From contig JBAXIL010000002.1 of assembly GCA_037138355.1 (NCBI GenBank), positions 3,728-67,727 on the forward strand: a stretch of DNA of 64,000 nt, in the 5' to 3' direction. Of the stretch, positions 1 through 64,000 are shown piece after piece. Made by a program: the position numbers and the translations under genes. Within the stretch, counting starts at the first letter, position 1; each line of letters opens with the position of its first letter. The notes under the pieces were generated by a model. The model made no database searches. It was given only the letters and a program-made list of their open reading frames with translations, and was not told the DNA's origin. The DNA is from a bacterium. GTDB lineage: Bacteria > Oederibacteriota > PGYV01 > Palsa-1178.

Positions 1-379
1 TAGCAATTACCCCATTGTGCAGCCTGCAATCTTCAGGATTAATTTCTGGTATTACTAAAGGAACTCCTTCATCCATTCTAAAAGCAGAAGAATTGTCTAT
101 CATTAGTGCTTTTGCCTCAAGTATATCCTTTACAAACATCTTAGAAATAGAAGCCCCTGCTGAAGCAAGAACTATATCAACACCTTTAAACGAGTTATTA
201 TCTAACAACTCAACTTTTAAAGTTCTTCCCTGATACTTCATTTCTTTTCCAACTGAACGCTCTGAAGCAAGAAGTTTTAGATTTTTTACCGGAAACTTTC
301 TTTGCTCGAGAATATCAAGCATGACTTCTCCAACTGCTCCAGTCGCTCCCATAATTGCAACATTATATTCCTTCTTCAT
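1..379 (-). CDS. asd: aspartate-semialdehyde dehydrogenase, N-terminal portion (gene continues beyond window start)
   Basis: Minus-strand translation from the ATG at 377-379 reads [42 protein letters not shown]..., a typical Asd N-terminal Rossmann motif. An AAGGAG RBS lies upstream and the frame is still open at position 1. It is absent from the ORF track because no stop codon falls inside the window. Confidence 0.8.
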
Positions 380-420
380 AAAAATTACTCCTTATCTATA
401 TTTTTGATTGCTAATGATAT

Positions 421-1488
421 TTATTTTACTAACCCTGCTACAAAATCACCCATTTCCTTTGTTCCCATACCCATTCTGCCAGCCGACATAGACTGTATTT
501 TTCCTGACGAAAGTGCAGCAGTTACTGCATCATCAATAGATTTTCCAATTACAGTCTCACCTAAGGTATCCATCATCATAGCCGCTGCATTTATCGCTGC
601 CAAAGGATTAATTACATTTTTGCCTGTATATTTAGGAGCTGAACCACCAATAGGTTCAAACATAGAAACACCTTCAGGATTAATGTTTCCTCCTGCTGCA
701 ATTCCCATACCACCTTGTATCATTGCTCCAAGATCAGTTATGATATCACCGAAAAGATTTTCAGTAACAATAACATCAAAAAATTCTGGATTTTTTACAA
801 ACCACATTGTTGTAGCATCCACATGAGCATAGTCCTGTTTGATATCCTTAAAATCTCTGTCACCCATTTCTTTATGTGCTCTTACCCATAAATCACCAGT
901 ATGTGTCAAGACATTGCACTTGTGAACAAGTGTCAACATTTTCTTTTTATTGCGCTTGCGGGTAAGTTCATAAGCATACTTAATACATCTATCCACTTCA
1001 AATCTGGAATAAACCATAGTCTGCGTGGCTATTTCATTTGGGGTACCTTTTTTTACTACGCCACCCATTCCTGTATAAATACCACCAGAGTTTTCTCTGA
1101 TAACTACAAAATCAATATGTTCTGGACCTTTATCTCTTAATGGGGTTTCCACATTAGGATAAAGCTTAACTGGTCTTAAATTAATATATTGATCAAGAGC
1201 AAAACGCAATTTAAGCAATATACCAAGTTCAAGAATCCCTGGTTTTACATCAGGATGTCCTATGGCTCCGAGATAAATGGCATCCACTTTTTTAAATTCT
1301 TCTACTGCTGAATCAGGCAACATTTCGCCTGTCTTTAGATATCTTTCTCCTCCGAAATCATAATCCACAAAATGCATTGCTACGCCGTGCTTTTGTGCCG
1401 CGACTTTTAAAACTTTAATACCTTCTGCTGCTACTTCTGGGCCAGTACCATCTCCGCCCATAACTGCGATGTTGTAAGTCTTACTCAT
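421..1488 (-). CDS. leuB: 3-isopropylmalate dehydrogenase
   Basis: 355 aa with N-terminus [19 protein letters not shown] and isocitrate/isopropylmalate dehydrogenase family motifs. GGAGG RBS. It is the last gene of the ilv-leu operon. Confidence 0.93.
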
Positions 1489-1580
1489 AAAACCTCCAAG
1501 TTTTTAGCCAGTTCAATTTTAGCACAGGGAAAAACACCCACAGCCAAGTAGATTCCAGCTTGATATATTAATAATAAAAA

Positions 1581-2078
1581 CTATTTTATATTAAACTTTG
1601 CTTTACCGTATGCTATCAAACCACCTGCAGCAACAAGCTCCTGCATGAAGTCTGGAATAGGTTTTACTTTATATGTTTCATGCTTAGTATTGTTTTTAAT
1701 TATGCCATTATCAGCATCAATTTCTACCACATCACCTTCGGCAATTTTAGCAGAAGCTTCTTCTGACTCAAATATTGGAAGACCTATATTAAAAGAGTTT
1801 CTATAAAATATTCTCGCAAAATCTTTTGCTATGACACAAGATACTCCAGCTGCTTTAATAGCAACAGGTGCGTGTTCGCGGGACGAACCACATCCAAAGT
1901 TTTTTCCCGCAACCATAATATCACCCTTACCAACTTTATCAGCAAATGTTTTATCAGCGTCTTCCATACAATGTTTTGCCAGTTCTGCTGGATCTGATGT
2001 ATTTAAATACCTTGCAGGTATAATTAAATCGGTATCAACATCATTACCGAACTTCCATACTTTACCTGTAAATTTCAT
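1581..2078 (-). CDS. leuD: 3-isopropylmalate dehydratase small subunit
   Basis: 165 aa with [25 protein letters not shown], the LeuD/aconitase swivel-domain signature. It lies directly downstream of leuC. Confidence 0.92.
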
Positions 2079-2182
2079 ATCTTACCTCCATGTTTTTGCC
2101 TTCATTGCTTCATCGTTGAGAAACTTGCATCTCTTAATGACAACCCATACAACTAAGAACTGTAAACTTCAAACTTTAATAT

Positions 2183-3448
2183 CTATTTTTTAAGATCGTC
2201 AGGCGTTCCTATGCGACCTAAAATCGCACTTGCTGCAGCTACTGCTGGACTTGACAAATATACTGACGATTCCGTATGTCCCATTCTGCCTACAAAATTT
2301 CTGTTTGTCGTGGATATTGCTACTTCACCTTTGGCAAGTATTCCCATATGCCCGCCCAAACAAGGTCCACATGTAGGCATAGAAAATACTGCTCCTGATT
2401 TCATAAATATCTCAACTAACCCTTCTTTAATGGCCTGTGTGTAAATATCTCTTGTTCCAGGAAAAATCAAACAACGAACTCTGGAATTCACTTTTTTTCC
2501 TTTTAATATTTTTGCAGTAATTCTTAAATCTTCCATTCTTCCATTTGTACATGAACCTATTACTGACTGATCGATTGACACTTTACCAAGCTTAGATACT
2601 GCCTTCGTATTTTCTGGTAAGCTCGGACATGAAACAATTGGTTCTATTTTCGAACAATCATATTCAATTACTTTTTCATACTTTGCATCCTTATCGCTGG
2701 TATAAACTTTCCATTTATGTTCAGCGCGTGACTTTACATAGTCCATAGTTGTTTTGTCAGGATTCATAAGCCCAACTTTTCCACCAGCTTCTATTGCCAT
2801 GTTTGACATAGTGAGTCTGGCATCCATAGACATCTTATCTATTACTGGTCCTGTAAACTCCATTGCTTTGTATAAAGCACCATCTACTCCAATATCTCCT
2901 ATAGTATAAAGAATAAGATCTTTTGAACTTACCCACTTATTCAGTTTTCCTTTATATACAAACTTAATTGAAGTTGGAACTTTGAACCATGCCTTGCCTG
3001 TCATCATAGCAAAAGCTGCATCAGTAGAACCTACTCCTGTAGCAAATGCACCCAATGCACCATAAGTACAAGTATGTGAATCGGCTCCAATTACTAAATC
3101 TCCTGGGACTACAACTCCTTTTTCAGGAAGTAATGCATGCTCTATACCAACTTCACCTTGATCATAATAGTGTGTTAATTTTTGTTCGTGTGCAAAATCA
3201 CGGAGTATCTTTGCCTGCTCTGCTGATTTAATATCTTTATTTGGTGTAAAATGATCTGGCACAAGAGCCACTTTGGTTTTATCCCAAACTTTTGTCGCTC
3301 CTGATGATTTAAACTCTCTAATAGCAATTGGTGCAGTTATATCATTCGCCAAAACCATATCTACATTGGCTATAATAAGTTCACCAGGTTCAACCTGTTT
3401 TCTTCCACTTTTAGCTGCCAAAATCTTTTCGGCTATATTCATACCCAA
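2183..3448 (-). CDS. leuC: 3-isopropylmalate dehydratase large subunit
   Basis: 421 aa in the aconitase family. Cys-containing cluster-ligand motifs (SCTNGR, MPTCGPC) are present. Operon context. Confidence 0.93.
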
Positions 3449-3472
3449 GATAAAACCTCCATAAAATTAAAG

Positions 3473-4993
3473 TTATTTCTTTTCCATTGCCTCAAACTTT
3501 CCAATTGCATTTAAGTAAGCCTTCGCACTTGCTTCAATAATGTCTGTCGAAACTCCGCGTGCAGTTATTTCTTTATTTCCTTTTTTAACTCTTATGGTCA
3601 CTTCCCCCTGCGCTTCTTCACCTTTGGTAATCGACTTTATCTGATAATCTACAAGCTTAAGGTCGGCTTTTACAATAGCATTAATTGCTTTGTATGTTGC
3701 ATCCACTGGACCATCACCAGTAGAGGCCTGAGTATATGTCTTTTCTGCTTTGATTATCTCTACAGTTGCAGTTGGTATTATTTTATTTCCAGTAGCTGAA
3801 TAAATTGATTTGAGCTGATAAGTATCCTTACCTTTTCTGCCCTCGCCTTCCATCATAGCTATTAAATCTTCATCAAATACTTCTTTCTTTTTATCAGCAA
3901 TCTGAAGGAATTTCGGATAAATAACGCCCGTCATTTCAGCATCTGTTACTTTAAATCCAAGATCCGCTAATCTATGTGTTATCGCATGTCTTCCAGAACG
4001 ACTGGTTAATATCAACTCATGACCTGGTATGCCTATTGACTTCGGCGTCATAATTCCAAAAGTCGATTCGTCTTTTAATATAGCATCCTGATGTATTCCT
4101 GAAGCATGAGCAAAAGCATTTGCGCCCACGACAGATTTATTTGCCTGCACTGACATACCCGTCAAGCGCGAAACCATTTTTGAAGTTTTATAAATTTCTT
4201 CTGTTTTTATATTTGTATCAAATCCATAAACATCTATTCTGGTTTTCAAGGACATAACTATTTCTTCCAAAGCCGCATTTCCTGCTCTCTCTCCCAAACC
4301 ATTTATAGTACATTCTATCTGCCTCGCCCCATTTTTAACAGCGGCAAGAGAATTAGCTGTTGCCATACCCAAATCATTATGACAATGAACCGCTATCACT
4401 GCTTTGTTTATATTTGGAACAGTATTCTTAAGTCTTTTTATTAAATCCCCAAACTCTTCTGGAGTTGTATAACCAACAGAATCAGGTATATCTACAGTTG
4501 TTGCTCCAGCCTTTATGGTTTCTTCAATAACTCTGCAAAGATAATCGAAACCAGTACGCGTAGCATCCATAGCAGAAAACTCTACATCATCACAAAAAGT
4601 TCTTGCATATTTGACGGCTTCAACTGCACGCCTTAATACTTCTTCGTTTGTAGTTCTTGTAATAAACTTTACATGTTGTGGAGAAGTTCCAATAAAAGTA
4701 TGAATTCTTGGTCTTTTGGCAGGTTTTAATGCAATAACACAAGCATCTATATCTTTTTTAATGGCTCTACACAAAGCAGCTATAATAGGTTTTTTTACAG
4801 CTCTGGAAATTTCCTGAACTGATTCCAAATCACCTGGCGAAGATGCAGGAAAGCCACCTTCTATCATATCTACATTTAAACATTCCAACTGTTTAGCAAT
4901 TTCAAGCTTCTCAGCTTTAGTAAGTGAAGCGCCAGGAACCTGCTCTCCATCTCTCAAAGTAGTGTCAAAAATAAATATCTTTTCATTTTTCAT
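3473..4993 (-). CDS. leuA: 2-isopropylmalate synthase
   Basis: 506 aa with MKNEKIFIFDTTLRDGEQ, an HMGL-like TIM barrel and a C-terminal LeuA dimerisation/regulatory domain. Confidence 0.93.
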   Translation of the reverse strand: MKNEKIFIFDTTLRDGEQVPGASLTKAEKLEIAKQLECLNVDMIEGGFPASSPGDLESVQEISRAVKKPIIAALCRAIKKDIDACVIALKPAKRPRIHTFIGTSPQHVKFITRTTNEEVLRRAVEAVKYARTFCDDVEFSAMDATRTGFDYLCRVIEETIKAGATTVDIPDSVGYTTPEEFGDLIKRLKNTVPNINKAVIAVHCHNDLGMATANSLAAVKNGARQIECTINGLGERAGNAALEEIVMSLKTRIDVYGFDTNIKTEEIYKTSKMVSRLTGMSVQANKSVVGANAFAHASGIHQDAILKDESTFGIMTPKSIGIPGHELILTSRSGRHAITHRLADLGFKVTDAEMTGVIYPKFLQIADKKKEVFDEDLIAMMEGEGRKGKDTYQLKSIYSATGNKIIPTATVEIIKAEKTYTQASTGDGPVDATYKAINAIVKADLKLVDYQIKSITKGEEAQGEVTIRVKKGNKEITARGVSTDIIEASAKAYLNAIGKFEAMEKK

Positions 4994-5085
4994 AAGTCAC
5001 CGCCTTCGATATCACTTCTAATTCCTACATTGTTGTAATGGCTGGACTTTACTAACCAAGTCGAGCCACTACAAAAAGTAGGTCT

Positions 5086-5111
5086 CAGGACCCGGGTTTC
5101 CCCGGATCCTG
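5086..5111 (-). terminator. GC-rich intercistronic hairpin between ilvC and leuA; candidate internal attenuator or RNA-stability element
   Basis: In mRNA sense CAGGAUCCGGG-GAAA-CCCGGGUCCUG: an 11-bp stem with one G·U pair and a GNRA tetraloop. It is followed 9 nt later by CUUUUUG, then the leuA RBS. The U-tract is short and displaced, so it is not a canonical intrinsic terminator. Confidence 0.35.
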
Positions 5112-5129
5112 ATTCCACATATTAATTAC

Positions 5130-6200
5130 TTATTTCTTTTTTCCTTTTTTTGCAACTTTCTTTGCTGTCTTTACTTTTGCTGGAGCTACTTTTACATCTG
5201 CTTCTTTTTTCTCATTTAACCAAGGCATCATCTTGCGTAAAGCTTTGCCTGTTACTTCTATCGGGTGATTTAAATCAGCCCTCAAAAGTGCGTTAAACTT
5301 AGGTTTATTTGCCTGATTTTCAAGTATCCATTCTGTAGCAAATGTTCCATCCTGAATTTCAGTTAAAATCTTTTTCATTTCTTTTTTTGTTTCTGCTGTA
5401 ACGAGTCTTGGTCCGCGTGTTACATCTCCGTATTTTGCTGTATCTGAAACAGAGAAACGCATTCCAGCAATACCATTCTCATACATTAAATCAACAATGA
5501 GCTTGAGCTCATGAAGAACTTCAAAATAAGCCATTTCTGGTTGATAACCTGCTTCTACGAGAGTTTCAAAACCGGCTTTTACAAGTGCGCTTGTTCCGCC
5601 GCAAAGTACTGCCTGCTCTCCAAAAAGATCTGTTTCTGTTTCTTCAACAAATGTTGTTTCGATAATTCCCATTTTACCTGCGCCCATTCCTTTAGCATAT
5701 GCGAGCGCAATATCTTTTGCTTTGCCTGAAGCATCTTGATGAACTGCTATCAATGATGGTACTCCTCTGCCCTGTTCAAACTGTCTACGAACCATATGTC
5801 CTGGACCTTTAGGAGCAATCATTATTACATCCACATCCTTAGGCGGAACTATCTGTCCATAATGAATGTTAAAACCGTGCGCAAAAGCTAATGTCTTTCC
5901 TTTCTTCATGCTATCTTTTACATAATTTTTGTAAATGATTGCCTGAAGTGCATCTGGAACAAGCATCATAACAATATCTGCTTCCTCCGCAACTTCTTTT
6001 GCTGTAAAAACTTTAAATCCTGCTGCGACTGCATTTTCATAGTTCTTAGTACCTTCAAGTTCACTTACAATAACTTCTACTCCTGAATCCCTCAAATTCT
6101 GTGAGTGCGCGTGCCCTTGCGAACCAAAACCGATGATACCAACTTTCTTTCCTTTCAATACTGCCAAATTCGCGTCCTTGTCGTAATAAATCTTAATCAT
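5130..6200 (-). CDS. ilvC: ketol-acid reductoisomerase (class I) with a Lys/Ala-rich C-terminal extension
   Basis: 356 aa with [40 protein letters not shown]. The core ends near ...MMPWL and is followed by [28 protein letters not shown]. Confidence 0.93.
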
Positions 6201-6715
6201 TTACTTTCTCCTTTCAAATCAAGTTTTTTAGTTTTCTTTGCCCGTGTAAGGGCGATTGTTCCTGTTCTAACCATTTCTTTGATACCAAAACTTTCAGCCA
6301 TATCTACAAAACCACTAATTTTTTCGTCGTTTCCTGTTACTTCGATAGTAAATGTTTCATTAGAAACATCTAATACCTTTGCTCTAAAAAGATTAACAAC
6401 TGTCATCAATTCTTCCTTGGTCCTGCCAGCCACATTTATTTTAACAAGTGCAAGTTCTCTTTCTATACATTTTTCCTCTGACATATCCACAACTTTAATA
6501 ACATCTATAAGCTTATTTAATTGCTTAATAATTTGTTCAAGTACTAATTCGTCTCCGCGAGCCACTATGGTCATTCTCGACATGGTCTCATCTTCTGTTT
6601 CCCCAACAGCTAAGCTTATAATATTAAAAGCTCTTCCAGAAAATAATCCCGCAACTCTTGCCAGAACTCCTGGCTGATTTTCTACAGTCACTGCTATTAT
6701 CTTTGTCTGTTCCAT
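6197..6715 (-). CDS. ilvN: acetolactate synthase small (regulatory) subunit
   Basis: 172 aa with [35 protein letters not shown], the ACT-domain signature. AAGGAG RBS. It overlaps the ilvC start by 4 nt. Confidence 0.9.
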
Positions 6716-6764
6716 AAGAATCTCCTTTAAAACAAGTTTTGAGTTTCAAGTTTTAAGTTTCAAG

Positions 6765-6887
6765 ATTTATTTATCTCAAAACTTCAAACTGCTTTTATCT
6801 TCAAACTGCTTTTATCTTAAAACTACTTTTATCTTAAAACTACTTTTATCTTAAAACTGCCTTTATCTTAAAACTGCTTTTAAGCCA
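6765..6887. repeat. 17-bp direct tandem repeat, about 7 copies (plus-strand consensus AAACTGCTTTTATCTTA), filling the ilvB-ilvN intercistronic spacer
   Basis: Unit boundaries were read at 6786, 6803, 6820, 6837, 6854 and 6871, with a degenerate copy at 6769-6785. Variants are TGC/TAC/TGCC. The last unit overlaps the ilvB stop codon at 6880-6882. A second short repeat (GTTTCAAGTTTTAA-like, period about 10) sits at 6733-6765. Confidence 0.9.
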
Positions 6888-8556
6888 AACCACCATCTAT
6901 CATTGAATGCAAGGCGGCACCTGTCGGAACCATAGGCCAAACATTTTCTTCTCTTGATGTAATAAAATCCATTATTACCAAACCCTTATGAGCAAAAGCT
7001 TCTTTCAAGGTTTTTTCAACATCAGCTTTTTTCGTTATTCTAAATCCTTTTGCCCCATACGCTTCTGCAAGTTTTACAAAATCAACACTGTTTTCAATAA
7101 GTGTTGAAGAGTAGCGTTTCTCAAAAAATAATTCCTGCCACTGTCTCACCATACCAAGCCAACCATTATTTAAAATAACTATTTTTACAGGATAATTATA
7201 TTTAACTGCTGTAGCCAGTTCTTGTATATTCATTTGTATGGAACCATCTCCAGCAATATCAATAACCAGCTTGCCAGGATTTCCGGCTTGCGCGCCTATG
7301 GCTGCAGGTAAACCATAACCCATAGTTCCCAATCCACCTGAAGTCAAAAATGTTCTCGGTTTCTTAAACTTCGAAAACTGAGCCGCCCACATTTGATGTT
7401 GTCCCACTTCAGTCGTGATTATCGCTTCACCTTTAGTGAGCTCGGCTATTTTTTCTATAACAAACTGTGGTTTTATTTCAGTATCAGAATCTTTGTAAGT
7501 TAGCGGAAACTCTTTTGCCCAATCGGTTGTCTGCTTTACCCAAGACTTGTGCTCTAATTTTTTTATCTGAGTAGTCATCTCTTTTAAGATATTCTTTGCA
7601 TCACCCACAACAGGTAAATCTACTCTTATTATTTTAGATATAGAAGTAGGATCTATATCTATGTGCAATATTTTTGCATGTGGAGCAAAATCAGCAACTT
7701 TACCAGTCACCCTGTCATCAAAACGCGCGCCCACCGCTATCAATAAATCAGCTTCCTGAACTGCGTAATTTGCACAACGAGTACCATGCATGCCCAACAT
7801 TCCCATATTTAATTTATGTACAGTAGGAAAAGCATCCATAGCCATTAAAGTTGTAGTAACAGGAATCTCTGTCTTCTCAGCAAATTTTAACAGTTCTTCT
7901 GTGGCGCCAGATAATACAACCCCACCACCTACATACAAGACAGGTCTTTCGGCTTTTTCTACCATATTTACAGCTTTTTTTATCTGAAGTTTATTTCCTT
8001 CGTAAGTCGGCTTATATCCACGCAAATTTGGTTCTGTAGGATATGTTGTAAAATCCATAATTCCCGTCAAAATATCTTTTGGAAGATCAACTAAAACTGG
8101 ACCTGGCTTACCAGTGGACGCTATGTGAAAAGCATTTTTTATTGTCTGAGCCAATTCTTTAATATCCTTCACTATATAATTATGTTTTACTATAGGTCTT
8201 GTTATACCTGTAATATCAGCTTCCTGAAAAGCATCATTTCCAATAAGAGAAGTTGCCACCTGTCCTGTTAAAGCCACCATAGGAATAGAATCCATGTAAG
8301 CAGTCGCTATACCAGTCACCAAATTTGTAGCTCCAGGTCCTGAAGTTGCCAAACATACTCCCACCTTGCCTGTAGAACGCGCATAACCATCAGCCATGTG
8401 TGCTGCACCTTGCTCATGCCTTACAAGAATTAAATCAATTGCCTTTTCAGAATATAAAGCATCAAAAAGTGGAAGAACAACTCCGCCTGGATATCCAAAT
8501 ATAGTATCCACGCCTTCCTTTTTTAAACACTCAAGTAATATTTGTGAGCCATTCAT
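6880..8556 (-). CDS. ilvB: acetolactate synthase large (catalytic) subunit
   Basis: 558 aa with [35 protein letters not shown]. ThDP-binding motif GDGS...NN and FAD-binding region are present. Confidence 0.93.
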
Positions 8557-8609
8557 ATAATTCTCCTTTAATTTTAATTTAAAATATTTATTCGCAATTA
8601 AAACTGCGA

Positions 8610-10286
8610 CTATTTTTTAAAAATTGCTCCCGTAGAAGCGGATGTTACCATTTGTGAATATCTGTAAAGCACGCCGGACTTTACTTTTGGCTCTGGTTGT
8701 TTCCACTCTGACTTTCTTTTTTTCATTTCTTCGGCAGATACCAATAAATTAATCGACCGTGCCTTTATATCTATTGCTATAGTGTCGCCTTCGCGAACCA
8801 ATCCTATAGGACCACCTTCCATGGCTTCAGGTGATATATGTCCAATAGCTGCGCCTCTTGTGCCGCCTGAAAATCTGCCGTCTGTGATTAATGCCACATC
8901 TTTATCCAAGCCCATACCAGCAATTGCTGCAGTTGGAGCAAGCATTTCTCTCATGCCAGGTCCACCTTTTGGGCCTTCATATATAATAACCACGACATCA
9001 CCGGCCTTGATTTTTTTACCAAGAATTGCTTTTTGCGCATCTTCTTCAGATGTAAAAACCCTTGCCCTAACCTCCCTTTTCATCATCTCAGGCGCAACAG
9101 CTGATTGTTTTACAACAGCGCCCTCGGGAGCAATATTACCAAAAAGTATAGCCAGTCCGCCTTGCTGTGAATATGCGGTTTCCGCAGTTCTTATAATATC
9201 AGTATTATCATTTTCTGCATCTTTAATAATTTGCTTAATTGTTCCAGCAACTGTTTTTACATCAGTGTGTAGCAATTTCTTTTTCGAAAGTTCTTTCATT
9301 AATGCTGGTATGCCACCTGCTTCATTTAAATCAGAAATAAAATATTGTCTTCCGTCTGGAAGTTTTGCTGGTGACAACTTACAAAGATTCGGCGTTCTGG
9401 CTGATATCTCATTTATTGTTTTAAGTTCAAACTTTACTCCTGCTTCATCTGCTATTGCAGGTATATGAAGCACAGTATTTGTCGAGCCACCTAAAGCCAC
9501 ATCAACTGTTATGGCATTTTCAAATGCCTTTGCATTCATTATGTCGCGCGGTTTTAAATCATCTTTTACAAGCTGCATTATCTGCATACCAGCATTTTTT
9601 GCCAATCTTAAACGCTCAGAATAAACTGCAGGTATAGTACCATTTCCAGGCAGTGCCATTCCGAGTGCCTCGGTTATACAGTTCATAGTATTAGCAGTGA
9701 ACATGCCTGCACAAGAACCACAGGTAGGACAGCTTGCATTTTCGATTTTCAATAATGTCTTTTGGTCAAGCTTTCCGTTTGTGTATTCTCCCACAGCTTC
9801 AAAGCCGCCTGATATCAAATCATAATTTTTCCCATGATATTTACCCGCGAGCATTGCGCCGCCACTAATAAAAATAGAAGGCACATTTACTCTCGCTGCT
9901 GCCATGAGCATTCCTGGTACAACTTTATCACAATTAGGGATAAATACTAAACCATCAAAAGGATATGCATTCGCCATAATTTCTACGCCGTCTGCTATAA
10001 GTTCGCGCGATACAAGTGAATATTTCATTCCAGCGTGTCCCATAGCAATGCCATCACACACTCCTATAGAAGGAAATTCCATTGGTGTTCCGCCAGCCAT
10101 TCTGATACCGTCTTTTACTGCCTGTGCTATGGTGTTCAAATGTATATGACCAGGAATAACTTCATTAAATGAATTTACAACTCCAATTATAGGTCTTTTC
10201 AACTCTTCATCAGTATATCCAATAGCTTTAAATAATGCCCTATGCGGCGTTCTTTCTATACCTTTTTTCATTGCGTCTGATCTCAT
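8610..10286 (-). CDS. ilvD: dihydroxy-acid dehydratase
   Basis: The ILVD/EDD family signature begins at [24 protein letters not shown]... The track ORF extends 46 codons further upstream into the leader, which is read-through. The start was set at the ATG at 10284-10286, which has a GGTGA RBS. Cys cluster ligands ([10 protein letters not shown]) are present. Confidence 0.92.
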
Positions 10287-10445
10287 GTTTTCACCTATAC
10301 CTTTTAATTTGATATTACATCTATCTTTGTCAAATGTTTCAAGACCAAATAGACAATAAACAGAAAACTCAAATAAACATAAACAAAATGTTTCTATAAA
10401 GATAAAACACAAAGAGTATAACAAAAATAATACTTCGCTTCAATC

Positions 10446-10475
10446 AAAAAAGCCCTAAACTATGGCTGTTTTTTC
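10446..10475 (-). terminator. rho-independent terminator-like hairpin in the ilvD 5' leader (candidate attenuator terminator)
   Basis: In mRNA sense AAAAAACAGCC-AUAGUUUAG-GGCUUUUUU: a 4-5 bp GC core extended by an A6/U6 stem and a U-tract. It lies about 160 nt upstream of the ilvD ATG and about 200 nt downstream of the leader ORF stop. Confidence 0.5.
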
Positions 10476-10683
10476 TGTTGCGCATTATAAAACCCTATAT
10501 TTTTAAGGCATATTTTCGCTTAAATATTAAGTAAAACTATCGGTCATTTTATCACTAATTTTTGCTATTTTATTACCAATATTAACAAAAACAAATAATT
10601 ATTGATATACCTATCACGGCGCTTGAAACCTTGTATTTGGGGTTTATTTCTTGAATTCCCGGGTTTCTGCGCCGTGTCCAGCT

Positions 10684-10800
10684 TTATGCTAGGACAACGA
10701 CAAGAAGCCCAGTAAGTAAAAGGACTACTACTGGAAGTACAAATGCGGATATAATAATGTTTGTGTATGTTTTTGTAAACTTTCTGTAATTGTTTGCCAT
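10684..10800 (-). CDS. 38-aa branched-chain-rich small ORF; candidate ilv-leu leader peptide (alternatively a small membrane peptide)
   Basis: Not in the ORF track because it is under 60 aa. AAGGAGG lies 7 nt before the ATG. Translation is MANNYRKFTKTYTNIIISAFVLPVVVLLLTGLLVVVLA; 17 of 38 residues are I/V/L, in runs III, VVVLLL and LLVVVL. It sits immediately downstream of a near-consensus promoter and upstream of ilvD. Confidence 0.5.
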   Translation of the reverse strand: MANNYRKFTKTYTNIIISAFVLPVVVLLLTGLLVVVLA

Positions 10801-10824
10801 TTTTATATCCTCCTTTGTGTTAAA

Positions 10825-10853
10825 ACTATAACAAATATAATTACTCATGTCAA
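10825..10853 (-). promoter_or_regulatory. sigma70-type promoter TTGACA-N17-TATAGT for the ilv-leu leader transcript
   Basis: On the minus strand the -35 TTGACA is at 10848-10853 and the -10 TATAGT at 10825-10830, with an exact 17-nt spacer. The leader RBS and ATG begin about 25 nt downstream. Confidence 0.55.
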
Positions 10854-10915
10854 ATAAAATCTTAAATTAATATAAAAAATTTTATATTATGAATAATTAA
10901 ATTAAATTGCGTACT

Positions 10916-12067
10916 TTATTTTGGATACTCTTGTCCTTGCCCTAAAACTGCATGTACCTTCGGCATCCATGAACTTATTTCAATCTGCTGAGGACACTTC
11001 ACTTCACACTCTTTACACTGAGTACACACAAAAGCCCTGTTCTCTGGTTTTACCCAAACCTCATACACATAACGAGATGAACCAGCATCATCAAATATTC
11101 TACCATCGTTATACAATTCAAAGTTTCTCGGTATTGCCACTCCCTGTGGACAAGGCATACAATAATCACAAGCCGTACATGGTATAACTGAACGACTTGC
11201 AAATTCTGCTTTAACCTTTTCTAAAAGATTTAAGTCTTCTGTAGTTAAATGGTTTGCTGTTGACTTGTGAGCCGACTGTAAATTTTCTACCACCTGCTCA
11301 TAATTACTCATGCCACTTAGTATGGTTGATACTTCTGGATGGTCCCATATCCATTGCAAAGCATATTCTGCTGGTGTTCTTTGTATTGTTGTTTTAGAAA
11401 GTATTTTTTTAACATTTTCAGGAGGTCTTGCCAACTTTCCTCCCAATAAAGGTTCCATAATAATTATTGGAATTTTTTTTGCAGCGGCATATTTTAATCC
11501 TGCTGTTCCTGCCTGATTATTAATATCCATATAATTATATTGTATTTGGCAAAACTCCCATTTATCATAACTATCAACAACCCTCAAGAAAGCATCCGCT
11601 TTATCATGAAACGAAAAACCTATATGCCCTATCTTTCCTGCTTTTTTTGCTTCTTCCATTTTTTTAAAAAGGTCAAATTTGCGCATATTAGCCAGACCAC
11701 CATCACCTATACCGTGAAATAAATAATAATCTATATGTTCTACATCTAATTTTTCTAACTGCTCATTTAAAAACTTATCAAAATCTCCTTCTTCTTTTAT
11801 AAGACCTACTGGCAACTTAGTTGCGAGTCTAATCTTTTTTCTGTAACCATCTTTGAGTGCTTTCCCTACAACTACTTCGCTTACTCCATTATGATAAAAA
11901 TATGCTGTATCTATGTAATTTATCCCTTCATCCACTCCATAGCGCATAATTCTAATACTTTCTTTTTCATCCACAGTTTTTCCATCTGGTAAATTAGGCA
12001 AACGCATTGCTCCAAATCCAAGAACAGATATTTTCCAGCCATCGCTTCCAAAAGGTCTATATTGCAT
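10916..12067 (-). CDS. aldo/keto reductase family oxidoreductase with C-terminal 4Fe-4S ferredoxin-type domain
   Basis: 383 aa. An AKR TIM-barrel N-terminal part is followed by two Cys clusters (CTACDYCMPCPQG and CTQCKECEVKCPQ). It is 71 bp downstream of dctM on the same strand. Confidence 0.85.
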   Translation of the reverse strand: MQYRPFGSDGWKISVLGFGAMRLPNLPDGKTVDEKESIRIMRYGVDEGINYIDTAYFYHNGVSEVVVGKALKDGYRKKIRLATKLPVGLIKEEGDFDKFLNEQLEKLDVEHIDYYLFHGIGDGGLANMRKFDLFKKMEEAKKAGKIGHIGFSFHDKADAFLRVVDSYDKWEFCQIQYNYMDINNQAGTAGLKYAAAKKIPIIIMEPLLGGKLARPPENVKKILSKTTIQRTPAEYALQWIWDHPEVSTILSGMSNYEQVVENLQSAHKSTANHLTTEDLNLLEKVKAEFASRSVIPCTACDYCMPCPQGVAIPRNFELYNDGRIFDDAGSSRYVYEVWVKPENRAFVCTQCKECEVKCPQQIEISSWMPKVHAVLGQGQEYPK

Positions 12068-12138
12068 TTAAAACTCCTTATTTGATTTCCACAGAATACA
12101 TCAGGTGGTATTTAATAATCATATTATTAAAAAACTAT

Positions 12139-13416
12139 TTATTCAACTTTAAGCAATTTAATCAAAAACAAACTGATATCAGGTACATAAGTTATAAGCA
12201 TTAGAACCATAAACATAATAATAAGAAAAGGCACAGCAGATTTTGCCAAAGACATTACTGGTTTTCTGAACCTGAAGCTCGCTATAAATAGATTTATGCC
12301 TGCAGGTGGGGCATTATACCCTATCTCTAAATTGGTTAAAAATATCATTGCCATGTGAACAGGATCTATACCAAACTCCTTTGCAATTGGAACCATAAGC
12401 GGAAGTACGACTATAAGTGCCGAGAACACATCAAGAACAGCCCCAACTATTATAAGGAAAATATTTAACAATAAGAGAAATAGCCATTTCTCTCTTATGT
12501 ACATTTTCATCCAATCCAAAATCCTCATAGGTATTTGTTCATCCACTAAATAATTAGTAAGTCCCATAGCAGAACCTAAAATCACAAATATACCGCCAAC
12601 AACTATCATAGACGACCTTATAATACGAGGCACATCATGTTTCATATTTAAATCCTTATAAATAAAAACTTCTACAATAAAAGCATACACAGCTGTAAGT
12701 ATGGCCGCTTCTGACGGAGTGAAAGTCCCACTATAAATCCCCCAGATAACAACTAAAGGAAGAGGAATTTCCCAGGCAGCACCTTTAATGGCCTTCAATA
12801 ATTTTTTAAAAGAAAATGGTTCAACTTCGGCAACTACCATACCTTCTTTCAAACAATAAACAGCAAAAATAATAATTAATATTAATCCAGGAATAATACC
12901 AGCAATAAACAATTTGGAAATTGAAACTTTTGCTAAAACTCCATAAAGAATAAGTAACAAGCTTGGAGGAAAAAGAAGACCGATACTTCCCGAAGTAGTT
13001 AACAACCCAAGCGAAAACTTTTCAGAATATTTATCTTTAATCAACATAGGAAGAAGAAGGCCACCAAGTGCAATAATAGTCACTCCAGAAACACCAGTGA
13101 AGGAAGTAAAGAACGCACATACCAATAAAGTAACTATAGCAGTGCCGCCTTTAAACCAACCAACAGCAGCGCGAGATAAAGCAATTAGTCTTTTTGGCGT
13201 TCCTGATTCTGCTAACATATAGCCAGCAAAAGTAAAAAGTGGAATTGATATCAAAACAGAATTAGTCGCAATCCTGCTTATTTCAATAATAACAGCTGCT
13301 ATATCAATTCCTGCTATAGCAAAAAGAACTATTGCTAAGCCACCAAATACAATAAATAAAGGAGTACCAATTAGGGCAAGACCTATGAGCGCCAGTCCTA
13401 TTATAAGAGATATCAT
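12139..13416 (-). CDS. dctM: TRAP transporter large permease subunit
   Basis: 425 aa polytopic membrane protein with a DctM-family profile. It overlaps the dctQ stop by 4 nt. Confidence 0.9.
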   Translation of the reverse strand: MISLIIGLALIGLALIGTPLFIVFGGLAIVLFAIAGIDIAAVIIEISRIATNSVLISIPLFTFAGYMLAESGTPKRLIALSRAAVGWFKGGTAIVTLLVCAFFTSFTGVSGVTIIALGGLLLPMLIKDKYSEKFSLGLLTTSGSIGLLFPPSLLLILYGVLAKVSISKLFIAGIIPGLILIIIFAVYCLKEGMVVAEVEPFSFKKLLKAIKGAAWEIPLPLVVIWGIYSGTFTPSEAAILTAVYAFIVEVFIYKDLNMKHDVPRIIRSSMIVVGGIFVILGSAMGLTNYLVDEQIPMRILDWMKMYIREKWLFLLLLNIFLIIVGAVLDVFSALIVVLPLMVPIAKEFGIDPVHMAMIFLTNLEIGYNAPPAGINLFIASFRFRKPVMSLAKSAVPFLIIMFMVLMLITYVPDISLFLIKLLKVE

Positions 13417-13904
13417 TTTTTTATTCCTTTAATCATGCCCTTTGCAGATACAATAATAGACTGCAAGTAAACGAGAGCCATAAAAAAGAAAGTAAATGGA
13501 ATCACTGTTTCAAGAACCCATATAGGAACAAAAAAGATACTCTGACTACCAGAAATTTCAGAAATTATAAAATCTACTGAAGCTTTGAAAAGAAATGATA
13601 GAATAACAAAGGATACCGTGCTAATTAAAAAAACGATGAGGTTTTTGTTAAGTTTTTTAAGGGCTTTTGAAACGACATCAAGGCTTATATGCCTTCCTTT
13701 ATAAGAAGCCAAACAAGCACCTAAAAAAGCCACCCACAAAACGAGATAACGCATCATGCCTTCTGCATTACTAATTCCACTATGAAAAATAAGTCTTAAC
13801 ACAATCTGCGCTGCTGACAATATAAGCAATATCATAAAAAGCAGCACAACTGCAATTTTTATTAATCTATATAGATTATAATTAATTAATTTTAATATTT
13901 TCAA
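13413..13904 (-). CDS. dctQ: TRAP transporter small permease subunit
   Basis: 163 aa with 4 TM helices, positioned between dctP and dctM. Confidence 0.8.
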   Translation of the reverse strand: MKILKLINYNLYRLIKIAVVLLFMILLILSAAQIVLRLIFHSGISNAEGMMRYLVLWVAFLGACLASYKGRHISLDVVSKALKKLNKNLIVFLISTVSFVILSFLFKASVDFIISEISGSQSIFFVPIWVLETVIPFTFFFMALVYLQSIIVSAKGMIKGIKK

Positions 13905-14933
13905 CTATTGCTTTACCTTCCTGCCATCAGCCAAATACTTAAGCATTTCATCTAACATAGCCTTAGTATAATATTTACCTACAAGATCATTTCCTGTTTT
14001 TTCACTAACGAACTCAAAATATTTCTCATCTTCAGGCTTCTGTATTTTAGTGAAAACAATACCCTGTTTTTTCAACACATTCAATGCATCTTCGTTTTCT
14101 TTTCTTGACATTTTAGTTAATTTATCAAAATACTTTTTGCTCGATTCCTTTACAATTATTTGATACTTCAAAGGAATCTTGTCCCACATATTTTTACTCA
14201 CAAGAACACCACCAGGAACATTGGCAATCTTTAAATCAAGCATATATTTTACTTTTGTATTCCACTGCATAGCAATTGCTGATAAAGAAGAACAATACAC
14301 ACCTTCAATAAGTCCTGTTTGTAATGACTGCAAAACATCCGTAATAGAGAGTGGTATAGGAACAATCTTTAGATTTTTAAAGAGCGTACCAACAAGTACA
14401 TCATCTCCCCATATCCACATTTTGGTTTTCTGCAAATCGGAAAGTGTCTCCACTTTATTCTTAGTAAATACATATATATATCCAACTTCTGGCCAGCCAA
14501 GAACAACAAAACCTTTGTCAGCAAACTTTTTTTCAAATGTAGGAATCATTTTTATCATTACAGAATCAACATCTTTATAAGACTGAAAGAGAAGTGGTAG
14601 ATTTAAAAGCCGAACTTCTGGCACTACTTCACCCAAACCTTGAGAAGTAAAACCACCTGCTTGTAATTGTTTAATATTGATTTTTCTAATAACATCTTTT
14701 TCATCTCCCATAACACCGCCTGGATAAAACTTAAACTTTACTTCACCATTAGTTTTTTGCTGTATCTCATCATTTAATTCATTCATAATGTTCATCCATG
14801 TAGACCCATCTGGTGCAATTGATGCCAATTTTATTTCGTACTTTGCAGGCGCAGCCCATATAAATACAGCTGTCAGCATTGCAACCAATAACATAATAAT
14901 TTTTTTCATAAAACCTCCTAAGATTAACTTCAT
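13905..14933 (-). CDS. dctP: TRAP transporter substrate-binding protein (TatP/DctP type)
   Basis: 342 aa with a signal peptide and the DctP-family periplasmic SBP fold. The true start is possibly MKKIIMLL at 14909. Confidence 0.88.
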   Translation of the reverse strand: MKLILGGFMKKIIMLLVAMLTAVFIWAAPAKYEIKLASIAPDGSTWMNIMNELNDEIQQKTNGEVKFKFYPGGVMGDEKDVIRKINIKQLQAGGFTSQGLGEVVPEVRLLNLPLLFQSYKDVDSVMIKMIPTFEKKFADKGFVVLGWPEVGYIYVFTKNKVETLSDLQKTKMWIWGDDVLVGTLFKNLKIVPIPLSITDVLQSLQTGLIEGVYCSSLSAIAMQWNTKVKYMLDLKIANVPGGVLVSKNMWDKIPLKYQIIVKESSKKYFDKLTKMSRKENEDALNVLKKQGIVFTKIQKPEDEKYFEFVSEKTGNDLVGKYYTKAMLDEMLKYLADGRKVKQ

Positions 14934-14953
14934 CGAAACTTCCCTATTCTTGA

Positions 14954-15859
14954 TTAGAATATATCATTTTCCTTGAGCAATAATAACTCAGCCTTCTTTT
15001 TGGCTACCTGTGTGAACATATGCTCTGGTATAAGATCATTATCAGCATTTTGTATTCCTGTAATCAGTTGCTCAAAAAGTTCCTTATTCTGTGACTGGGA
15101 GGCATAAAACTTAGCCATAAAATAATCTGCTATTATCAACTTATCTCCTGAAATTGCCTTTATTTTATGATATTCAGCCTTGGCCTTCTCTAAATCTCCA
15201 CCAAACATAGCTGGCATTGAATATGTCACGATAAGAAAGAGATGCGGAATTCCATAGAAATATGTAGTGTCCAATTCTATTACTCTATTTATAATAGCAA
15301 CAACTTTCGGCAGATCAGCTATATCAGATGCCGAGTTTCTATTTAAATTCACATAACTACCCCACGCAAAAGCTGTCCAAAACAAAGCATCAATATCATT
15401 TTTTCCAAAGGTTGGCATTACTTTGACAAAATCATCCAGCGAACCTTCTGCCACTGCTTTAAAATCATTATTTTTCAGCATCACTTTCATACCATAATCT
15501 TTTGCTTTTTTGTAAAAGTTGGACGCTCTTCTTGAATTAATTTTTTCTTCTTTTCTATCTTGCCCTTCATCTTCAAGAAATGCCATAGCATACATGCCAT
15601 AAAGTTTGCAGCCCTTAATAAGTAGTCCATCATTTTCATTATTTGAACCTTTTATCAGTCCATCCAATAACTTTAAATTTGCAGGACCAGCCTGTTTAGC
15701 AAAATCCATATCTGTCTCAGCTAAAAACTCATCCACCACATCATCCATAAAAAGCGCAGTAGAATTAATTACCGTTGTTTTAAGTGAACATCCACCCAAC
15801 ACTATAGCTATGAGAATCGCCGCTATAAAAACAATTGAAACTCTTAAAATTTTATTCAT
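14954..15859 (-). CDS. tatT: TatT-like TPR lipoprotein (T-component of TPR-protein-associated TRAP transporters)
   Basis: Start trimmed to MNKILRVSIVFIAAILIAIVLGGCS, which carries a lipobox. The protein is helical and TPR-like, with segments such as ALFWTAFAWGSYVNL and TYFYGIPHLFLIV, and resembles the TatT family. It lies immediately upstream of dctP-dctQ-dctM. Confidence 0.6.
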   Translation of the reverse strand: MNKILRVSIVFIAAILIAIVLGGCSLKTTVINSTALFMDDVVDEFLAETDMDFAKQAGPANLKLLDGLIKGSNNENDGLLIKGCKLYGMYAMAFLEDEGQDRKEEKINSRRASNFYKKAKDYGMKVMLKNNDFKAVAEGSLDDFVKVMPTFGKNDIDALFWTAFAWGSYVNLNRNSASDIADLPKVVAIINRVIELDTTYFYGIPHLFLIVTYSMPAMFGGDLEKAKAEYHKIKAISGDKLIIADYFMAKFYASQSQNKELFEQLITGIQNADNDLIPEHMFTQVAKKKAELLLLKENDIF

Positions 15860-16622
15860 ATTTGTCAACTCCTTCAGGCAGTTTTTCCTTCCATATGCCT
15901 GTTGTCTCATCAAATATTTTATAACCTGCAAGATCAGCCCTGTGTCCAGATGTCTCTGCAATAGTATATCCTAAGCCTTTAGCATACCAATATTTTTCTG
16001 AATGAACTCCCTTGCCATCGCCTTCATCTACATTTGCTACTATGTTATATGCCTCAAAATCACCTGCTTCAGTCTTAATTGTTTCTTTGCTTACTACTTC
16101 AAAATCTGTTTTCAAATCCCTCCCCACTTTAATAAAGCCCAAGAGAGTTGCCTCTCCCCTGCCCACATAAGTCCACTTATTACCTACAACAAGCGGGAAC
16201 TTCATAAATGTCATTTCAGGAGTTAAAGTAACTTCTATAGACATATCAAAAAACGGAAAAGGATATTTGATTATTTTCATGGCAATGCCATTTTCTTTAT
16301 CTATGTTAATTAAATATCTAATATCCACTTGCGGCGCATAAAAATAATGATAATCCTTTCCATCTCTTTGTTCTATTGCTTTTGTTTCAGCTTTAACATA
16401 AAGAAGCTTCTCTGGATTTTTTTTTCTACGACCTTTTAAGTAAAGTATATTTCCCACATGACCGGGATAATACATATAAGAATCATCCACTACTACGGTA
16501 GCTTCTATTTTTGGATTAGTAACATTTTTTGCTTTTGCTGACGAAGCAGTCGCAGTATAAGCAGCAAAAGGAACAATCAACATAAGCGAAATTAAAAATA
16601 TTTTATTCATATCTTCCTCCAT
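15852..16622 (-). CDS. secreted DUF3108-like protein (hypothetical)
   Basis: 256 aa with signal peptide MNKIFLISLMLIVPFAAYTATASSA. The C-terminal motif KTEAGDFEAYNIVANV...KYWYAKGLG resembles TTDAGEFDCIVVQPFL...IWIWLTN in the LysM-DUF3108 protein at 25323-26375. Confidence 0.6.
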   Translation of the reverse strand: MEEDMNKIFLISLMLIVPFAAYTATASSAKAKNVTNPKIEATVVVDDSYMYYPGHVGNILYLKGRRKKNPEKLLYVKAETKAIEQRDGKDYHYFYAPQVDIRYLINIDKENGIAMKIIKYPFPFFDMSIEVTLTPEMTFMKFPLVVGNKWTYVGRGEATLLGFIKVGRDLKTDFEVVSKETIKTEAGDFEAYNIVANVDEGDGKGVHSEKYWYAKGLGYTIAETSGHRADLAGYKIFDETTGIWKEKLPEGVDKYE

Positions 16623-16727
16623 AAAGTAGTATCAATTTTTAACAGAATATCACATAGCCCATACAGTGTCAATTGCACTTCTATAGGTTACGAGCCATTT
16701 ATTTACTTGTTGTTTACAACCTTTTTC

Positions 16728-17522
16728 TTAAAAACAGATTCCCACAGTTGCCCCAATCATTACAGAAAGAGTTGATGTGGGATTGTTTTTATTATCTTCA
16801 CTTTTTGATGGTGTAGTAATATTGTCTTTTTTTAGTCTTGTCCTACCTGCATATAAATCAAATTCTATTGATGCCATAAGAATAGAATCAGTAATCCAAG
16901 TAACTCCACCAGTTAAATATCCTCCAGTAAATTCTTTTGTAAATTTAACATTATCGTCTATACCAGTATCAGCGTTACTGACCTTGTCACTATAGTACAA
17001 ATCCATCATTGTAAAACCAACTCCATAGAACGGTGCCCAATCATCATCTGCTGCTGAATAATTTCCAGAAATAGCCCAAGATGAATTTTTTTCATGATTT
17101 TTATTAGCCAAAAGCCAAGATATAGTTGAGTATTCTGCAGCGACTCTCCAATTCTCATTAATAAAATAACCTAACTTTGTACCCATTGAACTCGGAGTAG
17201 ACAAAGTCTGTTCTATCGTAAAATGTTTTTTCATTCTGGCTTCAGACTTCTTCTGAATTGCTTTTGATGCCTCTTCAACAGTAGGTTCTGGTTCATCTGG
17301 ACTCTCATACAAATCCATTTCTGAAGCATTTGGCAATGCGCCTTCCATTTCAGGAGTAGCTTTTGGCACTGCAGTTGTAGTTAATGCCGCACCAACTATT
17401 TCAACTGTGCTCGGAACTGCAATCGGAGTAATTGAAAGATTGGTAGCTGTATCAACTGCCATAACTAAGCTTGACAAGAAAAATATTGATAAAAAAGAAA
17501 CTAACAAAAATATATTTCTCAC
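16728..17522 (-). CDS. small outer-membrane beta-barrel protein with Pro/Glu-rich N-terminal linker
   Basis: The start was reassigned to a GTG with GGAGG 6 nt upstream. It has a signal peptide (VRNIFLLVSFLSIFFLSSLVMA), a low-complexity segment (TPEMEGALPNASEMDLYESPDEPEPTVEE), then amphipathic beta-strand-like repeats ending in a C-terminal Phe (TVGICF). Confidence 0.65.
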   Translation of the reverse strand: MRNIFLLVSFLSIFFLSSLVMAVDTATNLSITPIAVPSTVEIVGAALTTTAVPKATPEMEGALPNASEMDLYESPDEPEPTVEEASKAIQKKSEARMKKHFTIEQTLSTPSSMGTKLGYFINENWRVAAEYSTISWLLANKNHEKNSSWAISGNYSAADDDWAPFYGVGFTMMDLYYSDKVSNADTGIDDNVKFTKEFTGGYLTGGVTWITDSILMASIEFDLYAGRTRLKKDNITTPSKSEDNKNNPTSTLSVMIGATVGICF

Positions 17523-17550
17523 ACTAAACCTCCAAAATATTTTTGAATTA

Positions 17551-18909
17551 CTACTTACTACCAACAAGTATCTTTGGAATTCTAAGCGTTGGCTGGGCAT
17601 CACAAACTGGGGAACCCTGTCCGTCCTTACCGCATGTGCCTGAATCAAAACCTAAATCAGTACACACTGCATCAATTGTATTTAAAACTGCCTTTCCAGT
17701 TCCCATAAGTGTCGCGCCACGAACTGGATATGTTATAACTCCATTTTCTATTAAGTAACCATCTTTAACTTCAAAAACAAACTCGCCTGTTACTGTATTA
17801 ACCTGCCCTCCACCCATCTTAACTACAAATATGCCATTTTTTGTGTCTTTTATAAGGTCAGCACTTAAACCCGTGCCTGGAGTAATCATTGTATTTCTCA
17901 TTCTTGGTATGGGTTTAAATTTATACGACTCACGCCTGCCATTTCCAGTTGATTCTGTTTTATCCTTAAGAGCCGTTTCTCTATCATACATAAAGTTCTT
18001 TAAAATGCCTTTTTCTATAAGCACGGTCTTTTGTGAAGGGGTTCCCTCGTCATCAAAAGATAAGGATCCGCGTTTGTTCAGCAGTGTGGCATCATCTAAA
18101 ACAGTAATAATTTCAGAAGCTACCTTTTTTCCTTTCTCACCCTGATACTGAGACAAACCTTTTTGAACCAAATCAGCTTCAAGTGAATGTCCAACGGCCT
18201 CATGAATCATAGTACCCCCAGCACTTGAAGAAATAACAGCTGTCATAGGGCCAGTTATTTTTTTGTTAGCATCAAGCAAGCGTAAAGCTAAGCTGGCAGC
18301 TAAGTCTGCTTTTTCAAAAACATCTTCAAATTCAAAAACTTCAAACCCTCTACGCGCAGCCAATACATGATATCCAGTTTCTATGCGTCCATTTTTTTCT
18401 GCAATAACCATAATAGCACAGTTTGTATAAACCCGATCTTCACGGGTTACTTCTTTCTTATCATTATAAATTACCACCTGCTGTTTTTTTTCTGAATAGT
18501 TTATGGTGACTTGTCTTATTAATCCGCTTTTCGACCTAACTCTGTCATTTATCTCTTTCAATAGATCAATTTTTTTTTGTATAGCAACAGAATCATGTGG
18601 TATTTTTGTCTCATGTATTACGGAAGGTTTTAGCTCATTAAAAATAATATCTTTACCCAAACCAGCTGCCCCGCATATATGTTCAGCAGTTTTATTTAGT
18701 GCGGCTAAATCATTAGTGTATCCATACACTGTTTTATAATCTTTTACACCTCTTAACCCTATTCCAAAATCTAAACCTGGCATTATTTTATCCACGCGAT
18801 TGTCTTCAAAGGTTATTATAGTGGAGACAACTGTTTCCTCGAAGATGTCCCATATTTGAAAACCCGCATTGATAAAACTGCGGGCTATGTTACCGTACAT
18901 GACCGTCAT
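17551..18909 (-). CDS. tldD: TldD/PmbA family metalloprotease (peptidase U62)
   Basis: 452 aa with the TldD/PmbA fold signature, including the conserved HExxxH-like HEAVGHSLEAD and the GxC C-terminal region. Confidence 0.85.
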   Translation of the reverse strand: MTVMYGNIARSFINAGFQIWDIFEETVVSTIITFEDNRVDKIMPGLDFGIGLRGVKDYKTVYGYTNDLAALNKTAEHICGAAGLGKDIIFNELKPSVIHETKIPHDSVAIQKKIDLLKEINDRVRSKSGLIRQVTINYSEKKQQVVIYNDKKEVTREDRVYTNCAIMVIAEKNGRIETGYHVLAARRGFEVFEFEDVFEKADLAASLALRLLDANKKITGPMTAVISSSAGGTMIHEAVGHSLEADLVQKGLSQYQGEKGKKVASEIITVLDDATLLNKRGSLSFDDEGTPSQKTVLIEKGILKNFMYDRETALKDKTESTGNGRRESYKFKPIPRMRNTMITPGTGLSADLIKDTKNGIFVVKMGGGQVNTVTGEFVFEVKDGYLIENGVITYPVRGATLMGTGKAVLNTIDAVCTDLGFDSGTCGKDGQGSPVCDAQPTLRIPKILVGSK

Positions 18910-19069
18910 TTTTTTTATTTTCTTCTAATATAACTGCCACCAACCATATTACAAACACAAGAGAAAATAAAATTATGTATAAAAAAATGATATTGAAACC
19001 GAATTTAAACATTCCAAATATTGCCATACATGTAATTACTGAAAATAAGATTACTAAAAACTCATACAT
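18890..19069 (-). CDS. possible small membrane protein (about 59 aa)
   Basis: The internal Met start MYEFLVILFSVITCMAIFGMFKFGFNIIFLYIILFSLVFVIWLVAVIL gives two predicted TM helices. The track ORF's N-terminal 29 aa overlap rnhA and were discarded. Weak call. Confidence 0.25.
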   Translation of the reverse strand: MYEFLVILFSVITCMAIFGMFKFGFNIIFLYIILFSLVFVIWLVAVILEENKKNDGHVR

Positions 19070-19484
19070 TTCTGATATTGCCTCCCCTTTTTGAACCTTC
19101 CTTTGAGAGCTTATCAGCTTCTTTATTCTTTTCACGAGGAATATGAGTGACTTCAAACTTAATATCTTTTTTGTATGTCAAAGCCAACTTTACAAACTCC
19201 TGTAATTTTTCATCTCTTACTTTATATTCTCCAGATAACTGTTTTACCATAAGCTCACTATCTGAAAAAACATGAAGCTCTTTAATTTTATGTTTTCTTG
19301 CCATTTCCAAAAGGTGCGTCAAAGCAGTATACTCGGCAACATTATTAGTAGCCGTACCAATATACTTTGACTCAACCAAAATCTGATCTTTCCCCTTGTA
19401 TATGACAACACCTATACCAGCATGTCCTGGGTTGCCACTGGAGGCGCCATCAATAAAAGCTGTATATTTTTCATGTTCAATCAT
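19062..19484 (-). CDS. rnhA: ribonuclease HI
   Basis: 140 aa with MIEHEKYTAFIDGASSGNPGHAGIGVVIY. RNase H catalytic residues are present (DGA...E...D...HIPREKNKEAD). Confidence 0.88.
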   Translation of the reverse strand: MIEHEKYTAFIDGASSGNPGHAGIGVVIYKGKDQILVESKYIGTATNNVAEYTALTHLLEMARKHKIKELHVFSDSELMVKQLSGEYKVRDEKLQEFVKLALTYKKDIKFEVTHIPREKNKEADKLSKEGSKRGGNIRNV

Positions 19485-19522
19485 AAAAACTCCTTGTTTT
19501 TCGTGAATTATCTAACATAAAA

Positions 19523-19551
19523 ATTATAGCAAATATAATGGGTTAAGGCAA
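19523..19551 (-). promoter_or_regulatory. candidate sigma70 promoter for rnhA (TTGCCT-N17-TATAAT)
   Basis: On the minus strand the -35 is at 19546-19551 and the -10 TATAAT at 19523-19528, about 30 nt upstream of the rnhA RBS. Confidence 0.4.
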
Positions 19552-19664
19552 CAAAGAAAAGGATGATTAAAAGATAGGGGTTTCAATAAAAGCTCTATAA
19601 TATATGGGGTTTTACAGAATAAATATCATTACATTTGAAACCAAGGCAAACTACTTTGTCTTAT

Positions 19665-20477
19665 TTACTCATTGACTAAATCGTAAATTTCTTTTAACTT
19701 TCTCAACACTGGTTCAACTTTATCAAGCGCATATTGCGAATCTTTATCAGACAAAGCCTTTTTCGGATTAGGATGGACCTCCATAAATACACCTGTTGCC
19801 CCTGCAGCTACTGCTCCTCTGGCTATGGTATCAATATATTCCCTATCGGCTCCGCTACGGTTTCCAGCTCCACCAGGACGCTGAACAGCATGAGTAGCAT
19901 CAATAATAACTGGATAACCAGTTTTTCTCATATATGCTATGGATTTCAAATCAACCACCAAATTATTATAACCAAAAGAAAAACCTCTCTCTGTTAACAT
20001 TATTTCCTTGTTTCCTGTTGATAGAGCTTTTTGTATTATGTTATCCATTTCAAAAGGTGATAAAAACTGTCCCTTTTTAATATTAATTATTTTTCCTGTT
20101 TTTGCAGCAGCAACTATTAAATCTGTCTGCCTACACAAAAATGCAGGTATTTGTAATATATCAACAACCTTTGCTGTTTGAACCACATCTTTTGTTTCAT
20201 GAACATCAGTTAATACTGGAAGAGAAAGCTTTTCTTTTATCTTTGCCATAAGATTTAGACCTTTTTTTATTCCTGGTCCACGAAAACTTCCAAGAGAGGT
20301 ACGATTCGCTTTATCATAGGAGGCTTTGAAAACAAAAGGCATACCCAATCTTTGCGTTATTTCTTTAAGCTTCTCAGCTATCAAAAAAGCCATTTTTTCA
20401 TTTTCTATAACACAAGGACCAGCAATTAAGAAAAGTCCTTTTCCTGTAATCTCAGAGTATTTTTTTGAAAGTTTCAT
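19665..20477 (-). CDS. kdsA: 3-deoxy-8-phosphooctulonate (KDO8P) synthase
   Basis: 270 aa with MKLSKKYSEITGKGLFLIAGPCVIENE, a DAHP/KDO8P synthase family signature. Confidence 0.92.
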   Translation of the reverse strand: MKLSKKYSEITGKGLFLIAGPCVIENEKMAFLIAEKLKEITQRLGMPFVFKASYDKANRTSLGSFRGPGIKKGLNLMAKIKEKLSLPVLTDVHETKDVVQTAKVVDILQIPAFLCRQTDLIVAAAKTGKIINIKKGQFLSPFEMDNIIQKALSTGNKEIMLTERGFSFGYNNLVVDLKSIAYMRKTGYPVIIDATHAVQRPGGAGNRSGADREYIDTIARGAVAAGATGVFMEVHPNPKKALSDKDSQYALDKVEPVLRKLKEIYDLVNE

Positions 20478-20697
20478 TTTTCACCGCATTTTTGCCTTTG
20501 GCAATACTGCCTGTGGCATTTTTGTCTTCAACCATCCACTCCATTATTATATTTTTTATCATTTTTTCTAATGGCATATTATATTTTTTTGCAAGTGCTT
20601 GTATAGCATCATACTTTGCTTGTGCCGACAAGAACTTGGCCTTAGCAAATTTCAGCAGATCTTCCTGCATCTCACTGCTGGGTTTTTGCGGTTCCAT
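20452..20697 (-). CDS. hypothetical small protein (81 aa) between pyrG and kdsA
   Basis: The ORF starts immediately after the pyrG stop and overlaps the kdsA start by 26 nt. It is helical and Lys-rich. No recognisable family. Confidence 0.4.
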   Translation of the reverse strand: MEPQKPSSEMQEDLLKFAKAKFLSAQAKYDAIQALAKKYNMPLEKMIKNIIMEWMVEDKNATGSIAKGKNAVKNETFKKIL

Positions 20698-22356
20698 TTA
20701 TTTTCCTTTCTTTTTATCAATCGATGCCTTTATAAACTCTCTGAATAAAGGATGTGGAGCTCTTGCTTTTGACTTAAATTCTGGGTGAAACTGAACTGCT
20801 ATAAACCATGGATGTTTAATGTATTCAATCATTTCTACAAGAAAACCGTCTGGAGAAGTTCCAGTTATAATAAAACCATTCTCTTCAAATTTATCCCTGT
20901 ATAAGCTATTGAACTCATATCTGTGCCTGTGCCGTTCAAAAATAAACTTTTCCTTATATGCTGCATATGATTTCGTAGCAGGTTTAACCTTACAAGGATA
21001 TGCACCCAATCTCATGGATGCGCCCATATACTCTATGTGTTTTTGTTCTTCAAGTTTTGATATTACTGGATATCTTGTTTTACTTTCAAATTCGGTTGAA
21101 TTTGCACTTTTCATACCCAAAACATGTCTGGCAAACTCAATTACCGAAACCTGCATTCCCAAACAAATACCAAAGTATGGTATTTTCTTTTCTCTGGCAT
21201 ATTGAATTGCTGCAATCTTTCCTTCTATGCCTCTCGTACCAAATCCTCCTGGAACAAGCACACCGTGTATTCCAGCAAATAACTTTCCAACCTGTTTACT
21301 TTTCATTAATGGCTCAATATCTTTTTCAGAATCAATCCATTTTATATTTACTTTTACATTATTACCTATACCACCGTGTAGTATTGCTTCTTTTATAGAT
21401 TTATAAGCATCTTGAACTTCAACATATTTACCAACTACCGCTATGTTAACCTCGCCTATTGGAAATTTAATTTTTCTAACGATATTATCCCATGTCTTTA
21501 AATTAATTTTTTTTGCTTTTAAACCAAGCTTCTTTACAATCAAATCATCTAAACCTTGTTGATGAAACATTCTTGGCACTTCATATATAGTAGGCACATC
21601 AAATGCCTGAATAACTGCATCATAGTCAACATTACAAAAAAGCGCTATTTTATCTCTCTCGCCTTTTGACATCTTCATTTCAGTTCTGCATAAAAGTACA
21701 TCTGGCTGAATACCGATTGAACGCAATTGTGCCACTGAATGCTGAGTTGGCTTAGTTTTAATTTCCCCAGCGGCTTTAATATATGGAACTAAGGTCAAGT
21801 GAACATACAACACATTATCACGACCTAAATCCTGCTGCATTTGCCTAATTGCCTCAAGAAAAGGCTGACTTTCTATATCACCAACCGTACCACCTATCTC
21901 TATTATCGCAACTTCAATATCCGTTCCCTTTAAAAGAGATTTCAACCTGTCTTTAATCTCATTAGTTACATGAGGAATTACCTGCACGGTTTTACCAAGG
22001 TAATCACCACGGCGTTCTCTGTCTATAATTACGCTATATATCTTTCCCGTTGTAACATTATTTTCCTTCGTAAGCACAGCATTTGTAAATCTTTCATAAT
22101 GACCTAAATCAAGATCTGTTTCAGCACCATCTTCAGTGACATAAACCTCGCCATGCTGAAAAGGACTCATTGTTCCAGGATCTACATTTAAATAAGGATC
22201 GTATTTTTGCATTGTAATTTTTACTCCGCGAGCTTCTAATAAAGCAGCGATAGAAGATGCCGCAATCCCCTTACCAAGTGATGAAACAACTCCTCCAGTT
22301 ACAAAAATATACTTTTTACCCTTCACATAGCACCTCATTATGATTGCAGAATTCAC
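20698..22356 (-). CDS. pyrG: CTP synthase
   Basis: The conserved N-terminus [15 protein letters not shown] is present, plus a GATase domain (GICLGMQ, HRHRYE). The true start may be the internal MRC at 22338. Confidence 0.93.
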
Positions 22357-22398
22357 AACCTAAAATTATAAATCCAAAATCCTGAAAACATTTGCCTT

Positions 22399-23130
22399 CT
22401 AAATTATTTTTTTTAATTTAGCAAAATCTTGTTTTGTATCTATTCCAATACTCTTGCTTTTAACTACAACAACTTTAATTTTGCAACCATTTTCCAACAT
22501 TCTTAATTGCTCAAGTTTTTCTACGCCTTCATATCTGCTATCAAACTTAAGCCACCTGTCAAGAACGCTTTTTTTATAAGCATACAAGCCAATATGTTTT
22601 AGGTACACTCCCGGCTTTAACTTTGCCTCATCACGGTTATAAGGTATTGCCGCTCTTGAAAAATACAAAGCATTTGAAAAAGAATCCAACACTACCTTAA
22701 CTACTGAGGTATTATTAATTTCTTTATTAGAAACAAGAACAGAGGCCAATGTAGAGGCCTCACATGACTTATCCTCAATCAATGCCTTTATGGCCTTATC
22801 AATAAAAACAGGTTCCAATAAAGGCTCATCGCCTTGTATATTTACTACGATATCATTCATATTTGCTCGTATTGATTTTAATGCTTCCCTTATGCGTTCT
22901 GTTCCAGATTTACATGAGGCTGGCGTCATTATTACTTTCCCACCAGCCGCTTCTATCACATTTTTTATTTTCACGCTATCAGTAGCCACAAATAACTGCT
23001 TTATAGAATTTGCCTTTTTAGCATTGGCATAAACCATTTCTATCAAACTTTTTCCTTTTATTTTAGCAAGCATCTTTTCCGGAAACCTGGTTGATTTCAA
23101 CCTTGCCGGTATTATTCCAATAATATTCAT
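22399..23130 (-). CDS. kdsB: 3-deoxy-manno-octulosonate cytidylyltransferase (CMP-KDO synthetase)
   Basis: 243 aa with MNIIGIIPARLKSTRFPEKML, the KdsB signature. Confidence 0.9.
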   Translation of the reverse strand: MNIIGIIPARLKSTRFPEKMLAKIKGKSLIEMVYANAKKANSIKQLFVATDSVKIKNVIEAAGGKVIMTPASCKSGTERIREALKSIRANMNDIVVNIQGDEPLLEPVFIDKAIKALIEDKSCEASTLASVLVSNKEINNTSVVKVVLDSFSNALYFSRAAIPYNRDEAKLKPGVYLKHIGLYAYKKSVLDRWLKFDSRYEGVEKLEQLRMLENGCKIKVVVVKSKSIGIDTKQDFAKLKKII

Positions 23131-23174
23131 AGAACTCCTTTATAATTTATAACAAAAAAAATTACTACTATCAC

Positions 23175-23666
23175 TTAATTGTAATATTTTAATACCTTTG
23201 CAATTATATTTGTTGTTGATTTGCCTTTAACATAAGGAACATTTTTAACTTTTCCACCAGCTGCAAGAACGATATCGGCTCCTATTATCTTATTCAGTGG
23301 CCAATCACCACCTTTTACCAACACATCTGGGACAATGTCCTTTATTATATTATAAGGATCCTTTTCTTCAAACAATGTGACTATGTCCACGCATTCCAAA
23401 GCCGACATTACTTCAGCCCTCTCGGCTTGAGCTGTCACAGGACGCTTTGGACCTTTAATTTGCCTAACTGACGCATCACTATTTAGCGCCAAAATTAAAA
23501 TATCGCCCATTTTTTTTGCAGCGATTAAGAACCTAACATGACCACCATGAATTAAATCATAACAGCCGTTTGTAAATACTATTTTATTTCCATTGTCTTT
23601 CAGTTTTTCCACTGTGGCAATTAGTTTTTTTCTATCAAAAATTACTTTATCAATTTTTTTCATCAA
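23175..23666 (-). CDS. hldC: D-beta-D-heptose 1-phosphate adenylyltransferase (HldE domain II-type, stand-alone), copy 1
   Basis: 163 aa cytidylyltransferase-like protein with FTNGCYDLIHGGHVRFL, the HxGH motif. It overlaps the upstream kinase gene. Confidence 0.85.
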   Translation of the reverse strand: MMKKIDKVIFDRKKLIATVEKLKDNGNKIVFTNGCYDLIHGGHVRFLIAAKKMGDILILALNSDASVRQIKGPKRPVTAQAERAEVMSALECVDIVTLFEEKDPYNIIKDIVPDVLVKGGDWPLNKIIGADIVLAAGGKVKNVPYVKGKSTTNIIAKVLKYYN

Positions 23667-24651
23667 CCGCTGCTTTTAATTCTTTTATATTGAGAGTTAC
23701 TACACCTACTTCGGCTACTACTTCTCCAGCCGCTATATTAGAAAGCACTGCTGCTTCATCAAAAGAGGAACCTGAAGCAAGTGCCAGTGTAACCACAGAA
23801 ATCACAGTATCTCCAGCGCCAGTCACATCAAATACTTCCCTTGCCACTGTCGGTACCGAACGCATTCGACCGCCTTCATATAAAGACATACCTTCTTCTC
23901 CGCGTGTGATAAGTATGGCAGCTGAATTCGTGATATTTTTTAATATTTTAGCAGCAGCTAAAACCTGCTCTTCATTTGATATTTGTATCCCAGTTGCTTC
24001 TGAAGCCTCTTTTTTATTGGGAGAAATCAATGTCACATTGTTAAATATGCTCACATTATCTGGTTTAGGATCTACTGTCACTATCTTGCCTTTAGCCAAA
24101 CTCATAATGCCTGACACAAGTCCACTTGTGAGCAACCCTTTATCGTAATCAGAAAATACTACAGCATCCATATTTTTCATGATTTTTGTTATTTTTCCAA
24201 TGATAATTTTTGCGGTCGCCAACGAAATATCATTTTTTTGTTCTTTATCAATACGCACCACCTGCTGATGGTGAGCAATTACTCTGGTCTTAACTGTGGT
24301 TGGTCTATTTTTATCTGTGACAATAGCAGAGACATCCACATTTTCTTTTTTTAAATACGAAGTAAGCTTTTTAGCTTTGTCATCTTGTCCAATCACACCC
24401 GCGGCATAAACTTTTGCACCTAATGACACAAGGTTCAATATTACATTTGCTGCTCCGCCTGGTTTAGCATCCTCTTTTTGTACTTCCACTACTGGAATTG
24501 GAGCTTCTGGTGAGATTCTGGAAACCTTGCCCCATATATACTCGTCTATCATTAAATCTCCAACCACGAGTATTTTCTTATTTTTAAATTTATGAATTAT
24601 TTTTTTTAATGTTGCTTTACTTATTTTATTCAACTTAAATTTCTCCCGCAA
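23650..24651 (-). CDS. hldA: D-beta-D-heptose 7-phosphate kinase (HldE domain I-type, stand-alone), copy 1
   Basis: 333 aa of the ribokinase/pfkB family ([20 protein letters not shown]). Confidence 0.85.
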
Positions 24652-25210
24652 GTTTTTTTTCTACAAGATCACAAATTACATGAAAATAAGTTATGTGCGT
24701 TTCCTGAATTCTCATAGTATTAGATGATTTAACGTCTATCAGTATGTCACAAAGCTTCGCCATTTTACCGCCACCTTGACCTGTAAAACCAATTACCTGC
24801 ATGCCATGTCTTTTAGCTTCCCTAATCGCAAGAATGACATTTTTTGAATTACCAGAAGTAGAAATGGCTATTGCTGCATCACCAAAATTACCCAATGCCT
24901 CAACCTGCCTTTCAAATACTCTATCAAAACCATAATCATTTCCACAGGAAGTAAGAATCGAGGAATCAGTAGTTAAAGCAATAGCAGGATATCCTCTGCG
25001 CTCCAACTTCAAACGCACAACAAACTCAGCTGCAATATGTTGGGCATCAGCGGCTGAACCGCCATTACCAAATATAAGGATTTTATTACCAGCGTGAAGA
25101 GTGGAGTATAGAGAGTCAACTGCCTTTTGAAGTTTTGACTTGTTGCCTTTATAACTTTTTAATTTTACAACACAACTTTCCTTAATTGACTTTTCAAAAT
25201 AATCTGCCAT
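24635..25210 (-). CDS. gmhA: phosphoheptose isomerase (sedoheptulose-7-P isomerase)
   Basis: 191 aa SIS-domain protein ([20 protein letters not shown]). Confidence 0.88.
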
Positions 25211-25322
25211 AACAGCTCCCTTTGTCTTAGGATATATAATTATAATAGGTTTGGACTAGTTTAGTCAACGACAAAGTGTAAAAAACTATCCCAGACCGTT
25301 TGTCTTTATAATAAAAACTTAA

Positions 25323-26375
25323 TCACTCTGCCTTTACAACATCCGCCGATTGCAATATCACATCTATAGTTCCAATCGCTATTTGACTTTTAATAATTAC
25401 TGGCATTAAGTTTTTATCATTAGTAAGCCATATCCAAATATCGCCTTTTTGTCTAAAAATTCCTTCATATTTCAAAAAAGGTTGAACCACTATACAATCA
25501 AATTCACCTGCATCAGTTGTGACTTTTTCATTACGCAGTTTTTTTACTACTATCTGATATGTTTTACATTCGTCTGAAGATACATCTATCTTTATTTCAT
25601 TTTCACCTTTATATACACTTCTAAAATAATAAAACTCAGACAAAACATCCTGAACAAAAGGAACAATGTCGCACTTGTCACCATTGTTTTTTACCGCAAA
25701 TGATTGCTCGTGGTTAAAGTCCATTATTGTGGTATTACGATACCCACCTTCCTCAAGTTTTTTTGAATATTTCCACGAAAATAAACCCATTACATCCATA
25801 TAAGTTGATATGACATCCTTGACTCTATAAAACGGCTCAAAAAATGGCGCTGTTCTGGCTGTAGCATCTATATGATATACCTGTCTGTCATTATATTTTT
25901 CTATGTCTTTTACTTCCAGAACAGCAATACCTGCTGTTACACCAAAATACTTTACCCCAAAGGTAAGCTTTTCACCAACTCCAAAGGCCTTATTTTCAGT
26001 TACCCTGTAAACAAAATTACTTTTATTCTTAACATCTTCATTATCGTCTAAACTTTCACATAAAACTGATATGTTAATTATAATGCCTTCCTTTAGTATA
26101 ATATCTTCTTTAAGAGAATTTGATAATGCCAATTTATTCCAAAGCGACCCTTTGCCTGAAATTGCTTTTGATATTTTCCATAAGCTATCACCTTTTCGAA
26201 CTTTATAAAGCATGCTTGAATCTACGGAAGAATTCTTTTCATTTTGCTTTTGTGCTTCAGCTCTAACTAATCTTTCACCTTGAGTCACTTCAAGAATAGA
26301 AACTTTATTTTGAATAGTAGCGCAGGATGAAAGTACAAAAACAATCAACCCATAAAGGAAAATATGTTTTTTCAT
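25323..26375 (-). CDS. lipoprotein with LysM domain and C-terminal DUF3108-like domain
   Basis: Signal with lipobox (LSSC). LysM segment YKVRKGDSLWKISKAISGKGSLWNKLALSN. The C-terminal part (HIDATARTAPFFEPFYRVKD ... TTDAGEFDCIVVQPF) is DUF3108-like. It is embedded in the heptose/LPS cluster. Confidence 0.7.
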   Translation of the reverse strand: MKKHIFLYGLIVFVLSSCATIQNKVSILEVTQGERLVRAEAQKQNEKNSSVDSSMLYKVRKGDSLWKISKAISGKGSLWNKLALSNSLKEDIILKEGIIINISVLCESLDDNEDVKNKSNFVYRVTENKAFGVGEKLTFGVKYFGVTAGIAVLEVKDIEKYNDRQVYHIDATARTAPFFEPFYRVKDVISTYMDVMGLFSWKYSKKLEEGGYRNTTIMDFNHEQSFAVKNNGDKCDIVPFVQDVLSEFYYFRSVYKGENEIKIDVSSDECKTYQIVVKKLRNEKVTTDAGEFDCIVVQPFLKYEGIFRQKGDIWIWLTNDKNLMPVIIKSQIAIGTIDVILQSADVVKAE

Positions 26376-27352
26376 CTGTTTATGAGTTCCTTTAATTTTG
26401 ATAATATAATTTTTCTATCAATCAAATCCATATCTTGGGGCTTTGGGTTATTATTTTTTGGTTGTATTATGACTTGCTTATTTCCAAGACAGGCCCATCT
26501 TTTTGGTTTCATTGAAGCAATTGTATCTGGGGGAAAAAAGCTCAATGTCTTTACTCCAAGCGCTGCTGCAATGTGCATTGGTCCCGTAGAACTACTTATC
26601 AAAACTTCAGCCTGAGCAATAACTCCAGCAAACTGTCGCATTGTCAATTCTTCGTTCATTATAAAAATATTATTTTTTTGTGTCATATTATTTTTAATTT
26701 TATTTAACAAATCCTTTTCAGTTTTTCCACCTGTCAATAGAATATGATATCCGTCTTCCAGTATTTCATCCGCCAGCTTTGAATATACCACTTCACTCAA
26801 GTTCCAAGCTGAGCCTTTGCTCCCTGGGTGGATAATGATAAACCCAGAACCTATTCCTTTTTGCTTGATATATTCAAGACCATTTTGCTTTTCTTTTTCT
26901 GTAATGAAATAATATTCTTTCACTGCAGTGACATTGTCTAATAATTTTCCTGCAGTCATTAAATTATAATCTGCTTCGCTTTTCTCTGATTTTTTTCTGC
27001 TCATTGCTACTTTTTGATTATATAGGAAAGAATACCATCTTGAGGCTGTTCCGTATCTTTGAGGGATACCTGTTTTAAAGAAATACCAAGCAAGTTCAGG
27101 ACGAGGATAAGCAGCAATCACTGTATCAAACTTTTCAGTTTTGAGTTTTGATAAGAGTAGGTCAGGCCGTTTTTTATCATATATTATCGTGCTGTAAACA
27201 TTTGGATTATTCAGAAGAAGGTCATTGGCATATTGAGAGACAAGGACAGTTATTTTTACAGCTGGATATTTGGCTTTAACTTCCTTTATGAGCGGAGTCG
27301 TGAGTAGTAAATCACCAATACCATCTGTTCTGGATATTAAGATTTTATCCAT
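26372..27352 (-). CDS. LPS heptosyltransferase (glycosyltransferase family 9; WaaC/WaaF/WaaQ-like)
   Basis: 326 aa with MDKILISRTDGIGDLLLTTPLI and a GT9 C-terminal region. Which heptosyltransferase it is cannot be told from sequence alone. Confidence 0.85.
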   Translation of the reverse strand: MDKILISRTDGIGDLLLTTPLIKEVKAKYPAVKITVLVSQYANDLLLNNPNVYSTIIYDKKRPDLLLSKLKTEKFDTVIAAYPRPELAWYFFKTGIPQRYGTASRWYSFLYNQKVAMSRKKSEKSEADYNLMTAGKLLDNVTAVKEYYFITEKEKQNGLEYIKQKGIGSGFIIIHPGSKGSAWNLSEVVYSKLADEILEDGYHILLTGGKTEKDLLNKIKNNMTQKNNIFIMNEELTMRQFAGVIAQAEVLISSSTGPMHIAAALGVKTLSFFPPDTIASMKPKRWACLGNKQVIIQPKNNNPKPQDMDLIDRKIILSKLKELINR

Positions 27353-27435
27353 TTTATGTCCTTTATTGATCTCAAAGCACTTATCCCAAAATCAAAGTTT
27401 AAATATACTTTAGGAAAAAGAACTTTGGGTTGAAA

Positions 27436-27912
27436 CTATTTATATTTTTCTATTATTGTCTTTATGATATCTTTAGTTGAGTGATCTTTAGAGTCGCCCA
27501 CAATCGCTATCTTAATCCCAAACTTCTTTGCCATTTCTTTTTCTGGGACTGTATCTAAAGTATAGTCAGTCCCTTTACAATGATAAGTTGGTAAAAGTAT
27601 TTGTAATGTTTTATCAACGGTTAATTCATTAAATATAACTATGTAATCCACAAACTCAAAAGCAGACATAATCTCTGCCCTCTCACGCTGATTGACAAGA
27701 GGTCTGCCTTTTCCTTTAAGTTTTCTGACAGATGAATCCGAGTTTAAGCCGAGTACAAGTGTGTCACCTTTTCCCTTTGCGGCTTTTAGAAATCTTATAT
27801 GTCCCACATGAAGTATATCAAAGCAACCATTGGCAAAAGCGACTTTTTTACCCTGTTTTTTCAATTTTGCCACAATCTTTGAAAGTGCTTCCCTGCTTTT
27901 AACTTTAGACAT
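27436..27912 (-). CDS. hldC: D-beta-D-heptose 1-phosphate adenylyltransferase-like (HldE domain II-type), copy 2
   Basis: 158 aa with FANGCFDILHVGHIRFL. It is a paralogue of the protein at 23175-23666. Confidence 0.85.
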   Translation of the reverse strand: MSKVKSREALSKIVAKLKKQGKKVAFANGCFDILHVGHIRFLKAAKGKGDTLVLGLNSDSSVRKLKGKGRPLVNQRERAEIMSAFEFVDYIVIFNELTVDKTLQILLPTYHCKGTDYTLDTVPEKEMAKKFGIKIAIVGDSKDHSTKDIIKTIIEKYK

Positions 27913-28888
27913 TTTTAAGTGCTCCCTTTAGCTCATTTACTGTTACAGTTGCAACTCCTCGTTTCATTACCACAAGTCCGCCACCTATATTTGCCAAATA
28001 AGCCGCATCAGCTAACTTTGCTCCGCAAGCTAAAGCGATTGAAATGATTGACGAAACCGTGTCACCTGCACCAGATACATCCACAATCTCATCTGTGCCA
28101 AAAGGAGTAACTTTTACAATTTTCTTATTTTCAAACACTATCATGCCTCTGCTCCCACGAGTTACAATCATACCCTTCGCTTTCATCATTGTTGCAAGTT
28201 TTTTTACAATATATTCTACATTTTTTTCTTCATACTTTTCAAAATCAACAGCAGGACCTGCTTCTGTTTCATTTGGTGTCGCAGTTGCAACATATTTGAA
28301 TTTTTTCAACCCATAACGCGAATCAACAACAACTTTTTTTCCTTTTTTAGCGAGTGCGTTTACAGTTTTAATTACTTCGTCGGTTATCATACCGCTTCCA
28401 TAATCTGATACAAGAATTACATCTATATTAGCAGCGGCCTTTTTAATATTTTCTATTAACTTTAATTCAATTTGCTTGTCCATTATTCCTTCGTTATACC
28501 TATCGATCCTTACTATCTGCTGTTTCACTGTATGAACTGAACCTGCCATAACTCTGGTTTTTACAGGGATGCTGTAATTTTCTGTCTTTACTATAAAAGA
28601 AGCATCAACTCCCTTTTCTTTCATCATGTTAAGCAAAATCTCTGAATATTCATCTGTTCCAACAATTGAAACCGGTATAGGAATAGCACCCAAATCAACA
28701 ATATTCATTACTGGATTTGCTCCGCCACCTGCAAGGTAAGTTGTTTTATTATATTTCAATATTAGAACAGGAGCTTCTCTTGAAATGCGTTCTGTTTCAC
28801 CATATAGGTATTCATCAAGTATAAAATCCCCTAAAACTAAAACTTTTTGTCCTTTAAACTTGTCTATTATTGAAGCGTATTTATTCAT
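27905..28888 (-). CDS. hldA: D-beta-D-heptose 7-phosphate kinase-like (HldE domain I-type), copy 2
   Basis: 327 aa of the ribokinase family (VLVLGDFILDEY, DVSGAGDT). It is a paralogue of the protein at 23650-24651. Confidence 0.85.
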   Translation of the reverse strand: MNKYASIIDKFKGQKVLVLGDFILDEYLYGETERISREAPVLILKYNKTTYLAGGGANPVMNIVDLGAIPIPVSIVGTDEYSEILLNMMKEKGVDASFIVKTENYSIPVKTRVMAGSVHTVKQQIVRIDRYNEGIMDKQIELKLIENIKKAAANIDVILVSDYGSGMITDEVIKTVNALAKKGKKVVVDSRYGLKKFKYVATATPNETEAGPAVDFEKYEEKNVEYIVKKLATMMKAKGMIVTRGSRGMIVFENKKIVKVTPFGTDEIVDVSGAGDTVSSIISIALACGAKLADAAYLANIGGGLVVMKRGVATVTVNELKGALKNV

Positions 28889-28974
28889 ATTGTTCTCCTT
28901 GTTTGCGTGATACGGTTACCTTCTGCCGTCCACCATAATTTATAAACTGAAATTGCATTAATAATACCTGCGTC

Positions 28975-28998
28975 AGAGAGGCAGCAAGCAGCCTCTCT
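28975..28998 (-). promoter_or_regulatory. perfect 8-bp GC-rich hairpin overlapping the gmhB stop codon
   Basis: On the plus strand AGAGAGGC-AGCAAGCA-GCCTCTCT. No U-tract follows on either strand. Possible RNA processing or stability element between gmhB and hldA copy 2. Confidence 0.3.
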
Positions 28999-29569
28999 AC
29001 ACTATCAAGAACTTAACTGCTTGATAAAAATCTTTGGCTATAAAGTCAGGTTTGTCATAAGCTAATTTGATGAGCTTCTTTTCTTCCTTGCCGTATCCAG
29101 TAAGAACAAGCGCGGTTTTCATTTTAGCATTCTTACCCAAATGAACATCCGTCAATTTGTCCCCTATTACAAAACTTTGCTTAAGATCTATGTTGAATTT
29201 TTTTTGAGCGGCTTTAATCATGCCAATTTTAGGTTTTCTACACTCACAATCTTTCAAATATTTTTTTAAAACTGCCTTTTTAGGATGATGAGGACAATAA
29301 TAATATGCGTCTATTTTCAGAAAATATTTTTTTAAAAAAGCTGTTATGTGTTTATGTACTTCTTTTACAAAGGTCTCTTTTATGTACCCTCTTGCCACAC
29401 CGGACTGATTTGTCACGACTATTACTTTATATCCAGCAGCTTTGAGCAACTGCATAGCTTTAATAGAGCGAGAATAAAACTTAATTTTTTTCAGAGAGCT
29501 TATATATCCCACTTCATGAATGAGATTACCATCACGGTCAATAAATGCAGCTTTACTTTTGTATTTCAT
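28997..29569 (-). CDS. gmhB: D-glycero-D-manno-heptose 1,7-bisphosphate phosphatase
   Basis: 190 aa HAD phosphatase (AAFIDRDGNL) with the GmhB zinc site C-x-H-H-x...C-x-C (CPHHP...CECRKP). Confidence 0.85.
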   Translation of the reverse strand: MKYKSKAAFIDRDGNLIHEVGYISSLKKIKFYSRSIKAMQLLKAAGYKVIVVTNQSGVARGYIKETFVKEVHKHITAFLKKYFLKIDAYYYCPHHPKKAVLKKYLKDCECRKPKIGMIKAAQKKFNIDLKQSFVIGDKLTDVHLGKNAKMKTALVLTGYGKEEKKLIKLAYDKPDFIAKDFYQAVKFLIV

Positions 29570-31319
29570 CTATCTTTTCTTCCTTATTAAGTTTAAATTG
29601 TAAATTGTAAAGTTTTGTATAAACTCCGTTCTTTTTAATTAAGGAATCATGACTTCCTTCTTCAACTATAATATTATTATCTACCACTATTATATTTGCC
29701 GCATTTCTTACCGTAGAAAGCCTATGAGCTATCACAAAAGCTGTTCTGTTTTTCATTAGATTATTTATAGCTTCCTGTACGAGTATTTCTGATTCCGAAT
29801 CGAGCGAAGAAGTGGCTTCGTCAAGTATTAGGATTGGTGGATTTTTCAGAATAGCTCTGGCTATTGCCATTCTCTGCCTCTGACCACCAGAAAGTCTCAC
29901 GCCTCTATCTCCAATTAAAGTGTCATATTTTTCTGGCAGTTTTTCTATAAACTCTGAAGCATTAGCCGCACGCGCTGCCATTTCAACTTTACCCATATCA
30001 TTTGTCTCTAAACCATATGATATATTGTTTTTTATTGAGTCATTAAACAGTATGGTTTCCTGAGTAACTATACCTATAAGATTACGCAAAGACTCAATTT
30101 TAATATCTTTTATATCTATTCCGTCAATGGTAATAAGGCCTTTCTTAACATCATAAAATCTGGCAAGTAAATCCGCCAAAGTACTTTTGCCTGCCCCTGA
30201 AGGTCCAACGACGGCAAATATCTGTCCTTTATTTATTTTAAAGTTTACATCTCTTAAAACATCCTGACCTTCTACATAATTAAAACTAATATTTTTAAAT
30301 TCAACTGATGATTTGAATTCATTTAACTCTTTTGGAACTTCCGACTCTACTATTTCAGGTTTCGTGTCAAGAATAGTAAATATTCTTTCAGCTGCTGCCA
30401 AAGCCTGCTGTATAACATTATTAATATCATTTAATTTTTTAATCTGCGGATAAAGTGCCGTCAAGCCACCAACAAAGGCAAAGAATGTGCCCGCCGTAAG
30501 TTCGCCTTTAATTACTGCTGTTCCAGCCGCCCAAACAAGTACGGCAACGCCTATGGCACCAATTGACTCCATTACTGGAGAAGACATAATATATGCCCTT
30601 GTCCCCCTCATGGTATGGTCAAAAAGACTTGATAGTTCAGCATTAAATTTTTTACGCTCATAATTTTCCATGCCAAAAGCTTTTACTATTCGTATTCCAT
30701 TAAAAGTTTCATTTAAAATTGATGTTAAAGTTCCCATTTTCAGCTGTACATTTCCAGCAGCAGATTTTATTATTTTACCAAATTTTGATATCGGTAATAT
30801 GGCAATCGGAAAAATAACAATTGTAATTAAAGCAAATTTCCAGCTTAAGAAAAAAAGAAGCCCAACCAATCCAGCGATAGTTAGCACACTTCCAACTAAG
30901 CTCCCAAGCAGATTCGCAAGCGCTCCTTGCACCATTTGCACATCATTAGTGATTCTTGATATAAGAATTCCTATTTTTTGGTTATTAAAAAAGTTCATTG
31001 AAAGACCAGTTATATGTTCATAAAGCTGCTTTCTCATATTCAAAATAATTTTTGTTCCAACATAATTTATTAGATAACTTTGTATATAACCACATACTCC
31101 TTTAAAAACAAAAATAACTATTATGGCAACTGGAAGAATACTTATCCAATGTATGGCCTCGGTCTTATCAGGGTTTGCAAGAATTTTATCTATGACAGGC
31201 TTAATCACATACATAGATGCGGCCGTCAAACCAGATGTAAAAATCATGAAAATCATGGCCGTAATAACTCTGTCCATGTAGGGGCTCATGTATTTTAATA
31301 ATCTCTTGTAAGTATTCAT
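29553..31319 (-). CDS. msbA: lipid A export ABC transporter, fused permease/ATP-binding protein
   Basis: 588 aa: 6 TM helices plus an ABC domain with Walker A (GPSGAGKST), the signature LSGGQRQR and Walker B (ILILDEATS). Confidence 0.9.
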   Translation of the reverse strand: MNTYKRLLKYMSPYMDRVITAMIFMIFTSGLTAASMYVIKPVIDKILANPDKTEAIHWISILPVAIIVIFVFKGVCGYIQSYLINYVGTKIILNMRKQLYEHITGLSMNFFNNQKIGILISRITNDVQMVQGALANLLGSLVGSVLTIAGLVGLLFFLSWKFALITIVIFPIAILPISKFGKIIKSAAGNVQLKMGTLTSILNETFNGIRIVKAFGMENYERKKFNAELSSLFDHTMRGTRAYIMSSPVMESIGAIGVAVLVWAAGTAVIKGELTAGTFFAFVGGLTALYPQIKKLNDINNVIQQALAAAERIFTILDTKPEIVESEVPKELNEFKSSVEFKNISFNYVEGQDVLRDVNFKINKGQIFAVVGPSGAGKSTLADLLARFYDVKKGLITIDGIDIKDIKIESLRNLIGIVTQETILFNDSIKNNISYGLETNDMGKVEMAARAANASEFIEKLPEKYDTLIGDRGVRLSGGQRQRMAIARAILKNPPILILDEATSSLDSESEILVQEAINNLMKNRTAFVIAHRLSTVRNAANIIVVDNNIIVEEGSHDSLIKKNGVYTKLYNLQFKLNKEEKIDEIQK

Positions 31320-31399
31320 TTTTCTCCTTTAAACAATGGTTAAAGATTAAGTTTTCCTGATTTGCTTCCGATGAAACTTAATGAAACAAAAGATATGTT

Positions 31400-31428
31400 A
31401 TTTTAGACGATTTTAGCAGGTAGGTCAA
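31400..31428 (-). promoter_or_regulatory. candidate sigma70 promoter for msbA (TTGACC-N17-TAAAAT)
   Basis: On the minus strand the -35 is at 31423-31428 and the -10 at 31400-31405. Confidence 0.4.
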
Positions 31429-31521
31429 GGTAAAATATAGACAGCAATTTTTCCATACTTATAAGTAAAAACTTCAAAAAAGTGAATAGTTCTTGTCAAT
31501 ATTTCCTTAATAATGTGATAT

Positions 31522-32235
31522 TTAATTGCCTTTAATTTGCTTAATAAGTTCTGAATCCTCTGGTATATCAACTGAAACTTCTTCTCCAGTGTTTGTCCCA
31601 ATATACTTCACTGAGGCCGCTAAAAGCGCAGGAAAGATTTTCCTTAGTTCTTTAATTCTGCCTGAAGCTGCAATAGAGGTTTTCCATACTTCCTGCAATT
31701 TCTCTCCAGGCTTACCATTTTTAGCATTGAAGGCATCTATAATAATGTATTTTTTATAAGAAGTATATTCACCTATTTGACTGGCAAAACCAGTCACACC
31801 ATATTGAGGTTGCACAGAAGTTATGGAATATTGATTGGTGCCTGTATTATCAGAATTATTGGTCTGACTCGACTGCGTATATATATCCACTCCAGTTTGT
31901 CCCCATACAGGAGTGGAATATGAATAAGTATGTGTTTCTGGATCTCCCACTCCGTATGAAAGATATATTTCCAGTTCTGCATGTTTTGCTGCACTTGCCA
32001 AAACAAAGCCTTGCATAGACATAGTTTTAACAAGTAATCCAGCAAATTCTTTAAACTGAAGGTCAGTTGCACTTATGTCTTTATTACCTGGCAATATTTG
32101 ATAAATTTTACTACTTACAGCAGTCATATCGCTAATGGAATCAATTTGAACATGATATGCTCTCACACATCCAGATACAGTAAATAAAATAACAAATAAA
32201 ATCCCAGCAAAAAGTGAATGCTTGTATAAATGCAT
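31522..32235 (-). CDS. hypothetical lipoprotein
   Basis: 237 aa with a signal peptide and lipobox (TVSGC). No clear family. Confidence 0.6.
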   Translation of the reverse strand: MHLYKHSLFAGILFVILFTVSGCVRAYHVQIDSISDMTAVSSKIYQILPGNKDISATDLQFKEFAGLLVKTMSMQGFVLASAAKHAELEIYLSYGVGDPETHTYSYSTPVWGQTGVDIYTQSSQTNNSDNTGTNQYSITSVQPQYGVTGFASQIGEYTSYKKYIIIDAFNAKNGKPGEKLQEVWKTSIAASGRIKELRKIFPALLAASVKYIGTNTGEEVSVDIPEDSELIKQIKGN

Positions 32236-32286
32236 TTGAACTCCTTTTCTTAAAATAGAATATCATTCAAAAACTTATCTTTTTTT

Positions 32287-32817
32287 TTAATAATGCAGCA
32301 TTGAATAAACTTTATGCGGTTTCAGTTTTTCATTTCCTTTTAAGAAATCAAGCTCAATAATAAAAGCAAATTCAACTATTTTTCCACCACATTTATCAAC
32401 CAACTTAGCTACAGCTCCAGCAGTGCCACCTGTAGCTAAAACATCATCTATAACTAACACTTTTTCGCCTTTACCTATGGCATCCTTATGTATTTCAAGC
32501 GAGTCAGTGCCGTACTCAAGAGCATACTCTTGTTTGTAAACTGGCCTTGGTAATTTCCCTGGCTTGCGCACTGGAACAAGCGAAGCCCCTAACTTATACG
32601 CAAGCGGTGCCCCAAGCAAAAAACCTCGTGCTTCTACACTCACAACTGTATCTATACCTTTATTTTTATACCTTTTAGCCAAAAAATCTATTAATTTTTT
32701 AAACGATTCTTTATCTTTAAAAAGCGGTGTTAAATCCTTAAAAATAATTCCTTTTTTGGGGAAATCTGGTACATCTAAAACAATTTTTCTCAATTTTTTT
32801 TCCATAACGCTCTCCAT
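32287..32817 (-). CDS. apt: adenine phosphoribosyltransferase
   Basis: PRTase motif VLVIDDVLATGGT and N-terminal DVPDFPKKGIIFKD. The true start may be the MEKKL at 32805. Confidence 0.9.
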   Translation of the reverse strand: MESVMEKKLRKIVLDVPDFPKKGIIFKDLTPLFKDKESFKKLIDFLAKRYKNKGIDTVVSVEARGFLLGAPLAYKLGASLVPVRKPGKLPRPVYKQEYALEYGTDSLEIHKDAIGKGEKVLVIDDVLATGGTAGAVAKLVDKCGGKIVEFAFIIELDFLKGNEKLKPHKVYSMLHY

Positions 32818-32826
32818 TTTTTGTAT

Positions 32827-33891
32827 TTAATCTGAATTTTTTATGAGATTTTTTAATTTTTTAATTGCAATAACCTCTATCTGCCTAATCCTCTCCCTTG
32901 TTAACTTCAATTTCGCCCCAATTTCCTCAAGAGTATGAACATTTCTATTATTAATTCCAAATCTACTCATTATTACTTCCTGTTCCTTTGGCTTTAATTT
33001 AGAAACTAATTCTAATATTTTTTCATTTTTATCTTTTTCAAAAAAGTCATCGTCTGGTTTAATGATAGATAGATTTTCCGTAGTATCTTTTAAGCTTCTC
33101 GTATTATCAGAATCTTCATTTTCATACTCCATATCAAGAGATTTAGGAGTTTTTACAATATTTAGAATCTCATATAGTTTAAGAGGTTCTATCCCGAGTT
33201 TTTTTGCCACATCCTCTTTTTCAGGAAAACGACCTGTATCTTTTATCTCTTTTTCTATTAATTTCAAATACTTATGATATATATCCAGTATATGTACTGG
33301 TATTCTTATTGTATTTTTTTGGTTAGCTATGGCACGATTTACTGACTGTTTTATCCACCAAGTTGCATAAGTCGAGAATCTAAAGCCAAAAGCTGGTTTA
33401 AACTTTTCTAAAGCTTTCATTAAACCTATGTTTCCTTCTTCTATGAGGTCTATGATAGGAACACCTAAATAGTCATACCGTCTTGCAATTTTAACAACAA
33501 GTTTAAGATTTGCCCTTATTACTTTTTCTCTCGCTGGGACATTACCACTTTGTGCTTTTTTTATATAATCTTTTTCCTCAGCTTGAGTCAATATTTTTTC
33601 TTTCCTTATATCTTCAAAATATAGCATTAATGAATCTTTGGATGCCAGACCTCTTTTTTCCTCAACAATCTCATCTTTTACATCTTTGTCTGTTTCTGGT
33701 TCTTCCACATCATTTTTAATCATATCGTTTATAATCTCAATATCTTCATCTTTAATATTTTCAGTTACATCTTTGTTGACCAAAAGTTTTTTTAATTGAG
33801 GCGTAGTTTTAGTTTGCAACTGCTTCTTGGTGATATTTTTTTTCATGGTTGTTTTTACAACACTTTTCTTTTTAGTCATATTTTTTTTCAT
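32827..33891 (-). CDS. RNA polymerase sigma factor, sigma-70 family (RpoD/RpoS-like) with Lys-rich then acidic N-terminal region
   Basis: Region 2 is LIEEGNIGLMKALEKFKPAFGFRFSTYATWWIKQ, region 3 contains NTIRIPVH, and region 4.2 is LEEIGAKLKLTRERIRQIE. The first 100 aa are low complexity. Confidence 0.85.
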   Translation of the reverse strand: MKKNMTKKKSVVKTTMKKNITKKQLQTKTTPQLKKLLVNKDVTENIKDEDIEIINDMIKNDVEEPETDKDVKDEIVEEKRGLASKDSLMLYFEDIRKEKILTQAEEKDYIKKAQSGNVPAREKVIRANLKLVVKIARRYDYLGVPIIDLIEEGNIGLMKALEKFKPAFGFRFSTYATWWIKQSVNRAIANQKNTIRIPVHILDIYHKYLKLIEKEIKDTGRFPEKEDVAKKLGIEPLKLYEILNIVKTPKSLDMEYENEDSDNTRSLKDTTENLSIIKPDDDFFEKDKNEKILELVSKLKPKEQEVIMSRFGINNRNVHTLEEIGAKLKLTRERIRQIEVIAIKKLKNLIKNSD

Positions 33892-33898
33892 AACACCC

Positions 33899-34189
33899 TC
33901 AATAGCCCGGATAGTGTAATATCATAAATTCGCTATTGTTTGTCTTTGCCGGGATTTCATTTTTAATTATTGTATCTACAACATAAAAGTCACTTGGTTC
34001 TGTGATTTTGTTTATAAACTCATCAATCAAAATTTTATTTCCAAATACTTCAACTTCAACACTTCTATTAGGCAAATTCATAACAGAACCAGTCAAGCCC
34101 AAAGCTGTTGCAACTTCTTGGCAATAAGATCTGTAACCAACTCCCTGTACTGTCCCTGTAATCATTATTTGATAACCTATTTGTTTCAT
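33899..34189 (-). CDS. acyP: acylphosphatase
   Basis: 96 aa with ITGTVQGVGYR, the acylphosphatase signature 1. Confidence 0.8.
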   Translation of the reverse strand: MKQIGYQIMITGTVQGVGYRSYCQEVATALGLTGSVMNLPNRSVEVEVFGNKILIDEFINKITEPSDFYVVDTIIKNEIPAKTNNSEFMILHYPGY

Positions 34190-34234
34190 TTATGGGCACC
34201 TCAAAAATATTTGAGATTTACAATCCATATAGAA

Positions 34235-34954
34235 CTATTGCAGATAAGTAATACCAAATACAAAATAATTACTTATAAATGTCCCCATTTCTTTAGCCTG
34301 TGAAATCTTTTCAATTCCTCTTATGGAAAAATCAACACTCAAATTCTGATTGAAGCTTATTTTAACTCCTGCATTAAATGTACTTTTATCATATTCAAGC
34401 ATAACAAGTACGGTATCAGCCACAACAGTTGATACATTCGCAGCAAACCCCCAATCAGAAAGACTTGAATTTCCAACAGCGAGCTGTTTTTTAACGCCTA
34501 ATGTAATATCCGTGTCCCACAACTTTTTTGAAACAGCTGCATATAGCTTATAATCCTCATGATTAATATTCTGAATAATATTTACTGGCAGTTTTTCTAA
34601 TCCTGCTGCCACGCTCACAAAATATTTGTCTTCATTTAAAATTTTTGCTTTTGCATTAAATGATAGTGTTTTTAATATTTCAATAAAAGCCGAAGAAATC
34701 CCAAAATCAATAGAAGTTCCTGCTTCAAAAATATCAAAAACTCCATAATTGAATTTTAGTATGAACTTGTGAAGTCCTATGCTATATCTTCCATTTTCCA
34801 AAATATATGCTGACTGATTATTAATAAAACCACCACAACCATTTATTGAAGGAGCCACTAAAAAATGATCAACATCTACAGTTGACGAAAAAGCTGCAGA
34901 AAAGAAGAATGTAAAAAGCAGAACAAAAATCAATGTTAATTTTCTAAAATTCAC
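34235..34954 (-). CDS. hypothetical secreted protein (GTG start)
   Basis: 239 aa. GAGGAG lies 6 nt upstream of the GTG. It has a signal peptide and is beta-rich. No family recognised. Confidence 0.55.
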   Translation of the reverse strand: MNFRKLTLIFVLLFTFFFSAAFSSTVDVDHFLVAPSINGCGGFINNQSAYILENGRYSIGLHKFILKFNYGVFDIFEAGTSIDFGISSAFIEILKTLSFNAKAKILNEDKYFVSVAAGLEKLPVNIIQNINHEDYKLYAAVSKKLWDTDITLGVKKQLAVGNSSLSDWGFAANVSTVVADTVLVMLEYDKSTFNAGVKISFNQNLSVDFSIRGIEKISQAKEMGTFISNYFVFGITYLQ

Positions 34955-34975
34955 AACATTCTCCTCTATTTATTA

Positions 34976-35052
34976 TGGTCGGGGTGACTGGTCTCGAACC
35001 AGCGACCTCTCGCACCCCAAGCGAGTGCGCTAGCCAACTGCGCTACACCCCG
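34976..35052 (-). tRNA. tRNA-Pro (anticodon GGG), 77 nt with encoded CCA
   Basis: On the minus strand it reads CGGGGTG-TA-GCGC-AGTTGGCTA-GCGC-A-CTCGC-TTGGGGT-GCGAG-AGGTC-GCTGG-TTCGAGA-CCAGT-CACCCCG-A-CCA. The cloverleaf folds, with C1-G72, G37, the T-loop TTCGAGA and GGG at anticodon positions 34-36. Confidence 0.9.
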
Positions 35053-35201
35053 CCTCATTAATTTATTTTCAATTTTAATCGGGCGTGTGTCCATATAAAC
35101 CTATAATACCATTTCCTTAATATTGTTTATAGGGGCTACACCCCGTTACCTTATTATATTTCAATTCAAAACGGCGTGTGTCCGTATCAACCAATAATAC
35201 T
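35042..35201. repeat. tandem imperfect duplication (about 68 bp twice) of the tRNA-Pro 5' end plus upstream region
   Basis: Copy A (35042-35110) and copy B (35135-35201) share about 75-80% identity. Each begins with GCTACACCCCG, which is the first 11 nt of the tRNA in antisense. Both contain GGCGTGTGTCC and a TAAAAT or TATAAT-like -10 element. Confidence 0.7.
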
Positions 35202-35218
35202 ACTTCAAAACAATACTT

Positions 35219-35575
35219 CTAATTTTCCAACATATGCAAAGCTTCTATAATTTCTTTTCTTATATCTTTGAGCTTATCTGTTGTCAATTTTTCTTCTACT
35301 CCAAAAAGTTCCATTTGCTGTCCATCAATTTCTGCTAAAACTTCCTTTAATCTTTTTTGTGCGCCGCTTATCTTAAACTCATCATTATAGAGAAGCTTTT
35401 TAATAATAAAAACCATATCAATATCTGTTTTTGTGTATTTTCTTTGACCAACCCTATTTTTAATAGGATGAAGTTCTTCGAAATTCTGCTCCCAAAATCT
35501 AATTACCGACTCTCTAACTCCAGTTAATTGTGCCACTTCGCGTATTGGATAGTACTTTTTGTCTTTTACATCCAT
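35219..35575 (-). CDS. MerR-family transcriptional regulator
   Basis: 118 aa with the HTH YPIREVAQLTGVRESVIRFWEQ and a coiled-coil C-terminus. It has no metal-binding Cys, so it is a non-metal MerR-type regulator. Confidence 0.8.
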   Translation of the reverse strand: MDVKDKKYYPIREVAQLTGVRESVIRFWEQNFEELHPIKNRVGQRKYTKTDIDMVFIIKKLLYNDEFKISGAQKRLKEVLAEIDGQQMELFGVEEKLTTDKLKDIRKEIIEALHMLEN

Positions 35576-35624
35576 TAATTTGCTCCTTAAAAGCCCATCA
35601 CAAACAACTAGTGATTTAGGCCGT

Positions 35625-36626
35625 TTATATAAGAAACTCTTTCTCGGATTTTGCCGGTCTATTCATCAAATCTCTCACTGAATCATGAGGTGATTTGTTT
35701 TCATATAGTGCTTTATAAACTTCATTACAAATAGGCATATCAACTTTATATTTTTTAGAAAGTTTGTAAATCGAAAGTGTAGATTTTACCCCTTCTGCCA
35801 CCATGACCATACCAGAAAGAATATCTTCAATTTTTTTACCAAGTCCAAGCTGTTCCCCCACAAACCTATTTCGCGAATGCTTGCTATTGCAAGTGACTAT
35901 CAAATCACCTATTCCAGATAGTCCAAAAAATGTATCCTCTTCAGCCCCCATAGCAACACCCAGGCGTCTCATCTCAGCCAGCCCTCTGGTTAAAAGTGCA
36001 GCTTTTGTATTGTCGCCAGTATTTAGTCCATCAAGTGTTCCTGCTGCTATTGCAATTACATTTTTTACAGAACCGCCTATTTCCACTCCCATAACATCAA
36101 TTCTGGTATAAGTTCTAAAATAATTTGTAATGAACATCGCCTGTATAATATCTGCAAGTTTTTTATCCTTAGATGCGACTACCACTGTGGTAGGAACACG
36201 ACGGCCTACCTCTTCTGCGTGCGAAGGCCCAGATAATACAGCAGTTTTTACTTTTCCCAGTTCATCCTTGATTACCTGCGTCATAGTCATAAGCGTCTCT
36301 TGTTCTATACCTTTTATAACACTAATATAAACTTTCTTTTTAAAATCAAGTTTTTTAATATTTTTAAGCAATGACCTTAATATATGTGATGGTATAGCAA
36401 GAACTATATAATCCGAAGCTTCAAGGGCTTCTTTTAAGTCCGAAGTAATCTTAATAGTTGATGGTATTTTTACGCCTTTCAAGAATTTTATATTCTCTTT
36501 CTTTTCATTAAGAATTTTTGCATAGTCCTCAAAAAATTCCCAAAGTATGACCTCATTATTTCTTTCACTTAAAAGAACAGCTAAAGCTGTTCCCCATCCA
36601 CCTGCGCCAAGAACAGATACCTTCAT
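35625..36626 (-). CDS. gpsA: NAD(P)H-dependent glycerol-3-phosphate dehydrogenase
   Basis: 333 aa with MKVSVLGAGGWGTALAVLL, the GpsA family signature. Confidence 0.92.
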   Translation of the reverse strand: MKVSVLGAGGWGTALAVLLSERNNEVILWEFFEDYAKILNEKKENIKFLKGVKIPSTIKITSDLKEALEASDYIVLAIPSHILRSLLKNIKKLDFKKKVYISVIKGIEQETLMTMTQVIKDELGKVKTAVLSGPSHAEEVGRRVPTTVVVASKDKKLADIIQAMFITNYFRTYTRIDVMGVEIGGSVKNVIAIAAGTLDGLNTGDNTKAALLTRGLAEMRRLGVAMGAEEDTFFGLSGIGDLIVTCNSKHSRNRFVGEQLGLGKKIEDILSGMVMVAEGVKSTLSIYKLSKKYKVDMPICNEVYKALYENKSPHDSVRDLMNRPAKSEKEFLI

Positions 36627-37261
36627 TTTTTTTCTTCCTTTTCTGAAATCGGTTTAAATTCAAACTTGTTTTCAGTTCCTTCAATCAGCCTTTTTATATT
36701 TGCCTTATGTTTATATATCACAAAAGTAGCAAGTGCCACTGCTAATAAAATCACGAGATTCAAGTAACCGCCTTCTCCAAAAATAAATATAAATACAGGC
36801 AGCAAAAATGAACAAAGGATAGAACCTAAAGATATGTATTTGAAAAAATATAATAGGATTGAAAAAACAACAAGATCTGCAAAAACCGAATATGGAGCAA
36901 GTGCTAAAAATACTCCAAGAGCCGTTGCCACACCCTTGCCACCTTTAAAATTAAGAAAAATAGTAAAAGTATGACCCAATACCGCTGAAGCTGCAGCTAT
37001 CAAAACAACTCCAGGATATCTAACTCCAAATAACTTATCAATCACAATAAGTGGTATATATCCTTTCAAGGCATCAAGTAATAGTACCCACAAAAAGCCC
37101 TTCATACCAAGCACACGCTGAACATTGGTAGCTCCGATATTACCGCTACCTACCGTTCTAACATCTATGCCTTTTGTATATTTAACCAATAGATATCCTG
37201 ACGGAATTGAGCCAATTATATACGGAACGATAAGCGCTGTTAATATTGCAATAAAAATCAT
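36623..37261 (-). CDS. plsY: glycerol-3-phosphate acyltransferase (acyl-phosphate dependent)
   Basis: 212 aa membrane protein with GSGNIGATNV, the PlsY motif. Confidence 0.9.
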   Translation of the reverse strand: MIFIAILTALIVPYIIGSIPSGYLLVKYTKGIDVRTVGSGNIGATNVQRVLGMKGFLWVLLLDALKGYIPLIVIDKLFGVRYPGVVLIAAASAVLGHTFTIFLNFKGGKGVATALGVFLALAPYSVFADLVVFSILLYFFKYISLGSILCSFLLPVFIFIFGEGGYLNLVILLAVALATFVIYKHKANIKRLIEGTENKFEFKPISEKEEKK

Positions 37262-37283
37262 AGTGCTTGCCTCCTAAAAACTT

Positions 37284-38618
37284 TTATTTTTCTTCTTGTT
37301 TCACTTTTGTTTTAATTTTAAGCCTTATTGGTGCGCCTTCAAAACCAAAGGTCGCCCTCAAACTATTTTCCAAGTATCTGGTATAGGACACATGAAGTTT
37401 TTCTTTTTTATTAACAAATACCGCAAATGTAGGAGGTGCTGTTTCAACCTGAGATAAATAATACACTTTGACATCTCCCTTTTTTGAAAAAGGAGCTTTT
37501 TCATGAACTGCCTGCTGAAACATTTTATTTAGAAGACCAGTTTTAACTCTAAAATTATACTGACTCTCAACATAAAATACAACTTCAATTAGCTTTTCAA
37601 GGCCTCTCTTCTCTTTTGCGGAAATAAATACCAAAGGTGCGTAGGATGCAAACTTCATTTCTTCACGAATATATTCAGTAAACTCAGTTCTCATACTTTC
37701 TCTTTTTTCATAAGGAATCAAATCCCACTTATTTGCAGCAATTAAAACCGCCTTATAATTTGCTGCCGCATAGCCGAGAATTTTTTTATCAGTTTCTGTA
37801 ACGCCCATAGTACAATCAAGCACCAGTATTACCATGTCTCCGCGCTTTATATTCATGAAAGCTCTGCCTATGGAATATGCTTCAACTTTTTTCTTTATGT
37901 TCTTTCTTTTCTTGACTCCTGCCGTATCAATAAGAAGCAATTTTTTTCCTTCTATTTCAACAAGAGTATCTATAGAATCCCTTGTTGTGCCAGGAATATC
38001 AGTAACTATGGAACGCTCTTCTTTAACCAAAGCATTAAAAAGAGATGACTTCCCAACATTTTCCCTACCTAATATGGCTACCTTTGTAATTTTTTCTTCT
38101 ATTTCTTTATCTTTCACTGATGGAATCTGATCAGTAATAAAGTCAAGCAAATCATCTAATCCGTATGAATGTGCCGCAGAAGTTGGAAATACATGGTCAA
38201 CTCCAAGATTATAAAACTCATATACAAGTGATGCTTTTTCATGAGTATCTACCTTATTGGCAACCACTGCAAAATTCGTAGAATTACTCCTGATAAAATC
38301 AAAAACTTCCCTGTCTTCAGGAACTATGCCAGTAGTGGCATCCACAACAAAAAGCACTAAATCTACATCCTTTATAACTTCTTTAACTATTTTAATTACT
38401 TCATTTTTAATCAAATCAGCATCATTAAAAAGAAGCCCGCCTGTATCTACTACTGTAAACGATTTTCCCATCCATTCAGCTTCGCCATATATTTTATCAC
38501 GCGTAACGCCAGGAAAATCATCGACTATTGCTTTTTGTCTGTTTATCAATTTGTTGAATATTGACGATTTGCCAACATTCTCTCTGCCTGCAATTAACAC
38601 TGTAAAGTTTGTTTTCAT
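37284..38618 (-). CDS. der: ribosome-associated GTPase Der/EngA (tandem GTPase domains)
   Basis: 444 aa with two G domains (GRENVGKSSIFN and GRENVGKSSLFN) and a KH-like C-terminus. Confidence 0.92.
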   Translation of the reverse strand: MKTNFTVLIAGRENVGKSSIFNKLINRQKAIVDDFPGVTRDKIYGEAEWMGKSFTVVDTGGLLFNDADLIKNEVIKIVKEVIKDVDLVLFVVDATTGIVPEDREVFDFIRSNSTNFAVVANKVDTHEKASLVYEFYNLGVDHVFPTSAAHSYGLDDLLDFITDQIPSVKDKEIEEKITKVAILGRENVGKSSLFNALVKEERSIVTDIPGTTRDSIDTLVEIEGKKLLLIDTAGVKKRKNIKKKVEAYSIGRAFMNIKRGDMVILVLDCTMGVTETDKKILGYAAANYKAVLIAANKWDLIPYEKRESMRTEFTEYIREEMKFASYAPLVFISAKEKRGLEKLIEVVFYVESQYNFRVKTGLLNKMFQQAVHEKAPFSKKGDVKVYYLSQVETAPPTFAVFVNKKEKLHVSYTRYLENSLRATFGFEGAPIRLKIKTKVKQEEK

Positions 38619-38702
38619 AATACCCTTTCACAAATATAGTAATGCCAAAATACGTCAGTAAAGACGCTTAGTTAAGTATTATATGGCATAAATGATATAA
38701 AG

Positions 38703-38747
38703 CAAGAAAAAAAGGCATTAAATAAAGCAGTATATTCTGCTTTATTC
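38703..38747 (-). terminator. candidate rho-independent terminator downstream of the secretion ATPase gene
   Basis: In mRNA sense AUAAAGCAG-AAUAUA-CUGCUUUAU followed by UUAAUGCCUUUUUUUC. The U-tract is slightly displaced from the stem. Confidence 0.4.
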
Positions 38748-38778
38748 ATGTGGAGAATCAACATAACTATTAATTTGG

Positions 38779-40737
38779 CTATATCCTATCTACTCTTTTT
38801 AAATCTCCTTCAATTCTGTTATTGTCACTATTTTTAGATTCATGAAATCTATACACATCATGCATAAGTATAGTGTCGCCTTCCATGCCAGTTATCTCTG
38901 TTATATGTGTTATTTTTCTGCTTCCATCTTTTAACCTTGCTTGCTGAACTATCACATTTATTGCACTTTTTACCTGTTCTCTTATGGCTCTTACAGGAAG
39001 CTCTACTCCTGACATTAGTACCATAACTTCTATTCTCGACACTGCATCTCGCGGAGTATTAGAATGAATTGTTGTCATAGACCCATCGTGCCCAGTGTTC
39101 ATAGCCTGCAACATATCAAGTGTTTCCTCACCACGACATTCGCCTACAACTATTCTATCAGGTCTCATACGCAAACAATTTTTAACCAAATCCCTTATAG
39201 TTACTTCCCCCCTGCCTTCTATATTTGGAGGTCTTGCTTCAAGTCGAATTACATGTTCCTGCAATAATCGAAGCTCTGCAGAATCCTCAACCGTAATTAT
39301 ACGCTCATCCTTCGGAATAAAAGAAGATAATACATTCAAAAGAGTTGTCTTTCCAGAACCAGTTCCACCAGATATTAAAATGTTCTTCCTTTTTAATACC
39401 GCCTCTCTTAGATATTCAACTGCTTCCTGACTGATACTGCCATAATTTACAAGATCCTCTGCTGTTAATTTTTTTTCAGAAAACTTTCTGATAGTCAGTA
39501 TAGGTCCATCTAACGAAAGAGGTGGAATAATAGCATTAACTCTCGAACCATCTGACAGTCTGGCATCCACATAAGGCATGGACTCATCTATCCTACGCCC
39601 TAAAGGTAATACTATTCTTTCTATAGTGCGCATTACATTTTCATCATCTGTAAATCTTTTTTCAGAAACAAATAACTTTCCAGCTTTTTCAATATATATT
39701 TCATTGTGCCCATTTACCATTATCTCGCTTATGCTTGGATCTTTTAGTAATTCTTCTATGGCACCCAAACCTGTTACTTCATCAAATATTTCCGTCACAA
39801 ATATTTCCCTCGTATTTCTGTCAATCATTGATGGATTGAGTCTATCAAGTATCTCTCTTATTTTATTTTTAATTTCACAAAATATTTTTATTTTTTTGTC
39901 TGGGTGAGTAAGTGCATCCTTTTCAAGATTTTTTATGTTTATCTCATCAAATAATAATTTATTTATTGTTTTTTTCAATCCCGCTTCCACTTCGTATTTC
40001 ACAGTAAGTATATTATCTTTTGATTGTATTTTGCTTTGTTTTGGACTTATTGTTTGTAATTCCATAATATACAAGTGTTGTTTCGATGCCCCTTCAAGAA
40101 GAATAGCAGCAGTATTCTTGACTACTTTAGTGAATGCATCTTTTCTGTTTTTCAAACAATAAATCTCTCCATTATTGGCTGTTTCTTCAACTGCCTTGCA
40201 ATAAGGAATTACCTCTATAACTTTGATATTATTAAACCCCTGTTGTAAATCGGCAACCGACAACAGCGTATTATTGGCTTTATTAATAAGGACATTAACG
40301 ACAGCGGCAGGATAACGCATTTCGAGAAGTGTCATAGCAGTATGACTTGCATATTTCATATCATAAGGATTTAATGCAGCAGGTATTAATATGGTATCAG
40401 ACATATCAAGCAAAGTTTGAGCTGGAAAGCCTTCAGTATCAATAAGAAGCACATCAAGAAAGCTATAAAAATGCTCTATTGTGTTTTTCCACCCCGTATC
40501 CCAAAATAGATAAAATTTTTCCTTATCAAGCTTATAATTTGTGATATCTACAAAAGATTTGATAGCGTGATCATTTTTAGGATTTAAAATTATTTTTGTA
40601 TCATAAATATGTTCCGCTATTTCAAGAACACCTACTTTAAGTCCGTATTCGTGTGCCATTACAGAAGCAAGATTCAGAGCAATAGTAGTTTTACCTGCTC
40701 CATTTTTTTTATTTAGCAAGGTAATAATTTTTTTCAT
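38779..40737 (-). CDS. fusion protein: N-terminal ParA/MinD-like (CpaE/TadZ-like) domain plus C-terminal CpaF/TadA-family secretion ATPase
   Basis: 652 aa. Residues 1 to about 220 contain a deviant Walker A (LNKKNGAGKTTIALNLA) of the ParA/CpaE type. The C-terminal roughly 430 aa are CpaF/VirB11-like with Walker A (GGTGSGKTT), Asp box and His box (TIHSNTPRD). Confidence 0.8.
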   Translation of the reverse strand: MKKIITLLNKKNGAGKTTIALNLASVMAHEYGLKVGVLEIAEHIYDTKIILNPKNDHAIKSFVDITNYKLDKEKFYLFWDTGWKNTIEHFYSFLDVLLIDTEGFPAQTLLDMSDTILIPAALNPYDMKYASHTAMTLLEMRYPAAVVNVLINKANNTLLSVADLQQGFNNIKVIEVIPYCKAVEETANNGEIYCLKNRKDAFTKVVKNTAAILLEGASKQHLYIMELQTISPKQSKIQSKDNILTVKYEVEAGLKKTINKLLFDEINIKNLEKDALTHPDKKIKIFCEIKNKIREILDRLNPSMIDRNTREIFVTEIFDEVTGLGAIEELLKDPSISEIMVNGHNEIYIEKAGKLFVSEKRFTDDENVMRTIERIVLPLGRRIDESMPYVDARLSDGSRVNAIIPPLSLDGPILTIRKFSEKKLTAEDLVNYGSISQEAVEYLREAVLKRKNILISGGTGSGKTTLLNVLSSFIPKDERIITVEDSAELRLLQEHVIRLEARPPNIEGRGEVTIRDLVKNCLRMRPDRIVVGECRGEETLDMLQAMNTGHDGSMTTIHSNTPRDAVSRIEVMVLMSGVELPVRAIREQVKSAINVIVQQARLKDGSRKITHITEITGMEGDTILMHDVYRFHESKNSDNNRIEGDLKRVDRI

Positions 40738-41729
40738 TCCTCAAAATCCTGACCAACTATCTTTGGAGTAACAAATATGACGAGCTCTGTTTTTATTTCC
40801 GTGTTTGAATTGGATTTGAATAGTTCGCCCAACAGAGGTATGCCTGACAATACCGGCACGCCAGATGAAACCTTTACCTCTTGGTTCTCAATTAAACCAG
40901 CTATTACGACAGTATTATCTGAATCAACATTAATACTTGTTTCAGCCCATCTTGTTTTTATGGCAGGAAATATATTTGTCCCCAAAGTGACTGCATTGGC
41001 ATAATCAAGATTGCTAACTTCCGCTCTAATCTGCGCTTCTATACTATTTTGCTTAGTGATTTTAGGTTCAACCTCAAGACTGACACCATATTTTTTCCAA
41101 GAAACACTTGCCTGTCCGACTGTAGAAACAGTAACTATAGGTACTTCCCCACCTGATAAAAAACTTGCCTTTCTTCCATTAGCTGCAAGTAATTTTGGTT
41201 TAGCAAGTATCTTGGCATAATTATTTTTTACAAGAAAATCGACTAACAAATTTAGCTTGCCTCTATTAAAGTCAGTTCCAAACAATTTAATAAGAGGTGG
41301 ATTTTGTTCTATTGCATTTAATGACGATACAGGCAGACCACTTTCCGGAATTGGACCTGACAACAAAGCAGGCCAGTTAACTCCGAACTCCGCTCCATTA
41401 ACATTAGCAATTTCAAGTATTTGCACATTAATTTCGATCATGGAATCAGAGACATTTGAATTTTTAACATTAACTATTAATGTTTTCTGTCCATCCGAAG
41501 TGGTTATATTTATTACTGAAGTACCTGTTTTTTTTGCTTCGAGGATGATTTCTTCATCTGATAGGATTGTGGCCATAGCTACTGAATTATTGACAACTTC
41601 TATTGACTTTGGTTTATCAATCTTTATTACTCTTGATGTGCCTTCCTTAATAGTAATCTCACGAGAAATAGCAAAAATAGACTGTAATAATAAAAATGAA
41701 AATAAAAATAAATAAATTGATTTTTTCAC
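40734..41729 (-). CDS. short secretin (CpaC/RcpA-like, type II/IV secretion family)
   Basis: 331 aa with a signal peptide, an N-domain and the secretin C-domain (VPVLSGIPLLGELFKSNSNTEIKTELVIFVTPKIV). It overlaps the ATPase start by 4 nt. Confidence 0.8.
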   Translation of the reverse strand: MKKSIYLFLFSFLLLQSIFAISREITIKEGTSRVIKIDKPKSIEVVNNSVAMATILSDEEIILEAKKTGTSVINITTSDGQKTLIVNVKNSNVSDSMIEINVQILEIANVNGAEFGVNWPALLSGPIPESGLPVSSLNAIEQNPPLIKLFGTDFNRGKLNLLVDFLVKNNYAKILAKPKLLAANGRKASFLSGGEVPIVTVSTVGQASVSWKKYGVSLEVEPKITKQNSIEAQIRAEVSNLDYANAVTLGTNIFPAIKTRWAETSINVDSDNTVVIAGLIENQEVKVSSGVPVLSGIPLLGELFKSNSNTEIKTELVIFVTPKIVGQDFEE

Positions 41730-41810
41730 GCTCTGCCCCTCTATATTTTATTTTAATGCCCCTATGGTTCGAGATTATATATTATACCTTCCTTACCGTC
41801 AACCAAATAA

Positions 41811-42425
41811 TTGTTGCCATCAGTAGACTTGTGCGATATATTTATTGATATGGACAAAACTATTTTACGAAAAAAGTATCGATTACTTAGGGATAAGTTG
41901 TCATCTCGACAAATACTTCAGAAAAGTGACGAAATCGCCGCTTGCTTTATTGATGTTTTTTATCCCTTAATAAAAAAACCTAAAGCTGTAATGATTTATA
42001 TTTCAACGCAAAGCGAAGTTAGTACATCTGAAATAATTCAATATCTATTACAAAAAAGGATCAAAGTATATGTTCCTTGCATAGATAACGGTATAATAAT
42101 TCCCGTTTTATACACAAAAAGTTGTAGTCTTGTTAAAGGTGCTTTTAACATAGAAGAGCCAAAAAAAAAGACAAAGCTTCCAAGAACAACAAACTTAGAT
42201 TTAATCATAGCGCCTGGCATTGCTTTTGACAACAAGGGCAATCGCATTGGTTTTGGCAAAGGTTTTTTCGACAAATTTCTTGCAACGCTCGATACCACAT
42301 CAATAAAACTTGCACTGGCTTTTGAAACTCAGCTGGTTAAAAAAATAAGTTCCGCAAAGCATGACATGAAAATGGATTATATTATTACTGAAAAAAGATT
42401 AATTTCTTGTGGTGTCTTTAAATGA
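41811..42425 (+). CDS. 5-formyltetrahydrofolate cyclo-ligase (MTHFS)
   Basis: C-terminal motifs DLIIAPGIAFDNKGNRIGFGKGFFDKFL are present. The true start is likely MDKTILRKKY at about 41850. Confidence 0.8.
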   Translation: MLPSVDLCDIFIDMDKTILRKKYRLLRDKLSSRQILQKSDEIAACFIDVFYPLIKKPKAVMIYISTQSEVSTSEIIQYLLQKRIKVYVPCIDNGIIIPVLYTKSCSLVKGAFNIEEPKKKTKLPRTTNLDLIIAPGIAFDNKGNRIGFGKGFFDKFLATLDTTSIKLALAFETQLVKKISSAKHDMKMDYIITEKRLISCGVFK

Positions 42426-42976
42426 AACTATTAAGTTCAAAAACAATATATAAGGGCCTTATTTTCAGGTTGGACAAAGATGTCATAATAATCAATAATC
42501 GCAAAATCACGAGGGAGATAATACATCATCCTGGTTCAGCATTAATGTTGCCATTATTAGATATTAACAATCAAACAATCATATTAATTGAGCAATATCG
42601 TTATGCCACTGGTGGCAACTTACTTGAGTTTCCTGCTGGAACCATAGATAAACCAGAGTCAGCAAAAAAATGCGCTGCAAGAGAATTAATCGAAGAAACT
42701 GGCTATAAAGCAAAGAGCCTAAAGGAAATAACCAAATTTTTTCTTGCACCTGGAACAATGACCGAAGTCATGCACATGTTTTTATGCACTAAGCTTATCA
42801 AGAAATCACAAAATCTAATGCCAGATGAAATAATAAAACCACACATAACCTCTCTAAATAAAGCAATAAGTATGGTATTTAATGGCAAAATCAGTGATGC
42901 AAAAACCATTGCAGGCCTTATGGTATTAAATGAGATTTTCAAAGACAAGAAACTGAAAAACAAGTTTTTAATATAA
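42422..42976 (+). CDS. NUDIX hydrolase (ADP-ribose pyrophosphatase-like)
   Basis: 184 aa with the Nudix box GTIDKPESAKKCAARELIEETGY. Confidence 0.8.
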   Translation: MKLLSSKTIYKGLIFRLDKDVIIINNRKITREIIHHPGSALMLPLLDINNQTIILIEQYRYATGGNLLEFPAGTIDKPESAKKCAARELIEETGYKAKSLKEITKFFLAPGTMTEVMHMFLCTKLIKKSQNLMPDEIIKPHITSLNKAISMVFNGKISDAKTIAGLMVLNEIFKDKKLKNKFLI

Positions 42977-42980
42977 AAAC

Positions 42981-43718
42981 CTACAGAAAGAACACCTTGT
43001 TTTTCGTCTTTAGTGTTTTTCCCTGCTCATCTATAATACTAATTGTTCCATCTTTATTAACTTTATTTATTGTTCCTGCTATACGCCTATTATTAATAAC
43101 AATATTTACTCTTTTTCCATTAAGATTTATTTGTTTATTTACCCACTTACTAATAAGCTGATTTTTCAGTTTTTTCATTCCAAATAAATAAGAATCAATT
43201 TTCTTTATAAGATTAATAAAAAAAGTTTCTTCATTAATTATTTTGCCTAACTGCTTACGAAGTGATGTGACAGGAAGGTATAAACCCTGTGGCAATTTAT
43301 TATTTATATTAATTCCTATACCTGTTACTATTCTTCCGTTAAAAAAGTCATTTTCTATCAATATTCCACTTATTTTTAGTGAATTCACTAATATATCATT
43401 TGGCCATTTTATCAAGGGCTTCAAATCGTATTTGGCGATTGTTTCTGCTAATGCCATAGAGGACAATATAACAAACATATAAGGGTTTATTATTTTTTTA
43501 TTTACAACAAAAGAGAACCACAGTCCGCCTTTACCAGATACCCATTTGGCCCCCTGCCTGCCACGCCCAGCAGTTTGAACTTTAGCTGCAACTATCGTAC
43601 CAGATGCAAAATCATTTTCCAGAAGATATTTATTTGTAGAATCTATTGTCTTAAAATATATTATCTTATTTAATATACGGTTTTTTTTGATAGCGGTGGC
43701 TATACTTTCAATCTTCAT
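42981..43718 (-). CDS. birA: biotin-[acetyl-CoA-carboxylase] ligase (class I, no HTH domain)
   Basis: 245 aa with the GRGRQGAKW motif and KWPNDILV. Confidence 0.85.
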   Translation of the reverse strand: MKIESIATAIKKNRILNKIIYFKTIDSTNKYLLENDFASGTIVAAKVQTAGRGRQGAKWVSGKGGLWFSFVVNKKIINPYMFVILSSMALAETIAKYDLKPLIKWPNDILVNSLKISGILIENDFFNGRIVTGIGININNKLPQGLYLPVTSLRKQLGKIINEETFFINLIKKIDSYLFGMKKLKNQLISKWVNKQINLNGKRVNIVINNRRIAGTINKVNKDGTISIIDEQGKTLKTKNKVFFL

Positions 43719-44569
43719 TTGTGAAGTGTTAAGCTAATGTCTAATGCCTGAGCTGAGTGCGTTATTGCACCCAATGAGATATAATCAGGTTTTCTTTTGG
43801 CTATTTCTTCAATTGTATCTATATTCACACCGCCGGATATCTCAACTTTGGCATCGCACTTAGTCTCTTTTAATCTCAAGAATGCTTTATCTATCATGTC
43901 AAGACTCATATTATCCAGCATTATTACATCTGGACTTGCTTTAATAGCTTTTTCAAGGAATTCAAGACTATGAACTTCTACTTCTATTTTCATTCCTTTA
44001 GGAATAAATCTTCTGCATTCCATGACTGCTTTTTCAATATTGATAAAATCTATATGATTATCTTTTATCAAGACCATATCATATAGACCCATTCTATGAT
44101 TTGATGCGCCCCCTGTTTTCACTGCATACTTTTCAAGGATTCTAAGCATTGGAGTAGTTTTTCTTGTATCAAGTATGGTAACACCGTAAGGAGTAACTTT
44201 TGACTGAAAGCTATTTGCCGAGGTAGCTATTCCTGATAATCTCTGCAAAAGGTTTAAAGCCAAACGCTCCCCCATTAAAATAGCTCTTGCAGGACCAGTT
44301 ATTAATGCAATAATATCACCATTTTTTACTTTAGCTCCATCTTTCTTTTTAAATGATATTTGAACACTTTTATCTATCTTCGCAAATACTTTTTTAATTA
44401 AAGGTAATCCACATATAACACCTTCTGCTTTTGCCTTAAAAGCACCTTTTAATATAGCCGCTGGCGGTATGATTATATCAGTAGTAACATCACCTGCTCC
44501 GATGTCTTCTTTGAGAGACATATCAATAAGCTGGTCTATATACTTTTCATTCTTTTTTAAAAGATCCAT
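43715..44569 (-). CDS. nadC: nicotinate-nucleotide pyrophosphorylase (carboxylating)
   Basis: 284 aa in the QPRTase family. Confidence 0.9.
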   Translation of the reverse strand: MDLLKKNEKYIDQLIDMSLKEDIGAGDVTTDIIIPPAAILKGAFKAKAEGVICGLPLIKKVFAKIDKSVQISFKKKDGAKVKNGDIIALITGPARAILMGERLALNLLQRLSGIATSANSFQSKVTPYGVTILDTRKTTPMLRILEKYAVKTGGASNHRMGLYDMVLIKDNHIDFINIEKAVMECRRFIPKGMKIEVEVHSLEFLEKAIKASPDVIMLDNMSLDMIDKAFLRLKETKCDAKVEISGGVNIDTIEEIAKRKPDYISLGAITHSAQALDISLTLHK

Positions 44570-44579
44570 ATCATCTCCG

Positions 44580-47234
44580 TTATTTTTTTAAATCGTTTAT
44601 TAAATCCATAAGTACTTTAATATCCGCTTCATAACCTTCAAGTTTAGCCTTTTCTTCATCCAAAGTTTTCTTCATAGCATTATTTACAAAATTCGGATTA
44701 TTAAGTTTATTTTTTACGCCAATTATTCCTTTTTCTATGTCAGCCACTTTCTTTTCTTTATTTGTTATTACCTTTTGTTTGTCTTTAATAGCAGTTGTAT
44801 TTATTCCAGCCTTACCTATTACTCTATTACCAACTACTGTAACTGGTCGTACTACCCTATTTGCACCAATTTCAGTTGTAAACTCTGTAACTTTAGCCAA
44901 CATTTTAATTATATCAGCAAACTTAAGCGTCAAATCTGCCCTTTTATCTTCCATGACAACATACGCTTCAACCTTATCAGCTGGTGATATTTCAAGATCT
45001 CCACGCAACTGCCTTATTCTGTAAATCAAGCTCATCATATCATCCATTTCATTTAATTCATCCGCTGGGAAGTTGAAGCTTTTATTATATTCAGGCCAAG
45101 TTTCAAGCATTATAGATTCTTTTTTATTACTCATTGGTAAGTTCATATATATTTCTTCAGTCACAAAAGGTACTACTGGATGAAGCATTACTAAACAATC
45201 TCTTAAAACTTTCAGTAAGACATTTTTTACTATATTTTTGTATTCTGAATCTTCCTTTAGAAGTTCTATTTTAGACATTTCTATATACCAATCGCAAAAG
45301 TCATGCCAAAAAAAGTCATATATAAGTGCTGCCGTTTCAGAGAACTTATACTTATCTAAATTTTCACTTAATTTTTTTGAAAGCGAATTTACGCCTGAAA
45401 GTATCCACTTTTCAGGTAATTTCATAGATGCCGTATATTTTGCAAGATCAACCTCTTTTATACCGCTCAAATTTGAAATAGTATATTTTGAGGCATTAAA
45501 TATTTTATTCATAAAGCCAGCATATCCTTTTGTTCTCTCTTCTGTAAAAGCAATATATCTTGACTGCGTTTCTAAAGACACCATAGTAAAACGCAGAGCA
45601 TCTGCAGAATATGTTTTGATAATATCAAGTGGATCAATTACATTTCCTTTTGACTTGCTCATTTTTTTGCCTTCAGAATCTCCAACGAGCGAGTTAATTG
45701 CCACTTCATAAAACGGCGGTTTCCCCATGAACTTGAGTCCCAACATTATCATTCTTGCTACCCAAAAGAAAAGAATATCCCAACCAGTAACTAAAACTGA
45801 TGTAGGATAAAAGACTGCAAGATCTTGAGTTTTTTCCGGCCAACCAAGAGTTGAGAATGGCCATAAACCCGAAGAAAACCAAGTATCTAAGACATCTTTA
45901 TCTTGTTTGATATTAAGACTCGAACATTTTTCACATTTTTGTGGGGTGGTCTTTGAAACTGTAATGTGCTTACAGTCATCACAATACCAAGCAGGTATCC
46001 TGTGGCCCCACCACAATTGGCGAGAAATACACCAGTCTTTTATATTATTCATCCATTCAAAATATACTTTTTTCCAGTGATCCGGCGTAAATACTACTGT
46101 ACCATCTTCAACTGCTCTTATTGCTGGTTCTGCAAGTGGCTTGATTCTAACGAACCATTGAGCTGATATATATGGCTCCACGATAGTTTCACATCTGTAA
46201 CAATGACCTACTGCATGTTTGTGATCTTCAATTTTAACCAAGTAACCCTGTTCTTTTAATGTTTCAACTATTTGTTTTCTTGCTTCAAACCTATCTAAGC
46301 CACTATACTTACCATTTTCTCCAGCTTTTTCATTCATTTTTCCGTTCTCGTGCATTACATTTATTATTGGAAGCTTATGTCTTACGCCCACCTCAAAGTC
46401 ATTTGGGTCGTGAGCAGGAGTTATCTTAACTGCCCCTGTTCCAAACTCTTTGTCCACATAAGTATCTTTTATGATAGGTATCTGTCTTCCAGTTTCTGGA
46501 AGAATTAACATAGTACCTTCTTTAATATGTTTATAACGCTCATCAGTAGGATTGACCGCAACCGCCGTGTCCCCAAGCATGGTTTCAGGTCTTGTCGTGG
46601 CCACTTCTATAAAACCTGAACCATCAGCATAAGGATACTTTATATGATAAAAATGTCCCGCTATGTCCTTGTGTGTGACTTCAATATCAGAAATTGCAGT
46701 TAAACATCTCGGACACCAGTTGACAATATAGTCGCCTCTGTATATGAGTCCCTCATTATAAAGCCGCACAAAAACTTCTTTGACTGCTTCCGAAAGACCC
46801 GCATCCATAGTGAAGCGTTCCCTGCTCCAATCGCAAGACGAACCCAATTTTCTAAGCTGTCTCATAATAGTTGTTCCGTATTTTTCTTTCCACTCCCAAA
46901 TCCGTTTCAAGAACTCTTCGCGACCTAAATCCGCTTTTTTCTTTCCTTCTTTTTTGAGCTCTCTTTCCACAACATTTTGGGTTGCAATTCCAGCATGATC
47001 ACAACCTGGTAACCAGAGCACATTGAAACCTTTTGCTCTTTTATAACGAGCTATGACATCCTGAAGAGTGTTGTTTAAAGCATGTCCCATATGTAAAGAA
47101 CCTGTTACATTAGGTGGGGGTATAACTATTGAAAATGGAGGTTTAGAGGATGTATTATCTGCTTTAAAATATCCCTTTTCGCTCCAATATGTGTACCACT
47201 TATCTTCTATTTCAGAAGGTATATATTTATCCAA
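44580..47234 (-). CDS. valS: valine--tRNA ligase
   Basis: 884 aa with HIGH (PPNVTGSLHMGHA), KMSKS, an editing domain and a C-terminal coiled coil. Confidence 0.95.
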   Translation of the reverse strand: MDKYIPSEIEDKWYTYWSEKGYFKADNTSSKPPFSIVIPPPNVTGSLHMGHALNNTLQDVIARYKRAKGFNVLWLPGCDHAGIATQNVVERELKKEGKKKADLGREEFLKRIWEWKEKYGTTIMRQLRKLGSSCDWSRERFTMDAGLSEAVKEVFVRLYNEGLIYRGDYIVNWCPRCLTAISDIEVTHKDIAGHFYHIKYPYADGSGFIEVATTRPETMLGDTAVAVNPTDERYKHIKEGTMLILPETGRQIPIIKDTYVDKEFGTGAVKITPAHDPNDFEVGVRHKLPIINVMHENGKMNEKAGENGKYSGLDRFEARKQIVETLKEQGYLVKIEDHKHAVGHCYRCETIVEPYISAQWFVRIKPLAEPAIRAVEDGTVVFTPDHWKKVYFEWMNNIKDWCISRQLWWGHRIPAWYCDDCKHITVSKTTPQKCEKCSSLNIKQDKDVLDTWFSSGLWPFSTLGWPEKTQDLAVFYPTSVLVTGWDILFFWVARMIMLGLKFMGKPPFYEVAINSLVGDSEGKKMSKSKGNVIDPLDIIKTYSADALRFTMVSLETQSRYIAFTEERTKGYAGFMNKIFNASKYTISNLSGIKEVDLAKYTASMKLPEKWILSGVNSLSKKLSENLDKYKFSETAALIYDFFWHDFCDWYIEMSKIELLKEDSEYKNIVKNVLLKVLRDCLVMLHPVVPFVTEEIYMNLPMSNKKESIMLETWPEYNKSFNFPADELNEMDDMMSLIYRIRQLRGDLEISPADKVEAYVVMEDKRADLTLKFADIIKMLAKVTEFTTEIGANRVVRPVTVVGNRVIGKAGINTTAIKDKQKVITNKEKKVADIEKGIIGVKNKLNNPNFVNNAMKKTLDEEKAKLEGYEADIKVLMDLINDLKK

Positions 47235-47267
47235 AATTAATCCTCCATAAATAATAAAATTCTATAC

Positions 47268-47296
47268 AATTTATCACTATTAACCTTCTTTGTCAA
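47268..47296 (-). promoter_or_regulatory. candidate sigma70 promoter for valS (TTGACA-N17-TAAATT)
   Basis: On the minus strand the -35 is at 47291-47296 and the -10 at 47268-47273, about 33 nt upstream of the valS ATG. Confidence 0.4.
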
Positions 47297-47389
47297 AAAT
47301 TACTTTAGCAAAAACATCAAAACAAGCTAACCACTTGGAAGTTTTAAACAGATATAACAAGTGACTTTTTGCTTTTAATTCGATTTATT

Positions 47390-48046
47390 TTATTTATAAT
47401 TAGACAAGTCCATATCTGCGGTCATTATAGATTTAATACTAATATGTCCAGCAAGCGATTCTTTTTCCATACCATTTATCACAAACTTAACACCATTAAC
47501 CCAAGGGAAATTATATGAAACTGTATTAATAATAGTATATATAGCCTCGTATTCTCCAGTCGTTCCACCTTTGCAATTTGCTGAATATTCAGCAGACATA
47601 TCAAGATAAAGAATACTATTGGCATCAAGATAAGCATCTTTTAGGGTCGTTCCTTGAGGCAATAGATTTACAGTGTCGTTATTTTTTGGCCCGTCTGTCA
47701 AAAGTATTAAAAGCTGTTTGATTCTGTTAATCTGGAGTACAGAATTGAATATAATTGCTGGAACTGTTTTAAAACCTTCAGTCTTTGGATTTCCAAAAAA
47801 TAATAATACAGTTTGTTTAGCATCGCCCTGAGAATATAGCTGATAACTTGCCACAAGACTCTGGGTTGTTTTCTTTCCGAAATTACTAACAATAACAAAC
47901 AAAACAATCAAACATAAAACGATTATACCTAAAGCCACTAATTGCCCCGGCTTAAACAAAGTCAGTATTTTTTTTAATATATTATTTTCCACTGGCGGTT
48001 GTATAGGAGTATTTTCGCTCATTTTATATCCTTGAGAAAATAGCAT
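47390..48046 (-). CDS. membrane-anchored GerMN-domain protein
   Basis: The N-terminal TM helix is followed by GerMN-like segments (TVLLFFGNPKTEGFKTVPAII ... SILYLDMSAEYS ... NGVKFVINGMEKESLAGH). Confidence 0.55.
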   Translation of the reverse strand: MLFSQGYKMSENTPIQPPVENNILKKILTLFKPGQLVALGIIVLCLIVLFVIVSNFGKKTTQSLVASYQLYSQGDAKQTVLLFFGNPKTEGFKTVPAIIFNSVLQINRIKQLLILLTDGPKNNDTVNLLPQGTTLKDAYLDANSILYLDMSAEYSANCKGGTTGEYEAIYTIINTVSYNFPWVNGVKFVINGMEKESLAGHISIKSIMTADMDLSNYK

Positions 48047-48876
48047 ACCGCTTCTTTAATATGGTAAGCCATAGTATTTATTGACTTGTCATCTTTCAGA
48101 TAGGAGTCATCACTTGCATTATTTATATTTCCAAGTTCTATTACCACTGCAGGCATATCTACACCCTCTAAAGAAATCAGTGCTGCACTCTTTTCTTTTC
48201 TGTATTTACTTAAAACAAGACTGTCTCTTACCGTATTGCCTGTTTCACCTGTCTCTTGAATTAACTGAGCCTGCATATACTGCCCTATATCTGTCGCCAG
48301 TCGTATGCTTTCATTTATGTGATAAAGCTGAACTTTAGTCCAATCAATTATATCAGTCTTATCTTTATTTGAAGCCACATCAGTCCCAACACTGTAATAC
48401 ACTTCATAGCCCTCGGTGTTTGGATTGGCCGAATAATCACTGTGTATAGAAATATACAACTGCCCTTTTTTATTATTAGCAAATCCTGCACGATCTACTG
48501 GAGTACTAAATGAATCATTTTCCCTCGTAAGAAAAACAGTAATTCCTGAACCTTGTGTTTCAAGTTTGTCTTTCAATATTTTAGCAACTTTAAGATTAAT
48601 ATCTTTTTCCAAAAGACCATGACTATTTACTCCTAAGTCATTGCCTCCATGTGCTGGATCGATTACTACGACATGAGTTATATTTTGGGTAATATCAACA
48701 ACTGGAGGTACCGTACTTTGTTCTCCATATACCCAAAATGACAAAACTAATAATAGAGCTATAAACAGGGGGGACTTAAACATTATTTGATTCATCCTTT
48801 GTACTTTGTGTTTCTGCTCTTTCATATATCCCCATATTCCTAAATTTGACATATCTATCTTCGAGTAACTTATCAA
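48019..48876 (-). CDS. N-acetylmuramoyl-L-alanine amidase (Amidase_3 family, AmiC-like)
   Basis: Amidase_3 motifs are present (VVIDPAHGGNDLG, YISIHSDY). The likely true start is the MNQIMFK at 48795, which has a signal peptide. Confidence 0.85.
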   Translation of the reverse strand: MISYSKIDMSNLGIWGYMKEQKHKVQRMNQIMFKSPLFIALLLVLSFWVYGEQSTVPPVVDITQNITHVVVIDPAHGGNDLGVNSHGLLEKDINLKVAKILKDKLETQGSGITVFLTRENDSFSTPVDRAGFANNKKGQLYISIHSDYSANPNTEGYEVYYSVGTDVASNKDKTDIIDWTKVQLYHINESIRLATDIGQYMQAQLIQETGETGNTVRDSLVLSKYRKEKSAALISLEGVDMPAVVIELGNINNASDDSYLKDDKSINTMAYHIKEAVCYFLKDIK

Positions 48877-49780
48877 GTGGTACTTTAATAAGTTGTTTTA
48901 GATTTGTTACGATTGCACTCTTTAAATTTTTTGCAGTTAGCTCATAATCTTTATGTGCTCCCTCAAGTGGCTCATCTATTATCTCGTCAATTACTTTGAG
49001 TTCAAGCAAATCTTTCGCAGTAGGTTTCAATATTTTTGCAGCATCTGATGCTTTTGTAGCATCTTTCCACAAAATAGAAGCACAACCTTCAAAAGATATT
49101 ACACTATATGTTGCATATTTTAGCATCAGTACTCTATCACCCACGCCAACACCTAAAGCTCCACCGCTTCCGCCTTCACCAATCACACTAACAATAATTG
49201 GCACTTTTAACCGAGACATTTCCATAAGATTCCTTGCAATAGCTTCGGCGACACCGCGTTCTTCACTTTCTATCCCCGGATAGGCTCCACTGGTATCAAT
49301 AAAGGTTAATACTGGCAAATTAAATTTTTCAGCATACTTCATAAGTCGCAAAGCTTTTCTATATCCCTCTGCCTGAGACATGCCAAAGTTTCTTAAAAGA
49401 TTTTCTTTGGTATCTTTACCTTTTTGAAGGCCTATTACCATGACAGAAATACCATCTATCTTTCCTATACCACCAACCATAGCCTTATCATCTGCAAAAG
49501 ATCTATCTCCATGGAGCTCCTGAAAATCGTCTATCATGAGTTTATAATAATCAAGTGTTTTTGGCCTTTTAGTATGTCTCATTATCTGCACTATCTGCCA
49601 TGAATTGAGGTTGAGATATATTTCTTCCCTCATTTTTTTTACTCTTTCTTCCAAAGGCTTTACTTCAGCATCGACATTTATATTTTTATCTTTTGCATGA
49701 GCCTTTAATTCCTCAATCTTTTTTTTGAGTTCAATAAGCGGTTTTTCAAACTCAAGTATCTGTATATGTTCATCAGCCAT
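48776..49780 (-). CDS. accA: acetyl-CoA carboxylase carboxyltransferase alpha subunit
   Basis: 334 aa in the AccA family (GGSGGALGVGVGDRVLMLKYATYSVISFEG). Confidence 0.92.
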   Translation of the reverse strand: MADEHIQILEFEKPLIELKKKIEELKAHAKDKNINVDAEVKPLEERVKKMREEIYLNLNSWQIVQIMRHTKRPKTLDYYKLMIDDFQELHGDRSFADDKAMVGGIGKIDGISVMVIGLQKGKDTKENLLRNFGMSQAEGYRKALRLMKYAEKFNLPVLTFIDTSGAYPGIESEERGVAEAIARNLMEMSRLKVPIIVSVIGEGGSGGALGVGVGDRVLMLKYATYSVISFEGCASILWKDATKASDAAKILKPTAKDLLELKVIDEIIDEPLEGAHKDYELTAKNLKSAIVTNLKQLIKVPLDKLLEDRYVKFRNMGIYERAETQSTKDESNNV

Positions 49781-49820
49781 ATAAATCTCCTTTTTACTTG
49801 CCCTAATTCAGAGCAGTCAT

Positions 49821-50513
49821 TTAAAAATATGTTATGTATATGATTCTTAAAATCCTTGATACATCATTATTCAAGTTAAACTTTAGTCCTACATCAATCT
49901 GTATCGGGTCGAAGAAATATCCTGCAACCAAATTCACATATCTGGCGTTTGGCCTCGCCCCAAAAATTCCATCACATTCAGTTCCTAAATTAAATTCTTT
50001 TGTAATTGCAAACTCAACGCCAGCCCCCATATCTACACCCTTCCCAAAATTCTTAAAATCATTTGCATACACAGTGCCAGTAAATTGGGCTATCACAGAA
50101 CCTAAAGCCAGCTCTTTCGTTGCAGCAACATAAGCACCTTTTGTCGGGACTTCATAATAGCCAGGAGCCTCGTACCCAATCGCTATTGCTGGCATATAAC
50201 CCTCGTCATCAGTAAATCTAAACTTAATTAAAAACCATGGAATTTCAAAAGAAAGATTCCCTCTCCCTACAAGATTATCCACTCTCATGGAACCACCTAT
50301 AAAGAGTCGGTCAAATAAGCCAACATAAAGTCTATTTAAAATTCCACCACCAGGATAGAACTTAAAATCACCACGGATTTCACCTTTGATAAGTGAATTT
50401 GCCGTTGGAACATCAAGTATTTCTAAGTTTCTTGCCTGCACCGCAAATAATATAGCCGGTGTAATCACTAAAAACAAACACAGAATCAATTTCTTCAAAT
50501 TATACCTCCGCAC
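49821..50513 (-). CDS. hypothetical outer-membrane beta-barrel protein
   Basis: 230 aa with a signal peptide, alternating beta-strand pattern and a C-terminal ...YITYF. Confidence 0.5.
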   Translation of the reverse strand: MRRYNLKKLILCLFLVITPAILFAVQARNLEILDVPTANSLIKGEIRGDFKFYPGGGILNRLYVGLFDRLFIGGSMRVDNLVGRGNLSFEIPWFLIKFRFTDDEGYMPAIAIGYEAPGYYEVPTKGAYVAATKELALGSVIAQFTGTVYANDFKNFGKGVDMGAGVEFAITKEFNLGTECDGIFGARPNARYVNLVAGYFFDPIQIDVGLKFNLNNDVSRILRIIYITYF

Positions 50514-50588
50514 ATTTTATTAACAACAATGCACATTATTTAATTGCTTTTATAAACCATTTCAACAAACTGAAACACTCAAAACTTC

Positions 50589-51044
50589 CTATTTATTAGT
50601 AAGAAATTTCTGAAGCTCTTTTGTGAAAGCGTTAATATCTTTAAACTGCCTATATACTGAAGCAAACCTGACATATGCTACCTCATCAAGCTTAGCTAAT
50701 TTTTCCATTAGTAATTCGCCCATAACAGTAGAAGACACTTCTTTTTCCATTCTGCTATAAAGCTGCTTTTCAATATCATCAACTAATTCATAAAGCTTTT
50801 CTACAGATATAGGTCTTTTTTCACAGGCCTTTGTTAAACCCGCAAGTATTTTATTTCTATCAAAAGCTTCCCGTCTACCATCTTTCTTTATGACCATTGG
50901 CAATGAGTGCTCTATCTGTTCGTATGTTGTGAAACGCTTTCCACATTTCAAACACTCGCGCCGCCTTCTTATAGCCTCACCGTCACGACTTTCACGAGAA
51001 TCAACTACTTTATCTTTTTTATGTCCGCAGTATGGGCACTTCAT
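50589..51044 (-). CDS. nrdR: transcriptional repressor NrdR
   Basis: 151 aa with [19 protein letters not shown] (zinc ribbon) plus an ATP-cone. Confidence 0.92.
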
Positions 51045-53302
51045 CTGTTTAACCTCTTTTTTAAAGCCGCAAGAGGTATACTTGCCCTCGTGTCGGCCGG
51101 ATTCAGCATTAAAACTTGCTCATAACAATTCGCAGCTTTATCAGACTTCTTCATAAGCTCATATAATCTTGCAAGATTTATCCAACCATCTATATAATCA
51201 GGTTTACTTTTTACGACTCTCTCAAACATATCAGCACCTTTTGCTGTCATTCCTTCATTCAAATATATTATTCCAAGATTACTATATGCCGAGGTTTCAG
51301 AAATACTATCTCTGTACCACAGTTTTCCGTTTACTGCCTGTTCATAATAAAATATTGCTTCTTTAGCGCCTTTTGGGCCTTGCAACATATAAAGATATGC
51401 TATATATGTATATGGCACGGCAAAATCAGGATAAATTTTGGTATAATTCAAACAAATATCATAAGCCTTGCTGTAATCTTTCATATCAATATACACATTC
51501 GCAAGATCAAGACCAAAATATGCGTTATTAGGATCTCTTTTAATTGCCTCATTGTAAAATTTTATTGAATCCTGGAACTTAAGAGGATCAATTGTTTCAC
51601 CGTAATATTTATAAACCCTTGCCAAATTATTGAAATTATATCCATTCATAGAGTTTAAATCCATAGTATGTCCATGAAGCTGTGCTGCTTTTTTAATATA
51701 ATCAAGTTTTTTCTGCAGATCATTTTCTACTCTCATAAGTTTCTCAAAAGCAATTCCATACTTAACAAAATACAATTCACAATTTGGATTCAAAGTAACA
51801 GCACCATTATAATAAGCAACACCAATATTATCCTTGTCTGAGTTCCCTGCTATATTACCAACTTTATAATACATATCAGACATCCATTCTCTTGTAGTAA
51901 CTGTAGTAGCGGCCAAAAGTCCAGCAATAACAGCAGTATAAAATAAAATACTGATGCCACGATTTGTAAATCCGCTAATATCTATAGCATAATATTTTTT
52001 GGAAGCAGGTTGAAGCACAATAATCAAACCCAAGCCAATCCAAAAGAACATACCATAAGCCACTACTGTATAATTAAATAATCCCTGTACAAGAAATCCA
52101 ATAATTCCTAAAAATACAGCAAAAATAAGATAACGCCTTATGGTATCTTTTTCTCCAAAAACCGAGTTAAAAGATTTCTTAAAAAATGCTACAAGTAAAA
52201 GCAGATAGATTGACATACCAAATATCCCCTGCGTTGCCAATACCTGCAAGAATATATTATGTGTTTTTTCTGGCGTTCCATTCCATTCAAGTTGCCAATA
52301 TATAGGAAATCTGTAATACGGGAACATTACCTGAAAAGTATCAAGACCTGTTCCAAATAACGGAAAGTCACGAAACATCATAAGAGCACTTTTCCATATA
52401 TAAACTCTCGGCGTTAGTGTGATTCCATTAAGAGTGAACAATCCTTTACTTCTTTGCCATAAATTTACAATAGCTTCTTGAACCTTTGGAACAAAACACA
52501 TGAGCACCATGAGAACTGCAAACATAATAAACCAAATTTTATTTCCAGAGAAAAGCCTACTATCCGATTTTTTTGAATCATAAAATGCATAAGCAATTAT
52601 TATTCCTGTGGTCACAATAAAACTTAAAATACCAGCTCTTGATTTAGTAAGAAAAAGAACAATAATAGCACATAATAAAACTACTAATATAATAATTTTT
52701 TTCTTTATGTTTTTAGTAATAAAAAACATTATGAAAATCACTGGTATCATTTCCACCAAATATGCAGCAAGGAAGTTAGGATTTCCTAAAGTAGAAAAGA
52801 ACCTTTCCTTGCTATATGTTTCAGGATTCCACATCACAAAATCAAATCCAAAATTTTGAGCCAGCCCATAAGCACTGATAATAAAAGTTGAAACCAGCAT
52901 AGCTGTCATTAGCTTATATACAATTCCTTGTTTTTTCACATGATTGACAACAACATAATACAACATGATATAAAAACAGATTGTGATAATGCCTTCAAAA
53001 TCTTCATATACTCCAAAAATAGAAATATTGTGACTTTTCGTTACAATAGTGGTAATAAGACATACCAAAAAATATCCAATAATAGGAAAATCAAAATTTG
53101 TTTTAATTAAAAGTATTTTTCTTTCACGAATAATCGTAAAAAGCCATGCAGCCGCGATTATCACAATGAACATCTTCATGACAAAAAGTTTATTTATTTC
53201 AAAGACATCGTTTGTCCTTGTATAAAAAATAATAGGAACTAATATCACTATAGCTATAAGACTCAACTCTATTAGCTTGTCTACATATTTCCTAAATGTC
53301 AT
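51041..53302 (-). CDS. O-antigen ligase (Wzy_C) family membrane protein with C-terminal TPR repeats
   Basis: 753 aa. The N-terminal 10-12 TM helices carry a Wzy_C-like loop, and the C-terminal roughly 300 aa are TPR repeats. Confidence 0.75.
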
Positions 53303-53334
53303 TTGTTCCTCACTTTTTTATTCAAGCGAAATTA

Positions 53335-54582
53335 CTATTTATTATAAACTGGGAATTTTTTACAAAGCTTCAGGACTTTTTCTCTTACGCTTTTAATAAG
53401 CTTTTCGTCGGTAGTGTTTCTCATAACTTCATCCATCCATGTCGCTATCATAAGCATTTCCTTTTCCTTCATGCCTCTGGCCGTTATTGCAGGTGTCCCT
53501 ATTCTTATACCGCTTGTGATGAAAGGGCTTTGGGTATCAAAAGGAACTCCATTTTTATTTAAGGTTATTCCTGCTTTATCTAAAGCAAGAGCTGCCTCTT
53601 TTCCTGTAATATTTTTTGACCTTAAATCCACCAGCACCAAGTGGCAATCTGTTCCATCGGTTAAGACCTTATAACCTTTTTTCATAAGTTCTGCTGCAAT
53701 CAACTTAGCATTTTTAATAACTTGTTCCTGATATAACTTAAATTCAGGTTTTAAAGCCTCTCCAAAACATATCGCTTTTGCCGCAATGACATGCATTAAA
53801 GGACCACCCTGCATTCCTGGAAAGACGGCTGAATTAATGACTTTTGCATGTTTTTCTTTGCAAAGAATAAGACCGCCTCTTGGACCTTTTAAGGTCTTAT
53901 GAGTTGTAGTTGTTACAAAATCACAGTATGGTACAGGATCCGGAAAAAGTTTAGTAGCAACCAAACCAGCATAGTGGGCAATATCTGCAAGCAAAAGTGC
54001 TCCTACAGAATCTGCTATTTCACGGAACTTCTTAAAATCAATCTGCCTCGGATACGCACTCGCACCTGCAACTATTATTTTTGGTTTTACTTCTTTTGCA
54101 ATATTCGCAATCTCATCATAATCAAGAAGATATGTATCTTTGTTGACGCCATAAGAATGTGATTTATAAAGTTTTCCTGAAGAAGAAGCTGCTGCGCCAT
54201 GGGTCAAATGGCCACCTGCTGCAAGATTCATACCCAGTATGGAATCTCCAGGTGAAAGTACTGCAAGATATACAGACTGATTTGTCTGTGAACCAGAATT
54301 AGGTTGAACATTAGCATGTTCCGCTCCGAAAAGTTGCTTAGCTCTGTCTATGGCAAGCTGCTCTATTTTGTCAGACCACTCTACACCCTGATAAAATCTT
54401 TTTCCAGGATATCCTTCAGCATACTTATTAGTAAACACCGAACCCTGCGCTTGCAGTATGGCTTCATCTGCATAATTTTCTGATGCTATCATTAAAAGAG
54501 TTTCCTTATTTCTTTTTACTTCTTGTTTTATAATATACGCAACTTCTTTATCTACTTTCTCTATATACTTCGTAAAGTCCAT
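53335..54582 (-). CDS. glyA: serine hydroxymethyltransferase
   Basis: 415 aa. The PLP-lysine motif [14 protein letters not shown] is present. Confidence 0.95.
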
Positions 54583-54617
54583 TTGTATCCTCCATTTATT
54601 TTAAATATAATTATTTT

Positions 54618-55064
54618 TTATAATAATTTGCTTTCTATAGTTTTTATTTTATTAAACCTTTTCTCATGTCTTCCAGCTTCAAAGATTGTATTTAACCAAA
54701 CCTTTACAATCTCAGTTCCAAGAGTTTTTCCAATAAGTCTTCCAGGAAGAACAAGCACATTTGAATTATTATGTTTGATTGACATTTCAGCAGAATAAGT
54801 ATTATCCACTAAAGCCGCATATATACCTTTTATTTTATTTGCTGCAATTGACATTCCTATCCCTGTACCACAAATAAGTATTCCGCGTTCATACTTACCA
54901 GAAGTTATTGCCTCTCCTACTTTTTCAGCATAGTCAGGATAATCAACAGACTCTTCATTATATGGCCCGAAATCCTTGTATTCCACCTTCTGTACACTTA
55001 AGAACTTCTTAAGCTCTTCTTTTAATTCAAAACCCGCGTGATCGCTTGCCATTGCTATTTTCAT
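54618..55064 (-). CDS. rpiB: ribose 5-phosphate isomerase B
   Basis: 148 aa in the RpiB/LacAB family (MKIAMASDHAGFELK...ICGTGIGMSIAANK). Confidence 0.9.
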   Translation of the reverse strand: MKIAMASDHAGFELKEELKKFLSVQKVEYKDFGPYNEESVDYPDYAEKVGEAITSGKYERGILICGTGIGMSIAANKIKGIYAALVDNTYSAEMSIKHNNSNVLVLPGRLIGKTLGTEIVKVWLNTIFEAGRHEKRFNKIKTIESKLL

Positions 55065-55132
55065 TTTGGCTCCTGTTTATAGCGGGATCTCCGCCTTAAT
55101 AATAATATATGTCTTCAAAAAAATATTCATTA

Positions 55133-55792
55133 CTATGGTTTTTTTATTTTATCTGTCGGCTCTAAACTCTTCGTTTGTGTAGGTGCAATTATCGTATTTT
55201 GATTTTTGTCATTTAGAAGAAAATCATGCGTGGAATTATATTCTGCAACAGCACTTTTTGTGAATATCATATCCCATAACCACGAGGTCGCAAACATAGT
55301 AAGACCTGTAAAAAATACAACTTTTGATACCGTTGTGCTTTGGTCAGATTGAACTGGGGTTAAGACCTCATTCACACTCACCGCCATTATAATGACTGAA
55401 ACTATTTCAGCACTCAGTAGAGACATACCCACACCCTGATTTTTTGCATAAAAATGACCCGACCCATGTATGACCAAACCAGGAAAAACAGCATTCCAAA
55501 AAGCTTTATCCTCAGAAATTGGCGAAATAAGTGTAGTAACCTCTGTGTCCTCTTTATTTATATAAGTATCTTCAAGCCAGCTCGAAGCAGTGGTAGTATG
55601 TTTGACAAACCGCACTTCTCTCCATGGAATATTAACTATCTTATTATTTTCAAGCTTAACAACCAAAAAGTAGCTATCAAAACTTTTTACTTCTACCGAA
55701 AATTGTTGATCGTCCTTTAAGGTTACCATGTCTGCGTATACACAAGGTGATAAAACAACGAGAGCCAAAAGCAGTGCAGCAATTTTTGTCAT
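55133..55792 (-). CDS. hypothetical membrane protein with signal peptide
   Basis: 219 aa with a signal peptide (possible lipobox LSPC), a soluble domain, then 2-3 TM helices. GAGGAG RBS. No family recognised. Confidence 0.55.
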   Translation of the reverse strand: MTKIAALLLALVVLSPCVYADMVTLKDDQQFSVEVKSFDSYFLVVKLENNKIVNIPWREVRFVKHTTTASSWLEDTYINKEDTEVTTLISPISEDKAFWNAVFPGLVIHGSGHFYAKNQGVGMSLLSAEIVSVIIMAVSVNEVLTPVQSDQSTTVSKVVFFTGLTMFATSWLWDMIFTKSAVAEYNSTHDFLLNDKNQNTIIAPTQTKSLEPTDKIKKP

Positions 55793-56046
55793 TTTTTCTC
55801 CTCAATATGGGCAACATAACTATCTTTCAATGCCACTTTTTTATTAACAAAACTTACCAGTTATTTGAATTACAAGAGCCTATTCCTATAAACATAACAA
55901 TATAATTGCCACAGATTGGCACTTAAACTCTATTTTCTATCTTTTTAAAATAAGCATAAGTTTGAATTATGGCTTGATTATATAGGAATTTTAGCAAAAG
56001 GTCAAGTATGGGTTTTATTAGGAAAAATCAAATCAAATATTACAAA

Positions 56047-56079
56047 ACACTGATAAACGACAACAAATACAGTGTTTTT
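56047..56079. terminator. bidirectional terminator-like hairpin downstream of spoVS
   Basis: ACACUG-16 nt loop-CAGUGU with A4 upstream and U5 downstream. It lies about 95 nt after the spoVS stop. Confidence 0.4.
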
Positions 56080-56172
56080 CATACATACCAACACCAGTTT
56101 CAAATATAAAAAATCTTAAAACGAAGCTTTTTTACAGTATTCTAATAAATATAAAAGCCATAAATTTTGATA

Positions 56173-56445
56173 TTACTTAAGCTGAGGGACTATCGTCAGT
56201 ATTATGGCGCTTTTTCTCTCACCCTCAAGTTCAATATGCGTAAAAGATGGTCTAATTAGCAGATCTAAACCTTCAGGTCCTATATAATCTCTGGCTATGG
56301 CAATCGCCTTTATCGCCTGATTGACAGCCGTAGGACCCATTACAATAACTTCTACATCTTTTTTTTCCCGCACATTATTAACTATAGAACCAGCAACCGA
56401 TTTAGGATTACTTGTCGCTGCAACTTTCAAACTAATTATCTCCAT
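56173..56445 (-). CDS. spoVS: SpoVS-family protein
   Basis: 90 aa with MEIISLKVAATSNPKSVAGSIVNNVREKKDVEVIVMGPTAVNQAIKAIAIARDYI, which matches the SpoVS family across its length. Confidence 0.85.
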   Translation of the reverse strand: MEIISLKVAATSNPKSVAGSIVNNVREKKDVEVIVMGPTAVNQAIKAIAIARDYIGPEGLDLLIRPSFTHIELEGERKSAIILTIVPQLK

Positions 56446-56446
56446 T

Positions 56447-57289
56447 TTATAACTCCTTTTTCATTTTAAGAGAAATTTTATAAACTTCGTTTCTTCCCAC
56501 ATTTAATTCCTGCGAAGCAGTTTTTACTGCCTCACTTAACGGATTGCCTTCAACTATCAATTCTCTCAACCTTTGTTCTATAATTTCTTCTTTGGGTTTT
56601 TCATCTTCAGGAGCTGGACCTATAACTATGATAAACTCTCCTTTTTCCATATCAACAGTTAATTGTTTGGAAACCTCCAATGGGTTTCCTCTTAATACAG
56701 TTTCATAAATTTTAGTCAATTCCTTTGCCACTGCTATCAACCTTTGTGGCATAACTTCAGCAATCATTGCCAGCGTATCTTGAGTACGATTAGGTGACTC
56801 AAAAATAATGACTGGATATTTGATAGCACTTATTTCCATAAGGGCATCTTTCTTACTTTTACCAGTTTTTTCAAGGAACCCATAGAAAAGGAATCTTGAA
56901 GGATCAAAACCAGAAAGAATAACCGCTGACAATAAAGACGAAGGACCAGGAATGGTTTCCACATTTATTCCAGCATTTATCGCTGCCTTTACAACTGTAT
57001 AACCTGGATCCGACATTAGAGGAGTCCCTGCATCTGATACTAAAGAAACAGAAGAACCGTTTTTTAATAGTTCTATAATTTCAACTTCTCTTTCTTTTTC
57101 ATTATATTTATGATATGAGATAAGTTTAGAAGTTATGGAATAGTGATGAAAAAGTTTTTGCGTTACTCTGGTGTCTTCTGCGATTACATAAGGAGTTGTT
57201 TTGAGAGTTTCAATGGCACGCAGCGTAATATCTTGCAAGTTGCCAATGGGTGTGGAAACAATGTAAAGTGTCCCTTCAGTCATATTCAT
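56447..57289 (-). CDS. rsmI: 16S rRNA (cytidine1402-2'-O)-methyltransferase
   Basis: 280 aa tetrapyrrole-methylase fold (LYIVSTPIGNLQDITLRAIETLK ... AEDTR). Confidence 0.88.
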   Translation of the reverse strand: MNMTEGTLYIVSTPIGNLQDITLRAIETLKTTPYVIAEDTRVTQKLFHHYSITSKLISYHKYNEKEREVEIIELLKNGSSVSLVSDAGTPLMSDPGYTVVKAAINAGINVETIPGPSSLLSAVILSGFDPSRFLFYGFLEKTGKSKKDALMEISAIKYPVIIFESPNRTQDTLAMIAEVMPQRLIAVAKELTKIYETVLRGNPLEVSKQLTVDMEKGEFIIVIGPAPEDEKPKEEIIEQRLRELIVEGNPLSEAVKTASQELNVGRNEVYKISLKMKKEL

Positions 57290-57337
57290 TAAACTCCTTT
57301 TTCAATTTGCAGGACAAAATACAAAAAAACGAAAAAG

Positions 57338-58192
57338 CTACTCGCCTTTTTGGTCAAGTATTTTCAAGAAATCCTTTGCAACTGCATCCATTGGATCTAT
57401 TGCCATAGACATATTCCACTGGTATCTGGCTTTTTTATATTGTTTATCTATGTAATAAGCGTTTCCAAGATTATTATATATCTGTGGTTTTGTAGAATCA
57501 AGTTTCACTGCCTGTTCTAAAGCAGATATAGCCTGTATATTTTTGCTAAGTTTTATGTAAGCAAATCCTAAATCATTATAAGCAAAAGCATCCGTAGGTT
57601 TTAACTTAACCAGCGCTTCAAAAATTTTTATCGCTGCATCATTTTTTTCAGTTTCAATATATATCATTCCAAGTTTTCTATAGACAGAATCATCATTTGG
57701 ATTTTTCAATATTACAAATTCCAATTCTGGGACAGCAGAAGCATTATCTTTTTCTGTAATATAAGCAAGTCCGAGTTTTTTATGGGCCTCTATGTTATTG
57801 CCGTTAATAGAGATTACTTTTTTCCAGAACTCCATAGCTTCACGGACTCTACCGCTATCACTTTCTTCAATTCCTAAAGTCATATATGCAGTTTCAAGCT
57901 TTCCTTTTAACTCTTCATAAGTAGGTCTAAGTTTTAAAGCCACTTCCCATTCAACTATTGCCTCAAGTAGCTGTCCTTTATCAAAATACACATCACCAAG
58001 AACTTTATGTACGATTGCATCCGAAGGGTTTGATGCAATTGAGGTTTGAAGCTCAACCACAGCAATATCAAGCTTTCCAGCTTCATAGGACTGTAAACCA
58101 AGCTCATAGTGAGTAAGAGTTGATGCACAACCTGTGAAAAGCACAACAGAAAGAGTCATAAAAACATGCCTTATTTTCAAGTTAGCCTCCAT
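57338..58192 (-). CDS. TPR-repeat lipoprotein
   Basis: Lipobox LFTGCAS followed by about 6 TPR repeats. Confidence 0.7.
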   Translation of the reverse strand: MEANLKIRHVFMTLSVVLFTGCASTLTHYELGLQSYEAGKLDIAVVELQTSIASNPSDAIVHKVLGDVYFDKGQLLEAIVEWEVALKLRPTYEELKGKLETAYMTLGIEESDSGRVREAMEFWKKVISINGNNIEAHKKLGLAYITEKDNASAVPELEFVILKNPNDDSVYRKLGMIYIETEKNDAAIKIFEALVKLKPTDAFAYNDLGFAYIKLSKNIQAISALEQAVKLDSTKPQIYNNLGNAYYIDKQYKKARYQWNMSMAIDPMDAVAKDFLKILDQKGE

Positions 58193-58320
58193 AGTTAAGT
58201 ATCAATAAGTAAAATTATAATATCATATCTCATGTATTTGTCAATAAGTTGACACAAAAAATTCACCACATATTAAAACACTATATTTCTATTAAACAAA
58301 TACCATCGCACAAAATAACC

Positions 58321-58349
58321 TTGCCAAAGCAACACTAATGTGATATATT
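58321..58349 (+). promoter_or_regulatory. candidate sigma70 promoter for rpmB (TTGCCA-N17-TATATT)
   Basis: The -35 is at 58321-58326 and the -10 at 58344-58349. The AAAGGAGG RBS lies 8 nt before the ATG. Confidence 0.45.
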
Positions 58350-58386
58350 TCTTTCACTATTTATTATTTTAAAGGAGGCAATAACC

Positions 58387-58578
58387 ATGGCAAGAAAATG
58401 TGCAATTTGCGATAAACAAGCAGTATCTGCTAATAATGTGTCGCATGCTAAGAACAGAACAAAAACAAGAAACAAACCAAACTTACAGACAGTCAAAATC
58501 ATGTTAAAAGGCGTAAAGAAAAGAGTTTTAGTTTGTACGAGATGTTTGCGTTCAGGCAAAGCTGTTAAAGTCGCTTAA
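58387..58578 (+). CDS. rpmB: 50S ribosomal protein L28
   Basis: 63 aa, MARKCAICDKQAVSANNVSHAKNRTKTRNKPNLQ. Confidence 0.93.
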   Translation: MARKCAICDKQAVSANNVSHAKNRTKTRNKPNLQTVKIMLKGVKKRVLVCTRCLRSGKAVKVA

Positions 58579-58590
58579 ACATTCATGTAA

Positions 58591-58620
58591 AAAAAGCCGC
58601 TTAAAAAGCGGCTTTTTTTT
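58591..58620. terminator. bidirectional rho-independent terminator between rpmB (+) and the relA/spoT-type gene (-)
   Basis: AAAAAGCCGC-UUAAAAA-GCGGCUUUUUUUUU: a GC core with an A-run upstream and a U9 tract downstream. Confidence 0.7.
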
Positions 58621-58650
58621 TAATAATTACTAAACGATAGCTTGTAGGAT

Positions 58651-60813
58651 TTAATCCACTCTTTCTACTGTCAAAACATCCTTAATCTTCCTTACTGACG
58701 ACATAAGCTCCGATAAATGATTCTGTCCTTTTACATTTATAGATAAATCTGCCTGCAAATGATTTTCAAACAAGATACCTGAATTAAAAGAAGATATTAA
58801 AGCATTATTTTTACCTATTGTTGTCAATATATCGTTGACCAAGTGTTCTCTATTCTTACCTGTTACTTTCAACTTACACATATAATAATTATCTGCCTTT
58901 TCATTCCAGCTGACCTCTACAATAGGTGTTGTTATATTACTCATTGCCAACATGCTACAATTTTTTCTGTGAACTGATATTCCTTTTTTTGTAAATATTC
59001 CAGTAATGTCATCACCTGGCACTGGATTACAACACTTGGCAAACTTATAAGAAATATCACCAAATTCATCCTGTACAATAATTTCACCTTTAGTCACATG
59101 CTTAACTCTTTCAAAGCCCGGCACAAATTCTTTTCTTTCTTTTAAAAATCTCGCTATATGATTTGCCACTTTAGCATCAGAAAACTCTCCATAACCTATT
59201 CCTGCAAATATATCGTCTTTATCTTTAACGCTATACTGTTCTATTAGTCCGCCCCACGCATCTTCAGGTATATCTTCTGGTCTGTGCCCATGCTTAACCA
59301 ATCTTTCATGTAATAATTTTGTTCCTTTTTCTATATTCTCTTTTATATTTTGATTGGTTCGCAGCCAGTGTCTTACCCTGTTTTTAGCTTTGGCTGTCTT
59401 GGCTATTTTCAGCCAATCTACAGTGGGGTGCTGAGAAACACCCTTCAGTATTTCAATTCTGTCACCATTTTGAAGTTCATATTTTAGAGTAACCCATTTG
59501 CCATTAACTTTAGCACCTATACACTTATCTCCCAAATCAGAGTGGACGCTATAAGCAAAGTCAAGAACTATAGAACCTTTGATTAGTTCTTTTACTTCAC
59601 CTTTTGGCGTAAAAACAAAAACCTCTTCATCAAAAAGATCCACCTTTAATTCTTTTATAAACTCTTCACTCTCTCTCATAGAGCCATGCCATTCCAACAG
59701 CTGTCTTACCCAAGCAAAAGCAGAATCAGTTTTCTTGTCAAAAGCTCTCTCTTCTTTATAATTCCAATGTGCTGCAATACCTTCCTCTGCTATCACATCC
59801 ATATCTTTTGTCCTTATCTGTATTTCTACTGGTCTTCCAGCTTCATCTAAAATTGTTGTATGCAAAGACTGATACATATTTGATTTAGGCATAGCTATAT
59901 AATCCTTAAATCTGCCCGGAAGTGGCTTCCAGTAATTATGTATTATGCCGAGTATTGTATAACAGTTATTGCTTGTATCTGTTATTACACGCAAAGCAAT
60001 TAAATCATAGATATTTTCAAATCTTTTATTTTCCCTAACCATTTTTTGATATATGGAATAAAAGTGTTTTGACCTACCTGATATTTCATATGTTATATTA
60101 AGCTTTTGAAGTTCACTTCCAAGTATGCTTTTTAGGTCTTCGATTCTTTTTTCGCGTTCTTCTTTTTTTTCAGCGATTTTTCTTGTAATTTCTCTGTATG
60201 ACTGCTGATTTAAAACAGCAAATGACATATCTTCAAGTTCGGATTTAACTTTTTCCATACCCAATCTATGTGCTAAAGGCGCGTAAACATTCATGGTTTC
60301 ATGTGCTATCACATTTTGCTTTTCTTCATCCAAAAATCTAATTGTACGCATATTATGAAGCCTATCCGCGAGCTTTATTATTATTACTCTTATATCTTTA
60401 GCCATAGCAAAAAACATTTTTTTTAAGGACTCGCTAAAAATCTGACCTCTCGTCTTGAAAACTTTTGCTGTTACATGACTAACACCTTCTACGAGAAAAG
60501 CAGTATTTTCTCCTGCTATTTTTTTTATATCTTCCACAGTGTAGGTTGTGTCTTCTATAACATCATGTAAAAACCCAGCAGCAATTGTGACAGCATCCAT
60601 TTTCATTTCTTTCAGGATTTTTGCCACTTCAAGACTGTGAGTTACATACGGTTCCCCAGACATTCTTTTTTGATTTTGATGAGCCTTATAGGCAAGCTCA
60701 TAAGCGGTCATGATTAGGGTTACGGCTTTATCATCAAAACCCGAAGCTATAATTTTTGCTTGTTCATCATAATCAATTTTATTTTTTTCCAAAATATGCC
60801 TCGCACTCTTCAT
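58651..60813 (-). CDS. spoT: bifunctional (p)ppGpp synthetase/hydrolase (RelA/SpoT family)
   Basis: 720 aa with an HD domain (HDVIEDT), synthetase domain, TGS and ACT domains. Confidence 0.93.
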   Translation of the reverse strand: MKSARHILEKNKIDYDEQAKIIASGFDDKAVTLIMTAYELAYKAHQNQKRMSGEPYVTHSLEVAKILKEMKMDAVTIAAGFLHDVIEDTTYTVEDIKKIAGENTAFLVEGVSHVTAKVFKTRGQIFSESLKKMFFAMAKDIRVIIIKLADRLHNMRTIRFLDEEKQNVIAHETMNVYAPLAHRLGMEKVKSELEDMSFAVLNQQSYREITRKIAEKKEEREKRIEDLKSILGSELQKLNITYEISGRSKHFYSIYQKMVRENKRFENIYDLIALRVITDTSNNCYTILGIIHNYWKPLPGRFKDYIAMPKSNMYQSLHTTILDEAGRPVEIQIRTKDMDVIAEEGIAAHWNYKEERAFDKKTDSAFAWVRQLLEWHGSMRESEEFIKELKVDLFDEEVFVFTPKGEVKELIKGSIVLDFAYSVHSDLGDKCIGAKVNGKWVTLKYELQNGDRIEILKGVSQHPTVDWLKIAKTAKAKNRVRHWLRTNQNIKENIEKGTKLLHERLVKHGHRPEDIPEDAWGGLIEQYSVKDKDDIFAGIGYGEFSDAKVANHIARFLKERKEFVPGFERVKHVTKGEIIVQDEFGDISYKFAKCCNPVPGDDITGIFTKKGISVHRKNCSMLAMSNITTPIVEVSWNEKADNYYMCKLKVTGKNREHLVNDILTTIGKNNALISSFNSGILFENHLQADLSINVKGQNHLSELMSSVRKIKDVLTVERVD

Positions 60814-61462
60814 TTAATTTAAATAATTGTTCAGACAAAAGTGTCTTGCACTTTTCCATGTCAGCCTCTGTCGCATTAGGTGGGACAGTTAAAGGAACCC
60901 CGAACTTAAATATCCCCTTTGCAAAAGGTAGCATTATTATTGTCTTATCCCATGATTTTAGCCGTATTTTTTTATCACAATAAAAGCCAAAAGGAATTAT
61001 TGGTAACCCAGTAAGTTTTGAAAGATATAAAGTTCCGTTTCCAACACTTTTCTCTGGTCCACGCGGTCCATCTGTATTCATTGCTATATCGTAACCAGCT
61101 TCAGCCATTTTTTTTATTTCCATTAGGCCTGCAGCAGCCCCTTTAAAAGTTGAACCTCTGGCGACTTTAAAACCAAAATTACTCACTATTCTGGCTGCTA
61201 TCTCACCATCTAAACTTACTGAGACAAGAGTAGCAATATTAAGATTTCTATAGTAACACACTGGAGCTATCAACCCTCTGTGCCAAAATGCATAAATGTA
61301 TGTCCCTTTTTTATTCTTATAGGGGGTGGTATTTTCTCCGCCTACAACTTTAAATGAATAAGTAAAAGTCAATAGTTTAAGTACTGTTATAAACAAAGGT
61401 AGAGCTAAGTTCATTATTGCCCAATGTTCAAGACTTTTCACAAACTTTGATTTCATAGACAT
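60779..61462 (-). CDS. DUF374 / lysophospholipid-acyltransferase-like protein
   Basis: 227 aa with an N-terminal TM helix and a conserved block YIYAFWHRGLI...DGPRGP, typical of DUF374 proteins found near lipid A/KDO genes. Confidence 0.6.
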   Translation of the reverse strand: MSMKSKFVKSLEHWAIMNLALPLFITVLKLLTFTYSFKVVGGENTTPYKNKKGTYIYAFWHRGLIAPVCYYRNLNIATLVSVSLDGEIAARIVSNFGFKVARGSTFKGAAAGLMEIKKMAEAGYDIAMNTDGPRGPEKSVGNGTLYLSKLTGLPIIPFGFYCDKKIRLKSWDKTIIMLPFAKGIFKFGVPLTVPPNATEADMEKCKTLLSEQLFKLNEECEAYFGKK

Positions 61463-61519
61463 TTCCTTTTTTCCTAATAATATTTTATTAACATATTGCC
61501 TTTCTGTTGAAGCTCATTA

Positions 61520-61548
61520 AATAAAAAGGCGCAGGATATACCTGCGCC
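61520..61548 (-). terminator. rho-independent terminator downstream of the LysM gene
   Basis: In mRNA sense GGCGCAGG-UAUAU-CCUGCGCC followed by UUUUUAUUU: a perfect 8-bp GC stem. Confidence 0.65.
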
Positions 61549-61614
61549 ATTTATATATTTCAGCTTTAACGGATATAAGCTTAAAATATGTCCGCCTTGT
61601 CTCCGTTTAACTTA

Positions 61615-62286
61615 TTAATCTTCCTTTTTCTTTTGCAACATCATTAACGAGACAATTACTGCTATAATTCCGAGAAGAATTGTAAGCAAAAGCATTTTAT
61701 TAGGAACGCTTTTGTTATTTGCATTTTTCTCAGGTTCAGGTATTGCTGTTGGTTGAAGTTCTAAACCATGTTTAGAAGAAGTCCCTTCTCCGGCTACCGA
61801 TGAAGAAGTTGACTTTGCTGTTTTTATTGTGGCAGATGCCTCTTCGCCCTTTTCTTCTTCGGCTTCTTTACCTGTTGCGGCTTTAACTTCCGCTTCTGGC
61901 CAATTTAACTGCGCGGAACGCTGATTTGCTGCTGCAATCTCAATCGCACTTACATTTCTTGGTATTATAAGCTTAATTCCTTCTTTAATTACTTTAAAGT
62001 TATCCAATATGTCTTTGTTAGCATCAAAAATCAAAGGCCACTGGTATTTATTTCCGTAAATCTCTGCCTTTTCTGAAATAGTTGCAAGAGTGTCGCCTGC
62101 TACCACAAGATAAGTTGTCGGCAATTCTTCTTTATTTTTCTGTGAAGCCTCATTTGTTACTTGGTTTTGTTCATCAGCTGCACTTTTGACTTTTGTTCCG
62201 CCACCGCATCCAATAAACAAAATCATTCCAACAGCAAAAAGAAGTGTAAAAAAAGCAATTAAAAGTTTTTTCATTTTTCCTCCCAA
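61615..62286 (-). CDS. LysM-domain lipoprotein with acidic low-complexity region and C-terminal TM helix
   Basis: Lipobox LFIGCGG. LysM segment YLVVAGDTLATISEKAEIYGNKYQWPLIFDANKD. An E/K/A-rich linker follows, then the C-terminal helix LLLTILLGIIAVIVSLMML. Confidence 0.7.
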   Translation of the reverse strand: MGGKMKKLLIAFFTLLFAVGMILFIGCGGGTKVKSAADEQNQVTNEASQKNKEELPTTYLVVAGDTLATISEKAEIYGNKYQWPLIFDANKDILDNFKVIKEGIKLIIPRNVSAIEIAAANQRSAQLNWPEAEVKAATGKEAEEEKGEEASATIKTAKSTSSSVAGEGTSSKHGLELQPTAIPEPEKNANNKSVPNKMLLLTILLGIIAVIVSLMMLQKKKED

Positions 62287-62441
62287 TTTGAATAATATGT
62301 AATAAAATAATTATATCATTTAAATTTCTCTTGTCAAGTTTTTATGCTCAGCTCTCCTTTTTTATCCTTATATTACAGGTGTATATTGATTAATATCAGA
62401 CCCTGCCGCGTTATATTTATCATAATCCAATCAATCGGCAA

Positions 62442-62471
62442 TTGACAATATAGCTTAAAAAGAATTATAAT
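62442..62471 (+). promoter_or_regulatory. candidate sigma70 promoter for the MFS transporter (TTGACA-N18-TATAAT)
   Basis: The -35 is at 62442-62447 and the -10 at 62466-62471. Confidence 0.4.
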
Positions 62472-62477
62472 GCCTTC

Positions 62478-63641
62478 ATGGAAAAAGAGAAAAACTTAAA
62501 AAGGTTTATGCTTACAATAGCGCTTTTCATGGCAGCGGCAGTCTTATCAGATGCTTTTGTCAATATTTATCTTTGGAGATTAAAATCTGATTACATCCCC
62601 ATAACATTATATATGCTCTCCTGTTATTTTACTGTGCCAATAGTATTTTATTTGTGTGGTTATATAGGCATGCGCATTGACCGCGTTACTATATATATAA
62701 TAGGTATCTTCTGCTACATTACTTTTTACTCTATGGTATTGGTTTTTAGGGAGAATATAACCCAGCATGTAATACTTTGGGGTTTTGTTAAGGGACTTGC
62801 TATGGGCTTTTTCTTTTTTGGATATCACATACTTACTTTTGATTATACTTCTACTGCTAACAGAGATTCATTTTATGCTAATGCCTCGATCATATCTGGA
62901 GTTAGCTCGCTACTTGGCCCCGTAACTGCTGGCTTCGTAATTAATTATTATAAGAACTTTTCAGGATATTACATAATATTTGCCTGTTCTCTCGTTTTAT
63001 TTATCACAGCAGTGATTCTTTCCTTTTCCATGAAGTCCACGCCAATAAAAAGGCCTTATAAAATCGAAGACCTCATATTCACAAAAAACAAGAAATGGAA
63101 AGATACTATGATTGCTTTTCTTTTTCTATCAGGCAAGGATACTATCGCAATGTTTTTGATAGGAATACTTGTATTTAAATCTACTGGTAGTGAGTTTTCA
63201 TTAGGCAAGTACACCATGTTTGTGGCAATTGCAACCATTACTACCGCGTGGCTACTTGGGAAATTTTCAAAACCCCATACAAGACAAGGCTATGTGTTGT
63301 CAGGAGCTATTCTTGCTTTTGCTTCTGCATTTCTTTTAATGTATAAAATAAATTTTATTACGCTTTTAATATATGGAATAGTAGGAGCAATAGCTGATTA
63401 TCTTGTTAGAATTCCTATCTCGGCACACGCTTTAGATGTCATAAGCTTAGATGCCAAAGCGAGCGAAAGAAAAATGGAATATATAGTAGCAAGGGATGTA
63501 CCTATAGCAATCGGTAGAATTACCATGCTTATTGTTTTTGTATTATTTCTGCAATATATGCCACTTAGCGGTATAAAGGCCATAATAATGCTTATCTCCA
63601 TATTTCCTTTTGGTGTTTACTGGGCAATGTATAAGAGATAA
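62478..63641 (+). CDS. MFS-type transporter
   Basis: 387 aa with about 12 TM helices and an MFS-like topology. Confidence 0.8.
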   Translation: MEKEKNLKRFMLTIALFMAAAVLSDAFVNIYLWRLKSDYIPITLYMLSCYFTVPIVFYLCGYIGMRIDRVTIYIIGIFCYITFYSMVLVFRENITQHVILWGFVKGLAMGFFFFGYHILTFDYTSTANRDSFYANASIISGVSSLLGPVTAGFVINYYKNFSGYYIIFACSLVLFITAVILSFSMKSTPIKRPYKIEDLIFTKNKKWKDTMIAFLFLSGKDTIAMFLIGILVFKSTGSEFSLGKYTMFVAIATITTAWLLGKFSKPHTRQGYVLSGAILAFASAFLLMYKINFITLLIYGIVGAIADYLVRIPISAHALDVISLDAKASERKMEYIVARDVPIAIGRITMLIVFVLFLQYMPLSGIKAIIMLISIFPFGVYWAMYKR

Positions 63642-63645
63642 AGAA

Positions 63646-64000
63646 TCAGCGATTGTTTTCCATATTTGGTTTATTATCGTCTTGATTATCCTGATTGTTT
63701 TTCAAATCTTTTTTGTCTTGAATATGTTTCTCTTTTTGTGCTTTCTCATTATTAGCTTGTGCCTCTCCCGTAGTGTCAGTCGTGTCTGGTGGCAAAGCCT
63801 CATCAGCAATATCAGAATTTATTGTTTCAGTATTTAGAGCTTCATTTTGTCTATTCTTATTTTTACTTATTTTTTGACTTTTTTGTTTCTCAGCCATGTT
63901 CGATTTATGTCCCTGCTGTGATTGAGCTTTGGGATCATTGACTTCCTCAGTCGGAACAATAACAGAAGCAGTGTTGCTATCATTTAATATTTCAGTACTG
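63646..64000 (-). CDS. C-terminal part of a low-complexity acidic, Asn/Gln/Asp-rich protein (gene runs off window end)
   Basis: The frame stays open upstream of the annotated Met through to the window edge. The composition is disordered-like (NNEKAQKEKHIQDKKDLKNNQDNQDDNKPNMENNR). Confidence 0.5.
   Translation of the reverse strand, partial: STEILNDSNTASVIVPTEEVNDPKAQSQQGHKSNMAEKQKSQKISKNKNRQNEALNTETINSDIADEALPPDTTDTTGEAQANNEKAQKEKHIQDKKDLKNNQDNQDDNKPNMENNR

Follow-up and report, generated by a model that had tools for sequence, protein, structure and literature searches.

A 17-nt tandem array in the ilvB-ilvN spacer of an FCPU426-type bacterium as a probable outgrowth of a heptamer hairpin

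The spacer between ilvB and ilvN in the window (the whole stretch of 64,000 nucleotides analysed here) contains a tandem array of 17-nt units, which is probably a young, lineage-specific minisatellite derived from one arm of an older hairpin built from heptamers, similar to the 7-bp STRR hairpins found at the hupS-hupL junction of cyanobacteria (PMC2670836). According to this reading, the hairpin would act in the mRNA and the copy number of the units would be nearly neutral, which makes a by-product the simplest view of the array itself. The initial annotation, which had described the repeat, made no mention of the array being one arm of a heptamer hairpin common to relatives.

Genomic setting

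The G+C content of the window is about 35%, its GC skew is strongly negative along the whole length, and nearly all of its genes are on the minus strand; ORFs are present at 15962-17550. The gene order on the minus strand is ilvD, ilvB, ilvN, ilvC, leuA, leuC, i.e., a branched-chain amino-acid operon, and this order is kept in all the relatives examined. The closest genomes carry the label candidate division FCPU426. The genes and the elements discussed below are as follows.

8610-10424, minus strand: ilvD, far above the NCBIfam cut-off
6880-8556, minus strand: ilvB, acetolactate synthase large subunit (ORF list; NCBIfam TIGR00118, 861.9 bits, above the cut-off)
6880-6882, minus strand: ilvB stop codon TAA
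6716-6879, minus strand: ilvB-ilvN intercistronic spacer, 164 nt (ORF coordinates and sequence)
6795-6879, minus strand: five complete 17-nt units, u1-u5 (Tandem Repeats Finder period 17, score 167; unit coordinates)
6771-6794, minus strand: sixth unit, AAGCAGTTTGAAG[TTTTGAG]ATAA (sequence; aligns with the homologous unit in contigs L082 and L083)
6773-6791, minus strand: 5' arm of the core hairpin, CAGTTTGAAGTTTTGAGAT (fold of the core alone; inverted repeat I3)
6767-6772, minus strand: hairpin loop AAATAA, 6 nt (fold of the core alone)
6733-6766, minus strand: 3' arm, heptamer array ATCTTGAAA CTTAAAA CTTGAAA CTCAAAA CTTG (Tandem Repeats Finder; MFE helices; lag-7 scan)
6713-6728, minus strand: ilvN Shine-Dalgarno AAAGGAG (6722-6728) and ATG (6713-6715) (sequence; accessibility predicted)
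6197-6715, minus strand: ilvN, acetolactate synthase small subunit (NCBIfam NF008864, 221.4 bits, above the cut-off)
5130-6200, minus strand: ilvC, far above the NCBIfam cut-off
3473-4993, minus strand: leuA, far above the NCBIfam cut-off
2183-3448, minus strand: leuC, far above the NCBIfam cut-off
2153-2176, minus strand: four direct heptamers in the leuC-leuD spacer, AAGTTTG AAGTTTA CAGTTCT TAGTTGT, of the (N)AGTTTN family and without an inverted partner

The ilvB-ilvN spacer, which the initial annotation called unusually long, is with 164 nt the longest in the operon. The range of 0-100 nt given there for the other junctions was too narrow: they measure -4, 24, 53, 92, 104 and 136 nt.

Structure of the 17-nt array

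Tandem Repeats Finder placed the array at 6782-6882 with a period of 17, 5.9 copies, 94% matches and a score of 167, which is the highest of the whole 64-kb window. Searching the window for the 17-mer with at most 3 mismatches gave 7 matches, 5 of them contiguous and within the array, compared to 1.02 +/- 0.86 in shuffled sequences, where none of the 100 shuffles reached 7. Because the operon is on the minus strand, the sense unit is AAGCAGTTTTAAGATAA. It is built as CAG-N4-AAG-N4-AAG, that is, CAGTTTT + AAGATAA + AAG (7+7+3 nt), and it contains the short palindrome TAAAA-GCAG-TTTTA. In the sense direction the starts of u1-u5 are AAGCAG, AGGCAG, AAGTAG, AAGTAG and AAGCAG, each followed by TTT(T/G)AAGATAA; u5 in full is AAGCAGTTTGAAGATAA. 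The sixth unit equals u5 with one extra heptamer (a 7-nt insertion) and supplies the proximal 5' arm of the hairpin. Units u3 and u4 are identical and u5 matches u6, and such greatest likeness between neighbours is what stepwise duplication or slippage predicts. The whole spacer, read in the sense direction, thus consists of the ilvB TAA, five units, the sixth unit, the loop, the heptamer run, TTTT, AAAGGAG, N6 and ATG.

The 17-bp repeat reported in the initial annotation is therefore real, with six units instead of the seven counted there; the 'seventh' copy is the degenerate loop and arm of the hairpin. Its end copy was correctly said to overlap the ilvB stop codon, as the first sense unit adjoins and overlaps the TAA. 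A second repeat had been described before the ilvN ribosome-binding site, and it is indeed found at about 6733-6769, but Tandem Repeats Finder assigned it a period of 7 (4.6 copies) or 14 (2.6 copies) and not 10. The statement that the tract is non-coding also stood: by direct reading there is a stop in each frame of both strands, and no ORF of at least 20 aa lies inside the array.

The array is AT-rich and occurs at a single locus in the 64 kb. When the window was searched with the 17-mer, its 11-nt core and the double heptamer, the leuC-leuD spacer was the sole extra site, other matches to the 11-mer being present as well. One exact 18-mer match was found in viral contigs; it falls within coding sequence and is therefore considered a chance match.

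The core hairpin

Folding calculations show that the operon mRNA can form a predicted hairpin just upstream of the ilvN Shine-Dalgarno, with its 3' end a few nt before that site. Its arms are tandem heptamers (CAGTTTG AAGTTTT on one side, CTTGAAA CTTAAAA... on the other). In the core, CAGUUUGAAGUUUUGAGAU pairs with AUCUUGAAACUUAAAACU through 17 pairs, including 2 G-U, with 1 mismatch, and the core folded alone has -14.3 kcal/mol. The AGUUUUAAGAU segment of each 17-mer is complementary to the 3' heptamers, with the MFE helices AGUUUUAAGAU:AUCUUGAAACU and AGUUUUAAG:CUUGAAACU. As the 3' arm exceeds the proximal 5' arm in heptamers, the upstream 17-mer units can pair with it, and in the full-length MFE structure they are paired with the surplus heptamers of the 3' arm. 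At an MFE frequency of about 0.003, the ensemble of structures is diffuse. Compared to shuffled sequences, the fold of the spacer gave z values of -2.2 in the window, -3.05 in L014 and -2.35 in L088, and a weaker -1.4 in L015.

Judged from the alignment of two lineages, the window and L082, the hairpin arms are conserved at least as well as the coding DNA next to them, with matches at 18/19 positions of the 5' arm and 28/34 of the 3' arm against 79% identity over the final 600 nt of ilvB. Covariation in the core hairpin amounts to one one-sided G-U to A-U change among the few homologues at hand (window, L002, L082, L083), in which no double compensatory change was found.

An intrinsic terminator or attenuator was considered and rejected, as a GC-rich stem followed by a U-tract was not found on the minus strand at 6716-6879. 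Scanning the operon strand of this spacer gave neither a sigma-70-like promoter nor a terminator-like site. No Rfam family matched at the gathering score anywhere in the window, and at E <= 5 only chance-level matches appeared in 4800-11000 (mir-196, 18.5 bits against a cut-off of 55.4 bits); these Rfam negatives are not absolute, since the search missed the tRNA-Pro found by ARAGORN (34800-35300) even at the gathering threshold.

Copy number in relatives

Related contigs were collected by looking up the exact IlvN and IlvB proteins, which gave metagenome contigs from several samples. The comparison of this junction across relatives, which the initial annotation had proposed, gave copy numbers of 6, 5, 3 and 2. 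L001 (ENA) and L005 and L006 (two JGI samples) are 100% identical to the window and carry the identical six-unit array, including the order of the variants. L003 and L004/L011 have five units with 0 mismatches to the window over 3.9 and 3.6 kb, and what this allele lacks is exactly one of the two identical adjacent AAGTAG units. Three units are found in L002 at 92.5% identity (378 mismatches in 5.7 kb), and two in L015, L082 and L083 at about 75% nucleotide identity, where the spacer has 110 nt and the hairpin is as in the window. One further contig with an identical IlvN has an ilvB-ilvN gap of 96 nt, which, by length only, is equivalent to 2 units. The number of units therefore drops with distance from the window, from 6 and 5 at 100% to 3 at 92.5% and 2 at about 75%.

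In the 6-, 5-, 3- and 2-unit contigs alike, the last two units and both arms can be aligned, and between the window type and the L082/L083 type these parts are homologous together with the Shine-Dalgarno; the two-unit state is therefore taken as ancestral. On this alignment, the lineage of the window appears to have expanded the ancestral two units to 3, 5 and 6. The description of the array as a VNTR in the initial annotation is thus supported between lineages (2, 3 and 6 units at about 75%, 92% and 100% identity), where copy number varies as in a minisatellite, and the evidence for variation within one population, which comes from the five-unit allele, is suggestive only. This allele may represent a true fast change in length, or the assembler may have collapsed the only 33-nt self-identical stretch of the array.

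A sequencing or assembly artefact, raised in the initial annotation, might also be suspected for the array as a whole: the five-unit allele differs by the loss of one of two identical units alone, and the short-read contigs L007, L008 and L010, which match the window at 100%, break within the array. Against this, three complete and independent contigs (L001, L005, L006) keep the six units in the same variant order, and homologous units are present in relatives. The artefact explanation is extremely improbable and, for the array itself, effectively refuted.

Some relatives differ altogether at this junction. In L084-L087, whose IlvN is 85-86% identical, the ilvB-ilvN spacers have 33-45 nt and no hairpin; the spacer is 57 nt in L091 and 22 nt in the Goldbacteria locus L096. 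In L012 (2853-3000) and L059 (2354-2500) the junction has an unrelated GC-rich, REP-like double hairpin (CTCCTCCCCCCTTGAGGGGGAGGA and CCCTCCCC..GGGAGGGG) with a fold z of -3.8; a second copy, as expected of a dispersed REP, was absent from 6.5 kb of L012. With short spacers free of hairpins in some relatives and an unrelated GC-rich hairpin in others, the comparison indicates that the hairpin is dispensable.

Heptamer hairpins along the ilv-leu operon

Other spacers of related operons were found to have the same kind of structure. In L098 (6388-17787) and L099 (8057-18314), nearly all the spacers of ilvD-ilvB-ilvN-ilvC-leuA-leuC-leuD-leuB-asd contain heptamer-armed hairpins, with the heptamer differing by junction. 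We scored periodicity at lag 7 in these two 20-kb loci, taking the operon spacers of at least 40 nt and calling a spacer periodic if z > 2. Periodic hairpins were found in 8/8 ilv-leu-asd spacers of L098 and 6/7 of L099, compared to 0/15 flanking intergenic regions, with asd-purB, which has heptamers at its start, being borderline; as this contrast is one of intercistronic against inter-operon DNA in two 20-kb loci, specificity for ilv-leu does not follow from it. An unbiased 70-nt scan of the two loci located all 7 peaks with z >= 4.5 at ilv-leu junctions, and lag 7 was the top lag in the spacers of relatives. In the lag-7 ranking of the 64-kb window, the ilvB-ilvN spacer was the strongest and the leuC-leuD spacer the second.

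Inverted heptamer repeats were found in L014, L015 and L012. The heptamers in L014/L098 are ATACGTG/GTAAGTG at ilvD-ilvB, AATTTGA at ilvB-ilvN, GACCCAA at ilvC-leuA and GAGACAA/GAGACTG at leuA-leuC, and heptamer hairpins are also present at leuC-leuD, leuD-leuB and leuB-asd. L012 has a heptamer hairpin with TGTTCTC downstream of leuA, and L088 has one with AATCGAT at ilvB-ilvN. In L094/L099, (N)AGTTTC / GAAACT(N), the heptamer family of the window, occurs at ilvB-ilvN, ilvC-leuA and leuA-leuC. Direct reading of the sequences shows that the hairpins mostly stop 0-10 nt before the next Shine-Dalgarno. On average, the sense strand gives the more stable fold, with 3.4 kcal/mol between it and the antisense strand (Wilcoxon p = 0.02, with some items non-independent). 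This difference fits a structure at the RNA level that uses G-U pairs, but the G-rich coding strand is a confounder that could account for it.

The leuD-leuB spacer of L098 (15394-15578) contains, in addition to the heptamers CCCAAAG/GGGCTTT, three tandem copies of a unit of about 40 nt, ATTGCAGTATAACTTTCGTTCTGGGCTTTGGG. This triple is another higher-order amplification, like the 17-mer array of the window.

It is possible, though rather doubtful, that FCPU426-type bacteria keep heptamer hairpins at essentially every cistron boundary of ilv-leu(-asd), selected for their RNA structure and not for their sequence. They would then serve modular, cistron-by-cistron mRNA processing, stability or translational insulation, and through slippage of the units the stem length would vary rapidly and heritably. 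If this is true, the FCPU426 genomes form a natural comparative data set on the role of STRR-type heptamer hairpins. 

The operon-wide pattern itself, in which the sequence turns over and the architecture stays, gives a handle on distinguishing selected mRNA elements from mutational debris, and it extends STRR-like elements beyond the cyanobacteria.

Comparison with known elements

When compared to the STRR elements of cyanobacteria, the window element shares the tandem 7-nt units in non-coding spacers, the inverted arrays that can be folded into a hairpin, and the position within an operon between two genes that encode the subunits of a single enzyme. The differences are that the host belongs to candidate division FCPU426 and not to the cyanobacteria, that the heptamer is junction-specific in the 20-64-kb samples compared with a few genome-wide families, and that one arm has been amplified as a 17-nt higher-order unit. 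With regard to dispersal, there is one other heptamer site in the 64 kb (leuC-leuD), and L099 reuses (N)AGTTTC at three junctions. Since the host is not cyanobacterial, we call the element STRR-like and not a member of the named cyanobacterial families. For the STRR hairpins, a role in transcript stability or translational coupling has been suggested and is unproven (PMC2670836).

Among long simple repeats of 5-11 nt, most prokaryote genomes have heptanucleotides as the commonest class, and polymerase slippage has been held responsible for them (Mrazek 2007, summarised in PMC4679880). For the intergenic TAACTGA repeat of Beggiatoaceae, Cyanobacteria and Bacteroidetes, arrays just before start codons and relatives with shorter, repeat-free spacers are described (PMC4679880). 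The window element resembles these repeats in being an intergenic array of the 2-6-copy heptamer type, often just upstream of a start codon, in having close relatives with shorter, repeat-free spacers, and in having slippage as its proposed origin. However, TAACTGA differs at three positions from the heptamer AAACTTG of the 3' arm, and TAACTGA-type repeats are mostly direct repeats without an inverted partner, with one heptamer at hundreds of sites, whereas the window element forms hairpins and was seen only at ilv-leu junctions in the sampled DNA.

The MIRU-VNTR of Mycobacterium tuberculosis (Supply 1997, summarised in PMC3184786) is likewise a copy-variable tandem repeat that is intercistronic within an operon. 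MIRU units have 40-100 bp (PMC3184786), are GC-rich, occur at about 40-50 loci and have small ORFs overlapping the flanking genes. Membership in the MIRU family was rejected for the 17-nt unit, which has no such ORF and is single-locus in the window. REP/BIME, a GC-rich, dispersed imperfect palindrome of about 35 bp, was rejected as well because the array is AT-rich and not dispersed.

Intercistronic stem-loops set the ratios of subunit transcripts in the cip-cel operon of Clostridium cellulolyticum (PMC4423207), REP elements occur in intercistronic regions (Higgins 1982, Stern 1988, cited in PMC3184786), and the ilv-leu transcript of Bacillus subtilis is endonucleolytically processed (PMC3997798). 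As with the stem-loops of selective RNA processing and stabilisation (SRPS) in cip-cel, the predicted fold places a stem-loop between the cistrons for subunits of one complex, and the mechanism proposed below is of the same kind. Compared with cip-cel SRPS and REP, the stems here are AU-rich, built from repeats, weak per base pair and known from sequence alone. The element is therefore a known kind of spacer hairpin, and what is new is its host phylum, the junction-specific heptamers and the 17-nt amplification of one arm.

Origin, possible function and rival explanations

The older, shared feature would be an imperfect stem with (N)AGTTTN tandem repeats on the 5' arm and their complement on the 3' arm; hairpins of this kind, with heptamers differing by junction, would fill most ilv-leu intercistronic spacers of related FCPU426 genomes. 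In the lineage of the window, a 17-nt block of the 5' arm, comprising two heptamers and 3 nt, would have been duplicated into the array by strand slippage (or by unequal recombination). By analogy with the known stem-loops, the hairpin would have a role at the mRNA level: it could be a barrier or processing landmark in the polycistronic transcript and in this way set how stable the flanking cistrons are relative to each other, or alternatively be an insulator that holds the ilvN ribosome-binding site in a defined context. Extra 17-mer units would add only redundant alternative 5' arms and spacer length, so that the copy number would be about neutral. On its own, the array is of use for marking strains of an uncultured lineage, and it illustrates that an operon spacer can grow by slippage without obvious cost.

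The initial annotation had instead suggested that the copy number modulates translational coupling or mRNA stability. The number of units would then set the ilvB:ilvN ratio through coupling, the stability of the mRNA or how accessible the ribosome-binding site is, and the differences between strains would be adaptive. The array does lie between the genes of one enzyme's two subunits and differs in copy number among close lineages, and each unit can pair with the 3' heptamers and hence create alternative conformers; a precedent is the 5' UTR of Moraxella uspA2, where the number of AGAT repeats alters expression (summarised in PMC4679880). Nevertheless, the predicted accessibility is flat from 0 to 8 units, with an unpaired probability of 0.41-0.45 for the ilvN Shine-Dalgarno and 0.45-0.58 for the AUG. 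Besides, ilvN has a strong Shine-Dalgarno of its own, the ilvB stop is about 100 nt from the ilvN start even with two units, which is too far for coupling, close relatives have repeat-free spacers of 33-57 nt, and the branched-chain amino-acid pathway is not a contingency locus. We thus hold tuning by unit number to be unlikely, and that suggestion is not borne out by the computed results.

An array of binding sites for a protein or sRNA, also put forward in the initial annotation, fares less well still. The three NAG per unit at regular N4 spacing can be read directly from the sequence and recall HutP/TRAP sites, or heptamer sites of the cold-shock/S1 type; (N)AGTTTN heptamers return in the leuC-leuD spacer and several L099 junctions; and MacGregor proposed a post-transcriptional regulator for the TAACTGA heptamers just before start codons (PMC4679880). 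Yet NAG-N4 runs of at least 4 are not enriched in the window (4 observed, 2.2 expected), and the 7-nt NAG register is broken at each unit border. The heptamers are wholly different by junction and genome (ATACGTG, AATTTGA, GACCCAA, GAGACAA, TGTTCTC, AATCGAT), and therefore no single sequence-specific binder fits them. The 17-mer is neither conserved nor dispersed, the array being absent or different in close relatives where TRAP/HutP-type sites would be conserved; it has no Rfam match, and no candidate binding protein was identified, so that a regulator or sRNA reading these units is very unlikely. We give just as little credence to an element acting at the DNA level, such as a series of sites to which a nucleoid protein or transcription factor binds, a promoter internal to the operon, or what is left of a small mobile or palindromic element that entered a permissive site. 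It would account for the short palindrome in every unit and for the inserts differing by lineage at this spacer (AT-rich heptamers, or the GC-rich REP-like double hairpin of L012 and L059), but the scan of the operon strand found no promoter or terminator, terminal inverted repeats and a target duplication are absent, the 17-mer has no other copy in 64 kb, the single viral match is a matter of chance, and the better folding of the sense strand favours RNA.

Other sites in the window

Several further sites were observed in the window. In the 491-nt leader upstream of ilvD, a 38-codon ORF (MANNYRKFTKTYTNIIISAFVLPVVVLLLTGLLVVVLA) is found at 10684-10800 on the minus strand behind a strong Shine-Dalgarno, and Ile, Val or Leu account for 17 of its last 25 residues. 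It is preceded by a promoter-like TTGACA-17-TATAGT (10853-10825, minus strand) and followed by structured RNA (z = -3.0). From its sequence, this ORF resembles a leader-peptide attenuator of the ilv-leu operon, or it could encode a small membrane peptide.

The 136-nt ilvC-leuA spacer (4994-5129, minus strand) has two strong GC-rich hairpins (-58.7 kcal/mol), CAGGATCCGGGGAAACCCGGGTCCTG and TGTAGTGGCTCGACTT...AAGTCCAGCCATTACA, and a strong GC-rich hairpin is found at the same junction in L091 and L096. The predicted hairpins may be an internal terminator, an attenuator or a processing site between the ilv and leu halves.

The 10-nt core of the 17-mer, GCAGTTTTAA, recurs in the ilvD-ilvB spacer (8594-8609, minus strand), within the loop and stem of a small hairpin, TCGCAGTTTTAATTGCGA; this may be due to chance or may be a distant relative of the 17-nt repeat.

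ARAGORN located a tRNA-Pro(GGG) at 34976-35052 on the minus strand. Upstream of it, to 35218, are two similar segments of about 50 nt (GGACACACGCC...loop...GGGGTGTAGC), and at the end of each the 5' end of the tRNA is repeated. These segments may represent a 5' leader hairpin that was duplicated, or the scar left by an integration.

Follow-up and report, generated by a model that had tools for sequence, protein, structure and literature searches.

A leucine- and valine-rich leader peptide with a putative ribosome-operated RNA switch upstream of an ilvD-led ilv-leu gene cluster

In the 64,000-nucleotide stretch of bacterial DNA analysed here (the window), the cluster ilvD-ilvB-ilvN-ilvC-leuA-leuC-leuD-leuB is preceded by a short, conserved upstream open reading frame (uORF) which ends in a block of Leu and Val codons and overlaps two mutually exclusive RNA helices. 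The best explanation, with a probability of roughly 60%, is a Leu/Val leader joined to a ribosome-operated two-state RNA switch, most likely tuning the read-through from the leader promoter (P1) by charged tRNA-Leu and tRNA-Val. The sensor anatomy of a leader-peptide attenuator is supported, and the family is an uncatalogued variant of this type. The initial annotation, which had read the region as a leader-peptide transcription attenuator for the complete ilv-leu operon, is partly supported as a whole.

The cluster and all the features described below lie on the minus strand, with ilvD at 8610-10286 and the cluster extending down to position 421; the eight-gene assignment is borne out by NCBIfam equivalog matches for all eight genes. 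P1 (10825-10853) comprises TTGACA (10853-10848), a 17-nt spacer and TATAGT (10830-10825) with an upstream TG (10833-10832), and scores 11/12. Two sites of 11/12 quality occur in 20 kb, P1 being the sole one with TG, and promoter-like hexamers are not in excess in the scan (four found, 6.1 expected from shuffles). TTGACA is kept in 13 of 14 relatives (TTGACT in the remaining one), while TGnTATA is kept 5' of every member of the peptide family. P1 is therefore taken as real on the basis of its quality and its conservation rather than of the scan, and its earlier description as a near-perfect sigma70 promoter stands. The Shine-Dalgarno sequence AAGGAGG (10809-10815) lies 8 nt 5' of the ATG at 10800 (AAAGGAGG is invariant in all members) and is followed by an ORF of 38 codons plus TAA (10684-10800, stop codon at 10686-10684), the product of which, MANNYRKFTKTYTNIIISAFVLPVVVLLLTGLLVVVLA, contains 17 Ile/Leu/Val among its 38 residues. 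These elements are all present as claimed earlier.

The leader ORF belongs to a conserved family of 13 distinct peptides (36-41 aa) gathered from the protein database and from fetched loci; alignments and structure predictions cover 14 members or lineages. The last 14 codons include 10-12 Leu/Val codons in all 13 peptides, and this tail is kept even in the divergent L088 and L003 despite their differing nucleotide sequences, the conserved block being formed by the last ~15 codons (codons -15 to -2). Comparison of the codons in relatives, which the initial annotation had proposed as a check, revealed that the Leu/Val codons are conserved, with synonymous changes outside the structured part. Phe, Met, Trp and Cys are absent from the tail, and Ile nearly so, despite an Ile-rich genome of 35% GC, where Leu and Val constitute 37% of the hydrophobic residues of its genes; furthermore, the Val codon GTC, which is rare genome-wide (3% of Val codons), accounts for three of the seven leader Val codons. 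The number of Ile residues ranges from 0 to 4 per peptide across the family, with essentially none in the last 20 residues. The presence of all three branched-chain amino acids (BCAAs) in one peptide, emphasised in the initial annotation, is thus specific to the window, and the conserved signal is Leu plus Val. A signal of Leu and Val without Ile fits an operon which does not include ilvA.

The end of the ORF and the RNA that follows it can adopt two alternative structures. Structure A (a '1:2' helix, 10659-10712) is predicted to pair the last nine codons with post-stop RNA in a helix of 23 bp (-29.2 kcal/mol), with arms running from CUGGG (codons T-G) to CCCGG and the stop codon in the apical loop. 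It is predicted in all 14 members (-22 to -39 kcal/mol) and is the consensus choice of RNAalifold; 93.6% of its cells are paired in the model-fitted alignment, against 40-51% for slid controls, and 85.9% in a MAFFT alignment. Structure B (a '2:3' hairpin, 10615-10676, predicted at -23.4 kcal/mol) is formed by CACGGCGC/GCGCCGUG and encloses GAAACC (10667-10662) and GGUUUC (10630-10625) around a loop of ~30 nt, which is A/C-rich and G-poor in all lineages. The GC-rich arms with the nested hairpin had been recognised in the initial annotation; their distance from the stop codon is 7 nt rather than the 6 nt given there. The corresponding values of paired cells for B are 91.9% (33-45% in slid controls) and 87.8% (MAFFT). 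Double changes are found at seven pairs of A and five pairs of B, and the stop-codon hairpin covaries at five of its six pairs, including a compensatory change between the two closest genomes (CUAGC/GCUGG vs CUCGC/GCGAG), though the members form one narrow clade and these counts rest on few independent events. Between the window and its closest relative, L087, B is 93% identical and the C-terminal half of the ORF 88%, as compared to ~75% for third codon positions of ilvD and 77% for the spacer.

Structures A and B share the strand 10676-10659 and are mutually exclusive. The folding proposed in the initial annotation as a search for such alternatives yields two competing structures, both with compensatory changes. 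A ribosome mask on the last eight codons, the last four codons or the stop codon forces B in folding, and an A site anywhere within the last ~11 codons or at the stop leaves B as the sole option. When the ribosome is absent or stalled further 5', A can form, and it is also the first of the two to be made in the course of transcription. At equilibrium the two are near-isoenergetic, with A as the minimum-energy structure in only about half of the members. Since B remains possible with a ribosome at the stop codon as well, unlike in trp-type designs, the ON/OFF assignment depends on kinetics.

The last conserved element 3' of B is the single-stranded AGGUAU (10607-10612; AGGUCU in most relatives), for which the candidate pairings are weak. 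A 'P0' pairing of RGRC, the four nucleotides directly following the stop codon, with GUCU of AGGUCU would extend B down to a U-rich tail, and was rejected as it is broken in the window and L087; its summed duplex energy beats shuffles (1/500), with no single sequence significant and the sequences being related. Similarly, a '3:4' hairpin suggested by RNAalifold, in which the GGU within the motif joins GCC from the 3' arm of B, has 3 bp and is too weak for a terminator. Pairing of the B 3' arm with the Shine-Dalgarno region of a downstream methyltransferase gene (GGCGGCG) was seen in L083 only and is taken as a coincidence, and CsrA-type GGA motifs in B occur in L001 and L083 but are not conserved in the window.

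In all family members with readable context the leader is located upstream of ilvD-ilvB, while the 5' neighbours vary (aldo-keto reductase, TPR protein, ThuA, WD40 protein, shikimate kinase). All five of the closest IlvD relatives carry the leader, whereas none was detected at other ilvD loci (Syntrophales, Omnitrophota, Veillonellaceae and other Spirochaetota); an ILV-rich ORF at L074 was rejected as unrelated. A pattern scan of metagenomes returned mostly chance GC-rich matches along with six true members, all in the same context. The initial annotation had considered that the peptide might be conserved as a membrane protein in non-ilv contexts; it was never found outside an ilv context.

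These data bear on the possibility that the ORF product is a functional small membrane peptide, composed of one hydrophobic helix behind a basic N-terminus and expressed from its own promoter as an independent unit, with the hairpins serving mRNA stability or the 3' end and the ilv link being inherited synteny. The C-terminal sequence VLPVVVLLLTGLLVVVLA is strongly conserved next to a variable, polar and basic N-terminus, and since this conservation exceeds what a pure count of codons needs, a functional hydrophobic peptide fits as well. Moreover, the unit has a strong promoter and a Shine-Dalgarno sequence of its own, ilvD has a promoter of its own (P2, described below), and weak U-tract hairpins separate the two units in the window. 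Nevertheless, the leader stays with ilvD despite the turnover of its 5' neighbours and the gain or loss of an intervening methyltransferase gene, a near-pure Leu/Val stretch is unexpected in such an Ile/Phe-rich genome, and competing covarying helices at the ORF end would have no role in a plain small-protein gene. In addition, B is not followed by a U-tract that could provide a 3' end, and the peptide has no Pfam, NCBIfam or other family matches (zero in NCBIfam; chance-level only in Pfam, E = 0.013-0.23, below curated cut-offs). Neither varied contexts nor multiple copies, as expected of a membrane protein or a toxin, were observed, and the covariance model finds one leader copy in the window. 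A stand-alone membrane peptide is accordingly considered unlikely.

A gene for a Tam-like methyltransferase is present between the leader and ilvD in some relatives. It lies directly 3' of the switch in L001, L002, L083-86, L092 and further metagenome loci, where it is followed by its own terminator, then by P2 and then by ilvD, while in L081 and L094 it is a pseudogene decaying in place. No methyltransferase remnant was detected in the window by tblastn. The link of the window to the methyltransferase-containing arrangement consists solely in the homology of two weak hairpins (T1 and T2) and P2 with L081 and L094. The leader might control the methyltransferase only and persist in the window as an intact relic without a current target, as the position of that gene directly after the switch, the terminator and P2 between it and ilvD, and its decay in place would allow. 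Against this, the most divergent lineages (L003, L004/L090 and L088) carry the leader without any methyltransferase, B is better conserved between the window and L087 than the neutral level (93% vs ~75%), the stop-codon hairpin showing a compensatory change, and a Leu/Val sensor makes physiological sense for ilv-leu. In yeast, moreover, 3-isopropylmalate, an intermediate of leucine synthesis, is a substrate of trans-aconitate methyltransferase, so that the Tam-like enzyme may itself be an accessory of the leucine pathway. This relic scenario is considered quite improbable.

The classical design, in which one intrinsic terminator attenuates the whole eight-gene operon from a single promoter, was examined through the hairpin proposed as the terminator in the initial annotation (T2, A6-C-AGCC/GGCU-U6, 10446-10474, -6.4 kcal/mol). 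This hairpin exists, 160 nt before the ilvD ATG at 10286, and has four G-C/C-G pairs in addition to A:U pairs and a bulged C; its U6 tract, its location between leader and ilvD, and the presence of a leader ORF with alternative structures are all in favour of such an attenuator. The region is also 93% identical to that of L087, which may reflect an insulator or UP-like role for P2, the -35 hexamer of which starts just 3' of T2. However, T2 is weak and went unreported in the terminator scan, and in L087 its stem is disrupted (-3.0 kcal/mol). Its homologue in L081 and L094 follows the methyltransferase pseudogene, ~480 nt 3' of B; the equivalent terminator is ~1 kb away in the methyltransferase-containing relatives, and T2 is absent altogether from L004 and L090. 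As T2 lies 140 nt beyond B and has no strand in common with A or B, nothing couples it to the ribosome, and although the hairpin itself is real, its designation as the terminator of the attenuator does not hold. T1 (10487-10509), a weak hairpin of GCCUUA/UAGGGU followed by UUUAU (-4.7 kcal/mol), is likewise not in the leader switch; it is homologous to a hairpin overlapping the methyltransferase stop codon in L081 and L094 and is 92% identical between the window and L087 (neutral level ~75%).

The intrinsic terminator expected directly after the antiterminator was not found either. Most members have no U-tract hairpin following A or B, and when the RNA that A leaves unpaired is folded, no hairpin with a U-run is conserved. 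AGGUCU is followed by a U-rich tail in only ~5 of 13 members, and the sequence 3' of B is A/U-rich in the window. Only ~30 nt separate B from the next start codon in L001, and ~50 nt separate it from P2 in L090. Three other features of classical attenuators are in place, namely an ORF with a ribosome-binding site upstream of, and presumably co-transcribed with, the operon, a cluster of Leu/Val codons and exclusive helices. The reservation in the initial annotation that the mechanism might not be the classical one was well founded.

The second promoter, P2 (10415-10443; TTGAAG-N17-TGTTATACT, with TG-T-TATACT), scores 9/12 with TG, is located 129 nt 5' of the ilvD ATG and had been overlooked earlier. 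It is 93% identical between the window and L087, and an extended -10 promoter occupies the equivalent position in 14 of 14 lineages. Because this conserved promoter lies between T2 and ilvD, a single attenuator cannot control all operon transcripts, which contradicts the earlier proposal of one attenuator for the entire operon. Furthermore, since P2 occurs in all lineages and the weak T1 and T2 precede it in the window, on the leader side, the share of P1 transcripts in ilvD expression may be small. By the comparative data, the classical intrinsic-terminator design is largely refuted and is regarded as very unlikely. Finally, a type I toxin-antitoxin-like locus, with a toxic hydrophobic peptide, a structured mRNA and control by antisense RNA, is extremely unlikely. 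In its favour are the short, hydrophobic peptide, the high degree of structure in the mRNA around the end of the ORF and a helix close to the Shine-Dalgarno sequence by which translation may be limited. Toxin loci are usually multi-copy and mobile, however, while this one is single-copy in the window and was always found with ilvD; the scans gave no evidence of an antisense promoter or terminator, and a Leu/Val-only composition argues against a toxin.

In the preferred reading of a Leu/Val leader with a two-state switch, P1 would transcribe a translated leader, and the target genes would be ilvD to leuB here and the Tam-like methyltransferase followed by ilvD to leuB in some relatives. A ribosome stalled at the Leu/Val block would mask the ORF strand of A and allow B to form. 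Since the Leu/Val block coincides with the stall zone that forces B, B is most likely the starvation (ON) conformer, and would resemble the 2:3 antiterminator of classical attenuators, whereas A would be the default OFF conformer, analogous to the trpL 1:2 hairpin, in which the stop codon is also in the loop. As no canonical intrinsic terminator lies 3' of the switch, the OFF step must be something else. Loading of Rho on the A/C-rich loop and the 3' arm, which are single-stranded in A, or RNA processing is considered the most likely output; the RNA freed in state A contains 10-16 C vs 9-12 G in 55 nt, and a rut site is not evident in it. The main alternative would be a reversed logic, wherein B, together with AGGUCU and a U/A-rich tail, would terminate transcription weakly and in a non-canonical way, and A would be the antiterminator. 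In either case, as ilvD has its own conserved P2, the leader would modulate only the P1-derived share of operon transcripts. More tentatively, the locus may represent a classical 1:2/2:3 sensor uncoupled from an intrinsic terminator and read out in another way (Rho loading, or RNase cleavage near AGGUCU or of helix A) beside an unregulated P2, which would make it the first leader-peptide system for amino-acid sensing to be described in Spirochaetota and a mechanistically distinct expression platform; this is a possibility rather than an expectation.

Leader-peptide attenuation is textbook knowledge, most of the documented cases being from Proteobacteria, Actinobacteria and some few Firmicutes. 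As in the ivbL and trpL-type systems of E. coli and Salmonella, a short ORF with a Shine-Dalgarno sequence precedes a Val/Leu biosynthetic operon, Val/Leu codons are concentrated towards the 3' end of this ORF, and a 1:2-type helix with the stop codon in or near its loop shares its middle strand with a 2:3-type helix. In contrast to these, a 3:4 hairpin with a U-tract is lacking, the shared strand stays unmasked when a ribosome is at the stop, a second promoter lies between leader and operon, and both the leader (36-41 codons) and helix A are larger, in a phylum taken as Spirochaetota. In tnaC and Salmonella mgtL/mgtA, translation of the leader ORF exposes or hides a Rho entry site by way of alternative RNA conformations or ribosome positions, without an intrinsic terminator. 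According to the folding model, leader translation here would likewise choose between RNA conformations without such a terminator, whereas the candidate rut (the A/C-rich loop and 3' arm) is short and modestly C>G. Moreover, tnaC senses free Trp through the nascent peptide and not tRNA charging.

Other RNA classes were sought with Rfam, which gave no match in 9800-11400 at E<=10 and none in the whole window at the gathering threshold, in agreement with the earlier statement that no T-box motif is present. The generalisation made there was incomplete in assigning T-boxes to Firmicutes, as the ilvD-led ilv-leu operon of S. aureus is under a leader peptide (PMC5794164). Control of ilv operons by leader peptides is known from enterobacteria, from actinobacteria and from S. 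aureus (PMC5794164, PMC1262725). The S. aureus peptide is 26 aa long and Ile/Leu-rich (Kaiser et al., 2018), and a clear poly-U terminator lies 52 nt after its stop, mutations of which derepress the operon (PMC5794164). The two systems share an ilvD-led ilv-leu operon of nearly the same gene order, a conserved BCAA-rich leader and the lack of a T-box, and differ in the Leu/Val-rich leader and the absence of a poly-U terminator after the switch here. Amino-acid-rich conserved uORFs before biosynthetic operons outside Proteobacteria are likewise known from actinobacteria, where ilvB uORFs overlap terminators with poly-U runs (Seliverstov et al., 2005; PMC1262725), unlike the present switch, and where the Corynebacterium ilvBNC uORF is another example (PMC10272879). 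For actinobacterial cys leaders 'without obvious terminators', a dependence on Rho like that of tnaC has been proposed (PMC1262725); those have no conserved alternative hairpins, in contrast to the two covarying ones described here. The Leptospira 'ilvB motif' and the Veillonella 'ilvD motif' are also uncharacterised conserved RNAs before ilv genes, one of them in a spirochaete genus, reported as weak non-coding riboswitch candidates with no uORF (PMC8632094); they come from other genera, and neither motif is in Rfam.

No report of leader-peptide attenuation in spirochaetes was found in the searchable literature. In public protein sets the 36-41-codon ORFs are unnamed or labelled 'hypothetical protein', and neither Rfam nor Pfam includes the family, so that current annotation misses the regulation of this operon in these uncultured genomes. 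If confirmed, the leader would widen the phylogenetic range of ribosome-mediated amino-acid sensing and would provide a compact natural case for studying the read-out of such a sensor where an intrinsic terminator is lacking.

The leader locus lies on the minus strand upstream of ilvD (ATG at 10286), and the elements reported for it in the initial annotation were all found there. The first promoter, P1 (TTGACA at 10853-10848, 17 nt, TG-T-TATAGT, with the -10 hexamer at 10830-10825), is followed by an AAGGAGG Shine-Dalgarno sequence (10815-10809) and an ORF of 38 codons (ATG at 10800, TAA at 10686-10684) encoding MANNYRKFTKTYTNIIISAFVLPVVVLLLTGLLVVVLA, in which Ile, Leu and Val account for 17 of the 38 residues. 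A promoter scan found promoter-like hexamers to be no commoner in the region than in shuffled sequence; P1 stands out because it matches 11 of 12 consensus positions, carries the TG extension, is the sole such site in 20 kb and is conserved. The GC-rich hairpin CACGGCGC...GCGCCGUG at 10676-10615 (structure B, -23.4 kcal/mol) contains the nested GAAACC/GGUUUC stem as described, and begins seven nt after the stop codon instead of six. Downstream, consecutive ilvD, ilvB, ilvN, ilvC, leuA, leuC, leuD and leuB genes were confirmed by NCBIfam matches. The reported absence of a T-box also held, as no Rfam family matched the leader region or, at the gathering threshold, the whole 64-kb window.

The nearest IlvD proteins (77-83% identity) belong to uncultured Spirochaetia genomes, and a homologous small ORF is present in all five of their loci. 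Searching the protein database with a profile yielded 11 clusters of 36-41 residues, two further distinct sequences came from ORFs in L001/L002 and L005, and a metagenome pattern scan added six members in the same ilvD context. Neither Pfam nor NCBIfam holds a family for these peptides, whose N-terminal halves are variable and polar and whose C-terminal halves stay near VLPVVVLLLTGLLVVVLA. The ilvD-ilvB pair lies downstream of every member with readable context, while the gene on the other side varies (aldo-keto reductase, TPR protein, ThuA, WD40 protein, shikimate kinase and others). Among relatives, P1 is kept (TTGACA in 13 of 14, plus TGnTATA), as is the ribosome-binding site AAAGGAGG. A covariance model matched the window once and gave no match in ilvD loci from other Spirochaetota or from other phyla. 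Separately, a Deltaproteobacteria MAG carries an unrelated ILV-rich small ORF, MNNNIVIINLISLISLLVVELLICCGVKGLTMT (L074:188-289), with a weak Shine-Dalgarno sequence and its end 79 nt upstream of ilvD, which may be an independent leader.

Folding of the region for mutually exclusive structures, as had been suggested, gave two that compete for one strand. In structure A (10712-10659), pairing between the final nine codons and post-stop RNA as far as CCCGG leaves the stop codon in the apical loop; since A and B both use 10676-10659, they exclude each other. Structure A is the RNAalifold consensus over the whole leader, is predicted in 14 of 14 sequences (-22 to -39 kcal/mol) and is retained with altered sequence in L088 (GUGCUUAG:CUAGGCAC) and L003 (GCCUGCG:CGCAGGC). 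Its cells are paired in 85.9% of cases in a plain MAFFT alignment and 93.6% in a model-fitted one (slid controls, 40-51%), with double changes in seven pairs and covariation in five of the six pairs of the stop-codon hairpin; the values for B are 87.8% and 91.9% (slid controls, 32-47%), with double changes in five pairs. Since a single narrow clade supplied these counts and alignment fitting is biased towards the model, the covariation shows consistency instead of strong statistical proof. The last conserved element of the leader region is a single-stranded AGGUCU motif 3' of B (AGGUAU in the window, 10612-10607), whose candidate pairing partners are weak. Two further features accompany these structures. 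In L088, the 3' half of hairpin B is partly duplicated (GGUUUUAGCGCCGUGAAAGGUGU; L088:2097-2139), the second copy lying about 150 nt downstream of the first. A 5-bp helix joins bases 3' of the leader Shine-Dalgarno sequence (GGACG; GGAUA in the window, 10810-10806) to CGUCC within the ORF (UAUCC in the window, about 10750-10746; columns 13-17 with 77-81 of alignment A5), shows compensatory changes between lineages and has its ORF side at an invariant Ser codon; it could restrain translation of the leader and may account for the invariance of this UCC codon.

In each lineage, Leu and Val make up 10-12 of the last 14 leader codons, and the block persists in L088 and L003 although their nucleotide sequences differ. 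Each peptide contains between 0 and 4 Ile residues, with hardly any among the last 20 positions; what is conserved as a signal is therefore Leu plus Val, and the presence of all three branched-chain amino acids, pointed out in the initial annotation, does not extend across lineages. The leader tail lacks Phe, Met, Trp and Cys, and Leu plus Val form only 37% of hydrophobic residues in the genome (35% GC). Codon choice deviates as well: compared with 11 of the window's genes, the leader ORF (10684-10800) uses GTC for three of seven Val codons (against 3%) and CTT for six of eight Leu codons, with no TTG (TTA and TTG together form 56% of Leu codons in the genes), which may reflect RNA-structure constraints or the sensing of particular tRNA isoacceptors. 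Each of 14 leaders was refolded with a ribosome mask reaching from -15 to +12 nt relative to the A site. The common strand paired with the 3' arm, giving B, in 13 leaders when the A site was eight codons ahead of the stop, in all 14 at four codons and in 12 at the stop codon itself; when the ribosome was absent or stalled 15-24 codons ahead, A formed in about half at equilibrium. Structure A is transcribed before B. Codons -15 to -2, the Leu/Val block, match the positions at which a stalled ribosome is predicted to force B.

In most members structure B has no U-tract after it, and the distance from B is only about 30 nt to the next start codon in L001 and about 50 nt to the second promoter, P2, in L090; any output step would thus have to operate at B and the AGGUCU motif or immediately past them. 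In a classical logic, the leader would adopt A by default, with expression OFF, and B during starvation, with expression ON; switching off would be factor-dependent, either through Rho loading on the A/C-rich loop and the freed 3' arm or through RNA processing. The RNA freed in state A folds into no conserved U-run hairpin and is only modestly richer in C than in G. In the reverse logic, B and its flank would form a weak non-canonical terminator and A the antiterminator. The classical logic is preferred at about 60:40; it explains why Leu and Val codons are held exactly in the B-forcing zone despite nucleotide change, and the stop codon of trpL likewise lies within its 1:2 loop. Counted against it are the prediction that B can still form with a ribosome at the stop codon and the lack of an evident rut site. 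That the ORF instead encodes a functional small membrane peptide is improbable, and this reading keeps some weight because the C-terminus is so strongly conserved.

The weak hairpin proposed as the terminator (T2, A6-C-AGCC...GGCU-U6, 10474-10446) was rejected in this role: it reaches only -6.4 kcal/mol with four G-C/C-G pairs, shares no strand with A or B, was not called in a terminator scan, has a disrupted stem in the sister genome L087 (where it reaches -3.0 kcal/mol), and has no counterpart in L004 and L090, which lack T1/T2-type hairpins. A second such hairpin with a U-run, T1 (10509-10487, -4.7 kcal/mol), likewise shares no strand with them. In L081 and L094, the sequence aligning with T1-T2-TTGAAG-N17-TGTTATACT lies about 480 nt past B and 3' of a methyltransferase pseudogene. 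The intact gene, a SAM methyltransferase of 262-264 residues, lies between leader and ilvD in several relatives (L083:3265-4059; also L001, L002, L084-86, L092, L169, L183, L196, L203 and L208), with an equivalent terminator after its stop codon. Its best match, covering the full length, is trans-aconitate 2-methyltransferase (92 bits, against a curated cut-off of 297), and it may be a leucine-pathway accessory enzyme. The pseudogenes in L081 (about 3375-3570) and L094 retain the N-terminal 9 aa and C-terminal 59 aa (tblastn E about 1e-20), and tblastn found no remnant in the window. GC-rich palindromes, CCCTC(T/C)CCC...GGG(A/G)GAGGG, which look like REP- or MITE-type elements, also occur in or near the leader-to-ilvD spacers of several AT-rich relatives (L081:~3200-3330; L094; L093:~1950-2020; L004:~2200-2330).

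P2, an extended -10 promoter at 10443-10415, has an equivalent between leader and ilvD in each of the 14 lineages, and the single-promoter operon model was rejected. Identity to L087 is 92% for the T1 region, 93% for the T2 region and 93% for P2, as it is for B with its post-stop bases (93%); these values for T1, T2 and P2 exceed the neutral baseline of ilvD third codon positions (75%; the B-to-T1 spacer has 77%) and thus argue for function. T1, T2 and P2 are a separate functional module, a putative insulator followed by a proximal promoter, and not the attenuator output. The U-rich first 85 nt after P2 (10330-10414), in the 5' UTR of ilvD, are 91% identical to L087, compared with 69% for the distal 43 nt, and have no Rfam match.

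Leader peptides regulate ilv operons of enterobacteria, actinobacteria and Staphylococcus aureus (PMC5794164, PMC1262725). The ilvD-led operon of S. aureus has a poly-U terminator 52 nt past the leader stop codon (PMC5794164), in contrast to the Leu/Val leader, while Rho dependence has been proposed for actinobacterial cys leaders without visible terminators (PMC1262725). The "ilvB motif" of Leptospira has been put forward only as a weak riboswitch candidate (PMC8632094), and a literature search found no paper combining leader peptide, transcription attenuation and Treponema. Of four traits that define leader-peptide attenuators, the family shows an upstream ORF, a cognate codon cluster and competing helices over the codons; it lacks an intrinsic terminator next to them and is hence not filed as a classical attenuator. 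Nevertheless, the Leu/Val leader switch is real, conserved and uncatalogued, and a signal of Leu plus Val suits an operon without ilvA.

What the first reader, a model, noticed from the sequence alone, without database searches (positions are those of the whole stretch)
10916..17522. Possible complete trans-envelope uptake pathway: OMP, secreted DUF3108-like protein, TatT lipoprotein, TRAP SBP/permease and an Fe-S aldo/keto reductase in one co-directional cluster
Seen in sequence. Seven consecutive minus-strand genes are separated by short gaps. A small C-terminal-Phe beta-barrel OMP with a Pro/Glu-rich linker is followed by a secreted DUF3108-like protein, then a TPR lipoprotein resembling TatT (4-nt overlap context), then dctP-dctQ-dctM, and after a 71-bp gap an aldo/keto reductase carrying two 4Fe-4S-type Cys clusters. 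Established knowledge: TPR-protein-associated TRAP transporters (TPATs, the Treponema TatT/TatP paradigm) have no defined ligand and are suspected to handle hydrophobic molecules. Inference: the OMP and DUF3108 protein may form the outer-membrane and periplasmic legs of the same pathway, and the AKR-FeS enzyme may be the first cytoplasmic catabolic step. A second DUF3108 paralogue is fused to LysM inside the LPS heptose cluster (25323-26375), which hints that DUF3108 proteins here are envelope or lipid associated.
Basis: partly seen in the sequence, partly recalled or inferred. Interest (0 to 1): 0.6.

Follow-up and report, generated by a model that had tools for sequence, protein, structure and literature searches.

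The report
TRAP lipid importer with extra barrel
This is a TatT-type TRAP transporter, a kind recently linked to fatty-acid uptake, that in one uncultured phylum always carries an extra secreted beta-barrel gene fused onto its front end, whereas the neighbouring outer-membrane protein and the Fe-S reductase are neighbours only in one clade.

Summary
All seven genes exist as described. HMMs confirm TatT (PF16811, 1.4e-62), DctP/Q/M and an aldo/keto reductase with two CX2CX2CX3CP motifs. Structure prediction confirms an 8-stranded OmpA/OprF-like barrel and a YmcC/DUF3108-like soluble barrel.

Co-directionality is not evidence here, because about 41 kb of the window runs on one strand.

Comparative data split the cluster.
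- **Conserved core.** DUF3108-like + tatT + dctPQM is a conserved five-gene module in the candidate phylum Goldiibacteriota (FCPU426). The barrel gene lies directly upstream of tatT in 19/19 assessable TatT loci, usually overlapping its start (8 nt here). It stays there in at least four different flanking contexts.
- **Lineage limit.** The barrel gene is absent from 60 TatT-TRAP loci of Bacteroidota, Ignavibacteriota, Kryptoniota and others.
- **OMP and reductase.** Both occur only in one monophyletic subclade. The OMP sits 28 nt behind tldD, and a conserved promoter-like element follows it. The reductase is separated from dctM by inserted genes in relatives.

The DctP subunit has Trp where carboxylate-binding TRAP proteins have Arg-147, as expected for a hydrophobic ligand.

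Verdict: a known transporter type with an undescribed fifth component. The seven-gene "trans-envelope pathway" is only partly supported.

The parts
15852..16610 (-). Secreted YmcC/DUF3108-like beta-barrel protein (252 aa, SPI-type signal peptide). Proposed fifth, periplasmic component of the TatT-TRAP system.
14954..15859 (-). TatT, the TPR lipoprotein T-component (301 aa, lipobox LGGC). Its start overlaps the stop of the barrel gene by 8 nt.
   Evidence: PF16811 1.4e-62. PDB sequence hits to 8g52 (Es_TatT with palmitate) at 4.6e-11 and to Tp0956 (3u64) at 5e-7. Overlap read.
13905..14909 (-). DctP-type solute-binding protein (TatP-like). SPI signal peptide. Trp165 stands in place of the Arg-147 carboxylate clamp.
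   Evidence: PF03480 3.8e-44 and NF037995 7.6e-93. Tp0957 is among the closest solved relatives (8e-25). Trp at the Arg-147 column in the window, in all 27 Goldiibacteriota-lineage DctPs and in all 57 DctPs of the other phyla.
13413..13904 (-). DctQ, the small membrane subunit. Its TTG start follows the dctP stop with no gap.
   Evidence: PF04290 1.8e-20; junction read.
12139..13416 (-). DctM, the large membrane subunit. It overlaps dctQ by 4 nt.
   Evidence: PF06808 2e-80; TIGR00786 1.7e-105.
16644..16672 (-). Promoter-like element (TTGACA, 17 nt, TGnTATTCT) in the 117-nt gap upstream of the barrel gene. Probable start of the five-gene unit.
   Evidence: Consensus scan, 10/12 with TG. The same element is conserved in L013, L014 and L016 while the flanking intergenic sequence does not align. 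Function is inferred, not shown.
16728..17522 (-). Neighbour, not a conserved part. Eight-stranded OmpA/OprF-like outer-membrane barrel with a disordered, Pro/Glu-rich N-terminal periplasmic extension and a C-terminal Phe.
10916..12067 (-). Neighbour, not a conserved part. Aldo/keto reductase with a C-terminal domain carrying two [4Fe-4S] motifs. The catalytic tetrad D53/Y58/K84/H118 is intact.
   Evidence: PF00248 1.8e-42 plus Fer4_9. Two CX2CX2CX3CP motifs read from the translation. Present only in the same subclade, and separated from dctM by inserted genes in L002, L014-L017 and L019.
17551..18909 (-). tldD metalloprotease gene (context). It is the ancestral upstream neighbour of the module.
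   Evidence: PmbA_TldD domains. Upstream of the barrel gene or the OMP in most related loci.

Best explanation
[quoted passage not shown] It most likely imports a hydrophobic, fatty-acid-like molecule.

In the candidate phylum Goldiibacteriota (FCPU426) this transporter has acquired a fifth gene, a secreted YmcC/DUF3108-like beta-barrel. In some lineages the product is lipid-anchored. The gene is translationally coupled to tatT.

**Proposed mechanism.**
1. The barrel protein captures or shields the hydrophobic ligand in the periplasm and passes it to the open end of the TatT pore. This step is inferred.
2. TatT docks on DctP and passes the ligand into the DctP cleft. This is shown for the Treponema proteins in the literature.
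3. The DctP cleft here lacks the arginine clamp and carries Trp instead. This is shown by alignment.
4. DctQM carries the ligand across the inner membrane using an ion gradient. This is established for TRAP transporters.

The five genes probably form one transcription unit starting at the promoter-like element at 16672-16644. The OMP and the Fe-S aldo/keto reductase are neighbours inherited within one subclade. They are not components of the system.
For: - **Family assignments.** TatT, DctP, DctQ and DctM are assigned by HMM. TatT has a lipobox and is related to the palmitate-bound Es_TatT 8g52 and to Tp0956.
- **Ligand type.** TatT proteins bind long-chain fatty acids, and the TatT pore aligns with the TatP cleft (PMC11713862; PMC5812351). 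The Arg-147 equivalent is Trp in the window DctP and in all 84 TatT-associated DctPs examined. Tp0957 has Ala at this position (PMC4646407).
- **Position of the barrel gene.** It is immediately upstream of tatT in 19/19 assessable Goldiibacteriota loci from a TatT-centred scan. It is there in 11/14 loci from a barrel-centred metagenome scan. It is also there in four of the six distinct homologue contexts looked up individually.
- **Coupling.** Stop and start overlap by 4 to 14 nt in most loci, and by 8 nt in the window.
- **The module moves as a unit.** It is found behind tldD, behind ABC permease and HD genes, behind GH1/GH18 genes, and behind unknown genes. One MAG carries two copies (L021, L025).
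- **Fold.** Soluble barrel closest to 4fvs, 3fzx and YmcC, with weaker similarity to lipovitellin, LmcA, LolA, LprG and LppX lipid binders.
- **Export.** Signal peptides or lipoboxes are present in all full-length orthologues.
Against: - No experiment or transcript data exist. Co-transcription and any physical contact with TatT are inferred.
- A divergent subclade keeps the barrel gene directly behind tldD, with a 4-nt overlap, and has no tatT or TRAP genes nearby. L004 has 10 kb of downstream sequence and L106 has 5 kb. The barrel protein is therefore not strictly dependent on an adjacent TPAT.
- TPATs of 60 loci in other phyla work without any such gene.
- More distant, tail-less relatives of the barrel lie in unrelated contexts.
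- The ligand is extrapolated from TatT proteins that share only weak sequence similarity with this one (about 1e-7 to 1e-11).
Confidence: 0.55

Rival explanations
1. All seven genes form one trans-envelope uptake and catabolism pathway: the OMP is the entry channel, the DUF3108-like protein is the periplasmic carrier, TatT and DctPQM import the ligand, and the AKR-FeS enzyme is the first cytoplasmic step.
Against: - The OMP-plus and AKR-plus loci form a single clade, so this is one event and not repeated association.
- Both genes are absent from all other Goldiibacteriota modules and from 60 TPAT loci in other phyla.
- The OMP is 19-53 nt behind tldD. A conserved promoter-like element follows it in 4 of 7 relatives.
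- The best fold matches of the OMP are structural OprF/OmpA barrels.
- Gluconokinase-like and GH2-like genes are inserted between dctM and the reductase in relatives, and the reductase has its own conserved promoter-like element there.
- The whole 41-kb region is co-directional.
- A fatty-acid-type ligand would first be activated to an acyl-CoA or acyl-ACP, not reduced. This last point rests on established knowledge.
Confidence: 0.1
2. The DUF3108-like barrel has nothing to do with transport. It is an envelope protein whose position next to tatT reflects inherited gene order behind tldD in this phylum.
For: The ancestral arrangement is tldD, then the barrel gene, in most loci. One subclade keeps tldD and the barrel gene, with a 4-nt overlap, and has no TPAT nearby. 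Other phyla run TPATs without it. Relatives of the barrel occur in unrelated contexts.
Against: When the gene is separated from tldD it stays with tatT, in at least three other contexts. A duplicated module in one MAG keeps it (L021 and L025). The overlap with the tatT start codon is conserved. TldD has no signal peptide in its translation and the family is a cytoplasmic protease (established knowledge), whereas the barrel protein is exported. That makes a TldD partnership implausible.
Confidence: 0.2
3. The barrel protein is a TPAT accessory but not a ligand carrier. It could instead be an assembly or anchoring factor that positions TatT, or a regulator or plug of the TatT pore.
For: The synteny evidence is the same as for the best explanation. 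The closest structures (4fvs, 3fzx, YmcC) have no demonstrated lipid binding. The conserved C-terminal segment (EKLPEGVEKYE) suggests a protein-protein contact surface. TPR proteins such as TatT commonly bind partner proteins (PMC5812351).
Against: The C-terminal segment is modelled as packed on the barrel with high confidence rather than free. TatT of Treponema needs no such factor to trimerise and bind TatP.
Confidence: 0.15

Closest known systems
Treponema pallidum TPAT: TatT (Tp0956), TatP(T) (Tp0957) and TatQM (Deka et al. 2012; Brautigam et al. 2012, as reviewed in PMC5812351)
   Same: A TatT-family TPR lipoprotein is encoded next to DctP-type and DctQ/M-type genes. The P subunit lacks the Arg-147 clamp and so has a hydrophobic cleft. 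The gene order is T, P, Q, M.
   Different: Q and M are separate genes here and fused in Treponema. DctP here has an ordinary signal peptide, not a lipobox. Sequence similarity of TatT to Tp0956 is weak (5e-7). An additional secreted barrel gene overlaps the tatT start, and nothing equivalent is described for Treponema.
Enhygromyxa salina Es_TatT (PDB 8G52, palmitate-bound; Zhai et al. 2023, cited in PMC11713862)
   Same: It is the best solved sequence relative of the window TatT (4.6e-11) and has the same family fold. It supports a long-chain fatty-acid-type ligand.
   Different: Only the C-terminal half aligns significantly. Ligand-contact residues were not compared. No fifth component is described for it in the text read.
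TatT-DctPQM operons of Bacteroidota, Ignavibacteriota, Kryptoniota and KSB1 (L033-L092)
   Same: The four core genes are in the same order, share 35-43% TatT identity with the window, and have the same Trp at the Arg-147 column of DctP.
   Different: No DUF3108-like gene lies within 10 kb. Upstream neighbours are housekeeping genes such as PFK, a PLP enzyme, an aminotransferase and Band_7.
YmcC-like / DUF3108-like barrels: BDI_3050 (4FVS), BF2203 (3FZX) and E. coli YmcC (2IN5)
   Different: None has a known function. No transporter link appears in their PDB descriptions or in the five papers that mention DUF3108, whose titles and abstracts alone were seen. The Goldiibacteriota family has an extra conserved C-terminal segment of about 20 residues. 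Identity is 12-14%.
Periplasmic lipid carriers LolA, LprG, LppX and LmcA
OmpW / AlkL and FadL outer-membrane channels for hydrophobic molecules
   Different: Its best matches are the structural barrels OprF and OmpA. No OmpW or FadL family hit was found. It is not conserved with the transporter.

Membership tests
TPAT (TPR-protein-associated TRAP transporter) | A TatT-family (PF16811) gene | tested here: met
   PF16811 at 1.4e-62 and 211.8 bits, against a cutoff of 26.5. PDB hits 8g52 and 3u64.
TPAT (TPR-protein-associated TRAP transporter) | tatT adjacent to and co-oriented with dctP and dctQ/dctM | tested here: met
   The order is tatT, dctP, dctQ, dctM, with a 44-nt gap, a 0-nt gap and a 4-nt overlap. 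The same order holds in 80 related loci.
TPAT (TPR-protein-associated TRAP transporter) | TatT is a periplasmic lipoprotein | tested here: met
   The signal peptide ends in the lipobox L-G-G-C. G23 and C24 are nearly invariant in the TatT alignment. This is a sequence prediction only.
TPAT (TPR-protein-associated TRAP transporter) | The P subunit lacks the Arg-147 carboxylate clamp and has a hydrophobic cleft | tested here: met
   Trp165 aligns with SiaP R147 and with the Ala of Tp0957 (PMC4646407).
TPAT (TPR-protein-associated TRAP transporter) | TatT trimer binds the P subunit; TatT binds long-chain fatty acid | not testable with these tools
   This needs biochemistry or complex modelling. 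It is known only for Tp0956/Tp0957 and Es_TatT.
TPAT (TPR-protein-associated TRAP transporter) | The genes are co-transcribed as one operon | not testable with these tools
   Only spacing, overlaps and a promoter-like element are available. There are no transcript data.
DUF3108_like (PF21347) / YmcC-like fold | Pfam score above the gathering threshold | tested here: inconclusive
   The score is 26.8 bits against a threshold of 27.0, matching only residues 172-234. The exact-sequence database entry P0001 and homologue P0010 carry a precomputed PF21347 hit.
DUF3108_like (PF21347) / YmcC-like fold | The fold matches the solved members 4fvs, 3fzx and 2in5 | tested here: met
DUF3108 (PF11306), as a paralogue of the LysM-DUF3108 protein | Detectable sequence homology to the window's PF11306 protein | tested here: not met
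   BLASTP E 0.18, with only a short motif shared. No PF11306 hit for the TatT-linked protein.
OmpA-like 8-stranded outer-membrane barrel (PF13505 OMP_b-brl) | An eight transmembrane strand barrel, a signal peptide and a C-terminal aromatic residue | tested here: met
OmpW / AlkL hydrophobic-substrate channels | Family-level sequence match, or best structural match to OmpW or AlkL | tested here: not met
Aldo/keto reductase with C-terminal 2x[4Fe-4S] domain | AKR domain with the D-Y-K-H tetrad, plus two CX2CX2CX3CP motifs | tested here: met
   PF00248 at 1.8e-42 and Fer4_9 at 5.6e-8. D53, Y58, K84 and H118 and both Cys motifs are read from the translation. No solved structure covers the Fe-S domain.

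The most novel reading that the evidence does not exclude
The DUF3108/YmcC-like barrel is a true fifth subunit of a TRAP transporter. It would be a periplasmic, and in some lineages membrane-tethered, lipid shuttle that loads the open end of the TatT pore. That would give the first five-component TRAP system and the first function for the YmcC/DUF3108-like fold. In the window's subclade, the 8-stranded OMP with its conserved periplasmic extension could additionally be the entry point.
Probability: 0.35. Interest if true: 0.6.

Novelty: new variant of a known kind. Interest (0 to 1): 0.4.

Why it matters
TatT-associated TRAP transporters have only recently been tied to fatty-acid binding. How a hydrophobic ligand reaches TatT across the periplasm is still unknown.

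A conserved, translationally coupled barrel protein upstream of tatT offers a concrete candidate for that missing step. It also gives a first functional context for the YmcC/DUF3108-like fold, which has several solved structures but no assigned function.

The effect is limited to one uncultured phylum and rests on synteny and predicted structure, so it is a lead rather than a discovery.

The work also shows that the attractive complete trans-envelope pathway reading is mostly an effect of a long same-strand gene run and shared ancestry.

Tried and rejected
- **Co-directionality as evidence.** Rejected, because genes 421-41729 are all on the minus strand.
- **Promoter and terminator scans.** Promoter-like sites are at chance level overall (38 found against 39 expected). 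The terminator-like hits all lie inside coding sequence. Only the element at 16672-16644 gained weight, through its conservation in relatives.
- **OMP and reductase as parts of the system.** Rejected after the DctM tree showed a single origin and relatives showed inserted genes and separate promoter-like elements.
- **A hidden analogue of the barrel gene in other phyla.** Upstream neighbours of tatT are housekeeping genes in the 9 such loci whose upstream ORF was scanned. Genes downstream of dctM fall into unrelated families such as MFS, methyltransferase, ferritin and MscL.
- **Free C-terminal tail as a TPR-binding peptide.** Weakened, because AF2 models the conserved tail (EKLPEGVEKYE) as packed on the barrel at high confidence.
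- **LysM-DUF3108 as a paralogue.** No significant pairwise similarity.
- **Wider relatives of the barrel.** The profile search found 302 representatives. Three tail-less relatives that were checked are not near tatT.
- **Rfam for the ilvD leader region.** No hit.
- **Things that could not be done.**
  - The afdb50 fold library was unavailable.
  - The two original TPAT papers could not be read.
  - Whether the TPAT-less subclade carries tatT elsewhere could not be determined from contigs.
  - Model coordinates could not be inspected for a cavity.
  - Complex prediction was not possible with the tools.

Full report
**1. Observation**

The ORF list shows seven consecutive minus-strand genes between 10916 and 17522.

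Pfam and NCBIfam assign them as follows.
- An aldo/keto reductase with a C-terminal ferredoxin-type domain (Aldo_ket_red 1.8e-42, Fer4_9 5.6e-8). The translation shows two CX2CX2CX3CP motifs and an intact D53/Y58/K84/H118 tetrad.
- DctM (2e-80), DctQ (1.8e-20) and DctP (3.8e-44; NF037995 7.6e-93).
- TatT (PF16811, 1.4e-62).
- A protein scoring 26.8 bits on DUF3108_like, against a gathering score of 27.
- A protein scoring 20.9 bits on OMP_b-brl, against a gathering score of 28.7.

Start codons were refined from the sequence.
- The barrel gene starts at 16610 (GGAGG, then ATG).
- tatT starts at 15859, dctP at 14909 and the OMP at 17522 (GTG).

The junctions are as follows.
- OMP to barrel gene: 117 nt.
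- Barrel gene to tatT: 8-nt overlap (ATGAATAA).
- tatT to dctP: 44 nt.
- dctP to dctQ: 0 nt.
- dctQ to dctM: 4-nt overlap.
- dctM to reductase: 71 nt.

- Every gene from 421 to 41729 lies on the minus strand, so co-directionality carries no information.
- The OMP begins only 28 nt after tldD (17551-18909), so the cluster is not delimited upstream.

The flanks are housekeeping genes.
- Upstream lie the Kdo, heptose and CTP-synthase genes, then RNase H and tldD.
- Downstream lies an ilvD-ilvBN-ilvC-leuACDB operon.

**2. The two uncertain proteins**

An AlphaFold2 model of the DUF3108-like protein was built on 24 homologues. It is confident (pLDDT 85.8, pTM 0.77) and all-beta from residue 55 to 243.
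- Foldseek agrees on 4fvs, 2in5 and 3fzx, the last described as having a "YmcC-like fold".
- The family profile reaches 3fzx and 4fvs by sequence at about 1e-3.

The protein has an SPI-type signal peptide. Several orthologues instead have a lipobox followed by a long low-complexity tether. It is therefore an exported, soluble or tethered barrel of the YmcC/DUF3108-like kind.

The OMP model has a disordered N-terminal 70-80 residues and an eight-stranded barrel (pLDDT 80-90).
- OmpW (12.6) and AlkL (10.5) rank lower.
- The protein ends in Phe.
- A Pro/Glu-rich motif (YExPGEPAPTAEEA) in the extension is conserved in its 16 homologues.

**3. Lineage**

Exact or near-exact database matches are MAG proteins from "bacterium" or Candidatus Goldbacteria/Goldiibacteriota, also called candidate division FCPU426. 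The barrel family is small.
- A word-indexed search of 5.8 billion proteins found 24 clusters.
- An exhaustive profile search of 1.84 billion representatives found 24 below 1e-30. It also found a tail of about 280 more distant proteins, typically around 200-220 aa.

**4. Synteny, the decisive evidence**

*Barrel-centred look-ups.*
- Most homologues are followed directly by tatT-dctPQM, namely L001, L002, L007, L009 and L011.
- A divergent subgroup (41-42% identity) is the exception. There the gene overlaps the end of tldD and no TPAT follows. L004 has 10 kb of downstream sequence, beginning with cstA. L005 and L006 are too short to judge.

*TatT-centred scan.* A scan of one genome per species returned 80 loci, which were analysed with HMMs on six-frame ORFs.
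- In the 20 Goldiibacteriota-type loci, the barrel gene is immediately upstream of tatT in all 19 that contain upstream sequence.
- In the 60 loci from Bacteroidota, Ignavibacteriota, Kryptoniota, KSB1 and others (35-43% TatT identity), no homologue occurs within 10 kb. Of these, 56 have at least 1 kb of upstream sequence.
- Their upstream neighbours are PFK, a PLP enzyme, an aminotransferase, Band_7 and a peptidase.
- Their downstream neighbours are unrelated families.

*Metagenome scan.* A scan with the barrel profile added 14 loci. Eleven have tatT directly downstream. Three belong to the tldD-only subgroup; of these, only L106 has enough downstream sequence (5 kb) to show absence.

*Coupling and mobility.*
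- The stop and start overlap is 4-14 nt in most loci.
- The five-gene module keeps its composition in different surroundings. It is found behind tldD with or without inserts, behind ABC permease and HD genes (L021, L022), behind unknown genes (L023), and behind GH1/GH18 genes (L028).
- One MAG has two copies (L021 and L025).

This pattern is what is expected of a functional partner, not of a passive neighbour.

**5. The OMP and the reductase**

- Both occur only in the window, L002/L003, L013-L016 and L019. The reductase alone is seen in L017, whose contig starts at the barrel gene. L098 and L102 have both, and L101 and L103 have the OMP on contigs that end before the reductase position.
- A neighbour-joining tree of DctM places all of these in one clade. 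The association is therefore one historical event.
- Other Goldiibacteriota modules have different genes in those positions. Between tldD and the barrel gene these include DUF6789 plus a BcrAD-type protein, small ORFs, or nothing. After dctM they include an ECF sigma factor, a FlgD_ig protein or a transposase.
- The OMP follows tldD by 19-53 nt in all members.
- The OMP-to-barrel spacer carries TTGACA, 17-18 nt, TGnTA(A/T)TCT. This element is conserved in the window, L013, L014 and L016 while the rest of the spacer is unalignable. It probably marks the promoter of the five-gene unit.
- Between dctM and the reductase, relatives carry a gluconokinase-like gene, sometimes with a GH2-like gene or other ORFs.
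- L013 and L014 share a conserved promoter-like element just upstream of the reductase.

I conclude that neither gene is a component of the system, although co-expression in this particular genome cannot be excluded.

**6. What the transporter carries**

- The account by Dassama and colleagues (PMC11713862) reports that Tp0956 and a myxobacterial TatT bind long-chain fatty acids (structure 8G52 with palmitate; Zhai et al. 2023).
- It also reports that about 2% of TRAP systems have a TatT.
- The review PMC5812351 summarises the Treponema work. TatT is a trimeric lipoprotein with a hydrophobic pore open at both ends. The C-terminal end of the pore aligns with the cleft of TatP(T).

The window proteins fit this picture.
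- The window TatT hits 8g52 (4.6e-11) and Tp0956 (5e-7).
- Its DctP counts Tp0957 among its closest solved relatives.
- In alignments the Arg-147 selectivity residue of carboxylate-binding TRAP proteins (PMC4646407) is Trp165 in the window.
- It is Trp in all 84 TatT-linked DctPs examined. Tp0957 has Ala.

A hydrophobic ligand is thus well supported by analogy, but its identity is not shown.

**7. Mechanism proposed**

The exported barrel binds or shields the hydrophobic ligand and delivers it to the free, N-terminal mouth of the TatT pore. TatT passes it to DctP, and DctQM imports it.

| Step or claim | Status |
|---|---|
| Gene content, coupling and conservation | Shown here |
| Export signals and predicted folds | Shown here |
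| Loss of the Arg clamp in DctP | Shown here |
| TatT-P docking | Taken from the literature |
| Fatty-acid binding by TatT | Taken from the literature |
| Ion-gradient-driven TRAP transport | Taken from the literature |
| Ligand binding by the barrel | Inferred only |
| Contact between the barrel and TatT | Inferred only |
| The transcription unit | Inferred only |

The main counter-evidence is threefold.
- The tldD-only subgroup retains the barrel without an adjacent TPAT.
- TPATs in other phyla need no such protein.
- More distant relatives of the barrel sit in unrelated contexts. These are next to a methyltransferase-like gene, next to a glyoxalase plus an AKR, and next to a tocopherol-cyclase-like gene.

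**8. Comparison and novelty**

The four core genes meet every sequence-testable criterion of a TPAT and are an ordinary new member. The fifth gene is not mentioned in the two papers whose TatT passages were read. Full-text searches for TatT/TPAT and for DUF3108 returned no title or abstract linking the two. I therefore classify the locus as a new variant of a known kind. The seven-gene pathway is not supported as such.

**9. Scores**

- Interest is 0.4. This is a useful, testable lead on how hydrophobic ligands reach TatT and on the function of the YmcC/DUF3108-like fold. It is confined to one uncultured phylum and based on synteny and models.
- The most novel reading not excluded is a true five-component TRAP system with the barrel as lipid shuttle. 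I give it probability 0.35 and interest 0.6 if true.

Noticed in passing
window 10683-10853 (minus strand), continuing to the ilvD start at 10283: A promoter-like site (TTGACA, 17 nt, TATAGT) and an RBS precede a 38-codon ORF, MANNYRKFTKTYTNIIISAFVLPVVVLLLTGLLVVVLA. About 400 nt of structured leader (fold z -3.2) then runs up to ilvD-ilvBN-ilvC-leuACDB. Ile/Leu/Val-rich peptides also lie upstream of ilvD in L002, L017 and L020. This looks like a branched-chain amino-acid attenuator leader. There is no Rfam match.
   Followed up: partly
window 421-41729: All ORFs of at least 120 aa that are plausible genes lie on the minus strand for about 41 kb. GC skew is negative throughout the part profiled, 8000-19999. 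Such strong strand bias makes gene clusters look like operons.
   Followed up: no
window 25323-26375; also L007, L011, L015, L025 and L030: A LysM plus DUF3108 (PF11306) protein sits between a heptosyltransferase and the GmhA/HldE-like genes. It is conserved at the same relative position in related genomes. Its role in the LPS-core cluster is unknown.
   Followed up: partly
window about 18890-19075 (minus strand); related loci such as L001 3501-3680: A 59-62 aa hydrophobic mini-ORF overlaps the end of the RNase H gene and the start of tldD. It is called as a gene in all related loci and has no family assignment.
   Followed up: no
L014 6409-6906; L015 13663-15883; L019 5882-8124; L002 14573-15058; L017 5540-6046: In relatives, a gluconokinase-like (SKI/AAA_18) gene lies between dctM and the AKR-FeS gene, sometimes with a GH2 beta-glucuronidase-like gene. 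This hints that the reductase belongs with sugar-acid metabolism rather than with the transporter.
   Followed up: partly
L096 2184-3820; L094 1954-4046: Tail-less distant relatives of the barrel protein lie in other contexts. One overlaps a tocopherol-cyclase-like gene by 4 nt. Another follows a glyoxalase gene and an aldo/keto reductase gene.
   Followed up: no
L039, L041, L043, L058 and L062 (2-5 nt after dctM); L040 and L049 (about 157 nt): Kryptoniota/Bacteroidetes-labelled TPAT loci have a SAM-methyltransferase-like gene immediately downstream of dctM on the same strand. It may be an operon member there.
   Followed up: no
L021 and L025 (both from MAG SKW142, JAOAAI01): One Goldiibacteriota MAG carries two copies of the barrel-tatT-dctP module on different contigs. 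One copy has a lipoprotein version of the barrel and the other a secreted version.
   Followed up: partly
L015, L017, L018, L020, L027, L030 and L032 (record titles): Contigs carrying the Goldiibacteriota-type locus are labelled Spirochaetia or Methylomirabilis in their MAG records. This is probably binning or taxonomy mislabelling.
   Followed up: no
window 17225-17330 (OMP residues about 65-100): The periplasmic N-terminal extension of the OMP contains an invariant Pro/Glu-rich motif (YExPGEPAPTAEEA ... KHFTIEQT). It is conserved across all homologues, while the preceding Ala/Thr/Val-rich stretch is hypervariable. It may be a docking segment, but its partner is unknown.
   Followed up: no

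Follow-up and report, generated by a model that had tools for sequence, protein, structure and literature searches.

Two complete, non-identical pairs of an HldA-type kinase (K) and an HldC-type nucleotidyltransferase (NT) were found inside one lipopolysaccharide (LPS) cluster of an uncultured Goldbacteria-like bacterium, within the 64-kb stretch of DNA that was analysed (the window). The reading that we favour, with moderate confidence, is that the cluster holds two anciently diverged, non-orthologous HldA/HldC systems and not a single duplicated one, and that the second pair performs the same chemistry for the LPS core. The host carries both the textbook pair and an anciently diverged Acidobacteria-type pair, an arrangement that is real and conserved, yet a variation on known chemistry. 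The cluster is made up of the following genes, given in the direction of transcription:

29553..31319, minus strand: msbA, lipid A/core flippase ABC transporter (TIGR02203, 6.8e-175; Pfam ABC_membrane and ABC_tran)
28997..29569, minus strand: gmhB, heptose 1,7-bisphosphate 7-phosphatase, HAD-IIIA (NF006506, 3e-46)
27905..28888, minus strand: K2, type-2 HldA-like PfkB kinase of 327 aa, predicted heptose-7-phosphate 1-kinase (TIGR02198, 7.1e-83)
27436..27912, minus strand: NT2, type-2 HldC-like protein of 158 aa, predicted heptose-1-phosphate nucleotidyltransferase (TIGR02199, 1.5e-47)
26372..27352, minus strand: GT9 glycosyltransferase, putative heptosyltransferase (PF01075, 6e-20; TIGR02201)
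25323..26375, minus strand: LysM-DUF3108 protein with a lipoprotein-like signal (…VLSSC) (PF11306, 2e-37; LysM, 5.6e-06)
24635..25210, minus strand: gmhA, sedoheptulose-7-phosphate isomerase (NF010546, 6.1e-64)
23650..24651, minus strand: K1, canonical type-1 HldA heptose-7-phosphate kinase of 333 aa (TIGR02198, 4.4e-113)
23175..23666, minus strand: NT1, canonical type-1 HldC heptose-1-phosphate adenylyltransferase of 163 aa (TIGR02199, 3.2e-57)
22399..23130, minus strand: kdsB, CMP-Kdo synthetase (NF003952, 1.9e-88, above cut-off)
20698-22356: pyrG, beyond kdsB, continuing the LPS cluster
19665-20477: kdsA, beyond pyrG, continuing the LPS cluster

The four reading frames described in the earlier note were all found intact on the minus strand, and the gene overlap that it reported within each pair amounted to 17 nt for K1/NT1 and 8 nt for K2/NT2. 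The kinase motif DV(T/S)GAGDT and the transferase motifs NGCYDLIH and NGCFDILH were seen in the translations, the catalytic motifs being undamaged in all four proteins. Moreover, HMM and Pfam searches bore out the neighbours it had named (gmhA, LysM-DUF3108, GT9, gmhB and msbA); gmhB and msbA, which had been placed downstream, lie upstream in the direction of transcription, given that every gene is encoded on the minus strand. Several neighbours scored below the cut-offs of their families: msbA slightly so (582.8 bits against 602 for TIGR02203), gmhB for both NF006506 (157.3 against 178) and TIGR00213 (141.2 against 149.6), gmhA for TIGR00441 (202.3 against 209.45) and the GT9 for TIGR02201 (98.5 against 170). 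Both gmhA and gmhB occur as single copies within the window, and gmhB is presumably common to the two pairs. The GT9, the only one in the cluster, is a likely consumer of NDP-heptose. Furthermore, gmhA is directly coupled to K1, whose true start is probably not 24651 but a TTG at 24633 (giving 327 aa, the length of NCBI model P0241), 1 nt past the gmhA stop (24635). The local absence of hldD that had been pointed out was also confirmed: E. coli HldD gave no match in the 64 kb by tblastn (best E=3.3), no SDR epimerase appeared in the Pfam scans of the other ORFs of the window, and no hldD was found in the readable flanks immediately outside it (3.8 kb and 9.6 kb). As E. coli likewise has hldD away from hldE, this local absence, from which direct incorporation of D,D-heptose had been suggested, says little on the choice between D,D- and L,D-heptose.

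The family matches of the four proteins, assigned by Pfam to PfkB (kinases) and CTP_transf_like (transferases) in both pairs, were far beyond chance. However, only pair 1 exceeded the NCBIfam equivalog cut-offs of 345 bits (TIGR02198) and 181.5 bits (TIGR02199), with 377.5 bits for K1 and 192.4 bits for NT1, while K2 and NT2 remained below them (278.3 and 161.1 bits, respectively), as did further type-2 members (282 and about 160-171 bits). K1 was 40% identical to domain I of E. coli HldE and NT1 45% to domain II, against 33% for K2 and HldE. In addition, B. cenocepacia HldA (4e84) was matched with 204.7 bits by K1 and 119 bits by K2, and BpHldC (5x9q) with 116 bits by NT1 and 92 bits by NT2. 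Neighbour-joining trees separated two deep clades, with bootstrap values of 0.98 for the kinases and 1.0 for the NTs, pair 1 grouping with E. coli HldE and pair 2 falling in an uncharacterised "type-2" clade. Identity between the pairs was 37% (K1/K2) and 42% (NT1/NT2), whereas kinases from other phyla shared 43-48% with K2 but only 34-38% with K1. The term "paralogous" used in the earlier note therefore holds as ancient homology only, and its "duplication" does not stand, since each pair belongs to a deep clade of its own and the two have their orthologues in different phyla.

In the sister lineages (L089, L090 and L091), the cluster reads msbA-gmhB-GT9-DUF3108-gmhA-K1-NT1-kdsB, with only 4 nt between gmhB and the GT9 in L089. 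As their cluster matches that of the window except that pair 1 is alone, pair 2 stands as an extra module, with gmhB on one side and the GT9 on the other. L001 and L008 have both pairs, as apparently do at least 12 further contigs. The frame of the cluster is otherwise shared, with msbA opening it in the same position and the order kdsB-pyrG-kdsA kept in L001, L008, L089 and L090, and with the LysM-DUF3108 gene, a conserved companion of the GT9, equally placed in these and in L091. The window GT9 was 29-34% identical (161-208 bits) to the GT9s of the sister clusters that lack pair 2, against ≤120 bits for those of type-2 modules, so it groups with the former and is the resident one here. The gmhB tree, with a bootstrap of only 0.29, did not separate resident from type-2-module affinity. 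Pair 2 either entered the cluster in the ancestor of the Goldbacteria or was lost from it in the sisters. Across Goldbacteria, both pairs persist, with protein identity falling to about 60%, and the dN values against L001 were 0.153 for K2, 0.069 for NT2, 0.224 for K1 and 0.185 for NT1. Constraint on pair 2 equals or exceeds that on pair 1, NT2 being the best-conserved member of the cluster and the GT9 its fastest-evolving gene. Since selection maintains both pairs, they are probably not fully redundant.

A type-2 pair is what Acidobacteriota and several further phyla usually carry in their LPS clusters (GT9-gmhB-kinase-NT-GT9); such modules occur in Acidobacteriota, Nitrospinota, Methylomirabilota and others, under the NCBI names 'PfkB family carbohydrate kinase' and 'adenylyltransferase/cytidyltransferase family protein'. 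Among 80 GTDB loci, the type-2 kinase was directly upstream of the NT in 73, gmhB was found in 46 and a GT9 in 53, and DUF3108 genes lay about 2 kb downstream of the NT in 22; lpxK and a lipid A acyltransferase gene also recurred nearby, as in locus L003 (waaA-lpxK-lpxL-GT9-gmhB-K-NT-GT9). In most of these loci, the type-2 pair was the only one seen near GT9 genes. Moreover, type-2 NT domains are fused to GmhB (P0390 and P0458) and to a GT9 (P0375), which supports a role in heptose-1-phosphate activation. As no assayed type-2 enzyme was found in the literature, we infer their substrate and product.

The transferases differ exactly at the place where nucleotide recognition is thought to lie (YVKGKSTT in NT1, DSKDHSTK in NT2), whose residues the earlier note had proposed to inspect. 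NT1 has the motifs TNG, KGGDW and YVKGKSTT, while type-2 NTs share the signature ANG / HVGH / HxKGTDYTxxTVPE / GDxKxHST(K/R), in which the hallmark (F/L)xxGxSTT is replaced by a motif near-invariant across phyla. In BpHldC, the residue predicted to stack on adenine is Phe143 of FEHDRSTT (PMC7993394), and this position is Asp in 115 of 117 type-2 NT sequences. According to commentaries on Tang et al. 2024 (PMC11461863, PMC11573728), NTP scope in heptose nucleotidyltransferases depends on the C-terminal (F/L)xxGxSTT motif, and promiscuous 'STTR5' members make CDP- and UDP-heptose. The latter belong to the same family, and their C-terminal motif is also the site where NT1, NT2 and the sister NTs differ, but at motif position 5, where they have their hallmark Arg, NT1 has Lys and NT2 His (sister NT1s carry LVEGRSTT), and GDxKxHST(K/R) is not the motif given there. 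With the hallmark motif rebuilt and the stacking Phe changed to Asp, a different nucleotide use by type-2 NTs is plausible. NT2 also departs from type 1 at the sugar-phosphate motifs predicted by docking (TNG to ANG, ExTP to ExTV and KGG to KGT). K2 keeps the GAGD, PNxxE, GG and RxSxEAP motifs, with changes near the substrate lid and DPK (RISPEAPVPV to RxSREAPVLIL, DPK to DSR and KG to xG), and 48 positions, HldA-type motifs included, are conserved as the same residue in the two kinase types. The AlphaFold model of NT2 (pLDDT 91.6) fits the HldC fold, its best PDB match being BpHldC (TM 0.77-0.85).

According to the explanation that we favour, pair 1 (gmhA-K1-NT1) is the resident canonical route, where GmhA would lead to D-glycero-D-manno-heptose-7-P, K1 would phosphorylate C1 and the single GmhB would remove the 7-phosphate. 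Pair 2 is an Acidobacteriota-type module, placed between gmhB and the GT9 and absent from the sisters. It would carry out both reaction types of pair 1, drawing on the same intermediates of GmhA and GmhB, and would supply NDP-heptose to LPS-core GT9 heptosyltransferases. The main point of difference is most likely the transferase, whose rebuilt nucleotide-pocket motif could alter nucleotide preference, kinetics or regulation.

It is possible, though doubtful, that the second pair is isofunctional and kept for dosage, regulation or particular growth conditions. The catalytic motifs and HldA/HldC folds shared by both pairs agree with this, as do the single gmhA, gmhB and GT9 of the cluster and the fact that type 2 apparently suffices alone in other phyla and type 1 in the sister lineages. 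However, pure redundancy rarely lasts to such divergence under equal or stronger constraint on pair 2, and promoter and terminator scans gave no evidence of separate regulation, promoter-like sites not being enriched (61 vs. 51.8±8.2 in shuffles). Keeping two fully isofunctional pairs over long times would be unusual, which pulls towards distinct products. In that case, NT2 would use a nucleotide other than ATP (CTP, UTP or GTP) or have a strongly shifted preference, so that ADP-heptose from pair 1 and a second NDP-heptose from pair 2 would serve different glycosyltransferases or glycans. This is rather unlikely in our assessment, despite the lost stacking residue, the rebuilt motif and the strong conservation of NT2. 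It is also favoured by the Planctomycetota locus L065, where a fused type-1 HldE is immediately followed by a stand-alone type-2 NT, so the two transferases are arguably not interchangeable. On the other hand, characterised GT9 heptosyltransferases use ADP-heptose, and the type-2 pair stands alone near GT9 genes in most of its loci. Furthermore, no computed result favours any one nucleotide, and the NT2 model has its lowest confidence in the motif loop (pLDDT 62). Nor is the motif a strict predictor of specificity, Salmonella HldE being promiscuous without the Arg according to a commentary on Tang et al.

That pair 2 acts by the same enzyme logic on another sugar phosphate (another heptose isomer, a hexose or an octose phosphate) is improbable. 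It is suggested for the clade by the lack of any gmhA up to 10 kb away from each of the 80 type-2 loci, and for pair 2 by its scores below the equivalog cut-offs and the altered lid, DPK and KG positions of K2 and sugar-phosphate motifs of NT2; in some Acidobacteriota, an aldo-keto reductase is moreover inserted between kinase and NT. Nevertheless, HldA and HldC remain the best HMM and PDB matches by a wide margin, the two kinase types share the 48 conserved positions, genes of type 2 stand in tight linkage or fusion with GmhB-type phosphatases and GT9s, and the window has gmhA in the same cluster. Finally, a recent tandem duplicate or a decaying copy can practically be dismissed: apart from a superficial likeness between the gene pairs nothing speaks for it, whereas the low identity, the separate deep clades, the intact frames, the absence of any compositional anomaly and the retention of both pairs at low dN in relatives, with pair 2 no faster than pair 1, refute it.

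In known systems, two kinase and nucleotidyltransferase pairs share GmhA and lead to two nucleotide-heptose pools for different glycans, the second route relying on a GHMP kinase and a GlmU/RmlA-type NTP_transferase. Such enzymes are mentioned in PMC4691232 and PMC7993394. The window resembles such systems in having two pairs in one organism with a shared GmhA, but differs in that both pairs are PfkB and CTP_transf_like and lie inside the lipid A-core cluster. The split HldA/HldC of Burkholderia (4e84, 5x9q) and E. coli HldE show the same PfkB and HxGH cytidylyltransferase-like folds and the same partners (GmhA, GmhB, GT9, MsbA and Kds genes). Pair 1 fits into this family without difficulty, while pair 2 has much lower scores, forms a separate clade and, in NT2, lacks the (F/L)xxGxSTT motif and the proposed adenine-stacking aromatic; two pairs in one operon-like cluster are not the layout of either organism. 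Pair 2 falls in one clade with the type-2 modules of Acidobacteriota, Nitrospinota, Methylomirabilota and others, carries their signature motifs and is likewise linked to gmhB and GT9, but there the module is the only pair seen in the locus, while that of the window stands beside a complete canonical pair and gmhA.

To begin with, the run of minus-strand genes at 19.6-31.3 kb, named by NCBIfam and Pfam, contained two pairs of genes, each formed by an HldA-like PfkB kinase (K) and an HldC-like nucleotidyltransferase (NT). These are pair 1 (K1 and NT1, the canonical type 1) and pair 2 (K2 and NT2, type 2). The observation of two HldA/HldC-type pairs in one LPS cluster, made in the earlier note, was confirmed, as all four proteins match these families, and the kinase and transferase motifs quoted there were seen in the translations. 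However, gmhB and msbA, previously described as downstream, are actually upstream of pair 2 in the direction of transcription, since the genes lie on the minus strand.

Genes of the LPS heptose cluster, named by NCBIfam and Pfam (window coordinates)
29553-31319, minus strand, msbA
28997-29569, minus strand, gmhB
27905-28888, minus strand, K2, PfkB kinase
27436-27912, minus strand, NT2, cytidylyltransferase-like
26372-27352, minus strand, GT9 glycosyltransferase
25323-26375, minus strand, LysM-DUF3108 protein
24635-25210, minus strand, gmhA
23650-24651, minus strand, K1, PfkB kinase
23175-23666, minus strand, NT1
22399-23130, minus strand, kdsB
20698-22356, minus strand, pyrG
19665-20477, minus strand, kdsA

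The genes of both pairs overlap, by 8 nt in K2/NT2 and by 17 nt in K1/NT1. The start of K1 is ambiguous, as the mechanical ORF begins at a TTG at 24651 (333 aa, 17 nt into gmhA) and the NCBI model (P0241) at a TTG at 24633 (327 aa, 1 nt past the gmhA stop), the K1 orthologues being 325-327 aa long. Promoter-like sites in the cluster were not enriched over shuffles, and the terminator scan of the cluster gave no convincing terminator beside pair 2. Moreover, an inverted repeat, AGAGAGGC…GCCTCTCT (window ~28975-29000, minus strand), appeared directly after the gmhB stop, within the 108 nt that separate gmhB from K2; it is not followed by a T-run, and could be an attenuator, a processing site or the remnant of an insertion junction.

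The two pairs were found to be clearly diverged, with identities of 37% between K1 and K2 and 42% between NT1 and NT2. Both kinases matched PF00294 (PfkB; 9.5e-42 for K1 and 2.3e-31 for K2) and kept the motifs DV(T/S)GAGDT, PNxxE and GG(A/G)AN; PfkB/ribokinase members are recognized by the GAGD anion hole with its catalytic Asp, the NxxE motif and the GG dipeptide of the sugar lid. K1 passed the equivalog cut-off of TIGR02198 (HldA or HldE domain I; 345 bits) with 377.5 bits, while K2 scored below it (278.3 bits), as did the type-2 kinase of another locus, L006 (282.4 bits); TIGR02198 was still by far the best family of K2, followed by ribokinase at 66.7 bits. Likewise, NT1 (192.4 bits) passed the cut-off of TIGR02199 (HldC or HldE domain II; 181.5 bits), while NT2 (161.1 bits) and the other type-2 transferases (159.6-171.2 bits) fell below. 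These scores just under the cut-offs account for the generic NCBI names of type-2 members, and a cluster look-up of cultured carriers of type-2 genes gave names of MAGs only. Both transferases matched PF01467 (CTP_transf_like), with the HxGH motif appearing as HGGH in NT1 and HVGH in NT2. Identities to the kinase and transferase parts of E. coli HldE were 40% and 45% for pair 1, and 33% and 36% for pair 2. Furthermore, K1 and K2 scored 204.7 and 119 bits against B. cenocepacia HldA (4e84), and NT1 and NT2 scored 116 and 92 bits against B. pseudomallei HldC (BpHldC, 5x9q). The AlphaFold model of NT2 (pLDDT 91.6) had BpHldC as its best match (TM 0.77-0.85, with an rmsd of 1.9 Å across 138 columns); the cytidylyltransferases of ethanolamine-, choline- and glycerol-phosphate ranked lower.

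Kinases from other phyla were 43-48% identical to K2 and 34-38% identical to K1. By neighbour-joining, 79 type-2 kinases formed a clade apart from that of K1 and E. coli HldE (bootstrap 0.98), and 63 type-2 transferases formed their own clade (bootstrap 1.0). Given these identities and separate clades, the wording ‘duplication’ of the earlier note does not hold, the alignment and tree checks having returned a deep split between distinct, conserved pairs. A recent duplication or a pseudogene was ruled out by identity, trees, intact frames and dN. An HddA/HddC-type GDP-heptose route was also rejected for pair 2. The hallmark of that route is a GHMP-family kinase with a guanylyltransferase of the NTP_transferase (GlmU/RmlA) type; the kinases here are PfkB and the transferases CTP_transf_like, and neither pair matched GHMP or PF00483 in NCBIfam and Pfam.

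Patterns derived from the type-2 NT alignment were used to scan the GTDB species representatives, which yielded 80 loci, mostly of Acidobacteriota, the others belonging to Nitrospinota, Methylomirabilota, Nitrospirota, Tectomicrobia, Binatia, Planctomycetota and one deltaproteobacterium. The type-2 kinase was directly upstream of the type-2 NT in 73 of the 80 loci, and GT9 genes were present in 53, lpxK in 41 and a lipid A acyltransferase gene in 15, as exemplified by the order waaA-lpxK-lpxL-GT9-gmhB-K-NT-GT9 in locus L003; gmhA was found near the type-2 NT in none of the 80. The linkage to a GmhB-type phosphatase (46/80) is in line with the predicted activity of the kinase, O1-phosphorylation of heptose-7-phosphate to the beta-1,7-bisphosphate. 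In addition, a profile search run over 1.84 billion representatives showed type-2 NTs fused to GmhB-type HAD phosphatases (P0390, P0458), a GT9 domain (P0375), Kdo/WaaP-family kinases (P0393, P0413) and a GT4 domain (P0436). Synteny and fusions thus couple type 2 to both GmhB supply and GT9 use, as for HldC, and the GmhB and GT9 fusions with the synteny provide the strongest evidence that type-2 NTs would take the product of GmhB as substrate and supply heptosyltransferases. Three long ‘fusion’ matches (P0062, P0097, P0275) were discarded as uninformative internal repeats or assembly artefacts.

Other gene arrangements were also observed. A PEMT/ICMT-like methyltransferase was likewise fused to a type-2 NT (fusion set P0390, P0458, P0375, P0393, P0413, P0436 and P0389), and PEMT/ICMT-like genes adjoin the pair in L003 and in the sister-lineage locus L091. 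In one probable-Acidobacteriota group, an aldo-keto reductase gene (~330 aa, PF00248; only a weak, YdjG-like NCBIfam match) lies between the type-2 kinase and NT, in the order msbA-x-gmhB-K-AKR-NT-GT9 (L006:11051-12034, L007:11057-12070 and the contig of P0053), which may point to a sugar modification in this lineage.

The closest named relatives of the window in protein searches were Candidatus Goldbacteria/Goldiibacteriota MAGs. Both pairs appeared in full synteny in L001 (a 1.7-Mb contig; K2 79% identical) and L008 (a Goldbacteria MAG; 68% identical), and contigs of equal length across three protein searches indicated both types on at least 12 further contigs. On the other hand, pair 2 was absent from the clusters of three sister lineages (L089, L090 and L091; K1 orthologues 52-56% identical), which read msbA-gmhB-GT9-LysM/DUF3108-gmhA-K1-NT1-kdsB…pyrG-kdsA-rnhA. 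The gmhB-GT9 gap, of 4 nt in L089, is the position filled by pair 2 in the window, where 108 and 83 nt separate the pair from its neighbours. The window GT9 resembles the GT9s of the sister clusters (161-208 bits) rather than those of type-2 modules (at most 120 bits). The gmhB tree (bootstrap 0.29) is compatible both with a resident gene and with one that arrived with pair 2. This pattern may reflect either a gain in the Goldbacteria ancestor or a loss in the sisters, and the GC content gave no sign of a recent transfer. Compared with L001, dN was 0.153 for K2, 0.069 for NT2, 0.224 for K1 and 0.185 for NT1, values read alone and not as dN/dS, dS being saturated at these distances. Therefore, the constraint on pair 2 is no weaker than that on pair 1, and neither pair is in decay.

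Overall, we consider it fairly probable that the cluster holds two non-orthologous HldA/HldC systems sharing one GmhA and one GmhB and feeding the LPS core, where pair 1 would be the resident canonical route to ADP-heptose and pair 2 a type-2 module running the same two reaction types. Among the kinases, 48 positions are identical in both types and at least 90% conserved, including GG, KTR, QQxxRxD, SDY, PNxxE, TRGxxGM and DVxGAGDT, while the lid reads RISPEAPVPV in type 1 versus RxSREAPVLIL in type 2, with further contrasts in DPK versus DSR and SDYxKG versus SDYGxG. The transferases differ in four motifs, the type-2 forms being conserved in >90% of 117 sequences.

Motifs of the two transferase types
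N-terminal motif: TNG in type 1, ANG in type 2
Loop motif: ExxP in type 1, ExT(V/A) in type 2
Central motif: LVKGGD(W/Y) in type 1, HxKGTDYTxxTVPE in type 2
C-terminal motif: (F/L/Y)xxGxSTT in type 1, GDxKxHST(K/R) in type 2

In BpHldC, docking predicted TNG, ExTP and KGG as contacts of the heptose phosphate (PMC7993394). One explanation, that pair 2 handles a different sugar phosphate, draws on the substrate-motif changes of type 2 and the lack of gmhA near its loci, but nothing beyond these favours it, and it appears very unlikely. As for the nucleotide pocket, its motifs were shown to differ between the two transferases. Under the definitions of PMC11461863 and PMC7993394, NT1 carries YVKGKSTT, which fits (F/L)xxGxSTT save for Tyr in place of Phe/Leu, while NT2 has DSKDHSTK instead. 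The first residue of this motif, Phe143 in BpHldC, was proposed to stack on adenine (PMC7993394), and it is Asp in 115 of the 117 type-2 sequences. This rebuilt pocket, GDxKxHST(K/R) with Asp for the adenine-stacking Phe, extends over Acidobacteriota, Nitrospinota, Methylomirabilota, Goldbacteria and other phyla. According to commentaries on Tang et al. 2024 (PMC11461863, PMC11573728), Arg at the fifth motif residue marks enzymes that also make CDP- and UDP-heptose, products whose physiological roles are unknown, although this is not a strict rule. In contrast to those promiscuous STTR5 heptose nucleotidyltransferases (Tang et al. 2024), the Arg of (F/L)xxGRSTT is replaced by Lys in NT1 and His in NT2. 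That pair 2 puts a different nucleotide on heptose is a rather doubtful reason for keeping both pairs, and that it yields the same product under other regulation or kinetics is possible, if still doubtful.

A broader proposal, which we regard as unlikely, is that the type-2 HldC-like transferases, as a widespread class yet to be characterised, supply a glycosyl donor of physiological use that is a nucleotide-heptose other than ADP-heptose (e.g. with CDP, UDP or GDP), so that Goldbacteria and the Planctomycetota locus L065 would hold two chemically distinct donor pools for different LPS assembly steps. In L065:7554-10672, a Planctomycetota LPS cluster that has no type-2 kinase, lpxK and a fused type-1 HldE (LVAGKSTT) are directly followed by a stand-alone type-2 NT (GDPKDHSTR), whose C-terminal tail is rich in Ala, Pro and Lys. 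The genes after it encode a WaaP-like kinase, a GT4 and two GT9s. The juxtaposition of HldE and the type-2 NT suggests that the transferase types are not simply interchangeable. As a separate observation, the NT1s of the sister lineages (L089-L091) carry LVEGRSTT, the STTR5 hallmark, and in the Goldbacteria NT1s, which occur alongside NT2, the fifth position is Lys or Asn.

Heptoses activated by nucleotides serve as building blocks of LPS and are potent agonists of innate immunity. The type-2 clade is large, falls outside the curated equivalog models and differs in its nucleotide-pocket motif, which is nearly invariant, and the annotation ‘ADP-heptose synthase’ of Acidobacteriota-type genes draws on unassayed homology. 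Literature searches found nothing on type-2 enzymes (assays included), on two HldA/HldC pairs per genome or on heptose genes of Acidobacteria. Goldbacteria, where type 2 and the canonical pair share one operon-like cluster, are a natural system in which the use of several nucleotide-heptose donors by bacteria could be cleanly examined. Interest would rise if the type-2 transferase used a nucleotide other than ATP; if both pairs make ADP-heptose, this would be ordinary xenologous redundancy in an uncultured phylum.

Regarding HldD, no tblastn match was found in the window (best E=3.3), in the related clusters L001, L008 and L089-L091, or in the flanks (L092 and L093), which discards an hldD gene just outside, within 3.8 kb on the left (to the contig end) or 9.6 kb on the right. 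This local absence is weak evidence for the direct incorporation of D,D-heptose suggested in the earlier note, because hldD of E. coli, beside waaF and waaC, is far from hldE. The interpretation given in that note is therefore supported in part, for distinct and conserved pairs with different pocket motifs, and not for a duplication or for D,D-heptose. SDRs near some type-2 loci were rejected as hidden HldD, being GalE/RmlB-like with 56-118 bits versus a TIGR02197 cut-off of 274.6. In 11 of the 80 loci, of Pyrinomonadaceae, a short SDR epimerase/dehydratase gene (~280 aa) lies directly upstream of GT9-(gmhB)-K-NT (e.g. L069:7016-7858 and L050:6290-7138); with 55.9 bits on the HldD model, it is not recognisable as HldD.

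DUF3108 proteins, which also carry LysM in Goldbacteria and in the sister lineages, were conserved neighbours of GT9/heptose genes across phyla (window 25323-26375, L089-L091 and 22/80 type-2 loci), and this conservation suggests a role related to LPS that has gone unrecognised. Another ORF of the window (15852-16622), weakly DUF3108-like, adjoins TRAP-T transporter genes (12139-15961). Moreover, a small ORF of 66-81 aa was conserved just upstream of kdsA (window 20452-20697, L001:18265-18498, L008:16431-16631), in the pyrG-kdsA gap of the window and L001 and the kdsB-kdsA gap of L008, where pyrG is missing; the L001 and L008 copies have no Pfam match on record. Finally, GC skew was negative in every 2-kb bin of the window (1-64000), and up to 41.7 kb nearly every gene lies on the minus strand. 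The window also contains an ilv/leu operon at 1-10.4 kb, a secretin together with a T2SS/T4P ATPase at 38779-41729 and, at 51041-53302, a TPR protein that resembles Wzy_C/O-antigen ligases.
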